Positions 1-64,000 of a stretch of 64,000 nt of DNA are shown here, in pieces. The notes beneath the pieces are model-generated. The model searched no databases, was not told where the DNA came from, and worked only from the letters and a program-made list of their open reading frames with translations. Every line of letters starts with the position of its first letter. Positions within the stretch are counted from its first letter, which is position 1. The translations under genes and the position numbers were made by a program. The DNA comes from Spirochaetia bacterium (GTDB lineage: Bacteria; Spirochaetota; UBA4802; UBA5550), in assembly GCA_009885955.1 (NCBI GenBank), contig VFJS01000022.1, positions 51 to 64,050 of the forward strand. The letters are read 5' to 3'.

Positions 1-1625
1 TCAAGGACCGGTTCATCCCGGTGAGGCAGCTGAACAGGATAAATGCCAATATCATGCAGATACGGATCAATATGCTCCAGGAGGACCGCATGGCTATGGA
101 CAATGATTGGAAAGGGGTTGAGGAGAGGGCAAAAAATTCTGCTGAAATAACTGAAAAGTATATGAAGGATTGGAAGGAATTTACAGCCACGAAGCTCACC
201 AAGGAGGAGGAGAAGCTTGTCAAGGAGTGGGAAGTCCTGGTGGCAATTCCCAGGGAGACCCGTGCTAAATTCGCCAAGGAACTCCGCGCCAAAAATTTCA
301 AGGAGTCCGACAAGTATCTTGAGCAGTGGAGGGTGGAATACGGAAAACTTCGCGATAAGACCGGAGAACTCCTGGAGCTGCAGCAGAAAGAGGGAGAAAA
401 GCTAGAAGCGGAACAGGAACATATGACGAAGAATGCGTTGTATCTCACTATATTTATCATGGGTGGTTCCCTTCTATTCGGATTCATCATTACCATTGTC
501 CTGTCCAGGTCTGTTTCAAAACCGGTGAACAAGGGCCTTGAATTTGCACAGAAATTCGCGGCTGGCGACCTTACCGTAAGGATCGATCTCGATCAGAAGG
601 ATGAACTGGGCCAGCTCGGCAAGGCTCTCAACGGCGCGGCCCAGAACCTGGAGGAGCTTGTGTCAAATGTAATCCTCGGCGCCCAGAACCTGGCACAGGC
701 AGTGGAGCAGATATCAAGCGGAAACCAGAACCTCTCGCAGAGGACCTCGGAGCAGGCATCATCCCTGGAAGAGATAGCGTCAACCATAGAGGAGGCATCA
801 GCCACCACCAGGCAGAACTCCGAGAACGCCCTTGAGGCAAATACCCTGGCCGGAAGCACCTACAAGCTGGCGGAAGAGGGTGGCAGGGTATCGGGCGAAG
901 CGGTGAAAGGGATCAATGAAATAAATGAGGTGAGCAAAAAGATAAGCGACATCACCAATGTCATCAATGAAATATCATTCCAGACCAACCTCCTTGCCCT
1001 GAACGCCGCGGTTGAAGCTGCGCGGGCCGGCGAGGCAGGCAGGGGATTCGCCGTTGTGGCAGGAGAGATACGGAACCTGGCCCAGAGGTCGGGGAATGCA
1101 GCCAAGGAGATCGGGGCACTCATAAAGGATACCATCACCAAGATTGAAACAGGGTCAAGCCTTGTCAATAAAAGCGGCGAGTCTCTGAAAGAGATCATTT
1201 CATCCATCAACAACGTGAGCAGGATCGTGAGCGAAATAAATGCCGCAAGCAGCGAGCAGAAGCAGGGAATGGACCAGCTCACCGTGGCCATAACCGAGAT
1301 GGACAACATGACCCAGCAGAACGCCGCGCTCGTGGAAGAGACTGCGTCGGCGAGCGAGGAGATGGCAAACCAGGCCCAGGAGCTCATGACCCTTACCCAG
1401 CAGTTCAAGGTTGGGAGCGATTCAGACGGCGGCTCTCAGAAAAAGGAGATCCATCTGAAGAGCCTGGAGCACCGTGCCCCGGCTGGGAAAATGGCTGCAG
1501 GAAATACAGGTAAGAAGACTGTTGGCAAGGCCGGTGTTAAGAAAACGGGAATCGCAGGAGATGCGAAACATGAAGGCGATCATATCAAGAAGACCATGAG
1601 CGAAGAAGGTTTTGAGGAGTTTTAG
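1..1625 (+). CDS. Methyl-accepting chemotaxis protein, 5' end outside window
   Basis: The frame is open from nt 3, so the N-terminus is truncated. One TM segment ([22 protein letters not shown]) is followed by a HAMP-like region. The highly conserved MCP signalling hairpin is present ([35 protein letters not shown]). A long Lys/Gly-rich C-terminal tail ends in GFEEF. Confidence 0.9.
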
Positions 1626-1715
1626 CAAGCTCTGCCGGGGGAGCGGACCTGAATGGTTGCTACCCCCGTCTTAATATGATAACTTTATTTTACAAAGTGA
1701 AAAAGGAGAACTGTT

Positions 1716-2213
1716 ATGGATAACTTACTCTACAAGGGTACCGGAGCGGACAAAACCGCAAATTCCGCCCAGTATGTCACCTTCTCTATCGGCGAAGAAT
1801 TCTACGGGGTCACGGCCACGAAAGTCCATGAAATCATAGGGATGACTAAAATTACCCATGTCCCCAACAGCATGGACTACATGAAGGGAATAATCAATTT
1901 AAGAGGGAGCGTTGTACCCGTGGTGGACATGAGGCTTAAGTTCAGAATGGAAGAGAAGGAATACACCGAGCAGTCTATCATTATCATCGTGGAAATCAAG
2001 GGGAGGCTCTTCGGCATGATCGTTGATTCGGTCTCCGATGTAATCGGAATAGCCGAGAACAGCATCCAGGATACGCCGCACTTCAGCACAAAAATAGAGA
2101 CAGATTTCATAAGCGGCATAGGCAATAATAATGATCAGCTGATTATCATTCTCGATGTGGATAAAATTCTTACTGCCGAGGAGATTCAGGAAGCTGAAGC
2201 AAAGAGCGCGTAG
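1716..2213 (+). CDS. cheW: Chemotaxis coupling protein CheW
   Basis: 165 aa. CheW-like domain motifs are present (QYVTFSIGEEFYGV, INLRGSVVPVVDMR, IIILDVDKIL). AAGGAG Shine-Dalgarno upstream of the ATG. Confidence 0.9.
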   Translation: MDNLLYKGTGADKTANSAQYVTFSIGEEFYGVTATKVHEIIGMTKITHVPNSMDYMKGIINLRGSVVPVVDMRLKFRMEEKEYTEQSIIIIVEIKGRLFGMIVDSVSDVIGIAENSIQDTPHFSTKIETDFISGIGNNNDQLIIILDVDKILTAEEIQEAEAKSA

Positions 2214-2603
2214 ATGGGGCTTAAGATACTGATTGTCGAAGATGAAGAGATAACTGCCATGCTCTACCGGGAAATCCTTTTAAAAGAGGGTTACACGGTC
2301 ACGGGGTGTGTGCAATCGGGAGAAGAGGCTGTACAACAGGTTAAAAAGGATAACCCTGACCTGATAATCATGGACATTTTTTTAAGCGGGGCCATGAACG
2401 GTATTGATGCTGTGCGGGAGATAAAAAAATTCAGGAAGATACCGGTTATCTATGTCACGGCAAATTCCGATGACATGACCAGAAAATCGGCAATGGAAAC
2501 ATGCCCTGCAGGATATCTTACCAAACCGATACAGATGAGGGAGTTATCGTCGCTGATAAAAGTTTCCTTTGTTTCAAATAATACTCAGGATGTAGTTAAT
2601 TAG
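2214..2603 (+). CDS. Single-domain response regulator receiver (CheY-like)
   Basis: 129 aa. REC signatures are present: ILIVEDEE, DLIIMDIFL (phospho-acceptor Asp), VIYVTA, and K in LTKP. The ATG directly abuts the cheW stop. Confidence 0.85.
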   Translation: MGLKILIVEDEEITAMLYREILLKEGYTVTGCVQSGEEAVQQVKKDNPDLIIMDIFLSGAMNGIDAVREIKKFRKIPVIYVTANSDDMTRKSAMETCPAGYLTKPIQMRELSSLIKVSFVSNNTQDVVN

Positions 2604-2628
2604 TGTTGATAAGAGGATAAGAAAATTT

Positions 2629-2701
2629 TGGAGACAAGGGGGATCGAACCCCTGGCCTCTTGAATGCCATTCAAGTGCTCTCCCAGCTGAGCTATGCCCC
2701 C
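2629..2701 (-). tRNA. tRNA-Ala (anticodon GGC)
   Basis: The reverse complement reads GGGGGCATAGCTCAGCTGGGAGAGCACTTGAATGGCATTCAAGAGGCCAGGGGTTCGATCCCCTTGTCTCCA. It folds as a cloverleaf with anticodon loop ATGGCAT (GGC), a G3:U70 Ala identity pair and a TTCGATC T-loop. No CCA is encoded. Confidence 0.9.
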
Positions 2702-2720
2702 AAACCCGAAAAACATGTAA

Positions 2721-2749
2721 ATAATTGACGGGACACTGTTTACTGTCAA
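2721..2749 (-). promoter_or_regulatory. Candidate sigma70-type promoter for tRNA-Ala
   Basis: On the minus strand: TTGACA (2749-2744), a 17-nt spacer, then AATTAT (2726-2721), about 20 nt upstream of the tRNA 5' end. Motif match only. Confidence 0.3.
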
Positions 2750-2872
2750 GGGATTTCAGTAAAAATATAATAATTTTGGAAAAATTTTTTATAATATTTA
2801 TAATATTAAAGAAGCGCTTTAAGTATTTGTACATTCCCTTGAAATTATTGTTTCCCTGCAAAATTTTAAATC

Positions 2873-2901
2873 TTGACATTGGAAGTAATCAACAATATTA
2901 A
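2873..2901 (+). promoter_or_regulatory. Candidate sigma70-type promoter for the hybrid kinase gene
   Basis: TTGACA (2873-2878), a 17-nt spacer, then TATTAA (2896-2901) in an AT-rich spacer. The predicted transcription start near 2908 favours the ATG at 2940 over the TTG at 2907. Confidence 0.4.
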
Positions 2902-2939
2902 AATATTTGGAAAGTAGATCAAACATAACAGATAATATC

Positions 2940-5900
2940 ATGACCAAACCCAGTATCCTTATCATAGACGATGAAATCGTAATAGCGCTGAATATCAAGC
3001 AGATTATTGAACAGAAAGGGTATAAGGTTTGTGGAATCGGCAGATCAGCTTCCGAAGCCATGGCTTTAACAGAGAAGCATTCCCCGGACCTTATACTCAT
3101 GGATATAACCATTGCCGGCGATTCTGACGGAATAGCCGCTGTTGAACAGATAAAAACAAAATATGAAATTCCAATAGTTTATGTAACAGCCCATTCCGAC
3201 GAAGCCACGGTGAAAAGGGCTATGGAAACAAATCCCCACGGATTTATACTTAAAACAATCAGCGATACTGAACTTCTTGTTGCCATTGAACTCGCCCTTA
3301 CTACCCACAGAATGGAGATGAAACTGAAGGAGAGTGAAAAAAAATACCGTACGCTCTTTACTGCGATGAATAACGGATTTTCCCTCTGTAAAATGATATA
3401 TGATGAAAAAAATCAGCCCGTGGACTGGGTATACCTGGATGTAAACGAAGCCTATGAAAAAATTACCGGCCTAAGCAAAGAATGGATTATTAATAAGAGA
3501 ATATCCGAATTAAAGCCTGACATTATGACCAAATCTCCCGAACTTTTTCATAACCTCAGTGATGTTGTGCTGACAGGAAAGAAAAAAAAATTCGAGATGT
3601 ATTCTGCAAATTTCAAAAAATGGCTCTCCATAAATGCTTATTCACCTGAGGAGGGCCATTTTGTTGCACTTTTTGAAGATATAACCGAAAGAAGAATCAT
3701 TGGCGATACCCGGGAATTTCTCCTGAAACTCGGGAGCAGTAAAGGTGAGACTTTGTTCAAGTCCCTGGCCGAATATCTCGCTTCGGCATTGCAAATGGAT
3801 TATGTGTGTATAGACCGTCTCATTGGCGAAGAGAATACAGCAGAGACTGTCGCGGTTTATTATAACGGTATATTCGAGGACAATATTACCTATGCCCTGA
3901 AAGATACGCCATGCGGTGATGTTGTCGGAAAAACAATATGCATCTTCCCGGAGAACGTATGCAGCCTGTTCCCGAATGATGCCGCCCTTCAGACATTGAA
4001 GGCTGAAGGGTATATTGGAACAACCCTGTACAATTCCGTCGGAAAGCCCATTGGCTTAATCGCGCTTATCAGCTCAAAACCACTTGAAAAAACCGGACTT
4101 GCGGAATCAATCCTCAATTTGGCTGCTGCCCGCGCTGCAGTGGAAATGGAACGGCTCGAGGTTGAAAAAATTCTTGTTGATAATGAAATAACCTACCGGG
4201 AGGTATTCAACAACGCCGCTGAAGCCATGCTTGTCCACGACCCTGTTGATGGCGCGATCTATGATGTTAACATGGCCTTTACTGAACTTTTTGGATACAT
4301 GAGCAGTGAAACTGTTAATATGTCCATTAGCGATCTTTCATCGGAGAAAATTCCCGAGTCCCAGGATATAGCAATCCGTCTTATACAGGCGGTAAAAGCT
4401 GAAGGGATTATCAGACTTGAATGGCTGTCGAGGAAAAAGGACGGCTGCGAATTCCTTTCCGAGGTTACCCTTAAAAATACCATGATCCACGGGAAGGAAC
4501 GGGTCCTGGCATCCATACGGGACATTTCAGAACGTAAAATGAATGAAATGGATTTAAATTTAAATATCAGGCGCATGGAAGCCCTTATCAGGCTCTCGGA
4601 AATGTCCGAAATGCCCATACATGAGACCGGGACCTTTGTCGTTGAGGTTGCAATCGAACTCACGAACAGCTCAATAGGTTATATCAACCTGTTGAGTGAC
4701 AGCGGATCAGACTACAAAACCTTTGTTTTCTCGAAATCCGTTTTATTAAACTGCGCACATTCCGACATAGAATGCCACTTTATTGAAAAGGGCGGATGGT
4801 GGACTCAGGCAGTAATTGAAAAAAAACCTGTCATGGTCAATGATTATAAAGAGTCATCGGATTATAAAAAGGGCATTCCCGAAGGCCACATGAAACTTGA
4901 ACGGTTCATGATCATTCCGGTTATTGACAGGGAAGAGGTTGTGCTTATTGCAGCTGTGGGCAATAAAAAGAGCGATTATACCGGGGGAGACATGAATCAC
5001 CTCAGGCTCATGGCAGAGGGGCTCTGGACCCATCTTAAGATGAGGATGAAGGAGGAAGCTCTGCATAAGGAGAGGAACCGCGTTTTCACGCTTATTGATA
5101 ATATCCATGATCAGATATACTACAAGGACAACAGAGGAAGATTTGTCATGGTGAATAAAAGCGTTGCCGGTATATTCGAAGCCGGGCATCCGGCGAATGT
5201 AATAGGCAAGTCGGACTATGATTTCCTTTCAAAAGAGGATGCTGACAGGAGTTCTGAGGAGGAACGGAATATCATAGAATCATACAGGCCTATTATTAAT
5301 AAAGAAATACTGTGGGACCGGAACGGGAAAAAATCTTGGTATTCAATGACAAAAGTACCGCTGGTGGAAAAAGATGGAAAAATTTCGGGCATAGTCGGCA
5401 TAAACAGGGATGTTACTAAGATCAAAGCGGCAGAAGAGAATCTCAAGATTGCAAAAGAGGCCGCGGAATCGGCTAACATAGCAAAGAGTGCGTTCCTGGC
5501 CAACATGAGTCATGAACTGAGGACGCCCCTCAATTCAATTCTCGGATTCAGCCAGTTTCTGTCAATGGAGACATCGGGAAATCTCAATAAAAAACAGCTT
5601 GAATACCTGGGATATATAAGGAAGAGCGGAGATTACCTCCTGGAGATGATTAACGATATCCTTGATCTCTCTAAAATTGAATCGGGAAAACTGGAGCTCA
5701 TTTTTCAGCCCGTTGACCTGAGCGCGTTGCTGGTGAATGTTGTAAATACGGTCAAAGCCCTTGCAATGAAAAAACAGCTTAAAATGAAGAATACAATTTC
5801 CAAGGACCTGGGGATATTTATTGCCGATGAAATCCATGTTAAACAGATATTTTACAATCTCCTGTCCAACGCGATAAAATTTACCGGGAATGGAAAATGT

Positions 5901-6590
5901 TTCGGGATGTCGGCTGAATCCAATGGAGACGGGGCGGTTATTGAGGTCTGGGATGAAGGAATCGGTATTGATGATGCCGATAAAGAGAGGATTTTCAAGC
6001 CCTTTGAACAGATTAAAAATACCGCAACAAAGGGTATCAAGGGGACCGGGCTGGGGCTAACCATCACAAAGCAGCTCATTGAGATGCATGGCGGAAGCAT
6101 TGCCATTGAAAGCGAACCCGGCAGGGGGAGCCGGTTTACCATAACTCTCCCGGGAAAAATTGACGGAGATATCCCCTTGCAGGTGCAGAATATTGATGAT
6201 GCAGCAACCGGTAATGAATGGTGCGCCGATGAAAGATTAATCCTCATTGTTGAAGATGATGAAATAAACCGTGAGCTCATGAAAGTAATTATGGAGAACC
6301 TCGGCTGTAATATCCGTTTTGCCGAATCAGGAGAAGAAGCCCTCCAGTTCGTTGTAAAGGATAATTTTGATTTAATTTTTATGGACATGCAGCTCCCGGG
6401 GATCGACGGCATGGAAGCCGCGACCCGGATCCGGGAGATAGTAAAAGAACCGGTTCCCATAATTGCCCTCACGGCCGTTGCAATGAAGGGCGACAGGGAA
6501 AAAATCATGGCTTCGGGATTCGATGATTACCTGTCAAAGCCGATTGATGTTCTGATGTTGCGAAATATCCTTGTGAAATATTTGATATAA
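2940..6590 (+). CDS. Hybrid sensor histidine kinase (REC-PAS-GAF-PAS-GAF-PAS-HisKA-HATPase_c-REC)
   Basis: N-terminal receiver (ILIIDDE...LILMDITI). Several PAS- and GAF-like blocks follow. H-box AKSAFLANMSHELRTPLNSILGF, N-box NLLSNAIKFT, G-boxes GTGLGLTITKQL and GRGSRFTITLP. C-terminal receiver (ILIVEDDEIN...LIFMDMQLPGIDG...KP). Start chosen at ATG 2940; the ORF opens at 2907. Confidence 0.9.
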   Translation: MTKPSILIIDDEIVIALNIKQIIEQKGYKVCGIGRSASEAMALTEKHSPDLILMDITIAGDSDGIAAVEQIKTKYEIPIVYVTAHSDEATVKRAMETNPHGFILKTISDTELLVAIELALTTHRMEMKLKESEKKYRTLFTAMNNGFSLCKMIYDEKNQPVDWVYLDVNEAYEKITGLSKEWIINKRISELKPDIMTKSPELFHNLSDVVLTGKKKKFEMYSANFKKWLSINAYSPEEGHFVALFEDITERRIIGDTREFLLKLGSSKGETLFKSLAEYLASALQMDYVCIDRLIGEENTAETVAVYYNGIFEDNITYALKDTPCGDVVGKTICIFPENVCSLFPNDAALQTLKAEGYIGTTLYNSVGKPIGLIALISSKPLEKTGLAESILNLAAARAAVEMERLEVEKILVDNEITYREVFNNAAEAMLVHDPVDGAIYDVNMAFTELFGYMSSETVNMSISDLSSEKIPESQDIAIRLIQAVKAEGIIRLEWLSRKKDGCEFLSEVTLKNTMIHGKERVLASIRDISERKMNEMDLNLNIRRMEALIRLSEMSEMPIHETGTFVVEVAIELTNSSIGYINLLSDSGSDYKTFVFSKSVLLNCAHSDIECHFIEKGGWWTQAVIEKKPVMVNDYKESSDYKKGIPEGHMKLERFMIIPVIDREEVVLIAAVGNKKSDYTGGDMNHLRLMAEGLWTHLKMRMKEEALHKERNRVFTLIDNIHDQIYYKDNRGRFVMVNKSVAGIFEAGHPANVIGKSDYDFLSKEDADRSSEEERNIIESYRPIINKEILWDRNGKKSWYSMTKVPLVEKDGKISGIVGINRDVTKIKAAEENLKIAKEAAESANIAKSAFLANMSHELRTPLNSILGFSQFLSMETSGNLNKKQLEYLGYIRKSGDYLLEMINDILDLSKIESGKLELIFQPVDLSALLVNVVNTVKALAMKKQLKMKNTISKDLGIFIADEIHVKQIFYNLLSNAIKFTGNGKCFGMSAESNGDGAVIEVWDEGIGIDDADKERIFKPFEQIKNTATKGIKGTGLGLTITKQLIEMHGGSIAIESEPGRGSRFTITLPGKIDGDIPLQVQNIDDAATGNEWCADERLILIVEDDEINRELMKVIMENLGCNIRFAESGEEALQFVVKDNFDLIFMDMQLPGIDGMEAATRIREIVKEPVPIIALTAVAMKGDREKIMASGFDDYLSKPIDVLMLRNILVKYLI

Positions 6591-6658
6591 AGTCTGAGGA
6601 AAAACAAAAAATATTCCCAGGTTATGTACTTTGTTTAATTCTGACAAGAGGCAATTAA

Positions 6659-7714
6659 TTGAAAATAAATGCAATATCAATCGATGATGAGGAAATTAAC
6701 CAGTTGATCCTTACTGAGATAGCAAAAACAGTCGGTATTGATCTCATGGGTTTCCTCGATCCTCTCATAGCTGCGGAGTACATCAAGTCCTTTCCGGTTG
6801 ATCTTGTGTATGTAGATTATATGATGCCCGGAATGGACGGCATTGAAATGATCCGCCACATCCGGTCGTATCATCCCGACGTGCCGATCATCATGATCAC
6901 CACCCTGGGCGAAGACAGGGAGATTAAGCTCAAGGCCATCGAGGCCGGGGCCACGGAATTCCTGTCAAAGCCGATTGACACGGCGGAATTTACCGCCCGT
7001 ACCAGGAACCTCATAGCCCTGAGAAAAGCGCAGCTCCTGCTCATGGACCGCGCGCTGCTCCTCGAAGAGAAGGTGAAGGAGGCAACGAGGGACATTGCCC
7101 TGCGAGAGTTTGAGACACTCTCCGTCATGGGCAGGGCCGCTGAATACAAGGACCCGGAAACGGCCAATCACATTGTCCGCGTCGCCCATGTTTCCAGGCT
7201 TGTGGCCAGGGCCATGGGGCTTGATGATAAACAGCAGGAACTCATCTATCATGCAGCGCCCCTCCATGACGTGGGAAAACTGGGCATACCGGACTCCATT
7301 TTATTAAAACCCGGGGGCCTCACAGAAGAAGAGTTCCAGAAAATAAAAACCCATACTGGCATCGGGTTTAACATCCTGAAAGACAGTATGAGCGAATTCC
7401 TCCTTGCCGGGGCCCAAGTAGCCTTGTCTCACCATGAGAGGTATTCCGGGAGCGGGTACCCGTTATCGCTCAGGGGGGAGGAGATCCCGCTTTTCGGGCG
7501 GATCGTGGCAATAGCCGACTCCTACGACGCCATGGTTACGCGACGTCCCTACAAGGAGCCGTGGCCCGTTGAAAAGGTGACCGCAATCATCCGGGAGGAA
7601 AGGGGTAAACAGTTTGATCCCGGTCTTGTTGATGTTTTCCTCGGCATCATCGATGATATAGTAAAGCTCTACGAGCAGTTCCGGGATGAGGAGAGTGAAG
7701 GAAAATTGCAATGA
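6659..7714 (+). CDS. Response regulator with HD-GYP domain (RpfG-type c-di-GMP phosphodiesterase)
   Basis: Receiver (LVYVDYMMPGMDG, IIMITT, LSKP) followed by an HD-GYP domain (HIVRVAH...LHDVGKLGIP...HHERYSGSGYP...IVAIADSYDAM). TTG start. Noticeably more GC-rich than its neighbours. Confidence 0.85.
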   Translation: MKINAISIDDEEINQLILTEIAKTVGIDLMGFLDPLIAAEYIKSFPVDLVYVDYMMPGMDGIEMIRHIRSYHPDVPIIMITTLGEDREIKLKAIEAGATEFLSKPIDTAEFTARTRNLIALRKAQLLLMDRALLLEEKVKEATRDIALREFETLSVMGRAAEYKDPETANHIVRVAHVSRLVARAMGLDDKQQELIYHAAPLHDVGKLGIPDSILLKPGGLTEEEFQKIKTHTGIGFNILKDSMSEFLLAGAQVALSHHERYSGSGYPLSLRGEEIPLFGRIVAIADSYDAMVTRRPYKEPWPVEKVTAIIREERGKQFDPGLVDVFLGIIDDIVKLYEQFRDEESEGKLQ

Positions 7715-10700
7715 CGGCGAGAAAAAAAATATTAATTGTCGAAGATGATCGTATAATCGTCCTTGATCTCACGAAAAAGCTTTCGAAAATAGGGTTCGAT
7801 ATTGCCGGCACTGCCGATACCGGCATGGAAGCGGTTAAAAAGGCCGAAAAACTCAAACCCGATCTCATACTCATGGATATCGGTCTTTCCGGCGAGATGG
7901 ACGGGATTGAGGCGGCGGCTGAAATAAAGAAAAAATATTCAGTCCCCGTCGTGTTCCTCACTGCCGGCGATGACGACGCGACCATTCAGCGCGCCCTGGA
8001 GATAGAGCCCGATGGATATATCAAAAAACCAATCAGTGAGGCAATCCTCAAAACGACAATCATCACTGCCCTGCGGTGGCATGGGCTTGATATGCTCTCG
8101 TTCACAGTTAAAGAAGACCTGCGTACACACCAGGTTGAGCTGGGGATGCAGAATGAGGAGCTGCGCCGTTTGCACGAGAATTTGGCAACCTCCCAGAAAC
8201 TGTATTTCGATTATTTTGATCTTGCCCCGGTGGGGTACTTTTCCCTGAGCGAAAAGGGCCTCATCATCGAAGCAAATCTGTTTATCGCCTCTCTACTGAA
8301 TGTGACAAGGGATTTGCTGAAAAATAAACCTTTTTCCCGCTACATTCTCCCGGAAGACATAAATATTTATCACATGTTTAAAAAACAGCTTTTTAGTTCA
8401 GTGACGCAGCAGTCCTGCGAATTGAGAATGGCCCAGGCCGGCAGAGACCCCATCTGGGTACGGATAGAATCCAGTGCAGTTGAAATGGCCGGCGGGAAGA
8501 AAGTTTGCAGGGTTGTTTTAAGCGACATCACCTGGCGTAAAGAATCGGAACGCCGGCAAATGCTCACAGCGGAAATCCTGGAAATTCTGAACAATCCGGT
8601 TACCCTATCCGGTTCCATCAAGAATATCCTGGCTGCAATCAAACGGGTAACCGGTTCCGACGCTGCAGGTATCCGTATTCGAAGCGGTGACGACTTTCCC
8701 TATTTTGTTCAGGATGGTTTTTCCAGTGATTTTCTCCATTCCGAGAATACTCTGCTTTCCCGCAATAGTAACGGCGGCATCTGCAGGGATGAAAAGGGTA
8801 ATGTAAGCCTTGAATGCACCTGCGGGCTCGTCATATCAGGAAAGACCGACCCGGGAAATCCATTATTTACAGAGGCCGGAAGCGCATGGACGAATAACTC
8901 CCTTACTTTTTTAGAGATTCCGGCCGGCGCTGACCCCAGGCTCAATCCCCGCAACCGGTGCGTTCATGACGGGTACCAGTCTGTGGCCTTCATCCCCATC
9001 CGCTCCAATAATGAGATCGTAGGTCTGCTTCAGCTCAATGACCGGAGGAAAGATCGCTTCACACTTGATGCAATAAAATTTTTTGAAGGCCTCTGCGCCA
9101 GTATAGGTATTGCTCTGATGCGCAAACAGTCGGTTGAAGCGCTGAGGGCGAGTGGGGATAAGTTCACAACGATAGTCAACAGCATCAATGATGCGATCTA
9201 TGTCATAGATTTATCCGATAACGGCATCCCGGGAAAATTCATTGAAGTCAATGATGCGGCATGCAAGATGCTTGGATACTCCAGGGAGGAATTCTTTGCC
9301 CTGTCTCCAAGGGATATTAACTCCCTGGAAAGCAGGAAAAGTATTCAGAAAGAGGTGGATTCGCTGTTTTCCAAGGGAGTCCTTCTTTTAGAGAGCACTC
9401 ATGTCGCAAAAGACGGCAGGAACATTCCCGTGGAAATTAACGCCCATGTCGTTAACATCATGGGTGGAAAGAAGATAGTATCCATAGTACGCGACATCAC
9501 CATGCGCAAACATGCCGAGATTGAGCTCCGGGAGAGCGAGGAGCGGTTCCGTACGCTCATTGAGATGTCGCCTCAGGGTATCAACGTTCATCGGGACGGT
9601 AAATTTATTTATTTCAATCCGGCAGCAATGACGATGCTTGGCGCAACCCCGGAGAAAAACCTGGTAGGAAAACCTATCCTCGACCTGATTCACCCGGACT
9701 TCCATCAGTTCGTACAGAAGCGAGTTAAGAAAATTACCGATGGGGATGCCCGCCTTGTTCCGGAAGAGGGGATGAAATTTCTCAGGCTCGATGGAACCGT
9801 CATGGATGTGGAAGCCAAGGGCATATCGGTTACCTATGACGGCCTGTCATCGGTCTGCGTTTTCTGGCACGATATCACCGAACGCAAACTGGCGGAGGAA
9901 AAGCTGAGAGAGGCATACCACTTTAACAGACAGGTCATCAGCGGCGCCCAGGAAGGGATCATTGTCTATGGCCCCGATTTGCGGTACCAGGTCTGGAATC
10001 CGTACATGGAACAGTTGACCGGCTACCCGGGCGGCGAAGTTCTGGGCAAGCATCCCATGGAGCTGTTTCCTTTCCTCAATGAAGCTGGAGTCATGGACCG
10101 GCTGAAAAATGTACTTTCAGGAAAACCGGTTGAATCAGTTGAGTTCCCATTCCATTTTGAGGGTACAGAAAAATCAGGCTGGGCTATTGACACTTCAACA
10201 CCTTTATTCAATGCAGATGGCAAGATCACCGGAGTAATAGGGATGATCCACGACATCACTGATCGTAAGAAGACAGAGGAAGAGATCATAAACATATCGA
10301 ATATCCCCAGGGAAAATCCCAACCCCATCATCCGCATAAATAATGAGCGGATAATATTGTATGCCAATCCTTCAGGCATCCAACTATTGGAGACAATGGG
10401 GTGCAGGGTAGGCGGAACCTCCCCGGTGGAGTGGGATGCCTATATGGATCAGGCGATCGCAAGCAGATCTTCTTTGAAAATCGAGTTGGAATATTCCAGA
10501 AGTTTCCTGGAAATCAATGTAGTCCCGATATCTGAAAAAAAATATCTCAATCTGTATTTTTCAGATGTCACCGAACGCAAGCGGGCAGAGACTGCGCTTA
10601 TTAAGGGGGAAGAGGAATTGAGGCTGATACTCGATTCCACCGGGGAAGCCATTTACGGCATCGACATGGAGGGAAAATGCTCCTTCTACAACCCTGCTTT

Positions 10701-13443
10701 CCTCCGTCTCCTCGGATATACCAATCCGGAGGACCTGATCGGTGAAAATATGCATCTGAAAATCCACTACAAGCATCTCAATGGGAGCCCTTATCCTGTT
10801 GAGGACTGCCACATTTTTCAGGCATTCAAGCAGGGGAAAGGGTGCAATGTGAATAACGAAGTATTCTGGCGGGCTGATGGCACCTGTTTCCCGGTAGATT
10901 ACTATTCCCACCCCCAATTGCGCGACGGAACAGTAGTTGGGGCAGTAGTGACTTTTGTTGATATAACCGCGCGTAAACAGGCCGAAGAAAAAATATTGAG
11001 GGAATACAACATACACGCCACCCTCACTTCACTCTACGAGCCGATGATGAAATCGAATATTTCAATGGAGGAGATATCAAAGCTCATTCATTACTGGGCG
11101 AAATATCTAACCCGCAGCGAATACTGCTTTGTTTCAGCAATAGACAGAGTTACCGGGGAAAATGTCTGCTACGCCATTTCAGAATTAATAAAGGGAGAGT
11201 GCGGAATTCAGGGTGAAAATGGCAGGATCGTCTTCCCGGGAAATAAAAATGACATGAATTCTTCGCTTTTCGGGCACTCGTTGAACTCCGGAGTATCATT
11301 CTATACCAATGATATTACGTCTCATCCCGATTCGAGAGGGGCCCCTGCGGGGCATGTCCCGCTTATCGCCTTTCTATCAGTCCCTTTTATTGTCGATAAG
11401 GAACTGGCAGGCCAGATCGCCCTGGCTAATCCCTCTACGCCTTATACCGATAATGACCTGGACGTTATAAAGCGCCTTGCCGAATTTTATGCAATCGCCA
11501 TTAAGCGTAAAAGAGATGAGGAAGACCTCCATGCCAGCGATAAAAGATTCCGCAAGGTCGTTGAGAATATCGATGAATATATTTATACGGTAGACTATGA
11601 ATCGGGAAATCCGGTTGTATTTTATCACAGCCCGCAATCGGTAAAGGTAACCGGCTATGGACAGGAGGAATTCATTGCAAATCCCGGGCTCTGGTTTTCC
11701 ATGATCCATGAAGATGACAGAAAAGCGGTCAAGGATTATCTGGCAGGCATCCGGGCCGGACAGTTATTGCCGGCCATCGGACACCGTATTATTCATAAAA
11801 ATGGCTCGGTCCACTGGGTGCAGAACAGCTGTACCATGGAAATTGATGAGAAAGGCAGTCTAATCCGAACTTTTGGATTCATAATCGACATCACTAACCA
11901 AAAACTTTTCGAAAAAGAATTGCGTGATGCGAAAGATACCGCTGAGAAAGCAAATCGCTCAAAGACTGAATTTTTAACAAACATGAGCCATGAGCTGCGT
12001 ACACCGCTCAATGCCATACTTGGATTCAGCCAGGTTCTGGGTATGGAGAGTCATGGGAACGTGAACGAAGAACAGAGGAAGCACATCAGCTATATAAAAG
12101 AGGGCGGCGAACATCTGCTGTATATGGTCAACGACCTTCTTGACCTGGCTAAAATAGAAGCCGGGAAATTTGAGTTAGATAAAAAGCCCTTTGACATTGG
12201 AAAAATGCTTATCCTTTTCCCGGAATTATTGAAATCAATCGCGATAAAAAATAACATTGAGCTTCAAATCGACATTCATAATGATATCGGCCTTCTTAAT
12301 GCCGATGAGATTCGCGTAAAACAGGTGATGTATAATCTTATGTCAAACGCTATCAAATTTACTGCTCCTGGCAAAAAGGTTGGCCTTGAGGCCCGGGGAG
12401 AAGGGGATACTGTTATTATAACAGTGTGGGATGAGGGGATGGGTATTGGCCAGAATGAAATGAAGCGGATATTTCAACCCTTTGAACAGGGGAGTCATGG
12501 GAAGAAAGTCATTCAGGGGACAGGGCTGGGGCTCTCTATCACCCGGCAACTTATGGATCTTCAACATGGGAAGTTGTCAGTCACAAGCGAGCCGGGCAAG
12601 GGAAGCAGTTTTACCGTGACCTTCCCGGGAAGACTGCCGATGACTGAGGGATTCTCTACTATCTCAAGGACTGAACCGGGATATATGGCATCCGCTTTAA
12701 ATAAGTATCAGGGCAACATTCTTGTTGTTGAAGACAACTTCATTAATCAGGAACTCATGAAAGCAATTTTTAAATCCTTTGGCCTTGAAATCCGGCTGGC
12801 TGACTCAGGGGAAGATGCTGTTGAGTTAGCCGCTTCTGAAGAGTTTGACTTAATATTGATGGATGTCAACCTTCCCGGCATGGACGGAGTCGAAACAATG
12901 AAACGGATTCGTCTTTCAGATGGAAGGCATACGCCCATCGTTGCTCTCACGGCTCATTCGATGATTGGTGATGTTAAAAAGTTTATATCCGAAGGGATGG
13001 ATGATGTTTTAAATAAACCCGTTGAAATGATTAAGCTGGAAAGCATTGTTAAAAAATATCTGCCGTACGGTAATACAATAACTGAAACAATCAAAAAACC
13101 AGCACCAGGGGATTCGGATAAATATACTATTGCTTCAGCCGCGGACTCTTTTAATATCCCGGTTGAGCGGTTCAAATCGATCATTGAAACTTTTTTTTCA
13201 AATAAGATGGATGATTATCTATCTAATATCGGGGAAGCCATTGCGAAAAAAGATTATCAATCTATCCAATCAGCCACCCATAAGCTCAGGGGTGCTGTGG
13301 CAAATCTAAGGTTTATTTCATGTGCAGAAATACTGAAAGAAATGGAGGAATCGGGAGGAAAGATGATTGATGCCGATTATACCGGGTTATTAGAAAAACT
13401 GAAACAGGAACTTTTCAGGTTGAAAGCAGAGTTGATAAGTTAA
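7711..13443 (+). CDS. Giant hybrid sensor histidine kinase (REC, multiple PAS/GAF, HisKA-HATPase_c-REC-Hpt)
   Basis: 1910 aa. The start overlaps the upstream stop (ATGA). N-terminal receiver. Repeated PAS signatures (DITxRK motifs at several positions) and GAF-like blocks. H-box NMSHELRTPLNAILGF, N-box NLMSNAIKFT, GTGLGLSITRQL. Receiver ILVVEDNFIN...LILMDVNLPGMDG. C-terminal Hpt (ATHKLRGAVANLRF). Confidence 0.9.
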   Translation: MTARKKILIVEDDRIIVLDLTKKLSKIGFDIAGTADTGMEAVKKAEKLKPDLILMDIGLSGEMDGIEAAAEIKKKYSVPVVFLTAGDDDATIQRALEIEPDGYIKKPISEAILKTTIITALRWHGLDMLSFTVKEDLRTHQVELGMQNEELRRLHENLATSQKLYFDYFDLAPVGYFSLSEKGLIIEANLFIASLLNVTRDLLKNKPFSRYILPEDINIYHMFKKQLFSSVTQQSCELRMAQAGRDPIWVRIESSAVEMAGGKKVCRVVLSDITWRKESERRQMLTAEILEILNNPVTLSGSIKNILAAIKRVTGSDAAGIRIRSGDDFPYFVQDGFSSDFLHSENTLLSRNSNGGICRDEKGNVSLECTCGLVISGKTDPGNPLFTEAGSAWTNNSLTFLEIPAGADPRLNPRNRCVHDGYQSVAFIPIRSNNEIVGLLQLNDRRKDRFTLDAIKFFEGLCASIGIALMRKQSVEALRASGDKFTTIVNSINDAIYVIDLSDNGIPGKFIEVNDAACKMLGYSREEFFALSPRDINSLESRKSIQKEVDSLFSKGVLLLESTHVAKDGRNIPVEINAHVVNIMGGKKIVSIVRDITMRKHAEIELRESEERFRTLIEMSPQGINVHRDGKFIYFNPAAMTMLGATPEKNLVGKPILDLIHPDFHQFVQKRVKKITDGDARLVPEEGMKFLRLDGTVMDVEAKGISVTYDGLSSVCVFWHDITERKLAEEKLREAYHFNRQVISGAQEGIIVYGPDLRYQVWNPYMEQLTGYPGGEVLGKHPMELFPFLNEAGVMDRLKNVLSGKPVESVEFPFHFEGTEKSGWAIDTSTPLFNADGKITGVIGMIHDITDRKKTEEEIINISNIPRENPNPIIRINNERIILYANPSGIQLLETMGCRVGGTSPVEWDAYMDQAIASRSSLKIELEYSRSFLEINVVPISEKKYLNLYFSDVTERKRAETALIKGEEELRLILDSTGEAIYGIDMEGKCSFYNPAFLRLLGYTNPEDLIGENMHLKIHYKHLNGSPYPVEDCHIFQAFKQGKGCNVNNEVFWRADGTCFPVDYYSHPQLRDGTVVGAVVTFVDITARKQAEEKILREYNIHATLTSLYEPMMKSNISMEEISKLIHYWAKYLTRSEYCFVSAIDRVTGENVCYAISELIKGECGIQGENGRIVFPGNKNDMNSSLFGHSLNSGVSFYTNDITSHPDSRGAPAGHVPLIAFLSVPFIVDKELAGQIALANPSTPYTDNDLDVIKRLAEFYAIAIKRKRDEEDLHASDKRFRKVVENIDEYIYTVDYESGNPVVFYHSPQSVKVTGYGQEEFIANPGLWFSMIHEDDRKAVKDYLAGIRAGQLLPAIGHRIIHKNGSVHWVQNSCTMEIDEKGSLIRTFGFIIDITNQKLFEKELRDAKDTAEKANRSKTEFLTNMSHELRTPLNAILGFSQVLGMESHGNVNEEQRKHISYIKEGGEHLLYMVNDLLDLAKIEAGKFELDKKPFDIGKMLILFPELLKSIAIKNNIELQIDIHNDIGLLNADEIRVKQVMYNLMSNAIKFTAPGKKVGLEARGEGDTVIITVWDEGMGIGQNEMKRIFQPFEQGSHGKKVIQGTGLGLSITRQLMDLQHGKLSVTSEPGKGSSFTVTFPGRLPMTEGFSTISRTEPGYMASALNKYQGNILVVEDNFINQELMKAIFKSFGLEIRLADSGEDAVELAASEEFDLILMDVNLPGMDGVETMKRIRLSDGRHTPIVALTAHSMIGDVKKFISEGMDDVLNKPVEMIKLESIVKKYLPYGNTITETIKKPAPGDSDKYTIASAADSFNIPVERFKSIIETFFSNKMDDYLSNIGEAIAKKDYQSIQSATHKLRGAVANLRFISCAEILKEMEESGGKMIDADYTGLLEKLKQELFRLKAELIS

Positions 13444-13475
13444 TATGCATTTTTAAATGTGAAAGAAGGCGTTAT

Positions 13476-16400
13476 ATGAAAAAAAAGAATAAATCTCCGG
13501 CAGATGAAATAAAAATCGGAAAAAAGTTGAGTAAACCCGTTAAAAAAAGGGAACTTTCCGTTAATGATGAACCATCTCTAAACGGTGAGGTGTCGACCCC
13601 CTCGACCTGCATTTTCCCCATCGTGGGCATCGGCGCCTCTGCAGGGGGGCTTGCCGCCTTCGAGGAATTTTTCTCCGGCATGCCTGCCGACACCGACCCG
13701 GGCATGGCCTTTGTCCTGGTACAGCACCTGGCGCCGGACCACAAGAGCATCCTCACGGAACTCATCCGGCGCTACACCCGCATGCAGGTCTTCGAGGTGG
13801 AGGACGGCATGGTTGTCATGCCCAACTGCGCCTATATTATCCCCCCCAACCGCGATATGGCCTTTCTCAACGGCGCCCTGCACCTCATGGAACCCTCGGC
13901 GCCCCGGGGGCAGCGCATGCCCATTAACTTTTTTTTCCGTTCACTGGCCCTGGACCAGCACGAACGGGCCATATGCATTGTACTCTCGGGAACCGGCAGC
14001 GACGGTACCCTGGGTCTCCGCGCAATCAAGGGCGAGGGGGGCATGGCCATGGCCCAGGAGCCCGGCACCACGGAGTATGACGGTATGCCCCGCAGCGCCA
14101 TAGCAACGGGCCTCGTGGACTTTGAGCTGCCGCCTTCCGAGATGGCAGCACGGCTCATCGCCTATGTGAACCGTGCATACATAAATCCGCCTGCTGCCGC
14201 ATCGGTACCCGGCGCCGACAACGCGCTTAAGAAGATCTTCATACTCCTGCGCGCCCAAACGGGACACGACTTTTCCCTGTACAAGCTGAGCACCATTCGC
14301 CGCCGCATTGAGAGGCGCAGGGCAGTGAACCAGATCGAAAATATAAACGACTATGTCCGCTTTCTTCAGAAGACCCCGGAAGAGGTGGAGGCGCTCTTCA
14401 ACGATTTTCTCATAGGCGTCACCAGTTTTTTCCGCGACCCCGATGAATTCAAGGTCCTTGAGGACCAGGTTATCCCCATGCTTTTTATAAACAGGTCCGC
14501 TGACTCGGTAATACGGGTATGGACTCCCGGATGCTCCACCGGCGAGGAGGCCTATTCCATCGCCATCCTCCTTGCCGAACGCCAGGAGGCCATGAAGAAG
14601 ATCTTCAAGGTGCAGGTCTTTGCCACGGACATTGACGCCAGGGCCATTGCAGCGGCCCGCGCGGGTATTTATCCTGCAAGTATCGCCGACGATATTTCCC
14701 GTGAGCGCCTGGCCCGCTTTTTTACCACCGAACCCGACGGCAGCACGTACCGGATCATCAAGGGGATCCGCGACATGCTGGTCTTTTCCGAACAGAACGT
14801 GATCAGAGATGCGCCATTTTCAAAGCTCAGCCTCATCAGCTGCCGAAACCTGTTAATCTACTTGGGGAGTAATCTCCAGAAAAAACTCATCCCCCTCTTT
14901 CATTATGCCCTGAATCCCGGCGGTTTTCTTTTCCTGGGCACATCGGAGTCAATTGGGGAGTTCGACGATCTTTTTGCCGCCATAGAACGGAAGCAGAAGC
15001 TCTACCGGCGCAGGGATGAAATAAACAAATATCAGCACCTGTCAATCAGCAGGCTTATTCCGCCCCTCACGGCAATAGACGTGGCGCTTCCGCGGACAGC
15101 AGGAAAGAAAACATTTATCGGGAAACAGCCGCTCAAGGAACTTACAGAACAGGCCCTGCTCATGCAGGCGGTCCCTGCCGCCGCACTGGTCAACAGCCAC
15201 GGGGACATCCTTTACCTCCACGGCCGCACCGGGTCGTTCCTGGAGCCTGCGCCAGGGGAGGCTGGGGCCAGCAATATTCTGAAAATGGCCCGCGAAGGCC
15301 TGCGCCGCGAACTTGCCACTGCCCTGCATAAGGCAGTAACGGGCAGAGAGGCCATACTCTCTCCGGGCCTGCGGGTGAAAACCAACGGCGATTTTACCCT
15401 GGTAAACCTTACCGTTAAGCCCGTGGACACGGTGCCGGCCGGGATACATGAGGCGTCCCTGTACCTTGTCATCCTTGAGGAAGCGACTCTTCAATCAGTA
15501 CTGCCGAATAAATTGCCCGGCCCTGGTGAGGGGGAGAAGGGGGCTGATAAAGACGGCATCCCCGGGACGGAAAGTTCCGGAGCGCTGGAGACCGACGGGC
15601 GAATTGCCGCCCTCACCCGGGAGTTGAAGGCCAAGGAGGAATACCTCCAGTCGGCCAATGAGGAACTGGAGACATCTAATGAAGAGCTAAAATCCTCGAA
15701 TGAGGAGATGCAGTCGGTGAACGAGGAACTGCAGTCCACCAACGAGGAGCTGGAGACCTCAAAGGAGGAGCTGCAGTCCATTAACGAGGAGCTGGCAACG
15801 GTGAATGCCGAACTGCAGTCCAAGGTTGTCGACCTGTCGCGGGCAAATAACGACATGAACAACCTCCTGGCCGGCACGGGCATCGGCACCGTTTTCGTGG
15901 ACCATGAGCTGCGGATTCTCCGCTTCACCCCTGCGGTAACGCAGATCATCAACCTCATCATCAGCGACATCGGGAGGCCCCTGGCCCACATCCTATCCAA
16001 CCTGGTGGGCTACGACCGGCTCATGAAGGATGCGCGGGAGGTGCTGGACACCCTTATTCCCAGGGATGCCGAAGTGCAGATTGCCGAAGGGAGCTGGTAC
16101 ATGCTCCACATCCATCCCTACCGCACCCTGGACAACGTCATTGAGGGCGCCGTAATAACCTTTGTCGATATTACCGGGAAGAAGAAGACAGAGGAGGCCC
16201 TAAGGAAGGCCAATGATCTCCTCCGGCTGGCAGTGGTGGTCCGCGATGCCCATGACGCCATAACCGTGCGCGATCTGAACGGCCGCATCATTGCATGGAA
16301 CCCGGGGGCAGTGAGGATGTTCGGGTGGAGTGAAGCCGAGGCCCTTGAAATGAATGCCCGCGACTTCATCCCCGTTGTGCTGAGGGACGAGGCGCTGGAC

Positions 16401-16562
16401 AGGGTATATCAGCTCAGCCGCGCTGAAATCCTGGAGCCCTATCAGACACAGCGGATCGCCAGGGATGGTTCCATCGTAGAAGTTTCAGTAATCTCCACGG
16501 CCCTGGTGAATGAGGCAGGGGAGATGTATGCCATTGCCACAACGGAGAGGGTGATGAGGTGA
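13476..16562 (+). CDS. CheB methylesterase-CheR methyltransferase fusion with heptad coiled coil and two PAS domains
   Basis: CheB-like catalytic region (IVGIGASAGGL...VLVQHLAPDH...SGTGSDGTLG). CheR SAM-dependent region (VWTPGCSTGEEAYSIAI, ISCRNLLIYL). Then the NEEL heptad array and C-terminal PAS domains. Clearly GC-rich relative to the flanking genes. Confidence 0.9.
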   Translation: MKKKNKSPADEIKIGKKLSKPVKKRELSVNDEPSLNGEVSTPSTCIFPIVGIGASAGGLAAFEEFFSGMPADTDPGMAFVLVQHLAPDHKSILTELIRRYTRMQVFEVEDGMVVMPNCAYIIPPNRDMAFLNGALHLMEPSAPRGQRMPINFFFRSLALDQHERAICIVLSGTGSDGTLGLRAIKGEGGMAMAQEPGTTEYDGMPRSAIATGLVDFELPPSEMAARLIAYVNRAYINPPAAASVPGADNALKKIFILLRAQTGHDFSLYKLSTIRRRIERRRAVNQIENINDYVRFLQKTPEEVEALFNDFLIGVTSFFRDPDEFKVLEDQVIPMLFINRSADSVIRVWTPGCSTGEEAYSIAILLAERQEAMKKIFKVQVFATDIDARAIAAARAGIYPASIADDISRERLARFFTTEPDGSTYRIIKGIRDMLVFSEQNVIRDAPFSKLSLISCRNLLIYLGSNLQKKLIPLFHYALNPGGFLFLGTSESIGEFDDLFAAIERKQKLYRRRDEINKYQHLSISRLIPPLTAIDVALPRTAGKKTFIGKQPLKELTEQALLMQAVPAAALVNSHGDILYLHGRTGSFLEPAPGEAGASNILKMAREGLRRELATALHKAVTGREAILSPGLRVKTNGDFTLVNLTVKPVDTVPAGIHEASLYLVILEEATLQSVLPNKLPGPGEGEKGADKDGIPGTESSGALETDGRIAALTRELKAKEEYLQSANEELETSNEELKSSNEEMQSVNEELQSTNEELETSKEELQSINEELATVNAELQSKVVDLSRANNDMNNLLAGTGIGTVFVDHELRILRFTPAVTQIINLIISDIGRPLAHILSNLVGYDRLMKDAREVLDTLIPRDAEVQIAEGSWYMLHIHPYRTLDNVIEGAVITFVDITGKKKTEEALRKANDLLRLAVVVRDAHDAITVRDLNGRIIAWNPGAVRMFGWSEAEALEMNARDFIPVVLRDEALDRVYQLSRAEILEPYQTQRIARDGSIVEVSVISTALVNEAGEMYAIATTERVMR
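15657..15824 (+). repeat. Eight imperfect tandem 21-bp units encoding a NEEL-type heptad coiled coil
   Basis: Direct reading gives aatgaggaactggagacatct / aatgaagagctaaaatcctcg / aatgaggagatgcagtcggtg / aacgaggaactgcagtccacc / aacgaggagctggagacctca / aaggaggagctgcagtccatt / aacgaggagctggcaacggtg / aatgccgaactgcagtccaag. It lies in frame inside the CheB-CheR gene. Confidence 0.8.
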
Positions 16563-16586
16563 AATTGCGGATGCCCTCACCCCCGT

Positions 16587-16612
16587 CCCCTCTCCCGGAA
16601 TAGGGAGAGGGG
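16587..16612. repeat. GC-rich palindromic (REP-like) hairpin downstream of the CheB-CheR stop
   Basis: cccctctccc / loop ggaata / gggagagggg gives a perfect 10-bp stem. It is preceded by gccctcaccc, the same leader seen in the second unit at 16718. Confidence 0.6.
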
Positions 16613-16717
16613 GGTGTGTAAAGATATTTTTTAATATTACATTGAAATGCAATATGCATATTTATGGTGTAAAGATTAGAAATGAAGTGAAAAAATTATG
16701 TACAATATGAAACTAAA

Positions 16718-16768
16718 GCCCTCGCCCTACCGGGAGAGGGCGCGCAGAGCGCGGGTGAGGGCATTTTT
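16718..16768. repeat. Second GC-rich palindromic (REP-like) unit with T-run, abutting the next start codon
   Basis: gccctcgccc (16718-16727) pairs with gggtgagggc (16753-16762), including one G-U pair. An inner alternative hairpin is cgccct/agggcg. It is followed by attttta and then the ATG at 16771. Confidence 0.55.
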
Positions 16769-16770
16769 AT

Positions 16771-18306
16771 ATGATCGATAAAGAAGAACTGCGCAGGCGG
16801 GCAGAAGAGATCGCCCGGAAAAAGACCGACCGGTTTTCAGAAGACTCTGAGGCCCTGTCTCCGGAAAAAATCCGCCAGGCGATCCACGACCTTCAGGTGC
16901 ACCAGATTGAGCTGGAGATGCAGAACGAGGAACTGCGCCGGTCGCAGGAGAAACTGAATGCCTCACGGGCGCGGTATTTCGACCTCTACGACCTGGCGCC
17001 CATAGGGTATATCACCCTCAGCGAAACAGGGCAGATACTTGAGGCTAACCTCTTCGCGGTTGCGCTGCTCGGGGTGACCCGGAGCTCGCTGGTAACGCAG
17101 TTTCTGACCGCCTTCATCTTTAGGGAGGATGAGGACATCCACTACCTCAGCTCCAAATTGCTTCTTAAGTCTGCCAAACCGCAGACATGGGAACTGAGGA
17201 TGGTTAAAAAAGACGGGACACTATTCTGGGCGAACCTTGACGGGAACATCGTGAGGAATGAAATGGGCGAGACCCAATTCCGTATCATATTGAGCGATAT
17301 TTCCGGGCGTAAGGAGATGGAGGCTGCGCTTAACGAGAGGGCAAAAGAACTGGCATGTATTTCGGCAGTGCGCGCTGAAACCCAGAATAATCTTTCCGAA
17401 GAGGATTTCTGCAGAAAAGTTATTGCACTCTTAATTCCCGCCATACAGTTCCCCGAATTTGCCTTTCCGGTAATTGATCTGGATGGACAACAGTTTGCCC
17501 CAGGTACAGCAGCGGGAAAGGTACATCAATACCTCTCTGCCGGAATTAAATTGGGTAATGAAAATACCGGTGAGCTGAGGGTGTACTACACTGCGGAATT
17601 GCCTTTTATCATCCCCGAGAAACATAATTTAATTGATACAGTTGCAGTTTCCATAGGGCTTTATCTCATGGGCTTGCGCGCCGGTGAAAAAATAAAATCA
17701 CTCCTCGATGAAAAGGAGTTCATCCTCAAAGAGGTGCACCACCGCATAAAGAACAACATGAGTACCATAAAAAGCATCCTTGCCCTGCAGGCCATGAAGT
17801 TGAATGAACCTGCGGCACAGGCTGCGCTCAATGATGCCGGGAGCCGGGTCCAGAGCATGATGGTCCTTTACGATAAACTCTTCCTGGCTGAAAGATACAG
17901 CGACATGCCGGTCAGGATGTATCTGCCGGCTCTCATAGATCAGATTTTGGCCAATTTCCCCGAAAGCTCGAGATTAAATATTGAAAAAAATGTTGATGAT
18001 TTTATCCTCGATACAAAAAGACTCTCCACCCTGGGGATCATCATAAACGAGCTCCTCACCAATATCATGAAATATGCCTTTGCTGATGGAGTTGATGGAA
18101 TGATAACGGTATCTGCTTCATTAAAAGACAACCGCGTCACAGTAATAATACAGGACAACGGCAGGGGAATTCCGGTAAAGACCGGTAATGAAAAACCCGG
18201 GGGTTTCGGCTTCACGCTCATATCAATCCTGGTTAAACAGCTGAACGGGACAATGAAGATTGAATCTGAAAAGGGGACAACGGTTGTTCTGGAATTTCAG
18301 AAATAG
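16771..18306 (+). CDS. PAS sensor histidine kinase of the HisKA_2/HWE type
   Basis: N-terminal coiled coil plus PAS (HQIELEMQNEELRR...YDLAPIGYITL). A small ELACIS... sensor-like module follows. HisKA_2 H-box EVHHRIKNNMSTI and HATPase_c (NELLTNIMKYAF, DNGRGIP, GFGFTLI). Confidence 0.85.
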   Translation: MIDKEELRRRAEEIARKKTDRFSEDSEALSPEKIRQAIHDLQVHQIELEMQNEELRRSQEKLNASRARYFDLYDLAPIGYITLSETGQILEANLFAVALLGVTRSSLVTQFLTAFIFREDEDIHYLSSKLLLKSAKPQTWELRMVKKDGTLFWANLDGNIVRNEMGETQFRIILSDISGRKEMEAALNERAKELACISAVRAETQNNLSEEDFCRKVIALLIPAIQFPEFAFPVIDLDGQQFAPGTAAGKVHQYLSAGIKLGNENTGELRVYYTAELPFIIPEKHNLIDTVAVSIGLYLMGLRAGEKIKSLLDEKEFILKEVHHRIKNNMSTIKSILALQAMKLNEPAAQAALNDAGSRVQSMMVLYDKLFLAERYSDMPVRMYLPALIDQILANFPESSRLNIEKNVDDFILDTKRLSTLGIIINELLTNIMKYAFADGVDGMITVSASLKDNRVTVIIQDNGRGIPVKTGNEKPGGFGFTLISILVKQLNGTMKIESEKGTTVVLEFQK

Positions 18307-18354
18307 GTATTGCATAAAGTGCATTAAGAATAATTAATATCATTAAGAGGTTTT

Positions 18355-19596
18355 ATGGCTGATACAAGAATTTTAATCGTCGATGACGATTCAATAACAA
18401 AAGATATACTCAAAGAGATAATAAAAAATGACGGCTTTATTCCTGTGCTGGCTTCTAACGGCAGGGAGGCGATGGACCTGATCAAAAAGGAGCCCTTTCT
18501 CATTATAATTACTGATATTGAAATGCCTGTCATGGATGGGAATGAACTTATCACACTGATCAGGGAAATTGACAGGGACGCCATTATTATTGTTTTAACA
18601 AGCCACAGCGAGTTGGAGCTGGTTATCGATATAATGAAAAAGGGGGTATATGATTATATCATAAAGCCTATTGAACAGGGTGAAATATTGATGAAGATTG
18701 GGAGAGCCTATGAAACAGCCTGTCTCAGGAAAACAGTAAAAGTGCGTGAAAACGAAAAGGTGGCAAGGCTTGAGAATCAGTTGAACTGGCTAAAATGGAA
18801 TGAACAGATTTTAAGGCGCGATTTTGACCGAATTGACAGCACACTGTTTAAGAGCCTTCACACAAGCTTCAATCAGGGCGCCGGGTTCGGCTCTATCCTG
18901 ACACTTATAAATATTGTATCTTCAACGGCTGTAAAAGAAGGAAAAAATTATCTCATTGACGCTGAAGTATTCGATATGATAAAATACAGTTCCGATTTAG
19001 CATTTAAAACCATCGATGTTTTTGCATCAATAAACAACATAATATCAAATAAATTTCAATTTAAAACCATGTCCCTGGAGGACCTCCACGAATTGTTGAA
19101 TTACACAATTATAAAGCTTTCCAAATACAAAAAGATGAAGAATCACACAATACTCATAAGTGATAAAAAAAGCTTTTTTTCGGAAAAAAATGTACAGATT
19201 GAACCGGTCTATTTTGAAGTTGCTTTTACTGAACTATTAGTCAATGCTTTCAAGTTTTCGAAAAAAAACACAATTATAACAGTTATCATGGAGATGGTAG
19301 ACAAAAATTTAGAGTTATCTGTCATAAGTGATCCTGAACCGGGGCCCGGGAAAATAATCGGTATACCGGAGGAATATCAGAATCTCATATTTGAACCATT
19401 TTTCAGGATGGCTAATAATGTTTACGAAGATTATCAAGCTCTGGATTTTGGCCTTGGGCTGGTAACGGTGAACAAAATTGTTTTAAAACATAATGGCACC
19501 ATTAAGGTGTATAATGCGAAAGATCATTCTAACATTGAATCTGATCCTGTAATTAAAGTGGATTTCACAGTTTCTCTACCCTTTATTAGCAGCTGA
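18355..19596 (+). CDS. Response-regulator receiver fused to a histidine-kinase-like ATPase domain
   Basis: Receiver (ILIVDDDSIT, IIITDIEMPVMDG, IIKP). C-terminal HATPase_c-like boxes (ELLVNAFKFS, IFEPFFRM, GLGLVTVNKIVLKHNGTI). No canonical H-box; only a weak candidate (FKSLHTSFNQG). Confidence 0.75.
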   Translation: MADTRILIVDDDSITKDILKEIIKNDGFIPVLASNGREAMDLIKKEPFLIIITDIEMPVMDGNELITLIREIDRDAIIIVLTSHSELELVIDIMKKGVYDYIIKPIEQGEILMKIGRAYETACLRKTVKVRENEKVARLENQLNWLKWNEQILRRDFDRIDSTLFKSLHTSFNQGAGFGSILTLINIVSSTAVKEGKNYLIDAEVFDMIKYSSDLAFKTIDVFASINNIISNKFQFKTMSLEDLHELLNYTIIKLSKYKKMKNHTILISDKKSFFSEKNVQIEPVYFEVAFTELLVNAFKFSKKNTIITVIMEMVDKNLELSVISDPEPGPGKIIGIPEEYQNLIFEPFFRMANNVYEDYQALDFGLGLVTVNKIVLKHNGTIKVYNAKDHSNIESDPVIKVDFTVSLPFISS

Positions 19597-19832
19597 GGAG
19601 GTATTAAATATGAATATAAGAAGTAGTTTTCATATACTATCAAATGTTTAATGGTATTTTTACAAATTTAATTTAATTGAGCTCTTAATTTTTTTTCAAG
19701 CATAAAGCACTCAATAAAAAATTTTTTCCACGCTTTGAGCCATATTTCACACATCGTTAAAAACGCTACAGAACACTACTGTACATTCCGAGATATAATA
19801 GGAGTAGACTTCAAATTTTTATAGTTTTTTAA

Positions 19833-19861
19833 TTGACACTGAATAATGAATGTACTGAAAT
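19833..19861 (+). promoter_or_regulatory. Candidate sigma70-type promoter for the 7-gene operon
   Basis: TTGACA (19833-19838), a 17-nt spacer, then TGAAAT (19856-19861), about 95 nt upstream of the ATG at 19956 in a 359-nt AT-rich gap. Motif match only. Confidence 0.3.
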
Positions 19862-19955
19862 ACTCGAAGTTATAATGTTTATTTTAATATATAATTTTTG
19901 AAATATATACAAATGGCGTTCTAACATAAATTTTCTTAATGCAGGGTAAAGCTGG

Positions 19956-21308
19956 ATGACATTCACCTATGTAATGATTTTTTCTTTTTGCATCATACTC
20001 GGTTTCATAGCTTTCTATATAATCAATTCAGTGGTTATGCCGAAAAAGATCGATGAAATAGCCAAAATGATTGATATCGGCCAGGCCAAGGCCGCGATAA
20101 AAAAACTGAACGAAATGATCGAAAAGGATGACCACAACCCCTTTGCCCATTACCTTCTGGCCAGGGCTTATGTTATTGAAGGAAACAGCCAGTACGGCAT
20201 TGTGGAATACAGGCAGGTCCTCAAGTTCGGCAGGTTTGATGAACGGATGCGTGAGGCTGACATCCGTAGGGCGCTGGCGAAAATGTACATGGATAAAAAA
20301 GCCGTGGAAGAGGCAAAAAAGGAGTACCTTATATTGACCAAGATTGAGCCGAACAATTTTGAGAATTATTTTGAATCGGGCAGGATATTTTTTAACACGA
20401 ATGTTTATGACAAGGCAATCGGCTTTTTTAAAAAAGCCGTCTCATTGAATGACCAGAATGAAGAGTCCTTTTATTACCTGGGCCAGATTTACTACAGAAA
20501 TAACATGCATCCCGAAGCAAAACAGATGCTCACAAATGCGGTGAAAATAAATCCTAAAAATTACAAGGCGCACTATTTTCTGGGGCTTGTGCTCAGGCAG
20601 ATGAATGATTACGAGTGGGCCATCAAGGAATTTGACACTGCCGAGAAAAGTGACGACCTGAAAGTCAAGTGCTATCTGGCCAAGGGGTCATGCTACCTGG
20701 AGAAGGGCGGCTTTCCCAAAGCCATACAGGAATTCGAAAAGGGCCTCAAGTATGTGAGGAAAGGGACTGAAACCGAGCTCAACCTCAGATATTTTCTTGC
20801 CGAGTGCCATGAAAAGATGAGGGATATTCATTCGGCCATTGTGAACTGGGAGAGGATTGTAGAGGTGAACCCCAAGTTCAGGGATGTCAACGAGAAGCTT
20901 AGGAATTTTTCCGAGTTCAGGCAGGATGACCGGATCAAGGACTTCATGATTGCAGGCCTTTCACAGTTTGAGCACATGTGCAGAAAAATGGTCCAGGCTA
21001 TGGGTTTCAACATCAGTGAAATTGAAATAATCAGCGATACGGAAATAGAAATGATAGTCACGGAGAGCGAAGGAAAGTGGAGAAACGCAAGGCAGACAAA
21101 CAGGATAGTCAGGATCAACAGGACCACGGAGAAGGTTAGTGAAAGTCTGCTCAGGAAACTCCATGAATCAATGAAATTGAAGAATTCAACAAGGGTTATG
21201 ATGATAACCACCGGAGAATATTCGTCAAAGGCCGTGGAATTTGCAAATACCAGGCCCATAGACATATTGAGTAAATCCGACCTTGTTGACATTCTGAAGA
21301 AAATTTAG
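19956..21308 (+). CDS. Membrane-anchored TPR protein with C-terminal Mrr-like (PD-(D/E)xK fold) domain, apparently degenerate
   Basis: N-terminal TM helix (VMIFSFCIILGFIAFYIINSVV). About 8 TPR-like repeats (AHYLLARAYV, YYLGQIYY, AHYFLGLVL...). The C-terminal roughly 125 aa align by eye to the Mrr_cat pattern (FEHMCRKMVQAMGF...SDTEIEMIV...RIVRINR...VMMITTGEYSSKAVEFA...IDILSKSDLVDIL). Confidence 0.7.
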   Translation: MTFTYVMIFSFCIILGFIAFYIINSVVMPKKIDEIAKMIDIGQAKAAIKKLNEMIEKDDHNPFAHYLLARAYVIEGNSQYGIVEYRQVLKFGRFDERMREADIRRALAKMYMDKKAVEEAKKEYLILTKIEPNNFENYFESGRIFFNTNVYDKAIGFFKKAVSLNDQNEESFYYLGQIYYRNNMHPEAKQMLTNAVKINPKNYKAHYFLGLVLRQMNDYEWAIKEFDTAEKSDDLKVKCYLAKGSCYLEKGGFPKAIQEFEKGLKYVRKGTETELNLRYFLAECHEKMRDIHSAIVNWERIVEVNPKFRDVNEKLRNFSEFRQDDRIKDFMIAGLSQFEHMCRKMVQAMGFNISEIEIISDTEIEMIVTESEGKWRNARQTNRIVRINRTTEKVSESLLRKLHESMKLKNSTRVMMITTGEYSSKAVEFANTRPIDILSKSDLVDILKKI

Positions 21309-21323
21309 AAAGTTCCTGACCAG

Positions 21324-23138
21324 ATGAACGCTATCGAAAAATTAATCCGCGAAATACCATTTTTCAGACATTTTACTTCGTCGGAAATATCCCAGTTTTT
21401 CACCATTGGACGGCTGTCCCAAATCAGGAAGAATCAGGTCATTGATTTGAAGAAGACCAATTCTTTTAACCTCGTTGTAAAGGGGATTTTTGAATCGGAA
21501 AATGCCGGGAAAAAGGATGTTGTGTATATCACTTCGGGATCTTTTTTCGGGACCATACCTTTTTCAGAACAGTCACAGCGCGGGACGTTAAGGGCGCTAT
21601 GCGACTCAACGCTTCTGATTTACGGTGAGGAGGAGCTTTACAGATTTTTTCTTGGATCATGGAAGGGGCTGCGGGGATATATCAGAAGCATTGAGAAACT
21701 GGGCTTCAATGTATCCCCGGCAGGGAGAAAGTATTTCGGGGAGAACAGCAGAATCATTTCCGTTTACGGCAATGCCCCGTCATGCGGAAAATCATTTATG
21801 GCTTCAGTGCTTGGAATGGCCATGGCAAAATCCGGCAGGACAATAATTCTCGACCTTTCCTATTCCGGAAGTTCCATTTTTAATATATTTGATAAAAAGA
21901 TAACATCGCCCCTATCGCAGAAGCAGGTTGACGGGCCATCTATCGAAGAGTTAATCCATAGCAGAATAGTGGAAGTGAGTGACACCCTCCATCTTATAAA
22001 CATCTCCTTCGGGTCAAAGGTAAAGGTCAATCCGGCAATTCTATCGCCTGTCCTCTTTGTCCTGTCAAAGTCATACCGGTATATCTTAACCGACCTGTCG
22101 GATTATGACAGCAGTTTACGAGACCGGGCTTTTGAACTTTCTGATATCATATTTTCCATTGTGGGGAGGAAGAAATATGCCTCCATTGCCCATGATATGT
22201 TTAATTCAAGGCTGGTGGATGCCCAGAGAGTATTCTATACGGCAAATGAACATGTGACCGGCAGGATGAAGATATATGATGGCGGCCTTATTTTGCAGAA
22301 ATATACTATCAGCCCCGGAGATAACCAGCTGGAACAGCTCGGGCAGATTAGCGCCGGGGAAAACATATCCCGGTTTGTACATGTCATTACTGAAAAAAAA
22401 AGGGCTCTGATTTTCGAAACTTCGCTTCTTGAATCTGTATATTATGCAGGTTTTTTAAGCGCCTCTGAAATGAGCGGACAGAAATTCAACTATTTCTACT
22501 CCTCGTCATATGGGTATATCCTGATGGTGCTTTACATCGTGAGCAGGGATATCGGGGAGTTCAAGAAAAGGGTAGTTGAATTTTTTTCCGAGCGCAGGAT
22601 AAATAACCTCCTTGAAATTGTCTTTCCCGAGCAGCATATCTTTAAAAAGGACAGGCTGATGAAATATTCCGCGGAATTGTGCGGTGAGAGCCGCATTGAA
22701 AATTTTAAAACTATACCGGTGGCAAAACTCATGAACAGCGCAACAGGGTCATCCAGGCTTTTCAGCACCGGTCTGCTGAAGGAGATTTTTGCCTCATCAT
22801 TCCTCATATATCCGGCTTTTGAGCCTCAGAAGCTGGGTTCTGAATATTTTGATTCCGGTTACCCCCTGAACAGTGTTCAGGTTGAAGACATGTTCAGGAG
22901 TGATATTGATGAAATAGTTCATGTGTCGGTAAACAGCAGTGAAACAATGGAGTTTAAGAATGAGAGGGTCCTTAATTTTTATAAAAAATATATTGATAAT
23001 CTCTCTGCAATGAAATTTGCAGGGAAAGTGGGGACTCTTGCAGACAAAAATATAGTTATTGACGCTTCTGAAAAGAAATTAAAAGTTGAAAAAATAATAG
23101 AAATATCGGAAAAGAGTTATCATAAGAATATTTTATGA
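21324..23138 (+). CDS. Three-module protein: cNMP-binding-like, MinD/ParA-like P-loop and patatin-like domains (motifs degenerate)
   Basis: Residues 1-110 resemble a cyclic-nucleotide-binding fold (IPFFRHF...FFGTIPF...RGTLRALCDSTLL). The central segment is IISVYGNAPSCGKSFMASVLGMAMAKSGRTIILDLS, with a Walker-B-like YRYILTDLS. The C-terminal half resembles patatin (ALIFETS in place of GGG, SSSYG in place of GxSxG, FDSGYP in place of DGG). Confidence 0.6.
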   Translation: MNAIEKLIREIPFFRHFTSSEISQFFTIGRLSQIRKNQVIDLKKTNSFNLVVKGIFESENAGKKDVVYITSGSFFGTIPFSEQSQRGTLRALCDSTLLIYGEEELYRFFLGSWKGLRGYIRSIEKLGFNVSPAGRKYFGENSRIISVYGNAPSCGKSFMASVLGMAMAKSGRTIILDLSYSGSSIFNIFDKKITSPLSQKQVDGPSIEELIHSRIVEVSDTLHLINISFGSKVKVNPAILSPVLFVLSKSYRYILTDLSDYDSSLRDRAFELSDIIFSIVGRKKYASIAHDMFNSRLVDAQRVFYTANEHVTGRMKIYDGGLILQKYTISPGDNQLEQLGQISAGENISRFVHVITEKKRALIFETSLLESVYYAGFLSASEMSGQKFNYFYSSSYGYILMVLYIVSRDIGEFKKRVVEFFSERRINNLLEIVFPEQHIFKKDRLMKYSAELCGESRIENFKTIPVAKLMNSATGSSRLFSTGLLKEIFASSFLIYPAFEPQKLGSEYFDSGYPLNSVQVEDMFRSDIDEIVHVSVNSSETMEFKNERVLNFYKKYIDNLSAMKFAGKVGTLADKNIVIDASEKKLKVEKIIEISEKSYHKNIL

Positions 23139-23175
23139 AATTTCATACATAGCGGATTTTCTGGAGGTTTATCCG

Positions 23176-23676
23176 ATGAGGTCAAGATCGACAAATGTCA
23201 TGCAGGGGGCTGTTTTAATTACCGGCCTTGCCTACATCATCATAGGGATTCTACTGTATGTATCGCCACTCTGGGTATTGAAATTTTTTGTAGAAAACAT
23301 ATCAGAAAACTGGCTTGATCTTGTAAGGGATAATGAGCTCGTGGCGCCTCTTTATAATATTACCCGCGGCTTTTCCGCGCTCCTTTTTACTTCAGGGTTT
23401 GCCATGATAATGCCGCTTTTTGATCCCCTGAAATACAGGGGCCTGATTTTTTATAACGGCCTTGTATTCCCTTTATTTTCATCAATTATATTTATTTATT
23501 CAATTATTTCAGGGAAAAAAGGGGGCTCAAATGTTGCCAGGGCGTCTGTTGAATCTTCGGGGCAGGAGGTCCATTCGATTATTGTAATTCTTGGAATTGT
23601 TTTTTTATGTATAATGATTATCAATGCGATTGGACTTATAATGACAAAAAAAGAGGCGCGGGAAGGGACGGAATAG
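23176..23676 (+). CDS. Small integral membrane protein (about 4 TM helices), unknown function
   Basis: GGAGG Shine-Dalgarno 7 nt upstream. Four hydrophobic stretches (e.g. AVLITGLAYIIIGILLYV, FSALLFTSGFAMIMPLF, LVFPLFSSIIFIYSII, IIVILGIVFLCIMIINAIGLI). Confidence 0.6.
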   Translation: MRSRSTNVMQGAVLITGLAYIIIGILLYVSPLWVLKFFVENISENWLDLVRDNELVAPLYNITRGFSALLFTSGFAMIMPLFDPLKYRGLIFYNGLVFPLFSSIIFIYSIISGKKGGSNVARASVESSGQEVHSIIVILGIVFLCIMIINAIGLIMTKKEAREGTE

Positions 23677-23743
23677 TTTTTTGATTGAAAAATCTATTAT
23701 GGACTATTATATTAGTCAGATATTATAGGTCAAGGGAGTTTCT

Positions 23744-24085
23744 ATGGAATTAAGATCACAAAAAAACGGAAATGCAATCATCATATTCCTCGAGGGAAGG
23801 CTTGATGTACACCTTTCAGCCGAGGTTGAAAAGGGGATAACCAGCCTTGTCAGTAAAAATCCCAATGATAATTTTATCCTGAATCTGAAGGATGTGGAAT
23901 ACATGAGCAGTTCCGGTTTGAGAATTTTCGTTTCAACCATGAGGGTCCTAAAAGAGACAAAAAGGCTTTTGAAATTATCGAATATGAATTCAGCAGTAAA
24001 AAAAATTTTTGAAGTTGTGGAATTAATTGATATGTTCGACATTTATGATACCGATGAACAGGCTTTAAAAGCCTTGCAGAAATAA
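23744..24085 (+). CDS. STAS-domain protein (SpoIIAA-like anti-sigma-factor antagonist)
   Basis: 113 aa. Typical STAS layout: IIFLEGRLDVHLSAEVE...ILNLKDVEYMSSSGLRIFV...LKLSNMNSAVKKIFEVVELIDMF. The phosphorylatable-Ser motif (SSSGL) is retained. Confidence 0.85.
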   Translation: MELRSQKNGNAIIIFLEGRLDVHLSAEVEKGITSLVSKNPNDNFILNLKDVEYMSSSGLRIFVSTMRVLKETKRLLKLSNMNSAVKKIFEVVELIDMFDIYDTDEQALKALQK

Positions 24086-24108
24086 CATAGTACCGGCAGC
24101 CCGTCCAA

Positions 24109-26316
24109 TTGAAATTTCGTAATGAAAAGGTCAGTCCCCAATCGCATCTTGCAGTACTGTCAGATTTTGTCAGGGACAATTTTAATATTGAAAAGCTTCT
24201 TTTAACCGGGAATGAATTAAGCGAAGGTCTGGAGAATTTTTTAAGATTTCAGAAATATCCAAATTACCGGTGGCCTGCCTGGGTGGAGATGAACGCCGGG
24301 GGTAAAACCGGCTCGTCCTATGGTATTACCCACCCTTTATTGATAAATAATATTTTAGGCCATTCGCTTTCATTTTCAAATTCCATATCAAAAGATGAGA
24401 TTTATATAGAACCTTCAGGGGGAATATCCCTCTCCTATGGAGCATGGTCCCTTGAATTCTGGATTCTACTGGGGGATACATTGTACAGGCCCCAGGAAGA
24501 TCCCGGGGAAGTCAGAATTAAGAGGGACCCGGCTACTTCCATAGTCGAAATTGTCTGGAAAAATAAGGTCATGCAGTTAAAGCAGATAATTTACGGCGCA
24601 AGGAGCAATACTGATGAGGCTGTCATTGAATCTGAATGCACTCTCAATACTCCAGGCAGGGACGCCCATCTCATTATATCAGTGAGGCCTTATAATAACC
24701 GGAAAATCGGCGGGCTCAATGTCATTGAATTCAATAAGTCGGCCCGCGTGATGAAAATAAATGACCGAAAATCCCTGGCTGTTGATGATAAGCCGGAATT
24801 TATAAATGCAGGCAACGGTGAGGCCGGAGATGTAGTACTGAACACGGGACATGACGTGTCTGGAATAGTATGTAAAAAAGGGATGGCTTCCATGTCCCTT
24901 GGATACAAACTTAAAAAAGGGGCAAACAGCATCTATGTCCGTTTATCACTTGACTCGCATGGCGACCTTTCCCACGGGAAAATTGATTTCACCAGGCTGA
25001 AAAGGGATTACATTGATTTTTCTAAATTTAGAATTAATTCAGGGATGAACCTTTCTACTCCGGATTCAGAATTTAACTCCTGGTTCTATGCATCCAAATC
25101 TTCTGTGCTTAATTTTCTGGACAAGGAGGCCTTCCTTGATCAAGATATTGATTCTTTCGACTGCAGAAAGATTTTTTACATGATATTCGGATTTAACAGA
25201 ATGGGATATGTTACTGAATCCAAGAAGTACGTAGACCTCATAATTAGCAAATATATTGTGAATGAAAAAAATATGAATTTCAGCTCCGCCAATGATGTTT
25301 TTTATATCATCAATTCCTTTGCCGATTATTTTATTCACACAAGGGACCTGGACTATCTGCAGCTGAACTATCTTGAAAGGCTGAAAAAATTCGGTACCTG
25401 CCTGTTTAAATATTCTTCTACGATAAAAAAGGTGGAGGACCTCGGTACAAATACCATAGATGAACGATACATGAAAGAGCCGAGATATGATGATTTGATT
25501 CTCATGGCCTATTCCCTTTATCAATTTTCCTATCTGGCGCGGTGCCTGGGCATTTTTGATGATGAAAAGAGGTTCATGAAGGAATATGAGAGGATTGAAA
25601 ATATATTTTTAAAATATGCCGGTGAATATGAAAGCAGGTATTTTCCCGACGAGTTTTTTTATTATGACCTTCAGTCGGCATATCCTTTCAGAATGGAAAA
25701 TATTACCGGTGATATTACTAAATCAATGATAGAGAGAATAATAAAACACTTCAACGCAGATCTTCTGCATAATAAATCCCTGGGCTTCGATATTTTTCCG
25801 AGTATCATTTTTATCACGAATCTCATTATACAAAAAGACTCCAGAGCAATTGAAATTATCAGGAAGCTGTTTCAATATGGCGGAGAAAACTATTCCCTTC
25901 CTGAATTCATAAATCCGTCTACAGGGAAGGGGGGCAGGGGAAGGGGAGCGTCAAAACTTATAAGCTCACTTATATTTTCCATGATCAGGAATTTCATCTT
26001 TATTGATACAAAGGAGAGGCTTGATATTTTTCCTGTTCCGGTTGAAAGCTGGTTTAAGCCCGGGGTGAACATTATAGTTGATGATGCGCCATCCAGGTTC
26101 GGCAGGATTAATTTTAATGTAAAGACAACCTCCAATGAAATACAGTTTTATTTTAATAAGCTGCCGAAATATATTCCGCCTGATATCATGATAAATCTCC
26201 CATTTAAAGTTGAAATTGTGGAGGGTGATGATTTTATAGTAAAAAAAATAGTCAATAATACCTTTATCATACATGGCTGGCCCGCTCTTGTCCGTTTTTT
26301 GAAAAAACAGCATTAA
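24109..26316 (+). CDS. Large hypothetical protein (735 aa); C-terminal half possibly an (alpha/alpha)6 toroid
   Basis: Long ORF with coding-like composition, 23 nt after the STAS gene. TTG start, which is uncertain. Only a weak by-eye resemblance to debranching-enzyme/GH-like C-termini (YSLPEFINPSTGKGGRG). No catalytic motif recognised. Confidence 0.5.
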   Translation: MKFRNEKVSPQSHLAVLSDFVRDNFNIEKLLLTGNELSEGLENFLRFQKYPNYRWPAWVEMNAGGKTGSSYGITHPLLINNILGHSLSFSNSISKDEIYIEPSGGISLSYGAWSLEFWILLGDTLYRPQEDPGEVRIKRDPATSIVEIVWKNKVMQLKQIIYGARSNTDEAVIESECTLNTPGRDAHLIISVRPYNNRKIGGLNVIEFNKSARVMKINDRKSLAVDDKPEFINAGNGEAGDVVLNTGHDVSGIVCKKGMASMSLGYKLKKGANSIYVRLSLDSHGDLSHGKIDFTRLKRDYIDFSKFRINSGMNLSTPDSEFNSWFYASKSSVLNFLDKEAFLDQDIDSFDCRKIFYMIFGFNRMGYVTESKKYVDLIISKYIVNEKNMNFSSANDVFYIINSFADYFIHTRDLDYLQLNYLERLKKFGTCLFKYSSTIKKVEDLGTNTIDERYMKEPRYDDLILMAYSLYQFSYLARCLGIFDDEKRFMKEYERIENIFLKYAGEYESRYFPDEFFYYDLQSAYPFRMENITGDITKSMIERIIKHFNADLLHNKSLGFDIFPSIIFITNLIIQKDSRAIEIIRKLFQYGGENYSLPEFINPSTGKGGRGRGASKLISSLIFSMIRNFIFIDTKERLDIFPVPVESWFKPGVNIIVDDAPSRFGRINFNVKTTSNEIQFYFNKLPKYIPPDIMINLPFKVEIVEGDDFIVKKIVNNTFIIHGWPALVRFLKKQH

Positions 26317-26473
26317 AGAGAGTTCAGTTAATCTGAATTTTCATCACCCTTTATATTTATTTAGAAATTTTATCATCTGTTATGTCGAAAATTAATTATA
26401 CTGCGGTTTCTATCTTGTAAGCTGTCAAACTGCTGTTAAAATATATGAATTATCCGGTTATACGGTAGATAAA

Positions 26474-28051
26474 ATGCTTTTTCAATATCTGGTTCCAGTT
26501 ATAATAATTTTAGCATTTATTGTGTATTATCTATATTATGTCGCACCCCGCAGAAATCCCCTGAACAGGGCCCGGAATTTCATTAACCAGAAAATGTTTG
26601 ATGAAGCAATTATAGAATATAAAAAAGCCCTGGACAGAAATCCGTCGGATTTTACCACGCATTACAGGCTCGGGAACCTCTATCTCTCCCTTAACAAAGT
26701 GGACCAGGGAGTCCTTCATCTCCAGGAGGTTTTAAAAATCAACAAGTTCAGCGTTGAAGTTGAAAAAATTGATATATTAAAAAATCTTGCCAGGTCATAT
26801 CTCCAGAGAGATGAGATAGAGGAAGCCTTCCAGATCCATATTGATATTTTAAACATATTCCCCAATGATGAGGAATCACTCTACCATGCGTCATTCATTG
26901 CGCTGGGGCAGGAGATGTTTGAGATGGCCAACAGGTATTTTGACAGGCTTGTAAAAATAAGCAGCAGGGATTTTAATATTTTTTTCGGCGCAGGAATGGC
27001 CAGTTTCCAGGAGCAGAAACTCACCGAGGCCATACATTATTTCAAGGAGGCATTAAATCTAAACGCCTATTCTGATATTGGAAATATATGCGCTGCCTAT
27101 GCCCAGCAGAATAAAAGCGATTATAAGAGCGCGATAAATCATACCAGGATGGTTATAGACAACACTACCGATGTGAATGCGAGCTTCATAGCCCAGAGGC
27201 TCCTCGGATATATCCTTGTAAAAGGCGGAAGATATAGTGAATCGGAGAAGGTCTTTCAGTTCCTGCTTGAATTCTGCAAAAAAAATTACCTGGATGATGA
27301 ATTGGCCCCGGTATTATATGATCTCGGCTTTGTATCAATCAAAGGAGAAAAAACAGACAAGGCCTATGAGTACTGGAACCAGGCATATCAGCACAACAGG
27401 AATTTCAGAAATCTGCAAAAGCTGATAACCATGCTGAGGAAGGAGATGGATAAGGCAACAGCGCAGAAGTCTGATATTCAAGCCATCACCATCGAAGAAC
27501 AGGTGAATGAATGGCACAGGGATTTTTTCCCTGAAGATTTCATTTGGAAAATATGCGGTTTAAAGAGCCAGTATGAAATCGACATCAGTAAAATCCGGAT
27601 CCCTTCAAAGGCAGGGGCCGGGAAAAAATCAACTGCAGGTAATTCTGACGGGAAAATTGAAGCTGTTCAGAGCGAAATTTTAAATAAATACCAGGATATT
27701 GATGTTGAGAACTTCAGAATTATATCAAGCAGGGTTCTGCTCAAACTGGGTTACGATGTTGATGAGATTCTGAATACGTACAAGGATTTTGACGGAGTGG
27801 ATTTTCTTGCCCATGCCACAACTAGCGGCAAAACCGTTCTTGTATGGGTCAGAAGATGGAAGGATACGGTTGTCGGCGAAATACCGCTTCGAAATTTTGC
27901 CCAGGCGATAAATGATATGAAAGCCAGCGAGGGAATTTTTATCACCACAAGCGGCCTGAGCGGGCCTGCTGAAGCATCACTCAAGAATCTGGTCAAGGTG
28001 AAGGTTATCACACCTGACCAGATGTCCGGTGTCCTTGCCGGTCTTCTTTAA
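26474..28051 (+). CDS. Membrane-anchored TPR protein with C-terminal Mrr-like (PD-(D/E)xK fold) domain; paralogue of 19956..21308
   Basis: N-terminal TM helix (YLVPVIIILAFIVYYLYYV) and TPR repeats. The C-terminus fits the Mrr_cat pattern (LLKLGYDV...DFDGVDFLAH...TVLVWVRRWK...PLRNFAQAI...GIFITTSGLSGPAEASL...VKVITPDQMSGVL). Confidence 0.7.
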   Translation: MLFQYLVPVIIILAFIVYYLYYVAPRRNPLNRARNFINQKMFDEAIIEYKKALDRNPSDFTTHYRLGNLYLSLNKVDQGVLHLQEVLKINKFSVEVEKIDILKNLARSYLQRDEIEEAFQIHIDILNIFPNDEESLYHASFIALGQEMFEMANRYFDRLVKISSRDFNIFFGAGMASFQEQKLTEAIHYFKEALNLNAYSDIGNICAAYAQQNKSDYKSAINHTRMVIDNTTDVNASFIAQRLLGYILVKGGRYSESEKVFQFLLEFCKKNYLDDELAPVLYDLGFVSIKGEKTDKAYEYWNQAYQHNRNFRNLQKLITMLRKEMDKATAQKSDIQAITIEEQVNEWHRDFFPEDFIWKICGLKSQYEIDISKIRIPSKAGAGKKSTAGNSDGKIEAVQSEILNKYQDIDVENFRIISSRVLLKLGYDVDEILNTYKDFDGVDFLAHATTSGKTVLVWVRRWKDTVVGEIPLRNFAQAINDMKASEGIFITTSGLSGPAEASLKNLVKVKVITPDQMSGVLAGLL

Positions 28052-28057
28052 AATTTT

Positions 28058-28993
28058 ATGAACAGCTATACATCAGTACCAATAGAAACCATTGATTTCA
28101 CCGATACCTATTTTAACATAAGCAGGCATTGCAGCGATGATCGTTTGATCCGGTCTGTGGAAGATTTCGGGATACTTGTTCCTCCTGTTCTCCTGAAAAA
28201 AGGGAGCATGTTCAGGATAATTTCCGGACATAACAGGCTGCTTGCCATAAGGGAGCTGGGCAGTGCCAGTGTCCGCTCTGAAGTTTGTGATGATGTAACT
28301 GCGGATATGTTTATAAAGTTTTTTCTGCTTAAAAATTACAGGAATGAAATCGGGCCAATCGGCAGGATAAAATTCATTCATATACTTTCAGATTTTTTCA
28401 TGATGAAAAGTCCTATAGAATCGCCAGTATTAAAAAAAAGTCTTGGCATCCCTGCCGAAATTATATCTGACGCATTCATTATCCCTAAAATACTGGCATT
28501 GCCTGAATCATTAAGAAATTATCTGGATATGAATAATGTGAATTTCAGGATAATACGGGAATTATGCACAATGAGTTTGGCAGGCGCAGAATTGCTTGAT
28601 CAGTGGGTGAAATCGGGGCTCGTCAGGCAGAATATTTTCAAAAAAATATGCGATATGTATTATGATATCCTTTCACGCGATGGCGGCAGTGATGTTCTTG
28701 CTGACATCCAAGTGAAGTCCTTTGATGAAAAAAGGAGGTATGATGAGTCGCTTTTCAATGAGATATTCAGAATAAGATATCCTGAATATTCAGCCCTATG
28801 GAGAAGGGCCGGAGAAATTATGGACAGGGTCAATAATGATAAAATCAGGGTTAGTGTCCCGGAATATTTCGAGGGTGAGTGCCTGGAACTTGCTATAAGA
28901 ATCAGAAGAGATGAGGATCTTTTGTTATTGGAGAAGAGGGTAGATGAGCTGCTGTCCGGGGAATACCTGCCGCAGCTCCTCAATATGATTTGA
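28058..28993 (+). CDS. ParB N-terminal-domain (ParB/Srx fold) protein
   Basis: Starts 6 nt after the previous stop. The N-terminus matches the ParB-like nuclease domain pattern (VPIETIDF...LIRSVEDFGILVPPVLLKKGSMFRIISGHNRLLAIRELG). The remaining roughly 200 aa are not recognised. Confidence 0.65.
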   Translation: MNSYTSVPIETIDFTDTYFNISRHCSDDRLIRSVEDFGILVPPVLLKKGSMFRIISGHNRLLAIRELGSASVRSEVCDDVTADMFIKFFLLKNYRNEIGPIGRIKFIHILSDFFMMKSPIESPVLKKSLGIPAEIISDAFIIPKILALPESLRNYLDMNNVNFRIIRELCTMSLAGAELLDQWVKSGLVRQNIFKKICDMYYDILSRDGGSDVLADIQVKSFDEKRRYDESLFNEIFRIRYPEYSALWRRAGEIMDRVNNDKIRVSVPEYFEGECLELAIRIRRDEDLLLLEKRVDELLSGEYLPQLLNMI

Positions 28994-29015
28994 CCGCTGT
29001 GAGACAATCAGGATT

Positions 29016-29822
29016 TCAGGGCCACGGTTTCCAGTCGCCCCAGTTCCTGTAATACTCCCTGAATGCCGGAACCTCTTCCTGCCTGGACTCAATCATTTTT
29101 TTTGCCGCCTCAACAATATCATGTTCCCTGGCGACTGATATATCTCCGGTCATCACCCTGGTTCTCAGGAAAACAAAATAGGTATCAAGCACATCCTGGA
29201 TGCAGTATTCATTTATTTCCTTATTCATTCCCTTGAGGTTCATTTCATAGACGTCCTCACCCTTGGTTGTCCCTTTGCCCGGTTTGCCGATTATTTTTGC
29301 CAGGAGGTTGAGCCCCCCGTTCATTTTTATTGATCCGTAATTGGAGAGCCAGTCCTGGAGATCGATATGCTTATCGCTGAACCTGTTCCTGCCGGCATAT
29401 TTATCCTTGAAGTGCCTTTTTGCCTTTTGCCCGTACCTGTATGCCATCAGTTCCATCAGCGGTATATCGAATCCCCTTCCGTTGAAAGTTACGATTACTG
29501 AATTTTTGTAAAGGTTTTCTATGCCGTGCCAGAATAATCTGGTCATTTCAGAGGCCCTGAAGAGGGGTTCATCGAGCGATACTATTTCCTGTATGGTGAA
29601 ATCTTCCAGTATTTTTGCGATGCATACAGAAACTGGATACTGGAATGTGACCGGTATGAATGTTGATTTACCGTTTGTTGATTCCAGAATCTCTTCCTGA
29701 AATTTTAGTACAGCTGTATTTTCGTCTATATCATCGCCGGGAAATTTGACGGATTTTATGAGCCTTGAATCCGGAACCGATTCCACATCAATGACTAAAT
29801 ATTTGATCTCTTCATAATTCAT
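29016..29822 (-). CDS. Predicted 3'-5' exonuclease related to the PolB exonuclease domain (RNase H-like fold)
   Basis: DEDDy-like motifs are present: YLVIDVES (ExoI), VTFNGRGFDIPL (ExoII) and YCIQDVLDTYFVFL (ExoIII). Start moved to the ATG at 29822 (MNYEEIKYLVIDVES). Confidence 0.7.
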   Translation of the reverse strand: MNYEEIKYLVIDVESVPDSRLIKSVKFPGDDIDENTAVLKFQEEILESTNGKSTFIPVTFQYPVSVCIAKILEDFTIQEIVSLDEPLFRASEMTRLFWHGIENLYKNSVIVTFNGRGFDIPLMELMAYRYGQKAKRHFKDKYAGRNRFSDKHIDLQDWLSNYGSIKMNGGLNLLAKIIGKPGKGTTKGEDVYEMNLKGMNKEINEYCIQDVLDTYFVFLRTRVMTGDISVAREHDIVEAAKKMIESRQEEVPAFREYYRNWGDWKPWP

Positions 29823-29836
29823 TGCCAACCTCAAAT

Positions 29837-29871
29837 AAAAAGCATGTTACTGAAAAGGTAACATGCTTTTT
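29837..29871. terminator. Perfect 14-bp hairpin with flanking A/T runs (bidirectional terminator-like)
   Basis: aaaaagcatgttac / loop tgaaaag / gtaacatgcttttt. It lies between the minus-strand HEAT gene and the exonuclease gene. Confidence 0.6.
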
Positions 29872-29904
29872 CACCTTGATTTACCTTAATGTATCGCGGA
29901 AAGT

Positions 29905-30351
29905 TTATTTTTTTGCTTTCTCTTCCATTTTTTTTAGAATGTCTTTTATGTAGGGGTCGGTCTCTTTTTCCTTCGACTTCTGCCATGCATCTATCGATTT
30001 TTTGGAGCCTATCCTGAAAGAAGAGAGAATAGCGGCATATCTTACATTGGTGCTGGCATCATTAACCAGGAGATTGTTTACTGTCTCAACCGAATTTTCG
30101 TCACGGATATATCCCAGCGCCATTACTGCATGGAGCCTAACATTTTCCCTGCTGTCTTTGCAAAGCTCAACCAGTTTTTGAACTGCATCCTTCTCTTTTG
30201 CATTGCCGAGCCAGTCAGCTGCAGCCACAATCAGCTTTTCATCTGCCGAGGCCAGATCACCGATATAATCCTTAGCATTTTTCTGTTTTTCCTGCCCGTA
30301 AAGTCCAACTGATAATATTATTGCCGTTAAGGTAAGAATTATTTTTTTCAT
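29905..30351 (-). CDS. Secreted HEAT-repeat protein
   Basis: Signal peptide (MKKIILTLTAIILSVGLYG). HEAT/PBS-lyase-type repeats (AADWLGNAKEKDAVQKLVELCKDSRENVRLHAVMALGYI, NVRYAAILSSFRIG). Confidence 0.7.
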   Translation of the reverse strand: MKKIILTLTAIILSVGLYGQEKQKNAKDYIGDLASADEKLIVAAADWLGNAKEKDAVQKLVELCKDSRENVRLHAVMALGYIRDENSVETVNNLLVNDASTNVRYAAILSSFRIGSKKSIDAWQKSKEKETDPYIKDILKKMEEKAKK

Positions 30352-30809
30352 ATTTTTCTCCTTGTTTTAAGAAAGTATTTTTTATCAATAAATCATGTCA
30401 TTCGGGGGGGGTGATTTTCCCCAAAATTTGCGACATGAAGTGAACTGCCTGTTTCAGTTATTCGATGTTCCCTTATGTTAAAATGATAATTAATGATAAT
30501 AAATAACTTATGATTCGTTATGTAATCTTTTTTATCATATATACCAAATTATGTCAATTATTTTATAAAAAAACAGATAAAACCCAATACTACATTAAAA
30601 AATGCCATGGTGAAACTGAACAAAATAGATTCAAATTATAGATTATATGGGGATAAATACTGATTTTTTCTTTTTTTTGAGTCTTCATAAGAATCTCCTG
30701 ATTTAATTATTCGAGGATCCAATAATAAAATTCTTTACATAATTATATGATAAGGATTTTTATTGATTTTTGATTTATTACTTTCTATAATTAATATTGA
30801 GGACACTTT

Positions 30810-32255
30810 ATGAAAGAACAGACCGGATCTTCTGAAAATAATGAATTTGCCGATATGCTCGAGGAGTCAATATCAAATGCATATGAATTTCAGCCGGGCG
30901 ACAGGGTAAATGGTACGGTTGTTTATTTCAGCAATGAATATATTTTTATTGATATTTCCGGGAAGAGCGAAGCAATAATTGACGCTTCTGAATTCAGGGA
31001 CAAAAAGGGGAACATGACAATAAAGGCGGGAGATCCCGTTGTTGCCTTTGTCGTCAGTACAAGAGGGGATGAAAAGAGGCTCTCATCAAAAATCGGCAGA
31101 GGCTTTATCAGCCCTGAAATCCTCCAGATAGCCTATGATCATTCTCTTCCTGTTTACGGTATCCCGGGAAAATTCCAGAAGGGGGGGTATACGGTTTCCG
31201 TCTCCTCAATAGAATGTTTCTGCCCTTTGTCCCAGATCGATATCAAGGTCCCGGCAGACAGGGATATCTACCTCAACAAGGAATACCAGTTTAAAATCAT
31301 CGAATATAAAGAAGGGGGCAGAAACATTATAGTATCGAGAAAAGCCCTCCTTGAAACTGACAGGAAGGTCAAGGTTGAGAGATTCAAAAATGAACTCAAA
31401 CCCGGCGACATTGTGAAAGGAAGGATTATTACAATTCATGACTTCGGCATTTTTGTAAAGATCGATGACACGCTTGAGGCCCTTGTTCCCAGGTCTGAGA
31501 TTTCATGGGCCAGGAATTCTGGCCTTGAAGCCTATACCCCCGGGCTCGAGGTCGAGGCAATAGTTCTGGCGCTGGACTGGGAAAAGGAAAAAATAACCCT
31601 GAGCATAAAACAGAACAGCCCCAATCCCATAGACTCTTTAGAAAAATACAGGGAAGGTGAAACATACAACGGCAGGGTCGTGAACATGATAAAGGCAGGG
31701 GCTTTCATTGAACTGGAGCCCGGCATCGAGGGCTTTCTCCATGTTTCCAGGATGAGCAGGTCCAGGAGAGTTGCTTCCCCCGGTGACATCCTGGCTGCAG
31801 GGGACCCGGTGAACGTCAAGGTGAGCAGCATTGACCTTGTGAAGAAACAGATTTCCCTGGAGCTGGTGACCGGTGAACCGGACCCATGGCTCCTGCCTGC
31901 CGAAGCGCTCATGGAAACTGTGCATAAAGGAATTATCGAAATAAGCCAGCATAATGGAATCAATGTAAGGCTGGAAAATGGTATGATCGGTTTTGTCCCG
32001 AAGAAGGAACTGTTGAAACAGTCCGGGGATATTCAGAGCGGTTATCCGTCGGGAAAGGAGATTTCGGTCATCATAATCCAGATAAAGAAGGAGACGAAAG
32101 GGCTCATCCTGAGTGAATCCGGGGCGTCTTCACAGATTGACAGAAAGGAGTATGAAAAGTACCAGGGCATCACAACCGGTTCCGCTTCAGCTACACTGGG
32201 AGATCAGCTGAAGAACAAATTCATTGATATACAGAAAAAGATGACGAGAGATTAA
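30810..32255 (+). CDS. Multi-S1-domain RNA-binding protein (ribosomal protein S1-like)
   Basis: The N-terminus parallels S1 (FADMLEES...PGDRVNGTVV...IFIDISGKSEAIIDASEF). There are several further S1/OB repeats (GDIVKGRIITIHDFGIFVKI, GETYNGRVVNMIKAGAFIEL, GIIEISQHNGINVRL). At 481 aa it is shorter than typical RpsA. Confidence 0.8.
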   Translation: MKEQTGSSENNEFADMLEESISNAYEFQPGDRVNGTVVYFSNEYIFIDISGKSEAIIDASEFRDKKGNMTIKAGDPVVAFVVSTRGDEKRLSSKIGRGFISPEILQIAYDHSLPVYGIPGKFQKGGYTVSVSSIECFCPLSQIDIKVPADRDIYLNKEYQFKIIEYKEGGRNIIVSRKALLETDRKVKVERFKNELKPGDIVKGRIITIHDFGIFVKIDDTLEALVPRSEISWARNSGLEAYTPGLEVEAIVLALDWEKEKITLSIKQNSPNPIDSLEKYREGETYNGRVVNMIKAGAFIELEPGIEGFLHVSRMSRSRRVASPGDILAAGDPVNVKVSSIDLVKKQISLELVTGEPDPWLLPAEALMETVHKGIIEISQHNGINVRLENGMIGFVPKKELLKQSGDIQSGYPSGKEISVIIIQIKKETKGLILSESGASSQIDRKEYEKYQGITTGSASATLGDQLKNKFIDIQKKMTRD

Positions 32256-32596
32256 TGATAAGGCTGAAAAACGGTAAAGTAGTTGAGTATGATGAGAATT
32301 TTGATCTCTTTTTCAAGAATCTTCTGGATTCGATTATTGCAGAGTCCCGTAAATCCATGAAGACCCATGGGGCAGGTGAAACCGGCACTGAAACAAAAAA
32401 TGAAATTTTATTAAAGGAAATCATGGACAACTGCATCTATGTGACCCAGCAGCTCTTTGATATTGCGAAAACGAATGAGAATCTTTCCAAGTTCATGGTA
32501 ACAGGCTTCATCTTTAACAGTATTATCTATACTATAACCTATGCCGGCAGTAAAGACACCCCGAAAGTTCAAAAGAAGGGAGAAGTTATACATTAA
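32255..32596 (+). CDS. Hypothetical protein (113 aa), start overlaps the S1 gene stop (TAATG)
   Basis: ORF only. The translational-coupling geometry supports expression. No recognised motif. Confidence 0.4.
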   Translation: MIRLKNGKVVEYDENFDLFFKNLLDSIIAESRKSMKTHGAGETGTETKNEILLKEIMDNCIYVTQQLFDIAKTNENLSKFMVTGFIFNSIIYTITYAGSKDTPKVQKKGEVIH

Positions 32597-32612
32597 ACAG
32601 AGGAGCGGAGTT

Positions 32613-34502
32613 ATGGAAAATCAGATCAAGGTACTTCTACTCGATGCAGGCAGCGGTTTTTACAGGATCAAGCGGTATCCCATTGGTGAATTTTTCGGGC
32701 CTGTGGACATGGGGCTCCATCTTTCAAAAATACACAACAGCCTCAACATCGGCACGGGCCTATTGGCAGGCTCAATTTTCCCGGGCTCAAACCGGCTGAT
32801 ATTTACCGGCTTTTCCCCATGCTGGGGAGGTTTCTACATATCATCCATGGGAGGGGCCGGCCTTGTCTTTGATAATCTCGGCATTAACCTCCTGTCAATA
32901 ATCGGAAAATCATCGTCGCCCTCTATTCTCTATCTTAACAGGAGCCACGGCGAAGAGATTGAGCTTGAAATTGACCCCGTTGATATGAAAAAGATATGGG
33001 GAGAGGGGAGGAAAGGCATCTACTCCCTGATAGATTATACCTATGAAAAATATAAGGGCAGATATAAGAATGATCCCAGGGTCCTTGCGACCGGCCCTGC
33101 ATCGGAAATTTCCGATATCGGCGGCATAGCCTCGGTCCCTATTGTAAAAGGGGAGGTGACCTATGTGGATACCTGGGCCGGAAGGGGGGGATTCGGCACC
33201 AAGCTGCTCAGGGATCATGGCATCGTTGCCGTGATATATGGAGGCACCTTCATCGACGAGGACTTCCGCGACAGGAACGTGGCGGACAAGTGGTTTGAGG
33301 AAAAATACAAGCAGAAGCTTGCGGCAAAAGATTTTGAGGCTACCACAAAATACCGCTTTGACCCTAACTTCGATACCGGGGGGACCTTCGGTGTCAACTA
33401 TGCCACGGTAGGCGGGGGGCTTATCGCCTTTAATTACCGCTCAATATATTTTTCCGAGGCGGACCGCCTGAAAATCCACAAGGATTTTATCGCGGGTCAT
33501 TACCTGAAACAATTTAATGATGAGACCATAAAAACGAAACAGCAGAAGACCTGCGGTGAACCCTGTTCCGCGGTCTGCAAAAAGATGAACAATGAATATA
33601 AAAAAGATTATGAACCCTACCAGACATTAGGGCCGCTTTGCGGCATCTTTGACCAGCGCGCTGCAGAGCTCCTTAACCACCATGCCGACATGTACGGGTT
33701 TGATGCCATCTCTGTAGGCGGGATACTCTCATGGCTCATGGAGTGCCTTTCCGAAGGGCTCCTGACCCCCCAGGATCTTTCTGTCTCAGGTGTGCCGGTA
33801 TTTACGATGGAAAATTTCGATCTTGAAAAGGACTCCATGCGCAATGCCCGGATCGGCGTTGAGATTCTGGATTCAATTATCATGAAGAGGGGTATTCTCG
33901 ATTTTTTCAAGGGGCCGCGCAGGCTTGCCAGGTTTCTTGGAAAGACCAGGGACATGAAAATCAGGGATAAGTTCATGTATAACTCCTATGGAAGAAACGG
34001 CTGGATGGTGCCGAACCAGTACTGGACGCCTGGCGTACTGTCTCCCATGCCCATCATGGGGAAATATTACATGCACTACGGGACCGAGTTTGTGCCTCCC
34101 AGGGAGCTGGGGAAGAAGAATGCAGAGAGGCTATTCAAGGAGCTGATGCTCGATAATATGGGGATTTGCCGTTTTCATAGAAAATGGGCAGAGGAGATGG
34201 TGCCGGATATTATTGAATCTTTATACGGAATGAAGGATTCCTTCCTTGAATGCTTAAAAGGGACCGTAAACAGGATCCTGAGCCTCAATTCATCAATATT
34301 CTGGGAGGGGGATAGAAATATCGATTTTATTCACGCCTATTTAACAAGGCAGAGGGATGTGGAAAAAAACGATAATCCCCTGTTAAAAGAATGGATAGAA
34401 CAATTCGACAGTGACAGGAAAAAGGCTGCCTTCGATTACTGGTATGAGATACATAAGGGCATCCATGAGTCCCTCCTCATCTATACCGATGACAAGAATT
34501 GA
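32613..34502 (+). CDS. Aldehyde:ferredoxin oxidoreductase family (tungstopterin enzyme)
   Basis: AOR-type N-terminal domain (KVLLLDAGSGFYRIKRY...GPVDMGL...NRLIFTGFSP). A Cys cluster (CGEPCSAVC) and the C-terminal LDNMGICRFH motif are typical of the AOR family. Start set at ATG 32613, after GAGGAGCGGAG. Confidence 0.85.
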   Translation: MENQIKVLLLDAGSGFYRIKRYPIGEFFGPVDMGLHLSKIHNSLNIGTGLLAGSIFPGSNRLIFTGFSPCWGGFYISSMGGAGLVFDNLGINLLSIIGKSSSPSILYLNRSHGEEIELEIDPVDMKKIWGEGRKGIYSLIDYTYEKYKGRYKNDPRVLATGPASEISDIGGIASVPIVKGEVTYVDTWAGRGGFGTKLLRDHGIVAVIYGGTFIDEDFRDRNVADKWFEEKYKQKLAAKDFEATTKYRFDPNFDTGGTFGVNYATVGGGLIAFNYRSIYFSEADRLKIHKDFIAGHYLKQFNDETIKTKQQKTCGEPCSAVCKKMNNEYKKDYEPYQTLGPLCGIFDQRAAELLNHHADMYGFDAISVGGILSWLMECLSEGLLTPQDLSVSGVPVFTMENFDLEKDSMRNARIGVEILDSIIMKRGILDFFKGPRRLARFLGKTRDMKIRDKFMYNSYGRNGWMVPNQYWTPGVLSPMPIMGKYYMHYGTEFVPPRELGKKNAERLFKELMLDNMGICRFHRKWAEEMVPDIIESLYGMKDSFLECLKGTVNRILSLNSSIFWEGDRNIDFIHAYLTRQRDVEKNDNPLLKEWIEQFDSDRKKAAFDYWYEIHKGIHESLLIYTDDKN

Positions 34503-34612
34503 GGCAATGCCGGTAAAAATTCCAGAGGAGAAGGAACAGCCGGCCAGATGAAATTAATAGCAGACAGGCATTTAATAAAAACAATCAGGCTCCTGATTGA
34601 AAGGGTGCATGT

Positions 34613-35458
34613 ATGAAAAGAGTACTTGGAATTATTGCCTCACCGAGAAAGCTTGGTAACTGCGAAGTGTTCATCAAGGAGATCGGGAGGAATATTCCAC
34701 AGGAGCATGAGCTCAAACTTCTCAGGATCCATGATTTCAACCTCCAGGAGTGCCGGGGCTGTTATCAGTGCCTTTATGGAGAAAAATGCGTTATACGCGA
34801 TGATATAAAGATTATTCTCGATGCCATGTCAGAGGCCGATGCCATTATCCTTGCTGCTCCGACATATTTTCTCGGCCCCAATTCTTCATTGAAAAACCTT
34901 CTGGACAGGGGACTCAATTTTTACCGGATACAGGAGAGCCTGTATCGAATGCCGTCCATCGGTATAGCAATGGCCGGGATTGAAGGGAAGGAGGGCTACA
35001 CGCTCCTCGGGGTCAACAGTTTTTTAAAAATTATCATGAGCGATATTAAAATGAGCAGAGTTGTATATTCCGCTCTCCCTGGAGAAGTTCTCCTCTCGGA
35101 AAGCAACAGGGCTCTGGCAGGGGAGATGGGGAAGGCGCTCTTCGGACAGGGGAGTGTGAATCATGGGCCTGCCTGTCCCCTGTGCGGAGGAGACTCCTTC
35201 CGTTTCATTGATGCAAACATGGCCCTTTGCCTCCTGTGCAGCAGCAGGGGGAGCTACAGGATGAATAACGGGGTACTCGCCTTTGATATCGTCAGGGGGG
35301 AGCATAATTTATTTCTCTCCAGGGATGACGCAGTAAAGCATGGAGAGTGGCTCAGGATGATGAAGCAGCGTTTTATCAATCAGATATCGAGTTTAAAACA
35401 GGTGCGTGAAGATAATAAAGACGGGGACTGGATAAAGCCGCCCCCTCCAATCAAGTAG
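34613..35458 (+). CDS. Iron-sulfur flavoprotein-like NADPH-dependent FMN reductase with C-terminal Cys4 ribbon
   Basis: Flavodoxin-like start (VLGIIASPRKLGNCE). A compact CX2CX2CX5C cluster motif (CRGCYQCLYGEKC). A C-terminal CPLCGG...CLLCSS pair of CxxC. Confidence 0.7.
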   Translation: MKRVLGIIASPRKLGNCEVFIKEIGRNIPQEHELKLLRIHDFNLQECRGCYQCLYGEKCVIRDDIKIILDAMSEADAIILAAPTYFLGPNSSLKNLLDRGLNFYRIQESLYRMPSIGIAMAGIEGKEGYTLLGVNSFLKIIMSDIKMSRVVYSALPGEVLLSESNRALAGEMGKALFGQGSVNHGPACPLCGGDSFRFIDANMALCLLCSSRGSYRMNNGVLAFDIVRGEHNLFLSRDDAVKHGEWLRMMKQRFINQISSLKQVREDNKDGDWIKPPPPIK

Positions 35459-35471
35459 GGGATGTGTTTTG

Positions 35472-36026
35472 ATGAACAGATTTCTTGGTTTCCTGGGAAA
35501 AATTGTTTACCGGTTGAGGGGCTGGACCTATGACGGGATTCCTGAATACTGGTCAGCAAAGCAGGTGGTCATCGGATTCCCGCATACGTCGCTCATGGAT
35601 ACGGTAATGGCCTTTGCCTACATAAAAATTGCAGGAGTCAGGGCAAAACTCCTCATTAAGGCCGAGATGTTTGTCTGGCCCCTTTCGATCCTGTTAGAGG
35701 GGCTTGGAGGAATTCCGGTGAAGAGGGACAGGTCCGGGGGGGTTGTTGATACGATTGTAGAGGAATTCAAAGAAAGGGATGAGATGACCCTTGCAATGGT
35801 TCCCGAGGGGACACGGAAAAAGGTCACAAGGATTCGCACGGGTTTCTGGTTTATCGCTCGGGGGGCCAATGTCCCAATCGTATGCTGGTATCTGGATAAT
35901 GAAAGGAAGAGGACACTGTGGATTGGAAGTTTTATGCCCGGGGAAAACCTGGAGGAAGATCTACGGAAGTTAAGAAAAATATACGGAGATGCGGGCTATA
36001 CTATCCCGAATGAATCAGGGAGATGA
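35472..36026 (+). CDS. Lysophospholipid (PlsC-family) acyltransferase
   Basis: HX4D motif (FPHTSLMD) and VPEGTRKK motif. About 184 aa. Confidence 0.6.
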   Translation: MNRFLGFLGKIVYRLRGWTYDGIPEYWSAKQVVIGFPHTSLMDTVMAFAYIKIAGVRAKLLIKAEMFVWPLSILLEGLGGIPVKRDRSGGVVDTIVEEFKERDEMTLAMVPEGTRKKVTRIRTGFWFIARGANVPIVCWYLDNERKRTLWIGSFMPGENLEEDLRKLRKIYGDAGYTIPNESGR

Positions 36027-36076
36027 TATGAAATGGCCCGGTTCAGATATGATACATCAGGCTGCCTGCCGGTTAT

Positions 36077-37240
36077 TTATTTTTTCCCGCTGAATATGCC
36101 CCTTACAGATTCAATGATGTAATCCACCTCATTGTCCGTCAGTTTTGCCGATAACGGCAGGCTTGCGGTCTCGCGTCCCGTCTTCCTGGCAACGGGGAAA
36201 TGCGCCGGGTCGAACCCGTAGTTTTCCCGGTAGAACGGATGCTCCGGTATGCTGAGATAATGGACGCTGGTTCCTATTTTTTTCCTGTGCATGGCATCAA
36301 GGAAGGAGTCACGGGTGAAACCGGCAGTTTTTTCATCAATCAATATTGTATAGAGGTGAAGGGCATGCCTGGTATCGGGTTCAGGCTCCATGGGCCTTGT
36401 CAGAGGGAGCCCCTCAAATGCCTCCTGAAACCTGTTCCATATCTCTTCGCGGCGTTTCCAGTTGGCTTCTACTCTCCTCAGCTGGTGTATTCCCATGGCT
36501 GCCTGGATGTCCATCATGTTGTACTTGAATCCGCATTCTACAACCTGGTAGTGCTTGAATCCATTGTCGCTGAACCTGTCCCATGCGTCCTTGCTCATTC
36601 CATGGAGCGCGAGGATTTTTATCCTCTCAATATCTTTTTCTTTTTTCGCGATGACCATTCCCCCCTCGCCGGTCATGACATTTTTCGTGACGTAAAAGCT
36701 GAAGCATCCGTAATCGCCGATAGTGCCGGCCTTCTGTCCCTTGTACTCTGTCTCAATGGCGTGGGCGCAGTCCTCTATTACTTTCAGACTATGCTTTTCG
36801 GCAAGCTGTTTTATGGAATCCATGTCGCAGGATCTTCCGGCATAATGCACAGGGACAATTGCCCTGGTCCTGGGGGTTATCATTTTCTCAATCTCAGCGG
36901 GGTTGATGTTCATGGTGTCAGGGTGAATATCAGCCAGGACCGGAGTTGCGCCGGCATGAATGATTGAATTCACCGTGGCGCAGAAGGTGAGGGGCGTTGT
37001 AATCACCTCATCTCCGCCCTTCAATCCTGCAGCTATCATACTCACGTGAAGCGCGGCGGTGCAGGAGTTCACTGCCGCAACCCTGTTTCTGGTTACGGAC
37101 TTGTAAACGGCAAATTCGCTTTCAAATCCTGCAACCCTGGGCCCTGTGCCGATCCATCCCGATTTCATGGCCGATATGATTTCATCAATTTCCGCCTGCT
37201 CAATCTGCGGGGCTCCGAACATAATGAATTTATCTATCAT
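36077..37240 (-). CDS. DegT/DnrJ/EryC1/StrS-family PLP-dependent sugar aminotransferase
   Basis: Typical family blocks are present (FESEFAVY...AVNSCTAALH, EVITTPLTFCATVN, GDYGCFSFYVTKNVMTGEGGMV with the PLP Lys, ALHGMSKDAW). Confidence 0.85.
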   Translation of the reverse strand: MIDKFIMFGAPQIEQAEIDEIISAMKSGWIGTGPRVAGFESEFAVYKSVTRNRVAAVNSCTAALHVSMIAAGLKGGDEVITTPLTFCATVNSIIHAGATPVLADIHPDTMNINPAEIEKMITPRTRAIVPVHYAGRSCDMDSIKQLAEKHSLKVIEDCAHAIETEYKGQKAGTIGDYGCFSFYVTKNVMTGEGGMVIAKKEKDIERIKILALHGMSKDAWDRFSDNGFKHYQVVECGFKYNMMDIQAAMGIHQLRRVEANWKRREEIWNRFQEAFEGLPLTRPMEPEPDTRHALHLYTILIDEKTAGFTRDSFLDAMHRKKIGTSVHYLSIPEHPFYRENYGFDPAHFPVARKTGRETASLPLSAKLTDNEVDYIIESVRGIFSGKK

Positions 37241-37376
37241 AAAATGATATCCTGAAATTATAGATTTACCGCATGATATACTGCATTATCATATATTGTG
37301 TCGGCATTTTGCATATAAAATTATCTGTATATTTACCCTATGCTTCCCTTTTAATTAACCATCTTTTTAAAAGTTA

Positions 37377-37745
37377 CTATTCAGTATTCAAAGCCATTTC
37401 CACTGCGGACAGGAGATCTTTTTTTTTGACCGGTTTAGATATATGTCCTGCCGGGACAATTTTTTTTATTCTTTCTTTATCAGTTCTATCTGTATAACCT
37501 GTTACAAAGAGCAGCGGGATATTATATAATTTTTTTATATCCTCAGCCAGGGTTATTCCGTCTTTGTCACCGTGGATATTGATGTCCAGGAGTACCAGGT
37601 CAGGTAAACCATTACCTGCCAGGGAAAGTGCTTCATCATAATTTTTCGCGATCCCGCAGATTGCATACCCATTTTGTAAAAGGGTCTCATATACAGATAC
37701 AGCAATTAATGGTTCATCTTCAACAATCAGAATTCTTTTTTTCAC
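37377..37745 (-). CDS. Single-domain response regulator receiver
   Basis: 122 aa. ILIVEDEPLI, LVLLDINIHGDKDG, LLFVTGY and ISKP are present. Confidence 0.85.
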   Translation of the reverse strand: MKKRILIVEDEPLIAVSVYETLLQNGYAICGIAKNYDEALSLAGNGLPDLVLLDINIHGDKDGITLAEDIKKLYNIPLLFVTGYTDRTDKERIKKIVPAGHISKPVKKKDLLSAVEMALNTE

Positions 37746-37873
37746 TTTATCCTCTACTTCTCATTCCTGAACAATATGAATATATCTTATAAGAGTTTAT
37801 TGTCAATAAAAAAGGATTCTATTGGCCTGGAAAATCACAAATTGGTTGACCAAATCGCAGGATAATTTTATAT

Positions 37874-38608
37874 TTGGTTCAGAATAATTCAGTAATTTTT
37901 CAGAAAAATGATGACAGATTTAGATTTAGTAAGAAATATCTGAGGGATAGAGTGATAGAATTACAGACTTTGGTCGATTTTTTCCAGTCACATGGCTACA
38001 GCGCGGTTTTCTTCGTGCTGATCCTCTGCGGATTCGGCCTGCCCATACCCGAAGACGTTACCCTCATATCCGGTGGTATAATATCGGGGCTTGGACTTGC
38101 AAATGTCCATATTATGTTCCTGGTTTCAATGGCAGGCGTTTTGCTCGGCGACAGCATCATGTTCTACATAGGGTACCGTTACGGAGAGCGTTTTTTACAG
38201 GAACACCATCTCGGGGGCAAAAAACTCTCCCACAAACGTGTGCTTGCCGTACAGAAATTGCTCCGGAAATACGGGAAAAGGGTCATTTTTGCAGCAAGGT
38301 TTATTCCCGGTTTCAGGGCAGTCATATTTGCCACAGCCGGTATTACCAGGTTCTGCCGGTTCAGGACATTCATCATGATCGACGGGTTTGCCGCTTTGAT
38401 TAGCGTGCCCATATGGGTCTATCTTGGATATTACGGTGCAACCCAGAGGGATTGGCTCATGGAGTGGTTCCGCCGGGGGCAGATTGGAGTTATCATTGCA
38501 GTGGGTGCCGGCATAATCATTGTTTCTATTGTTACCCTGATAAAGAGAAAGATCCGAAACCTGGAAAAGAAAATTGAAACCGAAGAGGGTGCCGATATAT
38601 CAGGATGA
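37874..38608 (+). CDS. DedA/SNARE-associated family membrane protein
   Basis: DedA core is present (FVLILCGFGLPIPEDVTLISGG...GDSIMFYIGYRYG...VIFAARFIPGFRAVIFATAG). TTG start, which is uncertain. Confidence 0.75.
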   Translation: MVQNNSVIFQKNDDRFRFSKKYLRDRVIELQTLVDFFQSHGYSAVFFVLILCGFGLPIPEDVTLISGGIISGLGLANVHIMFLVSMAGVLLGDSIMFYIGYRYGERFLQEHHLGGKKLSHKRVLAVQKLLRKYGKRVIFAARFIPGFRAVIFATAGITRFCRFRTFIMIDGFAALISVPIWVYLGYYGATQRDWLMEWFRRGQIGVIIAVGAGIIIVSIVTLIKRKIRNLEKKIETEEGADISG

Positions 38609-38625
38609 ACACCGGACTTTTTGTG

Positions 38626-39846
38626 TCATAGATACTCATCCAGCCCGTATTTGAAAACCGACATTGCCAGGATATTAATGGGATGAAGGACCCGGTAGCC
38701 CGTCATGTTTTCAATCTGCCATTTGCACGTCACGCAGTCAGTCACCACTACCTCAGGGCCGGCATCATCTATTTTTTTAAAAAGCTGAGAGCCGATCATT
38801 TCGGAAATTTTAAAATATTCCTTCTTGAATCCGTACGTACCTGACATCCCGCAGCATTCGGAATTGAGTATGACGAGGTCGAGCCCTGGGACCCTCTTCA
38901 ATATATCTATGGTATACATTACACCGCCGATTCTTTCCAGGTGGCATGGAGAATGATATGCCACCCGTGCATGAACCGGGTTCAGCGCCGGCATTCTCCC
39001 TTCACTGAACCGGTTAAAGAGGTAGGGAGTAATATAATCAATTTTTTCATGAAGAGTGGAGGTGTCCAGGTTCAGAAAATTGGCATATTCATGTTTAAGA
39101 GCGAGGGTTCCGCTTGAGCAGGAGAGTACAATCCTCCTGTCCCTGTCTCCAAGGGCCTTTTTGAGGGACCTGATATTATACCGGGCATATTTTTTAGCGC
39201 GCCCTATGTTACTGTTTGCAATCGCCGGGACACCGCAGCACCTGTTGTCCGGTATTGTGACGCCTATATTCATGGCATTCAGAATTTTCACAAGATCTTT
39301 CCCGAGCCTTTTGTCCATATAGTTGACGTTGCATCCCGGGAAGAAGATTACACTTTCATCATAGATATCCTGCTCCTGCATATTCCTCTTAAAGCAATTT
39401 TTAAACGACGACCTTTCAAATGCCGGGAAATTCTGTCTCCTGGAAATTCCAAGGAACTTTTCAAGGAGAAGTTTAACAAGGCTGTTCCTCATCAATGTAT
39501 TGGCAATGGGGCTGATGGGGGACAGAATTCTTATGAGGATATCGAGCCTGCTGAGAATAAAATCCCGAACCCTGATTTTTTTTTTAAGATAGTTGTACTT
39601 TGCAGTCTGAATGAGGTCTGCAATCTTAACATTGGATGGGCATACCGTTTCACACCGCTTGCAGTTTGTGCAGTATTTTATTGATGAATCTATCAGCGCC
39701 GGGTCCTTAATCCTGAGCCTTTCCGAATCGGGGCCCGACTGCTTCGGGCCGGGGAACAGGTGCGTTGCCCTGGAAACAGGGCAGTAGATTGAGCATATGG
39801 TGCATTTTATGCACTGGTCAAAGCTGATATTTTTAAGGTTGATCAT
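38626..39846 (-). CDS. glpC: Anaerobic glycerol-3-phosphate dehydrogenase subunit C (Fe-S/CCG-domain protein)
   Basis: Two ferredoxin-type motifs (CIKCTICSIYCP, CTNCKRCETVCP) and two CCG motifs (RCCG, ECCG). It lies downstream of glpA-glpB. Confidence 0.8.
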   Translation of the reverse strand: MINLKNISFDQCIKCTICSIYCPVSRATHLFPGPKQSGPDSERLRIKDPALIDSSIKYCTNCKRCETVCPSNVKIADLIQTAKYNYLKKKIRVRDFILSRLDILIRILSPISPIANTLMRNSLVKLLLEKFLGISRRQNFPAFERSSFKNCFKRNMQEQDIYDESVIFFPGCNVNYMDKRLGKDLVKILNAMNIGVTIPDNRCCGVPAIANSNIGRAKKYARYNIRSLKKALGDRDRRIVLSCSSGTLALKHEYANFLNLDTSTLHEKIDYITPYLFNRFSEGRMPALNPVHARVAYHSPCHLERIGGVMYTIDILKRVPGLDLVILNSECCGMSGTYGFKKEYFKISEMIGSQLFKKIDDAGPEVVVTDCVTCKWQIENMTGYRVLHPINILAMSVFKYGLDEYL

Positions 39847-39850
39847 GATG

Positions 39851-41155
39851 TTATTCTAATGAACTTTTTTTGATTTTTTTTATAACTTCAAGCGCTGCCT
39901 TATACCCTGTGGAAATTGCCACTCCCCCGCCCGAACCCTCCATGACAGGGTTGTAACCTGAAAGAATTGCCCCGGCGCAGTAGAGGTTTTTTATTTTTTT
40001 GGCATCAGCTCCAAAGGGATGGAGATCGGTGCCTGTTTCCACGCCGAATTCCATGAACGGGTGGCTTCCCCTGCTGAAAAATTGATCCGATGCCCATTTT
40101 GTTCTATCACTCCCGCCGGCAACTTTCAGATTGAAGATCGGCTCATGGATCAGGTTGTATCCGCTTTTAAGGCCCCCGCTGAAAAAACTTCCTGCGGCCA
40201 GGATATAGCATTTCGCTGATAAACGGGTATCAGAATAATTTTCCGTTGTTATGTATTCCACCATGCCCCTGGACATTGAACAGCCGGTTACCCTGTCGCC
40301 CGATGAAAATTCCCCTCCATGAGAGGCATAGCTGGTTTTGAGGGCATGTTCAATCCTCATCCCCGGGATTGAAGGCGGGAGGTTGGGAATTTCTATGATC
40401 GATTTTCCAGTCATTTCTTCAAGCCGTGCATGCAGTTTTTCATAATTGTGGATGCCGATAAAGTCGGGCAGGGTGACAACGTCGGCATCTCCTGCCCCTG
40501 TCCGTATGTCTTCGGCAATTTTTGAAAGGTATGTTTCATCTTCGAAAACCCTGGCCAGATCGATTGATCGGAATTCCAGCATGTTCCTGGCAGTTTTTGT
40601 ATAATGGGGGAGTTCTATCAATCCCGTTTTTAATGGGATGTCCCTGAACAGTGGGTTTTTTTTAAGCTGGTTCATGGCAAGGCCGGGATAGTAGTCCCTG
40701 TATCCCCTGAAGTTCAATAAAACCAGCCCTTTTTTCAGCTTGTATGAATCAAGGAGCCTTCCGTTAAATATGCTTCTCTGTGAAAGGTAGGCGGGCTTCA
40801 GAATGCCGAGGCTCGTTATATGAAAATGATTTTTTTTATCCATTGAAAAAAGGTTTAGTCTTTCTTTGGACAGAATTTGCCTGAAGAATTCAAGGGATTC
40901 CCAGATGCATTTTTTCCCAATTTTTGCATAGGGGTGGTTTTTTTTTCTTTTTATCAACTGGTCCAGATGGGTATCGAGGTCACCGGTAAGGTATCTTCCG
41001 GAGGAATATCCGAGAAGATCTATTGAGCCGGATGCAATATGGAGGGCGCTGGCCCCGCATGAAATTACCGCTGTGCTAAGGCCTTCCGAAGAGCACTTGA
41101 TCGCGCAGGTAAGGCCTGCAAGGCCGCCGCCGATAATGATGCAGTCATATTTCAT
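39851..41155 (-). CDS. glpB: Anaerobic glycerol-3-phosphate dehydrogenase subunit B
   Basis: FAD dinucleotide fold at the N-terminus (MKYDCIIIGGGLAGL). Position between glpA and glpC. The ORF opens at 41176; the ATG at 41155 is preferred. Confidence 0.8.
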   Translation of the reverse strand: MKYDCIIIGGGLAGLTCAIKCSSEGLSTAVISCGASALHIASGSIDLLGYSSGRYLTGDLDTHLDQLIKRKKNHPYAKIGKKCIWESLEFFRQILSKERLNLFSMDKKNHFHITSLGILKPAYLSQRSIFNGRLLDSYKLKKGLVLLNFRGYRDYYPGLAMNQLKKNPLFRDIPLKTGLIELPHYTKTARNMLEFRSIDLARVFEDETYLSKIAEDIRTGAGDADVVTLPDFIGIHNYEKLHARLEEMTGKSIIEIPNLPPSIPGMRIEHALKTSYASHGGEFSSGDRVTGCSMSRGMVEYITTENYSDTRLSAKCYILAAGSFFSGGLKSGYNLIHEPIFNLKVAGGSDRTKWASDQFFSRGSHPFMEFGVETGTDLHPFGADAKKIKNLYCAGAILSGYNPVMEGSGGGVAISTGYKAALEVIKKIKKSSLE

Positions 41156-42776
41156 CGGAAGAACCGTCATTATCATTTTTTATATTGCCAAGTCCGAAGA
41201 GGCCCTGGTATATCCAGTAGGTGAATTCAGATTCTCTTAATCCGTCGCCCCAGAGGACCGGGCGCACTCCCTTCCACCGCTCCTCAAGAAATTCCTCCAT
41301 CATCCTTAACGATTCCCCGGGAGTCGTATGCCCCATTTCATTCAGCAGCCCGGCGCACCGGTATGTGCATAAGGCGCCCTGGCACGGCCCCATGCCGATC
41401 CTGGTCCTCCGGCGGAGATCGGTTATGTTTCCCGTATTGAGGCTCTTCATTGCATATCCAATCTCGCCTTCGGTCACCATCTCGCATTCGCAGATCTGCC
41501 GGTAATTTTTTTTGTCATTTTTCAGGATTTTTGATGCCCGGTAACCATGCCGGTACATGGCAGAGCCGATGACAGATTTTGATATCCCCGGGAAAAGTTT
41601 GAGGTTTTTTTTCAGTGATTCCAGCCTTTCGGAGCCTGGAAGCGGTATCCTGGCCGTGAGGCATTTTTTTGAAACCCCGATTTTCCCGGTGACAAGGTCC
41701 GAGGCCATTTCCGCCATAAGCCTGTAGGTCATCAGCTTGCCGCCGACTATGGTGACGAGGCCCTTGAGGCCGTCCCTCTCTTCATGGTCAATGAGAACAA
41801 TCCCCCTGCTGATATCCCTGCCGGCGGTATTCCCCGGGACAGCAAGGAGCGGGCGGACGCCGGCATAGGCCCTGAGAGCCCTTGACCTTGTGATATCGGG
41901 TATCAGCTTTTCTCCGTTGCGGATAAGGATATCTATTTCATCATCATCAACCCTGAGGTCATCTATCCCGTTATATTCGATGGAACGTGATGTTGTCCCG
42001 ATGAGGGAAACGGTATCTCCGGGTACGACAATGTCTCCGTCCGACGGTACCCGGCACCGGTTAACCACGGTCCTGTTGATCCGGTAATCTACAATGAGCA
42101 TTGAGCCCTTTGACGGGAGCATTTTCAGTTTAATGCCGGCGAGGCTGCAGATTTCCTGTGACCAAATCCCGGCCGCGTTTATGATGATGTTTGCATGTAT
42201 TGAGAACCGGCCTTCCTTTGCGCTGACGCATTCAATTCCCGAAACTGCCCCCCCCTTCATGATGATGCTGCCGACCGCGGCATGGGTTATGAATTTCCCG
42301 CCATTTTCCATGGCAGAGAGCATATTTGCCGATGATAACCTGAAGGGGTCAATGGTGCCGTCGGGGACCTTTATTGCAGAAAGGATGCTGCTGTTGAGGC
42401 GGGGTTCTATGGCCAGGGCATCTTTACACGATATCTCGACTGCTTTAATACCCGCATTAGAGCACCCGTCCATCAGCCTGTCCTGGTATGACGGGTCATC
42501 CTCGGGCAGTGTTACAAAGAGCCCTCCGGTCTCCTCAATGCAGTGGCGGGCGATTTTTTTCAGGATCCTGTTTTCCCTGGCGCACTCAACAGCCGAATCA
42601 ATATCCTTGACCGCGTACCTGGCGCCTGAATGGAGGAGGCCGTGGTTGCGCCCCGTGGTCCCTGAAGCAATATCATCCTTCTCAACCAGGATTGACCGGA
42701 CTCCCCGAAGCGAAAGGTCCCTGGCAATTCCCGTTCCCGTTGCCCCTCCGCCGATAATGATTACATCTGTTTCCAT
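41145..42776 (-). CDS. glpA: Anaerobic glycerol-3-phosphate dehydrogenase subunit A
   Basis: DVIIIGGGATGTGIARDL, TGRNHGLLHSGARY, and a C-terminal BFD-like [2Fe-2S] region (CECEMVT...GMGPCQGALC). Confidence 0.9.
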   Translation of the reverse strand: METDVIIIGGGATGTGIARDLSLRGVRSILVEKDDIASGTTGRNHGLLHSGARYAVKDIDSAVECARENRILKKIARHCIEETGGLFVTLPEDDPSYQDRLMDGCSNAGIKAVEISCKDALAIEPRLNSSILSAIKVPDGTIDPFRLSSANMLSAMENGGKFITHAAVGSIIMKGGAVSGIECVSAKEGRFSIHANIIINAAGIWSQEICSLAGIKLKMLPSKGSMLIVDYRINRTVVNRCRVPSDGDIVVPGDTVSLIGTTSRSIEYNGIDDLRVDDDEIDILIRNGEKLIPDITRSRALRAYAGVRPLLAVPGNTAGRDISRGIVLIDHEERDGLKGLVTIVGGKLMTYRLMAEMASDLVTGKIGVSKKCLTARIPLPGSERLESLKKNLKLFPGISKSVIGSAMYRHGYRASKILKNDKKNYRQICECEMVTEGEIGYAMKSLNTGNITDLRRRTRIGMGPCQGALCTYRCAGLLNEMGHTTPGESLRMMEEFLEERWKGVRPVLWGDGLRESEFTYWIYQGLFGLGNIKNDNDGSSDEI

Positions 42777-42970
42777 GATTTTCCTGTCACAGCCGTTGAA
42801 AACTTATGAAGAATAGCCATACAATTTTATTGTTTGTTATATTGTGCCCATGTATCCATAGTCAAGTTAATTGTATCTGCCCGGCAATAAATTATTAAAA
42901 TATTTGACTTAAATATCTATAAAAATTAAAATTTAACATTTCCTGATAATATTTGTCCAATAGGTTTGAT

Positions 42971-44827
42971 ATGTTACTTGATAGTATAAATAGTACTCAA
43001 GATTTGAAAAAGCTCGGGATTGATGATTTGAATCTTCTCTCTTCTGAAATCAGGGAGTATATCATTGATGTAATCTCCCAAAATGGCGGACACCTGGCGC
43101 CGTCTCTTGGAGTTGTTGAGCTGACAATCGCTCTCCATTATATTTTTGATACACCCGTTGACAAGGTTATATGGGATGTGGGACACCAGACCTATGCCCA
43201 TAAAATTCTTACCGGGAGAAAAAATGAGTTCCCCACAATACGGAAACTCGGCGGCCTGAGCGGATTTCCCAAAAGGAAAGAATCGCCCTATGATACCTAT
43301 AATGTGGGGCACAGCAGCACAAGCCTATCCCTTGCCCTTGGCGAGGCTGTTGCCCGCGATCTCCAGAAGCAATCATACAAGGTAGTCGCGGTGATAGGAG
43401 ACGGTTCCATTACGAACGGCATGGCCTTTGAAGCGCTCAACCATATAGGGCACAAGGAAAATGACTTAATCATCATACTGAACGACAACGAACATTCCAT
43501 ATGCAAAAACGTGGGAGCCCTTCCCAAATATTTCAATAGAATGATAACCGGCGATATGTACAACAAGGTGAGGCGCACTTCCAGAAATTTCATCAAGAAT
43601 ATCCCGTCTATCGGCGATGTGAGCTTCGATTTTCTTCAGAGGTTTTTTGATAATTTCAAAAGTATGATTGTCCCGGGCCAGCTTTTCGAGGACATGGGGA
43701 TACGGTACTTCGGGCCCGTTGACGGCCATGACATGGCCTCGATGATTGAAGTTTTTAATGGAATAAAAAAAATAAATTACGGCCCCAAGATTATACATCT
43801 CCTCACGAAGAAGGGGAAGGGTTATATCCATGCTGAAAATGAGCCTGCAAAATTTCATGGCATAGGCCCATTTAACAGGAAGACAGGCATCGCCATCGGC
43901 AACAACCGGGATACTTTTTCGGATATAGCAGGCAGGACTCTGCTTGAACTGGCTGAGAAGGATGAAAAAATTATTGCAATTACAGCTGCGATGAAGATAG
44001 GGACCGGGCTCTATGATTTTGAAAAGAAATTTCCCCAGCGCTTTTTCGATGTGGGGATTGCAGAGCAGCACATGCTCACTTTTGCCGCTGCCATGGCGTC
44101 TGCAGGATTAAAGCCTTTCATATCTGTATACTCAACTTTTCTCCAGAGAGCATACGATCAGCTGATACATGATATTGCCCTCATGAACCTGCCTGTGCGG
44201 ATTCTCATAGACAGGTCCGGAATAGTCGGAGACGACGGAGAGACACACCACGGCCTTTTTGACATATCCATGATCAGGGATATCCCCAATTTTATCATCC
44301 TCGCGCCATCCAGCGGAGATGAATTGAAGAGTATGATCATCTATGCCTCTGAATATAATAATGGGCCTATAGCCATTAGGTACCCCAGGGGGGCGGCGGA
44401 AGCTGACGGAAAGACTGCCGGGTTATCAGGCGGAATGGAGATTTTAGCCGGCGGCAGTGACGTGGCGATCTTTGCAGCAGGGGATATGGTAAAAATCTCA
44501 TTGGAAGTTCATGACATTCTGAAAATGAGAGGAATATCTTCGGAGATTGTTAAAGTCCTGACCATAAAGCCCATGGATCCTGATTTTGTTGAGGAGGTCC
44601 TGGGTAGGACGGCAGGTTTTATTACCATGGAAAACGCCATGATATCAGGCGGCCTTGGGGAATATATTTTATCAAGCATCAAACCGCGGTATAAATCAAA
44701 GCTTCTATTTAATGCAGGCTTTCCCGATGAGATCATCCCTCACGGGACAGCGAAAGAGCTCTTTGAAAGATATAAACTGGATCCTGTATCCATAGCGGAC
44801 AGGATTGCAGAATCACTTAAACAATAG
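42971..44827 (+). CDS. dxs: 1-deoxy-D-xylulose-5-phosphate synthase
   Basis: MLLDSINSTQDLKKL, GGHLAPSLGVVELTIALHY, DVGHQTYAHKILTGR, the ThDP motif GDGSITNGMAFEALN, and AEQHMLTFAAAMA. Start moved to ATG 42971. Confidence 0.95.
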   Translation: MLLDSINSTQDLKKLGIDDLNLLSSEIREYIIDVISQNGGHLAPSLGVVELTIALHYIFDTPVDKVIWDVGHQTYAHKILTGRKNEFPTIRKLGGLSGFPKRKESPYDTYNVGHSSTSLSLALGEAVARDLQKQSYKVVAVIGDGSITNGMAFEALNHIGHKENDLIIILNDNEHSICKNVGALPKYFNRMITGDMYNKVRRTSRNFIKNIPSIGDVSFDFLQRFFDNFKSMIVPGQLFEDMGIRYFGPVDGHDMASMIEVFNGIKKINYGPKIIHLLTKKGKGYIHAENEPAKFHGIGPFNRKTGIAIGNNRDTFSDIAGRTLLELAEKDEKIIAITAAMKIGTGLYDFEKKFPQRFFDVGIAEQHMLTFAAAMASAGLKPFISVYSTFLQRAYDQLIHDIALMNLPVRILIDRSGIVGDDGETHHGLFDISMIRDIPNFIILAPSSGDELKSMIIYASEYNNGPIAIRYPRGAAEADGKTAGLSGGMEILAGGSDVAIFAAGDMVKISLEVHDILKMRGISSEIVKVLTIKPMDPDFVEEVLGRTAGFITMENAMISGGLGEYILSSIKPRYKSKLLFNAGFPDEIIPHGTAKELFERYKLDPVSIADRIAESLKQ

Positions 44828-44830
44828 AGC

Positions 44831-45670
44831 ATGATGAAAAAAAAAATCAGGCTCGATGTTTTTTTATCAACCGGAGGGCATTCGCGGTCAAGGGAAGCGG
44901 CCAAGAGGGAGATTCTCTCGGGCTGGGTCAGGGTAGATGGAGAGACAGTAAGGGAACCTTCAAGGCTTGTCATGGGTGATGAGAGTGTTACCGTTGAGCG
45001 GCCGGGAGGGAGGTTTGTAAGCAGGGGGGGTGAAAAGCTTTTCAAGGCATTGAAAGAATTTAACATAGATCTGAAAGGAAAAAATGCTGCCGATCTGGGG
45101 GCCTCCACCGGAGGCTTTACCGACTGTATGCTCAGAGAGGGGGCCTCCATTGTTTATTCCGTTGATGTTGGATACGGCCAGTTTGATTATAATCTGAGAA
45201 AAGACGCCAGGGTAATATTAATGGAGAGGACCAATGTGAAAGATCTTTGCAATGAGGATTTTGATCATACAATTGAATTTATTGCCGCTGACCTCTCCTT
45301 CATTTCAATTTTAAAAGTATATCCGCGTATACGGGATCTGTTTCCCGGGGCGGAGGGTATTTTTTTAATCAAGCCCCAGTTTGAGGCTGAAAGGAATGAA
45401 AATAAAAAGGGTGTTATAAAAAAAATTGAAACACACAGGATTGTGGTGAGAAGAGTTCTTTCCGCGCTGCTTGAGATGGGAATGACTTTCAGGGGTTTGA
45501 TCTATTCCCCTCTCAAGGGGCCGGCAGGAAATATTGAATTTCTTCTCCATGTTTTCATCAGTGAAAATTCTACGGGATGTGAAATACCCGATACAATCGT
45601 ATCGATCATTGACAGGACTGTGGAGGATGCCCATAAAATGCTGATGGGCAAGCATCATGAGAAATATTAG
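44831..45670 (+). CDS. tlyA: TlyA-family rRNA (cytidine-2'-O)-methyltransferase (hemolysin A-like)
   Basis: S4-like N-terminus (IRLDVFL...SRSREAAKREILSGWVRVDGE). FtsJ-like SAM site (AADLGASTGGFTDCML, VYSVDVGYGQ). Confidence 0.85.
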   Translation: MMKKKIRLDVFLSTGGHSRSREAAKREILSGWVRVDGETVREPSRLVMGDESVTVERPGGRFVSRGGEKLFKALKEFNIDLKGKNAADLGASTGGFTDCMLREGASIVYSVDVGYGQFDYNLRKDARVILMERTNVKDLCNEDFDHTIEFIAADLSFISILKVYPRIRDLFPGAEGIFLIKPQFEAERNENKKGVIKKIETHRIVVRRVLSALLEMGMTFRGLIYSPLKGPAGNIEFLLHVFISENSTGCEIPDTIVSIIDRTVEDAHKMLMGKHHEKY

Positions 45671-45754
45671 TTGACCGCATTTTATCAATTTGAATAATGA
45701 AAAAGCAGCTGGTTAGATGAGGCGGTTTAAATTCTATAAAGATGAAGAAAAAAG

Positions 45755-46132
45755 ATGAAAAGAATAATAATGCTCATAACGCTGTTGCTTCTTTTTTTCA
45801 TCACTTCAAGGCCCTATGCTCTGGAGATCGGGGATATTGTCGCCTATCCTGTTCCGTTTAATCCCAAAAAGGGCCCGGTAAAATATTTAACTATTGGGAA
45901 TGCCCCGAATAAAGCCCCCATTGATACTGACAGGCTGAAAATTGAGATATTTGATGTTAATGGAGATCTCGTCTGGGCCCGACATTTTACCTCGTCCACT
46001 GCCATGTGGAATGGAAGGAACGACAGCGGGAGCTTGGTAAAACCAGGAATGTATATCATAAAGGTAACCGCTGAAAAGTCCTCAACAGGGGATTTCGGCA
46101 GGAAAATAATCAGGATTCTGATAAATTACTGA
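45755..46132 (+). CDS. Small secreted protein consisting of a FlgD-Ig/T9SS-type C-terminal sorting-like domain
   Basis: Signal peptide (MKRIIMLITLLLLFFITS). The remaining roughly 100 aa fit the sorting-domain pattern (YPVPFNP...LKIEIFDVNGDLVW...WNGRNDSGSLVKPGMYIIKV). Confidence 0.5.
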   Translation: MKRIIMLITLLLLFFITSRPYALEIGDIVAYPVPFNPKKGPVKYLTIGNAPNKAPIDTDRLKIEIFDVNGDLVWARHFTSSTAMWNGRNDSGSLVKPGMYIIKVTAEKSSTGDFGRKIIRILINY

Positions 46133-46160
46133 GGGGTCAGGGCTCTGCCATGGATCGGGA

Positions 46161-47210
46161 ATGGGTAATCGGCAAACTGTCAATCTGGAAAATATTGTGA
46201 AACGTAAATGCCTTTTAATAATATTCTATCTCGCTTTTCTCCATGGCATTTCCTTTGCCGGAGATGCAGGGAGCAGGGCAGCCTTCACGAGGGGGGGCTG
46301 GGCTGGCTCAAGTTATGTGGGTATGGGTATGGCCGGAGAGATTGTTGCCAATGATGTTTTTGCCATCTACTGGAACCCTGCGGGCCTTAATGAATTGAAG
46401 GGGAGAAAAGTCCTCACTGAAAAAGAGATCAGGGACAAGGCATCAAAGGGGAAGGCCGGTGAAATATCTGAATCGGACCTGATACGATTTACCGATGAAA
46501 CAGTTGAAAAAAATGTCTTCCAGGTTGGTGCATCCGGCGCGAAGCTTGGCGCTGAAATGGATGCCGGATTTTCAGGACTTGCCTTCAGCCTGTACAAGGG
46601 TGTATTCGGTATCGGCATGTATTCGCTTGTTTCCCGCGGCATCGAGGAGAGGGATAATAATGGAAATCTGGTAAGTGAAAATCTGAAATATGTAGGAGCC
46701 GAATCCTTTCTGTCATATGGATGGTCCACGGGGATTGCATCAATCGGATTTTCATTAAAGGGGCTCTATGAAAAAATCGGCAATGTGGAATATGCCGGCG
46801 CCGGCTCTGATTTCGGAATGCAGGTTTATTTCCTCCCTTTTCTGAAAGTCGGCTTTGTCATCCAGGACATCGGAAGCGGCCTTACCCCATATGGAGATCA
46901 AGGGGAAGTCAGGAAAAAATATGATTTTGCCCTGCCGAGCCTTAAAGTGGGGGCATCCATTACCAGTGATACAGGACTGACAATCGCCTTTACCGGGGTA
47001 AAAAGGCTGGAGCAGAAGAAATACCAGGTCAACACCGGGCTGAAATATATCCTGACCCAGTCAGCTGTGGTGTATGCAGGCATGCATAATTCAAACTTTT
47101 CATCGGGATTTACTCTCAAGCTTTTCAATTTTGATTTATCCTATGCTTTCACAATTGACAGCATAAATTTTGGATATAATAATATTGTCTCTATTGCAAT
47201 ACTCTTTTGA
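46161..47210 (+). CDS. PorV/PorQ-like outer-membrane beta-barrel protein
   Basis: Signal peptide. N-terminal motif GMGMAGEIVANDVFAIYWNPAGL. Alternating Gly/aromatic beta-strand pattern ending in an aromatic residue (IAILF). Assignment is by eye. Confidence 0.45.
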   Translation: MGNRQTVNLENIVKRKCLLIIFYLAFLHGISFAGDAGSRAAFTRGGWAGSSYVGMGMAGEIVANDVFAIYWNPAGLNELKGRKVLTEKEIRDKASKGKAGEISESDLIRFTDETVEKNVFQVGASGAKLGAEMDAGFSGLAFSLYKGVFGIGMYSLVSRGIEERDNNGNLVSENLKYVGAESFLSYGWSTGIASIGFSLKGLYEKIGNVEYAGAGSDFGMQVYFLPFLKVGFVIQDIGSGLTPYGDQGEVRKKYDFALPSLKVGASITSDTGLTIAFTGVKRLEQKKYQVNTGLKYILTQSAVVYAGMHNSNFSSGFTLKLFNFDLSYAFTIDSINFGYNNIVSIAILF

Positions 47211-47226
47211 TGATAATGGCTTTAGA

Positions 47227-48030
47227 ATGATTAAAAGAATCAGGCTAATGGGAATCCTCAACGTAACACCGGATTCATTTTATGATGCCGGGAGATATTT
47301 CAATCCTGACAAGGCTGTGAAACGGGCATTTGAAATGAGGGATGAGGGGGCGGATATTATTGATATCGGCGGGGAATCAACAAGGCCGGGTTCTATTGGA
47401 GTCGCGGCAGGAGAAGAGATAGACAGGGTATGTCCCGTTATAGAATCCATCAGGAAAGAGATCGGAATTCCCATATCCGTAGATACAAATAAATCTTCCG
47501 TTGCTGAAGCGGCACTGAAAGCCGGGGCGTCCATGGTAAATGACATCAGCGGGCTTACCTTTGATCCTGAAATGGCCGGTGTAATCGCCCGGTATAAAGC
47601 CGGGGCGGTACTAATGCATATACGGGGGACGCCCGAAAACATGCAGCAGGATCCCCGGTATGATGACCTCATGATGGAGATTTATACCTTTTTAGAAAAT
47701 TCCAGGGACAGGGCTTTGAACATGGGTATTGATGCGGATAAAATAGTCCTTGACCCCGGCATAGGGTTCGGCAAAACCATGGAAGACAATTATAGAATCC
47801 TGGCCGGCCTGGACAGGCTGAAACCCCTGAACTGTGAGATCATGATAGGCCTTTCGCGAAAGTCCCTCCTGGGGCGCCTGTATGATAAAGATTCAGACAG
47901 GCTGCCTGGTACAATCGCATTAAATGTCATATCATTGATGCATGGCGCAGATATAATCAGGGTGCATGATGTAAAGGAGCACCGGCTGGCGCTTACGGCT
48001 GTTGAAAAATTTTACGAGGTAAACCCATAA
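47227..48030 (+). CDS. folP: Dihydropteroate synthase
   Basis: MGILNVTPDSFYDAGRY, GADIIDIGGESTRPG, SVDTNK, NDISGL and DPGIGFGKT are present. Start moved to ATG 47227. Confidence 0.9.
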   Translation: MIKRIRLMGILNVTPDSFYDAGRYFNPDKAVKRAFEMRDEGADIIDIGGESTRPGSIGVAAGEEIDRVCPVIESIRKEIGIPISVDTNKSSVAEAALKAGASMVNDISGLTFDPEMAGVIARYKAGAVLMHIRGTPENMQQDPRYDDLMMEIYTFLENSRDRALNMGIDADKIVLDPGIGFGKTMEDNYRILAGLDRLKPLNCEIMIGLSRKSLLGRLYDKDSDRLPGTIALNVISLMHGADIIRVHDVKEHRLALTAVEKFYEVNP

Positions 48031-48035
48031 TTTTT

Positions 48036-48836
48036 ATGGATGATATATATGATATAATAATCCATTCCATAACCTGGAATTATATCAGAAATATTCTTGA
48101 TATAATTCTCGTTGCTTTCCTTTTTTACTGGGTTTATACCTTTCTCACAAAAACCCGGGCCATTCAGCTGCTGAAAGGCATTATCATAATCATTATTTTT
48201 GCTATTGTTTCCAAGCTTATGAGGCTTGATACCCTTGACTGGCTGATTAAAAACCTCACATCTTCACTGGTGATAACTGTTGTTGTCCTGTTTCAGCCTG
48301 AACTTCGAAGGCTTATTACCCAGTTCGGGCAGAGGAACTGGATATCAAGGGATTCCACCATGGATGCCTTTCCCCTTGAAGAGATCGTGAATTCCCTCAT
48401 ATCCATGTCATCGGAGAAAACCGGCGCCCTCATTGTCATAGAGCGGAATACAGGCCTGAAAAGCTTTATTGAATCCGGGGTGCAGGTGGATTCCATAATC
48501 ACAGAGGAATTTATCAGAACCATATTTTATCCCCTGGCCCCTCTCCATGACGGCGCAATTATAATCCAGAACGGGAGAATCGCTTCCGCGGCCTGTTATC
48601 TCCCGTTAAGCGATTCTAAGGAATTGAGGAAGCAGTATGGAGCAAGGCACAGGGCCGGTCTGGGGATAGCTGAAGAGACAGACGCGCTGGTACTGTTGGT
48701 TTCCGAGGAGACGGGCGGCATTTCCATCATGGTAAATGGAAAAATATTCCCAAAAATCAAAGAATCAGATCTGAAGAATATGATACTCTATTTTATGAAT
48801 CCCAAGACAGCCTATTCGGAGAGTTATAATATATAA
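48036..48836 (+). CDS. cdaA: Diadenylate cyclase CdaA (membrane-anchored DisA_N domain)
   Basis: Three N-terminal TM helices. DAC motifs are present (GALIVIER, PLHDGAIIIQNGRIASAACYLPLS, GARHRAGLGIAEETDALVLLVSEETG). Confidence 0.9.
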   Translation: MDDIYDIIIHSITWNYIRNILDIILVAFLFYWVYTFLTKTRAIQLLKGIIIIIIFAIVSKLMRLDTLDWLIKNLTSSLVITVVVLFQPELRRLITQFGQRNWISRDSTMDAFPLEEIVNSLISMSSEKTGALIVIERNTGLKSFIESGVQVDSIITEEFIRTIFYPLAPLHDGAIIIQNGRIASAACYLPLSDSKELRKQYGARHRAGLGIAEETDALVLLVSEETGGISIMVNGKIFPKIKESDLKNMILYFMNPKTAYSESYNI

Positions 48837-49798
48837 TGAAGACTCTCCAGAGCGGAATAAAAAGCATGTTCACCAGAAAAATGATCTTCCCCAAGATATT
48901 AAGCCTTGCGCTGTCGATTATTTTATGGGCCTATCTCTCGAGCCTTAAAAGCAGTGAGATCAAGATACGGATCCCCATTGTGGTGAAGAACCTGCCGGCT
49001 GAGCTGTCCGTATCCGATATGTCCGACAGGTCGCTCCTGATACTTGTTGAAGGGAAAAAGGAGTTTATCAAGAATATCACCGTAAAGAACATATCAGCAG
49101 TTGTAAATCTTGAAAATCCGGAAATCGGGAAATTGAAAGCTTATCCCATTGATATCATAAAGAGCGATGTCCCGATACCTGTAAGGGTTGACCAGATGAA
49201 GAAGGATGTAAAAATCCGCGTTGAGCGTATTATTGTAAAGAATGTTAAAGTCATCCCCGTTATAACCGGCAGAGTCAGGGACGGCAAGGTCATAGGGAGC
49301 ATCAAGGTTTTCCCTGAATTTATTAAAATACGCGGTTCAAAATCCGTTATAGAAAAAATTACTGAAATCCCTACGGAAATTATAACGGTGGATGGGAAGG
49401 ATGAGGACATTACAAAGGAAGTTGAGATTGAAAGGGATAGTAAAAACGAAATAAAATATACCGAATCAAGCATTAAGGTTGTTATTTCAATATTCAACAT
49501 AACTGATCTCTATGAGCTGAATATTCCTGTTATAGTAAAGGGATTAAGGAAAAATAGCGAATATGTTCTCAATACCAAAACGGTCAAATTGATGGTAAAA
49601 TCGGTAAAAAGAAAAATAAACGATGACGATATAACAGCGAATATAGATCCGGGATTAGCGATAAATCCTCCTGAATCAAGAAATGAGGAGTTCTCTTTCA
49701 ACAGAGAACTTCCTGTAATCCTTAAAATAAAGGGGAATATGGAAGGCATGGAAATATTATCTGTTATGCCGGAAAAGATCCATCTGAAAATCAAATAA
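48836..49798 (+). CDS. cdaR: CdaR (YbbR-domain) regulator of CdaA
   Basis: The start overlaps the cdaA stop. N-terminal TM helix and repeated YbbR-like beta modules. This is the canonical position after cdaA. Confidence 0.7.
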   Translation: MKTLQSGIKSMFTRKMIFPKILSLALSIILWAYLSSLKSSEIKIRIPIVVKNLPAELSVSDMSDRSLLILVEGKKEFIKNITVKNISAVVNLENPEIGKLKAYPIDIIKSDVPIPVRVDQMKKDVKIRVERIIVKNVKVIPVITGRVRDGKVIGSIKVFPEFIKIRGSKSVIEKITEIPTEIITVDGKDEDITKEVEIERDSKNEIKYTESSIKVVISIFNITDLYELNIPVIVKGLRKNSEYVLNTKTVKLMVKSVKRKINDDDITANIDPGLAINPPESRNEEFSFNRELPVILKIKGNMEGMEILSVMPEKIHLKIK

Positions 49799-49830
49799 AG
49801 AGTGATGAATGCACTGAAGGGCAGGGTAAA

Positions 49831-50562
49831 ATGGGATTTGTGAAGTTATGCGTTAATGTTGACCACATTGCCACGTTAAGGCAGGCGAGGGGTGGGAGTG
49901 AACCCGATGTGATAACCGGTGCCATACTATGCGAGGAGAATGGCGCCGATGGCATTACGGTGCACCTCCGTGAAGATCGCCGGCATATTCAGGACGCAGA
50001 TGTTTTATCATTAAAAAAAATTGTCAGGGGAATCTATAATCTTGAAATGGGTCTTTCCGGTGATATCATGGAAATTGCAAAAAAATTGATCCCGAATCAA
50101 GTCACCATAGTCCCTGAAAAAAGAGAGGAACTTACCACGGAAGGCGGGCTCGACGTGAAACGTTATCTCGGCAGGATAAAAATGGCTGTAAAGGATTTCC
50201 AAGCCCTTGGTATACTTGTTTCCCTCTTCATCGAGCCTGAAATTGAGGCAGTGAGATATTCAAGGGAGAGCGGAGCAGATCTAATAGAGATCCATACCGG
50301 GACATATACCAACGCTTTAGATGAAAGTGACAGGGATAAAGAATATAAGAGAATATTTGACGCCGCGGAACATGCTGTGAAAATTGGCATCGGAGTAAAT
50401 GCCGGGCACGGGTTAAACTATAAGAATATAATTCCTATTGTGAAGATTCCCGGCCTCCGGGAAGTAAACATAGGCCATTCCATAATTTCGAAATCTCTTT
50501 TTACCGGTCTGCCTGAGGCGGTTAAATCGATGGTTGCGGCTATCCGGGGTTTCCAGGGCTGA
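49831..50562 (+). CDS. pdxJ: Pyridoxine 5'-phosphate synthase
   Basis: LCVNVDHIATLRQARGGSEPD, GITVHLREDRRHI, EMG...VTIVPEKREELTTEGGLD, IEIHTG and NAGHGL are present. Confidence 0.9.
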   Translation: MGFVKLCVNVDHIATLRQARGGSEPDVITGAILCEENGADGITVHLREDRRHIQDADVLSLKKIVRGIYNLEMGLSGDIMEIAKKLIPNQVTIVPEKREELTTEGGLDVKRYLGRIKMAVKDFQALGILVSLFIEPEIEAVRYSRESGADLIEIHTGTYTNALDESDRDKEYKRIFDAAEHAVKIGIGVNAGHGLNYKNIIPIVKIPGLREVNIGHSIISKSLFTGLPEAVKSMVAAIRGFQG

Positions 50563-50592
50563 TATGTTTTTAAAATTTTTGGAGAAATAATA

Positions 50593-50814
50593 ATGGCTGG
50601 ATTTTTTAGATTCATACTCCTGATTTTTCTGGGGATAATGATTTATAATCTCATCAGATTTGTAGTTTTTCTGATAAGAAATTCCCGGGTAAGAAGCAAT
50701 GATAATATACATGACAACGGCAGCAGGGAATTTAGAGAAAAATTTGAAAGAAAGAAGGAGGATAAAAATTCCCGGGTTATTGAACTTGACAAGGATCAGT
50801 ACAAAGTGGAATAA
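50593..50814 (+). CDS. Small membrane-anchored hypothetical protein (73 aa)
   Basis: One N-terminal TM segment (FFRFILLIFLGIMIYNLIRFVVFLI) followed by a charged tail. ORF evidence only. Confidence 0.4.
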   Translation: MAGFFRFILLIFLGIMIYNLIRFVVFLIRNSRVRSNDNIHDNGSREFREKFERKKEDKNSRVIELDKDQYKVE

Positions 50815-50846
50815 ATCCGTTTCAGGGAAAGTTATAAAGAAATAAG

Positions 50847-51245
50847 ATGAAAAATTCCGTAACAATAATAATTATCTGCATGTTATTTTTTTCCTGCGGC
50901 GGGATAAAGGGTGAATTTGCCATTAAGCATTTGAGTGATGACTACTATAAAAAAATTAATGGCAGCCTTGAGGTGCGTAAAAATTCGGAACTCGCATGGA
51001 TATTCAAGATAAAAAGACCTCCTGAGAACAGGAATATAGGAATAATCTATTTAAAGAAAGAGTTAATGTGGGTGGAAATATATAAAACCTCATATACGGT
51101 AAATAAAACGAACAACATAATTTACGGGAATTTCTCAAATTTTTCTGACGGTGAATACCAGCTTGTTCTCACCGATGTATCTTTTAAAAATGCTGTAATA
51201 GATACCCTCCCATTCACAATCTACTCCGACGCTGAAACTGATTGA
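50847..51245 (+). CDS. Putative lipoprotein (132 aa)
   Basis: Signal peptide with a lipobox-like FFSCGG. No other motif recognised. Confidence 0.5.
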   Translation: MKNSVTIIIICMLFFSCGGIKGEFAIKHLSDDYYKKINGSLEVRKNSELAWIFKIKRPPENRNIGIIYLKKELMWVEIYKTSYTVNKTNNIIYGNFSNFSDGEYQLVLTDVSFKNAVIDTLPFTIYSDAETD

Positions 51246-51279
51246 TCCTGTGTGAGTTTTTTATTGATAATAAAAAAGG

Positions 51280-51326
51280 AAAATCAGAATTTTTTATTTT
51301 ATATTGAATTAAAAAATTCTGATTTT
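51280..51326. terminator. 17-bp AT-rich perfect hairpin (bidirectional terminator-like)
   Basis: aaaatcagaatttttta (51280-51296) pairs perfectly with taaaaaattctgatttt (51310-51326). It lies between the convergent lipoprotein gene and the tRNA pair. Confidence 0.6.
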
Positions 51327-51419
51327 TAACAATGCCGGCAATAAATTCCAGTTCGCGTTGAATTTGGAAGGGGTTTTGAATACTCACCATGGAAAGGCAG
51401 TATTGAATTTTGAAAATTT

Positions 51420-51492
51420 AGCGGAGGAGGGACTTGAACCCCCCACACCACGGATATGAGCCGTGTGCTCTAACCAACTGAGCTACTCCGCC
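51420..51492 (-). tRNA. tRNA with CAT anticodon, elongator-type (Met; Ile2/lysidine type not excluded)
   Basis: The reverse complement reads GGCGGAGTAGCTCAGTTGGTTAGAGCACACGGCTCATATCCGTGGTGTGGGGGGTTCAAGTCCCTCCTCCGCT. It folds as a cloverleaf with anticodon loop CTCATAT. Positions 1:72 would form a G-U pair. Confidence 0.85.
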
Positions 51493-51497
51493 TCTAT

Positions 51498-51570
51498 TAG
51501 CGCGGGCAGGATTTGAACCTGCGGCCTTTGGGTTATGAGCCCAACGAGCTACCAACTGCTCCACCGCGCG
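51498..51570 (-). tRNA. Initiator tRNA-fMet (CAT)
   Basis: The reverse complement reads CGCGCGGTGGAGCAGTTGGTAGCTCGTTGGGCTCATAACCCAAAGGCCGCAGGTTCAAATCCTGCCCGCGCTA. It has a 1:72 mismatch (C-U), three consecutive G-C pairs closing the anticodon stem (GGG/CCC) and a TTCAAAT T-loop. It closely parallels E. coli tRNA-fMet. Confidence 0.85.
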
Positions 51571-51743
51571 ATCGAAATTAACCATAGTTTTTTTGCCGGT
51601 TATATGTCAAGATTTTTTTAAAACCATTGTCAGGAGTAAAAAATGATTTGACCATTCCTGGATATATGGATACAACGGGGTACTGTACCGGGGCCCTGAT
51701 TTGGAAAAAAAATTTATTGGTCAGGAATATAATTCAATAATTT

Positions 51744-53402
51744 ATGAAGATACAATTTCTTTCCAGAATTAACGCCTTCGCAAGGGGAAATTACTACCTT
51801 TTATCTGCATTGCTGATTTTCCTCTCATTTCCAAGTTACGATATATGGATATTGAAGGGATATTCCTTTTTCGCCTGGATTTCTCTCGTGCCCCTGCTGA
51901 TATTTATCAGGGGAAAAAGCTGGAAGGAAGTATATTTCTATGCTTTCATTACTGGTTTAATTGGAAATTTTCTGACCTATCGGTGGATAGGCCATTTCGC
52001 AGGAAAAACTGAGGGCGGGTATGCCCTGATAGTTTCCATGCTCATTCCCTTTATAACTGTTTTTTTTGCCGGGAGAATATTCATAGCTGAAATGCTTTCA
52101 AGAAGATTTGAGAGGTTCAGGATACTCATATACCCTTCTGCCTGGATTTTCATTGACTGGATTATTTCAATCGGATACCTTGCTTTTCCCTGGACATACT
52201 GGGGACATTCCCAGTACCAGTTTACACCCTTTATCCAGCTTGCTTCCATAACAGGAATCCTTGGAATCAATTTTTTTCTCATACTCGGGAATTATCTCTT
52301 TTCTGATATCATACGCGAATATTTTTTGAATATTCCCATGGCAATAAAAAATTTCATAAAGCTGCCTCAGTCCAGGAGGGTGTTCATCTTTTTATCGATC
52401 TTTATATTCATAACAATTTCGGGAAAAATTGTCCTTGTCATGAATGAAAGGGAGATTAACCGGGAACTGAGGGTATCTCTTATACAATCGTGCATATCAC
52501 CATGGGACAACTGGAATGAGAAGAAGTTCATTTATCTTGGAGATCTGATTAACTATACAGATAAATCCCTTAAGGAGAATCCGGATCTCATTGTCTGGTC
52601 AGAATCGGCTACCATTGAAACCATTTCATATAATAACAGGTACAAATTGCCCAGCGATTTCAATGACGCCATACTTGATTATGTAAAACAGAGCAGCCGT
52701 CCGCTGCTTACAGGGGAGATAGGGGTCCATGAGGCGAGGACTGGTGACACCGTGGGTCTTTATCCCCAGAATAATGCCCTCCTTATTGACGGCAGCGGAA
52801 AAATTGTCAAGACCTATGCCAAGATAAATCTTGTTCCCTTTGGCGAGTGGTTTCCTTATGAAAAATGGTTCCCGTCAGTTAAGAAAATTGCTACAAAATA
52901 TGGCGGCTCCGACTTTGTTCCGGGAAATGGGCCCATGCTATTCAATATCAAAGGAAGGTCTTTCAGCGCCCTGGTCTGTTACGAAGGGATTTTTTTCAGG
53001 TTGTGCAGGGAATATAAAAACATCGGGGCTGATTTTTTTGTAAATATCACAAATGACGGCTGGACTGATACTTTTAATGGTCACATGCAGCATTTTTCCG
53101 CATCGGTCTTCAGGGCAATAGAAAACGGCCTCTGGTATGTAAGAGCCGGCAACACAGGGTATTCTGTACTCATAGATCCTTATGGGAGAGTTGTGAGAAG
53201 CATGCCTATCTTATATAAGGATTATCTCATCGGGGATATCGATTTTTCATTTAATCACGATACATTTTATTCTAAATTTGGCGATATTATTTTATATGTG
53301 ACTATAATATTTTTAGGATGTCTTTTAATAATTATTATATATAAAAATTTTAATAATTATTTTAAGCCTGTTGATATTAATAATCAGCCCGGCATTGAAT
53401 AG
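51744..53402 (+). CDS. lnt: Apolipoprotein N-acyltransferase
   Basis: Multi-TM N-terminal half. C-terminal CN-hydrolase domain with the catalytic E (LIVWSESA), K (KINLVPFGE) and C (ALVCYEGIF). Confidence 0.85.
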   Translation: MKIQFLSRINAFARGNYYLLSALLIFLSFPSYDIWILKGYSFFAWISLVPLLIFIRGKSWKEVYFYAFITGLIGNFLTYRWIGHFAGKTEGGYALIVSMLIPFITVFFAGRIFIAEMLSRRFERFRILIYPSAWIFIDWIISIGYLAFPWTYWGHSQYQFTPFIQLASITGILGINFFLILGNYLFSDIIREYFLNIPMAIKNFIKLPQSRRVFIFLSIFIFITISGKIVLVMNEREINRELRVSLIQSCISPWDNWNEKKFIYLGDLINYTDKSLKENPDLIVWSESATIETISYNNRYKLPSDFNDAILDYVKQSSRPLLTGEIGVHEARTGDTVGLYPQNNALLIDGSGKIVKTYAKINLVPFGEWFPYEKWFPSVKKIATKYGGSDFVPGNGPMLFNIKGRSFSALVCYEGIFFRLCREYKNIGADFFVNITNDGWTDTFNGHMQHFSASVFRAIENGLWYVRAGNTGYSVLIDPYGRVVRSMPILYKDYLIGDIDFSFNHDTFYSKFGDIILYVTIIFLGCLLIIIIYKNFNNYFKPVDINNQPGIE

Positions 53403-53416
53403 AATGACTCTTCTAT

Positions 53417-53453
53417 ATATATTTATATAGGGGTTTCCCCTATATAAATATAT
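53417..53453 (+). terminator. Perfect 17-bp hairpin just after the lnt stop
   Basis: atatatttatatagggg / loop ttt / cccctatataaatatat. The downstream T-run is weak (tattgttatt). Confidence 0.5.
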
Positions 53454-53617
53454 TGTTATTACCCATAAATATAAAATATATATGCCTATTGCTAATTTTT
53501 TTAATTTATGTATTATGTGATCAAGTTAAATGATGAAAACAAGATAATATAATAAATTTTACCCATTGATTTATTGTATTTCACAATTTCCTCCAATTAG
53601 AACAGTTTTATTTCCTG

Positions 53618-53646
53618 AAGCCACTTCCCCAAGTGGCTTTTTTTTT
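53618..53646 (+). terminator. Canonical rho-independent terminator with no annotated gene upstream of it
   Basis: aagccactt / loop cccc / aagtggctt followed by a T-run extending to 53646. It lies about 215 nt after the lnt stop and 150 nt before flgB. Confidence 0.7.
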
Positions 53647-53677
53647 AAAAAAAAATTATGTCTTCTTAGAAAAAATC

Positions 53678-53705
53678 TAATAGAATTTTCAATAATTCCG
53701 ATTAT
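53678..53705 (+). promoter_or_regulatory. Candidate sigma28 (FliA/SigD)-type promoter upstream of flgB
   Basis: TAAT, 15 nt, then TCCGATTAT, compared with the consensus TAAA-N15-GCCGATAA. It is about 90 nt upstream of the flgB ATG. Motif match only. Confidence 0.25.
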
Positions 53706-53794
53706 AAAATCAGTAAAATATCATTTTTATGCAATATTAAATTTTCCGGGCCTGGAAAAAGTTCCGGAGATATAAGCAAAGGTGAGGGTGAAAT

Positions 53795-54229
53795 ATGTTT
53801 ATCAACAGCAAAATGATGGAAACCAATTACCTTTTAGAGAAAGCTCTTGATGTTGAGTCCCTCAGGAAAAGGGTAATCGCCGATAACATCGCGAATGTGG
53901 ATGTGCCTCATTTCAAAAGGAGCGAGGTCAATTTTGAAAGTGAGTTGAAGAGGGTGGTTTTGGAAGGGAAGGAGAAGGGGAGGGAGAGCAGATACCCGGG
54001 CCACCTCACTGACAGCCGCCATATACCCTTTTATACCTCCAGGGATATCGGCAGTGTAAACCAGAGGGTCAATACGGATTACAGTACGACCTACAGAAAT
54101 GACGGAAACAATGTAGATATGGAAAAAGAAATGGTTGATGCGTCAAAAAATTTAATGAGATATAATTCACTTGTTACAAGCCTTAATGAAAATTACAAGC
54201 TTCTTAAAATAGCCATGAGACCGGTATAA
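53795..54229 (+). CDS. flgB: Flagellar basal-body rod protein FlgB
   Basis: The N-terminal rod motif is present (ADNIANVDVPHFKR). Typical size and position ahead of flgC. Confidence 0.9.
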   Translation: MFINSKMMETNYLLEKALDVESLRKRVIADNIANVDVPHFKRSEVNFESELKRVVLEGKEKGRESRYPGHLTDSRHIPFYTSRDIGSVNQRVNTDYSTTYRNDGNNVDMEKEMVDASKNLMRYNSLVTSLNENYKLLKIAMRPV

Positions 54230-54241
54230 GGGGGTTAATAT

Positions 54242-54706
54242 ATGGGAATGTTCACCAGTTTTGATATAGCAGCAACAGGGCTCACGGCGCAGCGGCTGAG
54301 GATGGACCTGATAAGTGATAATATAGCCAATTCAATGACCACCAGGACTCCCGAAGGGGGGCCCTTTGCCAGGAAGCTTGCGATTTTTGCGCCGGTAAAT
54401 CACAGGCCTAAGTACAAATCTCATTTTGTTCCTGAAAAAATTGATCATGGCGACGGGAAAGGCGTCAGGGTAGTGAAGATTGAGAAGGATAAATCGCCCT
54501 TCAGGCTTGTGTTCGACCCCAATCATCCTGATGCCATCAAGATTGGGCCCGAGAAGGGATATGTACAAATGCCCAATGTCAATATGGTGTCTGAAATGAC
54601 CGACCTTATTTCCGCGTCCAGGTCATATGAGGCAAATGCAATGATAATAAACAACGCAAAGAGCATGTATAACAAAGCCCTGGAAATCGGCAGAAATATC
54701 GGATAA
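54242..54706 (+). CDS. flgC: Flagellar basal-body rod protein FlgC
   Basis: SFDIAATGLTAQRLRMDLISDNIANSMTTRT at the N-terminus and YVQMPNVNMVSEMTDLISASRSYEANA at the C-terminus. Confidence 0.9.
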   Translation: MGMFTSFDIAATGLTAQRLRMDLISDNIANSMTTRTPEGGPFARKLAIFAPVNHRPKYKSHFVPEKIDHGDGKGVRVVKIEKDKSPFRLVFDPNHPDAIKIGPEKGYVQMPNVNMVSEMTDLISASRSYEANAMIINNAKSMYNKALEIGRNIG

Positions 54707-54770
54707 CCGGGAGCAGGTAAAATAATGAAAGAGCGCGCCGCTAGCGGCATGGCTCAAGATGGAGGCTACT

Positions 54771-54935
54771 ATGCACAGGGAAACAATAGGTTTGATGGAA
54801 TTAAACATCTCCGATGACATGTCGGGTGTTGTTAACATAAAAAGATATGACGATTTAAGGAGGATGGAGGCTGACCAGAACCATACATCCAAAATTGACA
54901 GGAACTTCAACAACAAGAGGGGGTTTCAAAAATGA
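54771..54935 (+). CDS. Unannotated small ORF (54 aa) between flgC and fliE
   Basis: It falls below the ORF-track length cutoff. GGAGG lies 5 nt upstream of the ATG at 54771. Its stop overlaps the fliE start (ATGA). Translation: MHRETIGLMELNISDDMSGVVNIKRYDDLRRMEADQNHTSKIDRNFNNKRGFQK. Confidence 0.3.
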   Translation: MHRETIGLMELNISDDMSGVVNIKRYDDLRRMEADQNHTSKIDRNFNNKRGFQK

Positions 54936-55258
54936 TAACGAATGACAATGTGAACGGCAATTTAGTATTGATGAGAACTTCTTCACCCAGGCATTACGGT
55001 GATTCTTCTGAAATCACGGGGAAAAAGGCCGAAGGAGACAGCTCATTTGCCGGAATACTGAAGAAAGTTGTTGATAATGTCAATGACCTCCAGGTTGAAT
55101 CGGAGAACCTTACCCAGAAAATGATATATGATCCCGATTCAGTTGATATTCATACTGTCATGATTACTGCCCAGAAGGCTGAACTGGCTTTGACCCTGAC
55201 TAAGACGGTAAGGGATGAGGCCATCAGGGCTTTCAGAGAGATCATGAATCTGAGATAA
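54932..55258 (+). CDS. fliE: Flagellar hook-basal body complex protein FliE
   Basis: 108 aa. FAGILKKVVDNVNDLQ...DIHTVMITAQKAELALTLTKTVRDEAIRAFREIMNL matches the conserved FliE C-terminal pattern. Confidence 0.8.
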   Translation: MITNDNVNGNLVLMRTSSPRHYGDSSEITGKKAEGDSSFAGILKKVVDNVNDLQVESENLTQKMIYDPDSVDIHTVMITAQKAELALTLTKTVRDEAIRAFREIMNLR

Positions 55259-55344
55259 CCATTGAAAAATGATTATTGTTGATAGAGCGATACTGAAATA
55301 TGAATATTTTTATAAAAAAAATTGCAATTTTTTCAGTAAATTAA

Positions 55345-55373
55345 TTGACATTTTTATCATACTTTTATAAAGT
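55345..55373 (+). promoter_or_regulatory. Candidate sigma70-type promoter upstream of fliF
   Basis: TTGACA (55345-55350), a 17-nt spacer, then TAAAGT (55368-55373), inside the 289-nt fliE-fliF gap. Confidence 0.35.
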
Positions 55374-55547
55374 ATTATGTCACATTAGTTTTTATGGGCA
55401 CTTCTCAAAGATCAGGATTTTCATACATAAAATATTCTGAATTCTGATTTTTTCCAGTATGTGTGCCCTGAGGGGATCGCCTGATTTAATATTTCAAGGT
55501 TCCCGTCTAACAATAATTATCATTTTCAAAGGGATCCTGGAGGGCAT

Positions 55548-57248
55548 ATGGGTGAATATTTAAGCAGATTAATTGTACAGATCAAGGAGCTTTTCGCAAA
55601 GCTCGACATGACCAAAAAAATCATTATCGGCTCTGTCACAGCTGTTGTCGTTATAGCATTTGTTGTATTATTCTCCGTTTCGAGCATAGAGCCCTATACC
55701 GTTCTTTTCACCGACCTCCCATCGAACGACTTCGGGCAGGTGACAAAAAAGCTTGATGAGATGGGCTACCGCTATGAAGGCAAAGGAACCACCTCAATTT
55801 TTGTGAAGCCGGCTGAAAGAGACATAATAATGACCAGGCTTGCGCAGGAGAATCTGATACCGAAGGGTATTCCCGGATGGAAACTTTTTGATGTAACGAA
55901 ATGGACCGAGACCGACAGGGAACTTGATGTAAAATACATGCGGGCCCTCCGCGATGAAATTAAAAGACACCTGGAATCTTTAAAAAATATAGAGAAGGCC
56001 TCTGTGGAGATATCCATTTCAGAGGACAGCCTCTATTCCGATAAACAGACGCCGTATACCGCTGCGGTAACTGTTCACCTTGCACCGGGATATGACAAGC
56101 TCTCCAAGAAGGAGATTAAAGGGATGGTTTACCTGGTTTCCAGGGCAGTGGGAAACAGGCTGAAACCGGAAAATGTCATAGTCACCGATGACCATGGCAA
56201 TATACTTTCCGATTTTGACGATGACATTGATAAAGCCAAGACAGAATACACAATTCTGGAAAACAGGCGGAAAATCCAGGAAAAGGCAAGGATAAAACTC
56301 CTGAAAGATATCAGGGACGGCCTTGAAAGGATATATTCCTCTGACAGGATACAGATTGTAAGGCTCAACATGGATTTCAACTGGGACAAAATTTCCGAGG
56401 AACAGGAGGAATACAAACCCATTGAGCTTGTTCCCCAGGACCCCACAAAGCCATACAATACAAGAAAAACTCAGGATTCACTTCCCATATCCGAAAAAAA
56501 GGTTACTGAAAAATTCCAGGGGCACGGGTGGAATCCCGAGGGCCCTGCCGGTGTTGAAGGGAATAAACCCCCGGGATACAAGGCAAGTGATGATCAGTTT
56601 TCCAAATATGAGAAGAACGAGAGCATAAAAAATCATGCAATTAATAAAACGATACGTAAAATCGACAGGGATCCTATCAATATAAATAAACTCTCTGTAG
56701 CTATTGCTATTGACGGGATACAGGACCTCCCGAGGCAGAGGGACGGTGCATATGACCTGGATCCGACTAAGAAACCGCTCCAGATAGCGCTTTCTCAGGA
56801 AGAGCTGAAAAAAGCGGAGAACATTGTTAAGAAAGCAATAAACTATAACCTTGCACGCGGTGACCAGGTGGCTGTTGAGAACATCATGTTTGACAGGACC
56901 AAGCACTGGGACGATATCAGGGAGGATTACCGCCGCAAAGAACAGATGAAAAAACTTCTTGTCGCGGCTTTAATAGGAGTAATAGCCCTGTTTATCGGAT
57001 TTATTCTTTTCAGGGCTGTACAGAAGGAGCTCGAAAGGAGAAGGAGGGCAAGGGAGGAAAAACTTGCCCTGGAGCAGCAGAGAATGCGCGAGGCTGCCCT
57101 CAGGGTAGCTGAAGAGGAGGGGGTTGATGTTGAGCTCTCCCTGGAAGACAGGGCCAGGAAGGACCTCCATAACACAGCGATTTCTCTGGCCAAGGAAAGG
57201 CCCGATGATGTGGCCCAGCTCCTCAGGACCTGGCTTGCTGAGGAATAA
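55548..57248 (+). CDS. fliF: Flagellar M-ring protein FliF
   Basis: 566 aa. N-terminal TM helix, the YscJ/FliF region (LFTDLPSNDFGQVTKKLDEMGYRYE...), a second TM helix near the C-terminus and the FliG-binding tail (VAQLLRTWL). Confidence 0.9.
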   Translation: MGEYLSRLIVQIKELFAKLDMTKKIIIGSVTAVVVIAFVVLFSVSSIEPYTVLFTDLPSNDFGQVTKKLDEMGYRYEGKGTTSIFVKPAERDIIMTRLAQENLIPKGIPGWKLFDVTKWTETDRELDVKYMRALRDEIKRHLESLKNIEKASVEISISEDSLYSDKQTPYTAAVTVHLAPGYDKLSKKEIKGMVYLVSRAVGNRLKPENVIVTDDHGNILSDFDDDIDKAKTEYTILENRRKIQEKARIKLLKDIRDGLERIYSSDRIQIVRLNMDFNWDKISEEQEEYKPIELVPQDPTKPYNTRKTQDSLPISEKKVTEKFQGHGWNPEGPAGVEGNKPPGYKASDDQFSKYEKNESIKNHAINKTIRKIDRDPININKLSVAIAIDGIQDLPRQRDGAYDLDPTKKPLQIALSQEELKKAENIVKKAINYNLARGDQVAVENIMFDRTKHWDDIREDYRRKEQMKKLLVAALIGVIALFIGFILFRAVQKELERRRRAREEKLALEQQRMREAALRVAEEEGVDVELSLEDRARKDLHNTAISLAKERPDDVAQLLRTWLAEE

Positions 57249-57340
57249 TCGGGAAAATGATTTGACTAGTACTCAATAGGTGATTTACTTAATATTTATG
57301 AAGAATTTGAATAGAAGAAGATACAGGGCGGAGTAAAAAA

Positions 57341-58357
57341 ATGGCAACTGGTAAAAAGTCATCGCTGACAGGAAGGCAGAAAGCAGCCATATTTCTTGTT
57401 TCCCTCGGGTCCGATGTATCTGCTGAAATTTTCAAACATCTCCGCGAAGATGAGATTGAACAGCTGACTTTTGAAATAGCGCGGCTCGACAAGGTTGAGC
57501 CTGCTGACAGGGACACGGTCCTCCAGGAGTTTCAGGAGATGATGATGGCCCAGGACTTTATCGAGAACGGAGGCATTGATTATGCCAGGGATGTTCTTGA
57601 AAGGGCGCTCGGGACTCAGAAAGCCATAGATATTGTAAACAGGCTCACCTCATCTTTACAGGTGAGGCCTTTCGATTTTATCAGAAGAACCGACCCCAGC
57701 CACCTGCTTAACTTCATCCAGGGTGAGCACCCGCAGACCATCGCCCTGATTCTCGCCTACCTGGATCCACAGAAAGGCGCAATGATCCTTTCGGGATTGA
57801 ACCACCAGGTACAGGCCGACGTGGCAAGAAGGATTGCTCAGATGGACAGGACGTCGCCTGATGTTCTCCGCGAAGTTGAAAGGGTTCTTGAACGGAAACT
57901 CTCAACCCTGGCAAGCGAGGATTTCACCTCGGCCGGCGGTATTGATTCCATTGTGGAAGTGCTGAACAATGTTGACCGGGGAACTGAGAAGATTATTATT
58001 GAAGCGCTCGAGGAAGAGGATCCAGAACTGGCAGAAGAGATCAAGAAGCGGATGTTTGTTTTCGAGGATATTGTTCTCCTCGACGACAGGTCCATCCAGA
58101 AGGTACTCCGCGAAGTGGATACGCAGGATCTGGCAAAGGCCCTTAAGGGTGTTGATACAGAGGTTCAGGAAAAAATATACAGAAACATGTCGAAGAGGGC
58201 CGCTTCACTGCTCCGGGAAGACATGGATTTCATGGGGCCCATAAGGCTGAGAGACGTTGAAGAGTCCCAGCAGAAGATAGTTAACATCATTAGAAAACTT
58301 GAAGATGCCGGCGATATCATTGTTGCAAGGGCCGGAGAGGAGGAACTGATTGTCTAA
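57341..58357 (+). CDS. fliG: Flagellar motor switch protein FliG
   Basis: LTGRQKAAIFLVSLG, EHPQTIALILAYL, the MFVFEDI motif, and the C-terminal torque helix region (LREDMDFMGPIRLRDVEESQQKIV). Confidence 0.95.
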   Translation: MATGKKSSLTGRQKAAIFLVSLGSDVSAEIFKHLREDEIEQLTFEIARLDKVEPADRDTVLQEFQEMMMAQDFIENGGIDYARDVLERALGTQKAIDIVNRLTSSLQVRPFDFIRRTDPSHLLNFIQGEHPQTIALILAYLDPQKGAMILSGLNHQVQADVARRIAQMDRTSPDVLREVERVLERKLSTLASEDFTSAGGIDSIVEVLNNVDRGTEKIIIEALEEEDPELAEEIKKRMFVFEDIVLLDDRSIQKVLREVDTQDLAKALKGVDTEVQEKIYRNMSKRAASLLREDMDFMGPIRLRDVEESQQKIVNIIRKLEDAGDIIVARAGEEELIV

Positions 58358-59276
58358 GTTAGTTTTCAAACCGGGAGAAGTCAGGCTGACAAATATTGCC
58401 AAGCAGATTGAGCTTCCGTACAAATACCAGAAAAATCTCATTGATGCCGAGGAATACAAAGAGTTCGAGGTCGATGAAGAAGGGAACCCGATAGATGTGT
58501 ACCAGGGTCCTTCCATCGAGGAGATGGAGGCCGAACTTGAAAGGTACCGACGCGAAACCGAAGAAGAAGTCAGGGAGATGCTCGAGAATGCGAGGAAAAA
58601 GCGCGAATCCATCGAGAACGAGGGGAAGGCAGCCGCTTTCAGGGAGCAGCAGCAGGCAAGGGAACAGATAAAGATTGAACTCGAGCGGCTCAAACTCGAC
58701 TCCGAGAAGGAGATAGAGCGGGGCAAGTTTGAGGCTGAGAAGATGATCAAGGAGGCCGAGCTCAAGGTATCGGAAATTGAGCATGAGGCATACAAGAAGG
58801 GTTATGATGCCGGACGGGAAGAAGGATATAAGGAAGGCCAGGCGGAGGTCATGCGTCTCATTGACAGGCTTGGCACCGTGGTCTCGACAGCCGTTGATAT
58901 ACGGGACGATCTTATCCGTTCCTCGGAGAAGATGATGACCGAGATGATCCTCATGATTTCAAAAAAGGTCATCAAGGATGAAATTGTAGAACGCCGGGAA
59001 ATTGTAATAAATAATATCAAGGAAGCAATTAAGCGGGTCAAGGACAGAGACAGGATCGACATACGGGTAAATTTTGCCGACCTTGACATGACTACCGCGC
59101 ATAAGGATGAGCTCATCAAGATGATGGAGTCCCTCAGGAAAGTCAACATATATGAAGATTCACGGGTTGAACGCGGAGGCTGCATAATCGAGACAGATGT
59201 TGGAGCCATAGACGCAAGGATTTCCACACAGCTTGATGCCATAGAAGAGGCCATCAGGAATACGAGTACGCTGTAA
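58350..59276 (+). CDS. fliH: Flagellar export apparatus protein FliH
   Basis: Glu/Lys-rich coiled coil followed by a FliH/NtpE-like C-terminus (IRVNFADLDM...GGCIIETDVGAIDARISTQLDAI). It sits between fliG and fliI. TTG start overlapping the fliG end. Confidence 0.75.
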   Translation: MSKLVFKPGEVRLTNIAKQIELPYKYQKNLIDAEEYKEFEVDEEGNPIDVYQGPSIEEMEAELERYRRETEEEVREMLENARKKRESIENEGKAAAFREQQQAREQIKIELERLKLDSEKEIERGKFEAEKMIKEAELKVSEIEHEAYKKGYDAGREEGYKEGQAEVMRLIDRLGTVVSTAVDIRDDLIRSSEKMMTEMILMISKKVIKDEIVERREIVINNIKEAIKRVKDRDRIDIRVNFADLDMTTAHKDELIKMMESLRKVNIYEDSRVERGGCIIETDVGAIDARISTQLDAIEEAIRNTSTL

Positions 59277-59288
59277 AGGCATCGGATT

Positions 59289-60689
59289 ATGATAAAAATT
59301 CTTCCATATGAAAAAGTCGATGTATTATCAAAATACAAACAGAAACTCGAGGAAATTGACCTTATTAAGTTCACAGGAAGAGTTGAAAGGATCGTAGGCC
59401 TTACGATAGAATCAATCGGCCCTTCGGTAAAATATGGCGACCTGTGCAGGATCAGGATTGATAAAAATGAATACCTCCATGCCGAAGTCGTAGGATTTAA
59501 CAAGAACAGGATTATTCTCATGCCCATCGGAGATATGAAGGGTGTTCTTCCAGGGGCTGAAGTTTTTTCTTCGGCAACACCTCTCCTGATACCGGTGGGG
59601 AATGTGCTCCTGGGAAGGGTCATATCAGGCACCGGTATCCCTCTGGACGGCAAAGGCCCTATTTTTACCCCTGAACTCTATCCCGTTGAGGGGAAAGTTA
59701 TCAACCCCCTTGAAAGGACAACCATCAACAAACCCCTTTCCGTCGGGATCAGGGCCATTGACGGGCTGAATACCATTGGCCGCGGGCAGAGGATCGGAAT
59801 ATTTTCCGGTTCAGGCGTTGGAAAATCCACGGTGCTGTCGATGATAGCCCGTTACACCGATGCCGATATAAATGTCATCGCCCTCATCGGGGAAAGGGGG
59901 AGAGAGGTCAAGGATTTCGTAGAGAAGGAGCTTGGAACCGAGGGCCTCAAACGCTCCATAGTCATTGCCGCAACCTCGGACCAGCCGCCCATGCTCAGGA
60001 TCAAAGGGGCTTTTGTCGCCCATACCATTGCTGAATATTTCAGGGACCAGGGAAAGGATGTCAATCTGATCATGGACTCCGTTACAAGGTTCGCCATGGC
60101 CCAGAGGGAAGTGGGCCTGGCTGCAGGCGAGCCTTCGGCAACGCGCGGTTTTCCGCCATCGGTTTTTTCACTGCTGCCGAAGCTGCTTGAGAGGTCGGGA
60201 ACCAGTTCATCGGGCGGGAGCATTACCGGCTTCTATTCAGTCCTTGTTGAGGGTGATGATATGAATGAGCCGATTTCTGATGCTGTCAGGGGAATCCTCG
60301 ACGGGCATATTGTCCTTGACCGGGCCCTGGCGCATAAAGGGCACTATCCCGCCATCAATATCCTGTCATCAATATCGAGGTGTATGAAGGATGTAGTGAC
60401 GCCGGAGCACAGGGCTATGGCTGCAAAATTCAGGGAACTTCTGGCAGCATATACAGAGGCCGAGGATCTGATAAACCTGGGTGCCTATGCAAAAGGATCT
60501 AACCCGATTATAGATAAATCCATTGAGATGAGGGACCAGTTCAATGCATTTTTAAGACAGGGGATATATGAAAAGGATGATTTGGTTTCCATAAAGAGGA
60601 AGCTTCTTGAAATGTTTGAGCCTCCTGCCAGCCGTGCAGGCAGAGCAGTGTATGAAAAGACTCCATCCTATGCCAGGATTATACGTTAA
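59289..60689 (+). CDS. fliI: Flagellum-specific ATPase FliI
   Basis: Walker A GSGVGKST, Walker B LIMDSVTRFA, and ITGFYSVLVEGDDMNEPISDAVRGILDGHIVL. Confidence 0.95.
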   Translation: MIKILPYEKVDVLSKYKQKLEEIDLIKFTGRVERIVGLTIESIGPSVKYGDLCRIRIDKNEYLHAEVVGFNKNRIILMPIGDMKGVLPGAEVFSSATPLLIPVGNVLLGRVISGTGIPLDGKGPIFTPELYPVEGKVINPLERTTINKPLSVGIRAIDGLNTIGRGQRIGIFSGSGVGKSTVLSMIARYTDADINVIALIGERGREVKDFVEKELGTEGLKRSIVIAATSDQPPMLRIKGAFVAHTIAEYFRDQGKDVNLIMDSVTRFAMAQREVGLAAGEPSATRGFPPSVFSLLPKLLERSGTSSSGGSITGFYSVLVEGDDMNEPISDAVRGILDGHIVLDRALAHKGHYPAINILSSISRCMKDVVTPEHRAMAAKFRELLAAYTEAEDLINLGAYAKGSNPIIDKSIEMRDQFNAFLRQGIYEKDDLVSIKRKLLEMFEPPASRAGRAVYEKTPSYARIIR

Positions 60690-60712
60690 ACGTAATTTAA
60701 TAGAGGGAATTT

Positions 60713-61177
60713 TTGAAGAAGTTTAAATTCAGGCTCCAGAAATTACTCGACATAAGGGAAGCAGCAGAAAAGGGCGCCAAAAATGAGCTGGCTGAAGTTA
60801 TGAGTATTCAGAACAGGGAGCGTCAGAAACAGGATGAATTGAGGGACAGTATCGACAGGCACAGGAGTCATTTCAGGGAACGGCTTATCAAGGGTGATTT
60901 TACTCCGAAAGAGGCTATATTTTTTGAAAAATATGTGAATATATCGCAAAGGGCCATTGAACTTTCAGATGAAAGAATTCTGCAGCTTGAGCCAGAAGTA
61001 ATCAGGAGGCGCGGCAAGGTTATAGAAGCATCTAAAGAGCGGAAAACTGTAGAAAAATTGAAAGAAAAGAAGCTCAATTCCTTTAATTATCAGTACAACT
61101 GGGAAATCAACAAGGAAAATGATGATATGAACCAGAAGATATATCAGAAGAGAATGAGCGCCAGCGGGGAGCAATAA
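60713..61177 (+). CDS. fliJ: Flagellar export chaperone FliJ
   Basis: 154-aa coiled-coil protein starting FKFRLQKLLDIRE, with KERKTVEKLKEKK. Position directly after fliI. TTG start. Confidence 0.7.
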   Translation: MKKFKFRLQKLLDIREAAEKGAKNELAEVMSIQNRERQKQDELRDSIDRHRSHFRERLIKGDFTPKEAIFFEKYVNISQRAIELSDERILQLEPEVIRRRGKVIEASKERKTVEKLKEKKLNSFNYQYNWEINKENDDMNQKIYQKRMSASGEQ

Positions 61178-61178
61178 A

Positions 61179-61568
61179 ATGAATGACATGTACAAGGTAA
61201 TGAACAGGATAAATGATATAAAAAAGAAATTCCGTTCAATGAGACATAATAAGTTTGAAACTGCTATAAAAACTGATGTAAAGAAAAAGAATTATGAATC
61301 GATTCAAAACCGGGTTATAAAAAAGACGGATAATGAAAACAGGGTGAAGAATCTGTCGCCGAAGGATCCGAAGAACATGGAAATAATAAAAGGGCTCGTG
61401 GAAAAATATTCTGAAAAGAATAATATGCCGTTATCCCTGGTTAATACAATGATCCAAACTGTTTCCGGCACTAATAATGGAAATGAGGATAGCAATGGCA
61501 TCGCCGGGCAAAAAGATACTGTAGAATTTATGAACAGTGTCATCCAGGCATTCAAGAAAAACAGGTAA
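61179..61568 (+). CDS. Flagellar-operon hypothetical protein with degenerate SLT-like C-terminal motif
   Basis: Starts 1 nt after the fliJ stop. The C-terminal MPLSLVNTMIQTVSGTNNGNEDSNGIAGQ resembles the lytic-transglycosylase block (...I.QESGFNP.A.S.AGA.GLMQ), with the catalytic Glu replaced by Thr. By-eye call. Confidence 0.45.
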   Translation: MNDMYKVMNRINDIKKKFRSMRHNKFETAIKTDVKKKNYESIQNRVIKKTDNENRVKNLSPKDPKNMEIIKGLVEKYSEKNNMPLSLVNTMIQTVSGTNNGNEDSNGIAGQKDTVEFMNSVIQAFKKNR

Positions 61569-61604
61569 TTCCTGATATAATGACAGGATTTTTGGAGGCA
61601 TAAT

Positions 61605-62213
61605 ATGAGGGTTGTATCAGATAAGGCAAAAGTACTATACATGCTGCTGCTTATTATATTTTTATCTGTCTTCGGGCTTTTCTGGCTGGATACTATTGGA
61701 TTGATTAATCTTCATAAGTACATGAACAGATTTGCCAAGGAGTCGCCTTCCGTGCTTGAAAAAGCAGGTGATGAGCCGTCCCTTATTGAGAGGGAGGAAT
61801 TTGAAAAAGAGAAGCAGAAGCTTCATGACAGGGTGGAGGAGCTTGATAAAAGGGAAGCCCTTCTTGCCGAAGAGGAAAAGAAGATAAAATCTGAGCGTGA
61901 AAAAATAGAAGAAGTGGCAAACGGGCTGAAACTGGAGAAGAAAAAGTTTGAAGAGGCCAAAAAGGTATATTCCGGGTATCAGAAAAATGTCAGAATACTT
62001 GCCGAAAAAATCGGAAACATGCCCCCTGAGGATTCAGTTAAAATTATGGTCAACTGGGAGGATCCGTTAATCATAGATGTACTGAGGCAGCTTGACGCCA
62101 ATGCCCTGGAAGCAGGCCAGCAGAGCATTACTCCGTACCTGATAACTCTCATAAGCAGCCTTCACAGCACTGATAAGGCGAGCAGGATCATGTACCTGAT
62201 GACTCAGCTTTAA
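61605..62213 (+). CDS. FlbB/YlxF-like flagellar protein (TM + coiled coil + MgtE_N-like domain)
   Basis: N-terminal TM helix (LYMLLLIIFLSVFGLFWL). Lys/Glu coiled coil. C-terminal MPPEDSVKIMVNWEDPLIIDVLRQLD is typical of MgtE-N-like YlxF/FlbB proteins that follow fliJ in Bacillus and spirochaete operons. Confidence 0.55.
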   Translation: MRVVSDKAKVLYMLLLIIFLSVFGLFWLDTIGLINLHKYMNRFAKESPSVLEKAGDEPSLIEREEFEKEKQKLHDRVEELDKREALLAEEEKKIKSEREKIEEVANGLKLEKKKFEEAKKVYSGYQKNVRILAEKIGNMPPEDSVKIMVNWEDPLIIDVLRQLDANALEAGQQSITPYLITLISSLHSTDKASRIMYLMTQL

Positions 62214-62257
62214 ACAACAGCAGCCTGTACAGTATATGAAGCAGTATCCAGTTTGTT

Positions 62258-62836
62258 TTAAATAAAATCTGAAATCAGATGCAGCAGTTCTTTTTTTCCT
62301 TCCCCGGTTTTTGTCGATGTAAAAAAAAGGTTATCTATTGACAGGTTCAGTGATTTCATGATATCACCTGCGCACTGGATACGTTTGTTTTTTGTGAGTT
62401 TGTCGCACTTGGTAAGAGCAATTGCCCCGAATATTTCATTTTCCTCAAGAAGTGAGAGAATTTCCCTTTCATAATCATCGGGAATTCTACGGATGTCTAT
62501 TAATAGAAAAGCAAGTTTCAGGTTTTCCCTTTTATTAATGTAATTTTTAATAAGGGGATAAAAATTTTTTTTTATCTCTACCGGGAGTTTCGCATAGCCG
62601 AATCCAGGGAGGTCTGCTATGGAAATTTTATCCTCCAGAAGAAAAAAATTTATTGTTTTGGTTACCCCGGGCTTTGACCCGGTTTTCACAAGATTTTTGC
62701 TTCCCAGGATCATATTGATAAGGGATGATTTTCCAACGTTCGATCTTCCCATGAATGCGAATTCCGGATAACTGTAGGCCGGGAACTGATCCACGGCGGA
62801 GCAGCTTTTAAGAAATTTTACATTTTTAAATTTCAA
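62258..62836 (-). CDS. engB: Ribosome-biogenesis GTPase EngB/YsxC
   Basis: G1 GRSNVGKSSLIN, G3 DLPGFGYA, G4 TKCDKL. Confidence 0.85.
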   Translation of the reverse strand: MKFKNVKFLKSCSAVDQFPAYSYPEFAFMGRSNVGKSSLINMILGSKNLVKTGSKPGVTKTINFFLLEDKISIADLPGFGYAKLPVEIKKNFYPLIKNYINKRENLKLAFLLIDIRRIPDDYEREILSLLEENEIFGAIALTKCDKLTKNKRIQCAGDIMKSLNLSIDNLFFTSTKTGEGKKELLHLISDFI

Positions 62837-63273
62837 TGATTTATAACTTTTTCCATTAGTATTGCATTGTCATCGGGATAGTAATTCTTCCTTAATCCGA
62901 TCTGTACAAATCCACAGGTGTTGTAAAAGTGATTCGCCGCATCGTTTTTTTCTCTCAGTTCAAGGTAAACTTTTTTTGCAGAATCAGCCCTTGTGATTAT
63001 ATCATTAAGCAGGGCAACACCGATTCCCATTCTCCTGTACTCTGGAAGCACGCCAATATTCAGAATCTGAAGTTCATCCCGCACATCCCATGCCACGGCA
63101 AAGGCAATGATCGATATGCCGTGTGCTGCAACGATAAACAATGAGAAGGGAATATCCAGTTCATGTGTAAATTGTTCCGGTTTCCACAGCCTTGAGCCGG
63201 CCTGCTCAATTTCATAAACGGCTTTCAAATCCCCGGGCGCTGCAGGCCGGATAGTATAAACAAGCCTGCCCAT
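62833..63273 (-). CDS. rimI: GNAT N-acetyltransferase, RimI-like
   Basis: Acetyl-CoA motif (VLPEYRRMGIGVALL), then YLELREKNDAANHFYNTCGF. Its stop overlaps the engB start. Start moved to the ATG at 63273 to avoid overlapping the upstream gene. Confidence 0.7.
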   Translation of the reverse strand: MGRLVYTIRPAAPGDLKAVYEIEQAGSRLWKPEQFTHELDIPFSLFIVAAHGISIIAFAVAWDVRDELQILNIGVLPEYRRMGIGVALLNDIITRADSAKKVYLELREKNDAANHFYNTCGFVQIGLRKNYYPDDNAILMEKVINH

Positions 63274-63280
63274 GAAAAAA

Positions 63281-64000
63281 TTATCTGTCCAGGCCTTTAG
63301 GTTCCCTCTTCTCAAGAAATGCTGAAACCCCTTCTTTCATATTTTCAGTCTGGCAGAGTTTTCCGAATTCATCCCTTTCAATTTTAAGGCCGCTGATGAA
63401 GTCAGTTTTAAGTCCTTCACTGATTGCCCGCATGGCAGATTTGACAGCAGGCCTCCCTTTAAGAGCGATGTTTTTTCCAAGCTCCAGGGCCTCTTTTACC
63501 GATTCACCCTTTGGTACAGCCCTGTTTACCAGGCCGCATTCCATGGCTTCAGTACCGCTTATGAAATTTCCAGTCAGAATCAGCTCCATGGCCTTCCCTC
63601 TGCCGAGAACCCTGGCGGCCCTCTGTGTACCGCCATACCCCGGAATTATGCCGAGTTTGATTTCCGGAAGCCCCATCTGGGCCGATTCATCTGCGATCCT
63701 CATGTGGCATGATAGGGCCAATTCCATTCCTCCGCCCAGGGCAAATCCGTTTATAGCCGCTATAAAGGGCTTGTCTCCGTTTTCTATGAGGTTAAAGAGA
63801 TTCTGCCCGATTTCGGCAAAGGAAGTTCCAGTGGCTGGATTCTGTATCCTGTTTATTTCTTTAATATCGGCTCCGGCAATGAATGCCTTCCCTTCACCGG
63901 TAAAGACAATCACCCTTGCCGAATCATCGGACTGGGCTTTCATTACTGCATCATGTATGTCTTTAAGCACTGCAGCGCTAAGCGCATTCATTGGCGGATT
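63281..64000 (-). CDS. Enoyl-CoA hydratase/crotonase family protein, N-terminus outside window
   Basis: The frame is open to the window edge. Crotonase blocks are present (NALSAAVL, FTGEGKAFIAGADIKE, AAINGFALGGGMELALSCHMRIA, PEIKLGIIPGYGGTQR). Confidence 0.85.
   Translation of the reverse strand, partial: NPPMNALSAAVLKDIHDAVMKAQSDDSARVIVFTGEGKAFIAGADIKEINRIQNPATGTSFAEIGQNLFNLIENGDKPFIAAINGFALGGGMELALSCHMRIADESAQMGLPEIKLGIIPGYGGTQRAARVLGRGKAMELILTGNFISGTEAMECGLVNRAVPKGESVKEALELGKNIALKGRPAVKSAMRAISEGLKTDFISGLKIERDEFGKLCQTENMKEGVSAFLEKREPKGLDR

Follow-up and report, generated by a model that had tools for sequence, protein, structure and literature searches.

A conserved seven-gene operon of uncultured Spirochaetota that appears to encode a membrane-anchored assembly of mostly inactivated enzyme folds

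Seven + strand genes (g1 to g7), located at positions 19956 to 28993 of the window (the whole 64,000-nucleotide stretch that was analysed), form an operon that is specific to a lineage of uncultured Leptospirales-like Spirochaetota, is inherited vertically and is present in about 40 species. The operon appears to encode a membrane-anchored, cytoplasm-facing multiprotein assembly made mostly of inactivated enzyme folds. As the original prediction had it, this combination matches no described system: we found none in PADLOC, NCBIfam, Pfam (at the system level) or the literature. The observation behind that prediction is confirmed, and its interpretation is partly supported.

The seven co-directional open reading frames were recovered exactly as predicted: g1 (19956-21308, 450 aa), g2 (21324-23138, 604 aa), g3 (23176-23676, 166 aa), g4 (23744-24085, 113 aa), g5 (24109-26316, 735 aa, TTG start), g6 (26474-28051, 525 aa) and g7 (28058-28993, 311 aa). 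The gaps, announced as 6 to 157 nt, are in order 15, 37, 67, 23, 157 and 6 nt. None of them contains a terminator-like hairpin; two, the g3-g4 gap and the 157-nt gap between g5 and g6, each hold a promoter-like site. The predicted 359-nt AT-rich gap lies upstream of g1 (19597-19955) and carries the sequence TTGACA-N17-TGAAAT (19833-19861, + strand), a sigma-70-like promoter candidate by consensus match only, which ends 95 nt before the g1 ATG. The pattern TTGAC[AT]-N16-18-T[AG]nnnT was found 5' of g1 in 18 of 39 related loci, compared with 2.7% of random 310-nt windows. Downstream, the expected exonuclease gene, encoding a PolB-exo2 3'-5' exonuclease (29016-29834, - strand), converges on the operon. 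No integrase, bounding repeat or Rfam element was found at the locus.

We then looked at the conservation of the set, the check that the original prediction had proposed. Of 49 independent species-level loci from Spirochaetota MAGs, 39 carry all seven genes in this order, with identities of 25-72%, and the exceptions correspond to truncated contigs or to the loss of a whole arm; such an arrangement is far beyond chance. Pairwise distances of g2, g5, g6 and g7 correlate with each other and with those of the adjacent S1 RNA-binding-domain gene (Spearman 0.77-0.91), and the co-divergence of the operon genes with this neighbour ranges from 0.65 to 0.91. The S1, HEAT and PolB-exo2 genes are found downstream in about 30 loci. 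With median identities of 61% and 64%, respectively, g1 and g4 exceed S1 (45%) in conservation. Five loci contain only g3-g7, one contains only g1-g5 and none lacks g3-g5, meaning that the operon is modular, with a g3-g4-g5 core and two arms, g1+g2 and g6+g7, that are lost from the locus as pairs. Across loci, g1 and g2 are separated by a median of 13 nt, g4 and g5 by 13.5 nt, with overlap in some loci, and g6 and g7 by 5 nt, with frequent overlap. Taken together, the order kept in about 40 species, the short or overlapping gaps and the co-divergence of the proteins support a functional link between the seven genes, as had been claimed. Profile searches, structure prediction and Foldseek also bore out the domain assignments, with g3 as a partial exception (see below).

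The first and sixth genes had been described as TM-TPR-Mrr-like paralogues, and this holds. Both proteins match TPR families and Mrr_cat in Pfam (E 3.7e-13 for g1 and 3.9e-12 for g6), they are collinear from residue 1 (E 3e-14) and their C-terminal domains are related according to hhalign. Hydropathy analysis gives each a single N-terminal TM segment, which spans residues 1-30 and precedes a basic PKK in g1, and precedes a basic PRRNPLNRAR in g6; the order in g6 is TM anchor, TPR array, linker and Mrr-like domain. The Mrr catalytic lysine is absent from both proteins, while the surrounding motifs are invariant. In g1 the (E/Q)xK motif has become a conserved R-I-x-R and the sequence EGKWRNxRQxNR (EGKWRNxRQxNRxxR in its longer form) is invariant; in g6 DGVD is retained and QxK has been changed into an invariant W-V-R-R-W-K. 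A weak NA-iREase1 match was obtained with g1, and g6 weakly matches the Rpb5 N-domain, which we take to be an inactive restriction-endonuclease fold. The Mrr-like (PD-(D/E)xK) domains of g1 and g6 are, on this reading of their motifs, catalytically dead. The length of g1 is 449-452 aa across at least 120 protein clusters. We propose that g1, with its TPR array in the cytoplasm, is a scaffold partnering g2 and that g6 is a scaffold partnering g7.

The proposed partner of g1 is the predicted fusion of three modules. A family profile and an AlphaFold2 model (pLDDT 89.6, pTM 0.90) delimit in g2 a cNMP-binding-like (CNB) domain (residues ~1-126), a ParA/MinD-class P-loop NTPase (~140-330) and a patatin-fold pseudo-lipase (~355-600). 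As a single sequence g2 gave only sub-threshold cNMP_binding and Patatin matches in Pfam; the family profile matched PlpD (2e-14), the Borrelia PF-32 ParA (9e-10) and PKA-R CNB domains (8e-8), and Foldseek returned PlpD, CapE, patatin, ParA, FlhG and CNB domains. The Walker A G-K-[ST] is near-invariant (K is changed into T or R in four listed orthologues), and G155, D177 and D257 are invariant. The signature lysine of the deviant Walker A of ParA/MinD is absent, so the cycle may differ from that of ParA or MinD. The patatin motifs (Gly-rich loop, GxSxG, DGG) and the phosphate-binding cassette (PBC) arginine are not conserved across the family; patatin and CNB motifs are retained in two distant relatives (P0083 and P0084). 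Judging from these motifs, g2 combines intact ATPase Walker motifs with a dead patatin domain and a degenerate cNMP-binding domain. The original statement that several catalytic motifs are eroded proved correct for the Mrr lysine, the three patatin motifs and the CNB phosphate-binding cassette.

The partner proposed for g6 had been called a ParB-N-domain protein. Alone, g7 has no Pfam match; its family profile matches ParB/Spo0J/Noc (E 1.3e-9) and 16 of 31 orthologues match ParB_N. Residues 29-189 align with a region of Noc that presumably includes the HTH. The N-terminal part of g7 has a nucleotide-binding fold, its middle is HTH-like, and its C-terminal domain is acidic and of no recognised type. 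G-H-N-R-L stands in place of the GERRxRA box (R60 is near-invariant) and K-N-Y-R-N-E in place of the ENLQR box. From its profile and motifs, we regard g7 as a diverged ParB/Spo0J/Noc homologue.

The core begins with g3, a small polytopic membrane protein present in 46 of the 46 loci whose sequence extends to that position. The four TM helices attributed to it are only partly confirmed: they can be read from the sequence, but hydropathy resolves only three hydrophobic blocks (7-40, 89-114 and 128-159). Two motifs are conserved: PLFDPL(K/R)YRG, which we would assign to a loop on the cytoplasmic side, and TRKxAKxGxE at the tail. Apart from a weak DUF4345 match in 5 of 20 orthologues, g3 matched nothing, PDB included. 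As expected from the original description of a STAS antagonist with an SSSGL motif, g4 matches STAS (E 1.1e-17, Pfam) and scores 78.1 bits with TIGR00377 (NCBIfam 'anti-sigma factor antagonist'), above the cut-off of 53.45. Its sequence YMSSSGLRIFV is conserved across 47 sequences (residues at ≥80-95%), which fits a SpoIIAA/RsbV-type STAS protein with a conserved phosphorylatable Ser57. In line with what had been reported for the window, a scan of 44 of its larger open reading frames, taken outside the seven at 58350-63991, revealed neither an RsbW-type kinase nor a PP2C phosphatase. No cognate STAS kinase or phosphatase was found in the operon or in three inspected orthologous loci either, and the use of g4 as a phospho-switch is therefore assumed.

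The last core protein, g5, had been described as devoid of a recognisable catalytic motif. Indeed, it has no Pfam, NCBIfam or PDB match at the sequence level, no CAZy-type Pfam model was reached and none of its residues could be assigned as catalytic; its AlphaFold2 model (pLDDT 85.8, pTM 0.88), however, predicts a six-hairpin glycosidase-like fold, a beta-sandwich followed by an (alpha/alpha)6 barrel and a second beta-sandwich. The best Foldseek match was GH94 cellobiose phosphorylase (E 9e-15, TM 0.56), then GH95, GH116, GH78 and GH65, and the modelled architecture resembles that of GH94/GH95/GH116/GH15 enzymes. The wider family (838 members) is linked to sugars: its far-tier members adjoin GT4/GT1 glycosyltransferases or occur inside a sugar-catabolic operon (ROK kinase, PGI, MFS sugar transporter, PfkB and GH1). 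The polar residues N80, R193, D241, D462 and R627 are common to the operon subfamily and the far tier; only the operon subfamily has YLARCLGIF..E486 and D708/GWP723-725. The predicted fold, the gene neighbours of the relatives and the shared polar residues indicate that g5 descends from a carbohydrate-active family. It is a putative glycoside hydrolase/phosphorylase-like protein and probably the output component of the operon.

Our best guess, a tentative and weakly supported one, is that the operon encodes a membrane-anchored nucleotide/phospho-switch complex that controls the glycosidase-like g5. No hydrophobic segment was detected by hydropathy in g2, g4, g5 and g7, and the TPR scaffolds g1 and g6 would recruit g2 and g7 to the cytoplasmic membrane, on its inner face, with g3 as a membrane platform for g5. 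The nucleotide-dependent cycles of g2 and g7 and the phosphorylation state of g4 would control how g5 is assembled, where it sits or how active it is. This protein would thus be the likely output, and its substrate or sensed ligand may be a glycoside or glycan in the cytoplasm or close to the membrane. The modules with nuclease, lipase and cNMP-binding folds would be kept as binding or scaffolding pseudo-enzymes, possibly derived from domains of conflict systems that became fixed in a housekeeping function. This model leaves the dead Mrr domains without a specific role, though the Mrr-bearing g1 ranks among the two best conserved of the seven genes.

The positioning role also raised in the original prediction stays viable, if unlikely. 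Here g2 and g7 would be a partition-type pair, the dead Mrr domains would hold DNA uncut at the membrane and g3-g5 would be cargo or accessory proteins. Noc is a CTP-dependent DNA-membrane tether, and g7 aligns with it across the presumed HTH region, as it does with chromosomal ParB/Spo0J; the g2 ATPase domain matches ParA, PF-32 and FlhG by sequence and fold, g1 and g6 are each tightly coupled to their partner, ParA-like and ParB-like respectively, and the former Mrr active sites have become invariant Arg-rich motifs (EGKWRNxRQxNRxxR in g1, VRRWK in g6). However, the invariant core is g3-g4-g5 and not these arms, either of which can be absent from the locus, and its STAS and glycosidase-like proteins are left unexplained. 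In addition, g2 lacks the deviant Walker A lysine, the GERRxRA box of g7 is degenerate and no parS-like palindrome stands out at the locus.

We consider it improbable that the operon acts in envelope homeostasis like LapB/YciM, with TM-TPR adaptors presenting g5 and g2 to membrane machinery, for example FtsH, so as to tune lipid or glycan synthesis, and with the dead patatin as a lipid sensor. An N-terminal TM anchor followed by cytoplasmic TPRs is common to LapB, g1 and g6, and in alignments with the LapB models residues 36-334 of g6 and 142-356 of g1 cover almost the entire TPR region; g5 has a carbohydrate-active fold, and a catalytically dead patatin fold could still bind lipid. Yet the scores are about 30 bits for NCBIfam cut-offs of 363-474 bits and the TPR similarity may be generic. 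LapB is defined by a C-terminal rubredoxin domain, in place of which g1 and g6 have the Mrr-like domain, and no LPS, lipid or protease gene was linked in any inspected locus.

A comparably low probability is given to an anti-phage or abortive-infection system fixed in the lineage, in which the CNB domain would sense a nucleotide signal, the patatin and REase-fold domains would serve as effectors and regulation would fall to the ParB-like and STAS proteins. Mrr/iREase, CapE-like patatin, cNMP-binding, ParB-N and TPR modules are a repertoire typical of conflict systems. Besides the NA-iREase1 match and CapE among the g2 Foldseek matches, g1 and g6 weakly match PDC-S02 and mREase_IV in PADLOC (E 5.5e-6 to 1.6e-7); no significant PADLOC model match was obtained beyond generic REase and MTase folds. 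Against this defence reading, evoked in the original prediction and now disfavoured, the effector catalytic residues (patatin dyad and loop, Mrr lysine) are lost family-wide, the CNB phosphate-binding cassette is degenerate and neither a cyclase nor any other signal generator is encoded in the operon. The locus is single at each recovered site, syntenic and co-diverging with its S1-domain neighbour, at least as conserved as housekeeping-type neighbours and with no sign of diversification; no plasmid or phage relatives of g2 or g5 were found. Neither integrases nor bounding repeats were found. The locus is not a mobile defence island, as had been argued from the outset.

Finally, that the seven genes are unrelated neighbours held together by slow genome rearrangement in the clade is highly improbable: the S1, HEAT and PolB-exo2 flanks, taken as functionally unrelated, are also syntenic in many loci and two gaps hold promoter-like sites, but the gaps are very short or overlapping and free of terminator-like hairpins, the order persists where protein identity is down to 25-40%, while the upstream flank varies between loci, losses occur in pairs and not singly, and both paralogous scaffolds are tied to a nucleotide-binding partner.

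The seven genes g1 to g7 are all read from the + strand, at exactly the positions given in the original prediction: g1 (19956-21308, 450 aa), g2 (21324-23138, 604 aa), g3 (23176-23676, 166 aa), g4 (23744-24085, 113 aa), g5 (24109-26316, 735 aa, with a TTG start), g6 (26474-28051, 525 aa) and g7 (28058-28993, 311 aa). The gaps between them measure, in order, 15, 37, 67, 23, 157 and 6 nt. The 359-nt gap upstream of g1 contains the sequence TTGACA-N17-TGAAAT (19833-19861), and 18 of 39 loci carry a sigma-70-like motif ahead of g1, compared with 2.7% of random windows. At its other end the operon converges on a PolB-exo2 exonuclease gene carried by the - strand (29016-29834). No terminator-like hairpin was present in any intergenic gap of the operon, every such match falling within an ORF; an Rfam scan of the locus returned no element and no riboswitch, and a repeat scan revealed no bounding repeats or mobile-element boundaries.

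We then considered the distribution of the cluster. A scan covering one genome per GTDB species recovered 49 loci, all from uncultured Spirochaetota, many of which are labelled Leptospirales; at least 49 species-level genomes carry the cluster, and no cultured organism does. When the window proteins were compared by BLAST with all the ORFs of these loci, the order and orientation of g1 to g7 proved to be the same in 39 of the 49. The exceptions were four loci interrupted by a contig end, one locus with g1-g5 only and five loci, forming a variant clade, with g3-g7 only. From which genes are missing where, we therefore distinguish a core, g3-g4-g5, and two arms, g1+g2 and g6+g7, that behave as units. 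Across the loci, g6 and g7 stand a median of 5 nt apart, g1 and g2 13 nt and g4 and g5 13.5 nt, and overlaps are frequent. Median identity to the window proteins was 64% for g4, 61% for g1, 45% for g6, 41% for g3, 40% for g2, 36% for g5 and 33% for g7, the corresponding values for the neighbouring S1-domain protein and exonuclease being 45% and 63%. The pairwise distance matrices of g2, g5, g6 and g7 were correlated among themselves and with that of the S1-domain protein (Spearman 0.77-0.91), and protein searches of plasmid and phage collections with g2 and g5 gave no match. Altogether, these data establish that g1-g7 form a functionally linked, vertically inherited and lineage-restricted operon.

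Several variations were observed around this arrangement. The PolB-exo2, HEAT-repeat and S1-domain genes (29016-32255) accompany the operon in about 30 related loci as well; this synteny, in which their order and orientation are rearranged, was used to mark vertical inheritance. In the variant clade lacking g1 and g2 at the locus (L002:6775-9030 among the related loci compared, and likewise L019 and L023-L026), g3-g7 are preceded by a second STAS gene, whose product is 31% identical to g4, and by a gene for a 597-aa lipoprotein. The latter was considered as a diverged g2 and rejected, since it is a lipoprotein with a coiled coil and, by our reading, a LysM-like segment. The loci of one sub-clade (L047:5426-5755; also L049, L051, L020, L028 and probably L017 and L045) have a gene for a 109-aa coiled-coil protein only 20 nt ahead of g1, taking the place of the promoter-bearing gap; it has no counterpart in the window, and its product may be an eighth operon member. 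Two promoter-like pairs were also seen inside the operon, TTGAAA-17-TATATT in the g3-g4 gap (23685-23713) and TTGTAA-16-TAAAAT, extended by TG, in the 157 nt between g5 and g6 (26415-26442). They could be internal promoters fitting the modular g3-g5/g6-g7 structure.

The products of g1 and g6 are paralogues, collinear from residue 1. Each has one N-terminal TM segment followed by basic residues, so that according to the positive-inside rule the remainder of the protein would be cytoplasmic. The TM segment is followed by several TPR repeats and by a C-terminal domain that matches Mrr_cat, the domain of type IV restriction, above the Pfam gathering score (E of 3.7e-13 for g1 and 3.9e-12 for g6); profile-profile comparison showed that the two C-terminal domains are related. 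In an alignment made by eye, with what we take to be the Mrr consensus, the (E/Q)xK position reads V-R-I-N-R in g1 (consensus RIxR) and W-V-R-R-W-K in g6. The catalytic Lys of the Mrr D...(E/Q)xK triad is replaced by Arg or Asn, and these replacements, like their surroundings, are invariant across orthologues. Because this Lys is replaced, cleavage is unlikely and an active Mrr nuclease was rejected; the two domains would be conserved, catalytically dead nuclease folds. Their closest analogues are inactive REase domains, and weak matches to NA-iREase1 and to the Rpb5 N-domain, presumably itself an inactive REase fold, are consistent with this assignment. A single-sequence search of the PDB with the g1 C-terminal domain gave no match, and profile searches with the C-terminal domains of g1 and g6 gave only a marginal Rpb5 match, for g6. 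The g1 orthologues comprise at least 120 clusters, every one of 449-452 aa; the top 120 matches listed for full-length g1 were all close orthologues, and this search offered no view beyond the clade. Domain pI values were uninformative on DNA binding.

By itself, g2 gave only sub-threshold Pfam matches. A profile of 41 sequences matched, over three consecutive regions, patatin PlpD (2e-14), the Borrelia PF-32 ParA (9e-10) and the cNMP-binding domains of PKA-R (8e-8), as well as ParA, MinD, Soj and VpsO. The AlphaFold2 model was confident (pLDDT 89.6, pTM 0.90), and in Foldseek it matched patatin, PlpD (E 1.7e-9), CapE, ParA, PF-32, FlhG, Wzc and CNB domains. The Walker A GK[ST] is near-invariant, and D177 and D257 are invariant. 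The orthologues read x-x-x-x-[SCA]-G-K-[ST], with no Lys or KGG ahead of GK[ST]. The three patatin motifs, namely the Gly-rich oxyanion loop, GxSxG and the Asp of DGG, are not conserved among orthologues, which read ETSLL-type, [YT]S[SA]xxx and [NDWH]SG[YF] at these sites, and an active patatin lipase was rejected on these grounds. The cNMP phosphate-binding cassette is likewise degenerate and not conserved. Because the Walker motifs are kept and the patatin and CNB motifs lost, g2 is a probably active P-loop switch placed between two degenerate ligand-binding folds. Two distant relatives of g2, P0083 and P0084 (671 aa), have the same succession of CNB, ParA/CbiA and patatin domains and keep the lipase motifs (GVGAAYG, GSSIG and DGG); they may represent a catalytically active ancestral form. 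They lie in an unrelated context with GH1 and YjeF_N neighbours (P0084 at L053:10001-12016), and the gene downstream of P0084 was checked as a possible g3-like gene, which it is not.

The core begins with g3, a small polytopic membrane protein in which a PLFDPL(K/R)YRG motif and a tail of basic and acidic residues are conserved, both of which we place on the cytoplasmic face. Profile searches with g3 gave only a weak DUF4345 match, with no structure and no informative homologue. The next protein, g4, is a STAS protein of the SpoIIAA/RsbV type (TIGR00377, 78.1 bits for an NCBIfam cut-off of 53.45), in which the residues of the YMSSSGL motif are conserved at at least 80-95% (47 sequences). Neither an RsbW/GHKL Ser kinase (anti-sigma factor) nor a PP2C was found in the annotated orthologous loci L001-L003 or among 44 scanned ORFs of the window, all of them other than the seven at 58350-63991. 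The operon and its flanks likewise showed no sigma factor.

For g5, a word-indexed search returned only 16 homologues, all from Spirochaetota MAGs, and a Pfam scan of these 16 orthologues reached no family and no CAZy-type model. The sequence profile gave only spurious PPR-repeat matches against the PDB, and the fold comparison alone was informative. The AlphaFold2 model (pLDDT 85.8, pTM 0.88) consists, from N to C terminus, of a beta-sandwich, an (alpha/alpha)6 barrel and a second beta-sandwich, and its first Foldseek matches in the PDB were GH94 cellobiose and cellodextrin phosphorylases (E 9e-15, TM 0.56), followed by GH95, GH116, GH78 and GH65 enzymes, with about 10% identity throughout. 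A HMMER scan of 1.84 billion representatives with the g5 family profile then yielded 838 relatives. About 65 of them are orthologues; the others make up a far tier of proteins 770-820 aa long, with members in Spirochaetales, Margulisbacteria and other lineages. The far-tier proteins gave only sub-threshold six-hairpin matches (GH95_cat, GH15, GDE_C and GtaA). Their genes adjoin GT4/GT1 glycosyltransferase genes in L054 (8001-11784) and L056 (2458-6276), and one lies inside a sugar-catabolic operon (L057:3014-12653) together with genes for a PIG-L deacetylase, PGI, a ROK kinase, an MFS sugar transporter, PfkB and a GH1 enzyme. The polar residues N80, R193, D241, D462 and R627 are common to both tiers, with a conservative E/D replacement at E116 and D633. 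From the fold, the sugar contexts of its relatives and these common residues, we conclude that g5 is descended from a family of carbohydrate-active enzymes. It shares its three-part architecture and the sugar-metabolism contexts of its wider family with the six-hairpin glycosidases (GH94, GH15, GH65, GH95 and GH116), but differs from them by the low identity, by the lack of a CAZy-type model and by the invariant motifs of its own operon-linked subfamily (YLARCLGIF..E486, D708-F709 and G723-W724-P725). These motifs, conserved only in that subfamily, suggest a new interface or specificity, and g5 may still be an enzyme, one with new subfamily-specific surfaces. The orphan family of about 800 members as a whole looks like an unclassified family of glycoside hydrolases or phosphorylases.

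The last protein, g7, had no Pfam match alone. The profile of 31 sequences matched chromosomal ParB/Spo0J at 1.3e-9 (16 of the 31 orthologues reach ParB_N). Residues 29-189 align with Noc, over a region presumed to include its HTH. The GERRxRA box is the CTP-binding arginine patch of ParB; its site in g7 reads G-H-N-R-L, where R60 alone is near-invariant. The profile also matched, weakly, the serine kinases SerK and SbnI.

Those products whose position can be assigned face the cytoplasm, g1, g3 and g6 as membrane anchors and g2, g4, g5 and g7 as soluble proteins. The g2 P-loop and the g4 phospho-Ser look active or switch-like, and the same may hold for the g7 nucleotide pocket and the g5 barrel. 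Clearly degenerate are both Mrr domains and, in g2, the patatin and CNB domains. From this modularity, the tight gene spacing and the topology, our preferred reading, which is a tentative one, is that the seven products form a regulatory assembly anchored in the membrane. The ParA/MinD-like and ParB/Noc-like proteins would be brought to the membrane by the two TPR scaffolds, and these two proteins, together with the STAS switch, would control the glycosidase-like g5 on a g3 platform.

The original prediction had also offered a positioning module and a defence system as readings. A nucleoid-membrane tether or positioning system would account for the ParA/ParB/Noc likeness and for the Arg-rich dead nuclease sites. 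The P-loop of g2 is of the ParA/MinD class (SIMIBI) and keeps a Walker A GK[ST] together with a pair of conserved Asp; homology between g7 and ParB/Spo0J/Noc extends through the N-domain into the helical region after it; and there is a membrane connection, as for Noc and MinD. However, the ATPase of g2 lacks the Lys that marks a deviant Walker A box (KGGxxGK[ST]) and sits between CNB-like and dead patatin domains, GERRxRA is changed into GHNRL in g7, membrane attachment would come in trans from the TM-TPR proteins, and no outstanding parS-like palindrome was seen in 19500-29100. Moreover, the g2/g7 pair is dispensable relative to the g3-g5 core, and a tether leaves this invariant core unexplained; we regard it as rather unlikely.

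The STAS protein g4 resembles the partner-switching proteins SpoIIAA/RsbV, being a bona fide STAS protein with a conserved phospho-acceptor motif, but the GHKL kinase (RsbW/SpoIIAB) and the PP2C are absent from the operon and from the scanned ORFs of the window, and its conserved neighbours are a small membrane protein and a glycosidase-like protein. One improbable proposal, held as a conjecture, is a self-contained new kind of switch, in which the STAS phospho-acceptor would be worked by non-canonical nucleotide-dependent proteins of the operon instead of GHKL and PP2C proteins and would control a membrane-associated g5. The candidate operator would be g7, of the ParB/Srx fold that also houses the serine kinases SerK and SbnI, or else g2, through its ParA/BY-kinase-like P-loop. 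The paralogous TM-TPR scaffolds would carry both of them, along with the dead-nuclease domains, and the target would be a membrane-associated six-hairpin glycosidase/phosphorylase. If this were true, a domesticated 'conflict-system' toolkit would have become a core cell-envelope or metabolic regulator in one spirochaete lineage.

A fixed defence system is what the domain repertoire points to. In g2 a CNB is followed by a patatin fold, as in cNMP-binding patatin phospholipases (NTE/PlpD-like, CBASS CapV/CapE). However, a P-loop domain separates the two, the lipase motifs are not conserved and the CNB cassette is degenerate, and no cyclase (CD-NTase) partner was found in the seven proteins or the flanks. 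With effector residues lost, no signal generator, and a syntenic, co-diverging cluster that is not on mobile elements, a defence role is a poor prospect. A scan of the seven proteins against PADLOC-DB 2.0 gave only weak generic REase/MTase-fold matches (E 1e-4 to 1.6e-7), with no match for g2-g5. A LapB-like envelope adaptor module seems to us an equally poor candidate: g1 and g6 have the N-terminal TM helix and cytoplasmic TPR array of LapB/YciM, but by our reading their C-terminus is Mrr-like and contains no rubredoxin. LapB orthology was rejected for the latter reason and because the scores against the LapB NCBIfam models (about 21-33 bits) are far under the cut-offs of 363-474 bits. Finally, that unrelated genes merely lie in the same neighbourhood is hardly credible.

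Every protein of the operon falls in a known superfamily, and the defining set of features of none of the systems compared, from ParABS to LapB, is present. NCBIfam gave only TPR noise, STAS and a sub-threshold Noc/ParB match for the seven proteins, and literature searches on the combination of domains or on iREase turned up no pertinent paper. Because no database model or paper was found for this combination of domains, for the pairing of paralogous TM-TPR-dead-nuclease scaffolds with ParA-/ParB-like proteins, or for the linkage of such scaffold pairs to a STAS and glycosidase-like core, we rate the cluster as lying outside the known kinds of system, in composition only, its function being putative. 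For a large but uncultured branch of the spirochaetes it would be a new module of cell biology, apparently a core one. It would also connect a glycosidase-like enzyme with a STAS switch and with proteins resembling the ATPase ParA/MinD and ParB/Noc, a combination for which we found no prior description. Moreover, it would show that nuclease, lipase and cyclic-nucleotide-sensor folds can persist as pseudo-enzymes in a stable housekeeping complex; such folds normally flag phage defence, which calls for caution in domain-based defence prediction. The analysis defines seven new protein families, with g1-g2, g4-g5 and g6-g7 as candidate partner pairs, and gives the orphan family of about 800 glycosidase-like proteins its first fold-level annotation.

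The remainder of the window is ordinary chromosome, with chemotaxis genes, large PAS/GAF histidine kinases, DXS, FolP, CdaA, PdxJ, Lnt, FliF/FliG and tRNAs. A gene at 18355-19596, immediately ahead of the operon and within a region poor in GC (0.35 over 18001-20000), encodes a 413-aa protein that has receiver and HATPase_c domains and no detectable HisKA domain; its adjacency to the operon is not conserved in other loci. The region 7711-16562 encodes a 1910-aa hybrid histidine kinase, in which multiple PAS/GAF domains are combined with an Hpt and two receiver domains, and, after it, a 1028-aa CheB-CheR fusion with C-terminal PAS domains. A 349-aa ORF (46161-47210), which has no Pfam match at E <= 1e-6, overlaps the start of the folP-like gene. 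The gene for the c-di-AMP synthase CdaA adjoins a YbbR-domain gene (48036-49798); this pair has no linkage to the operon and may bear on nucleotide signalling in this organism.
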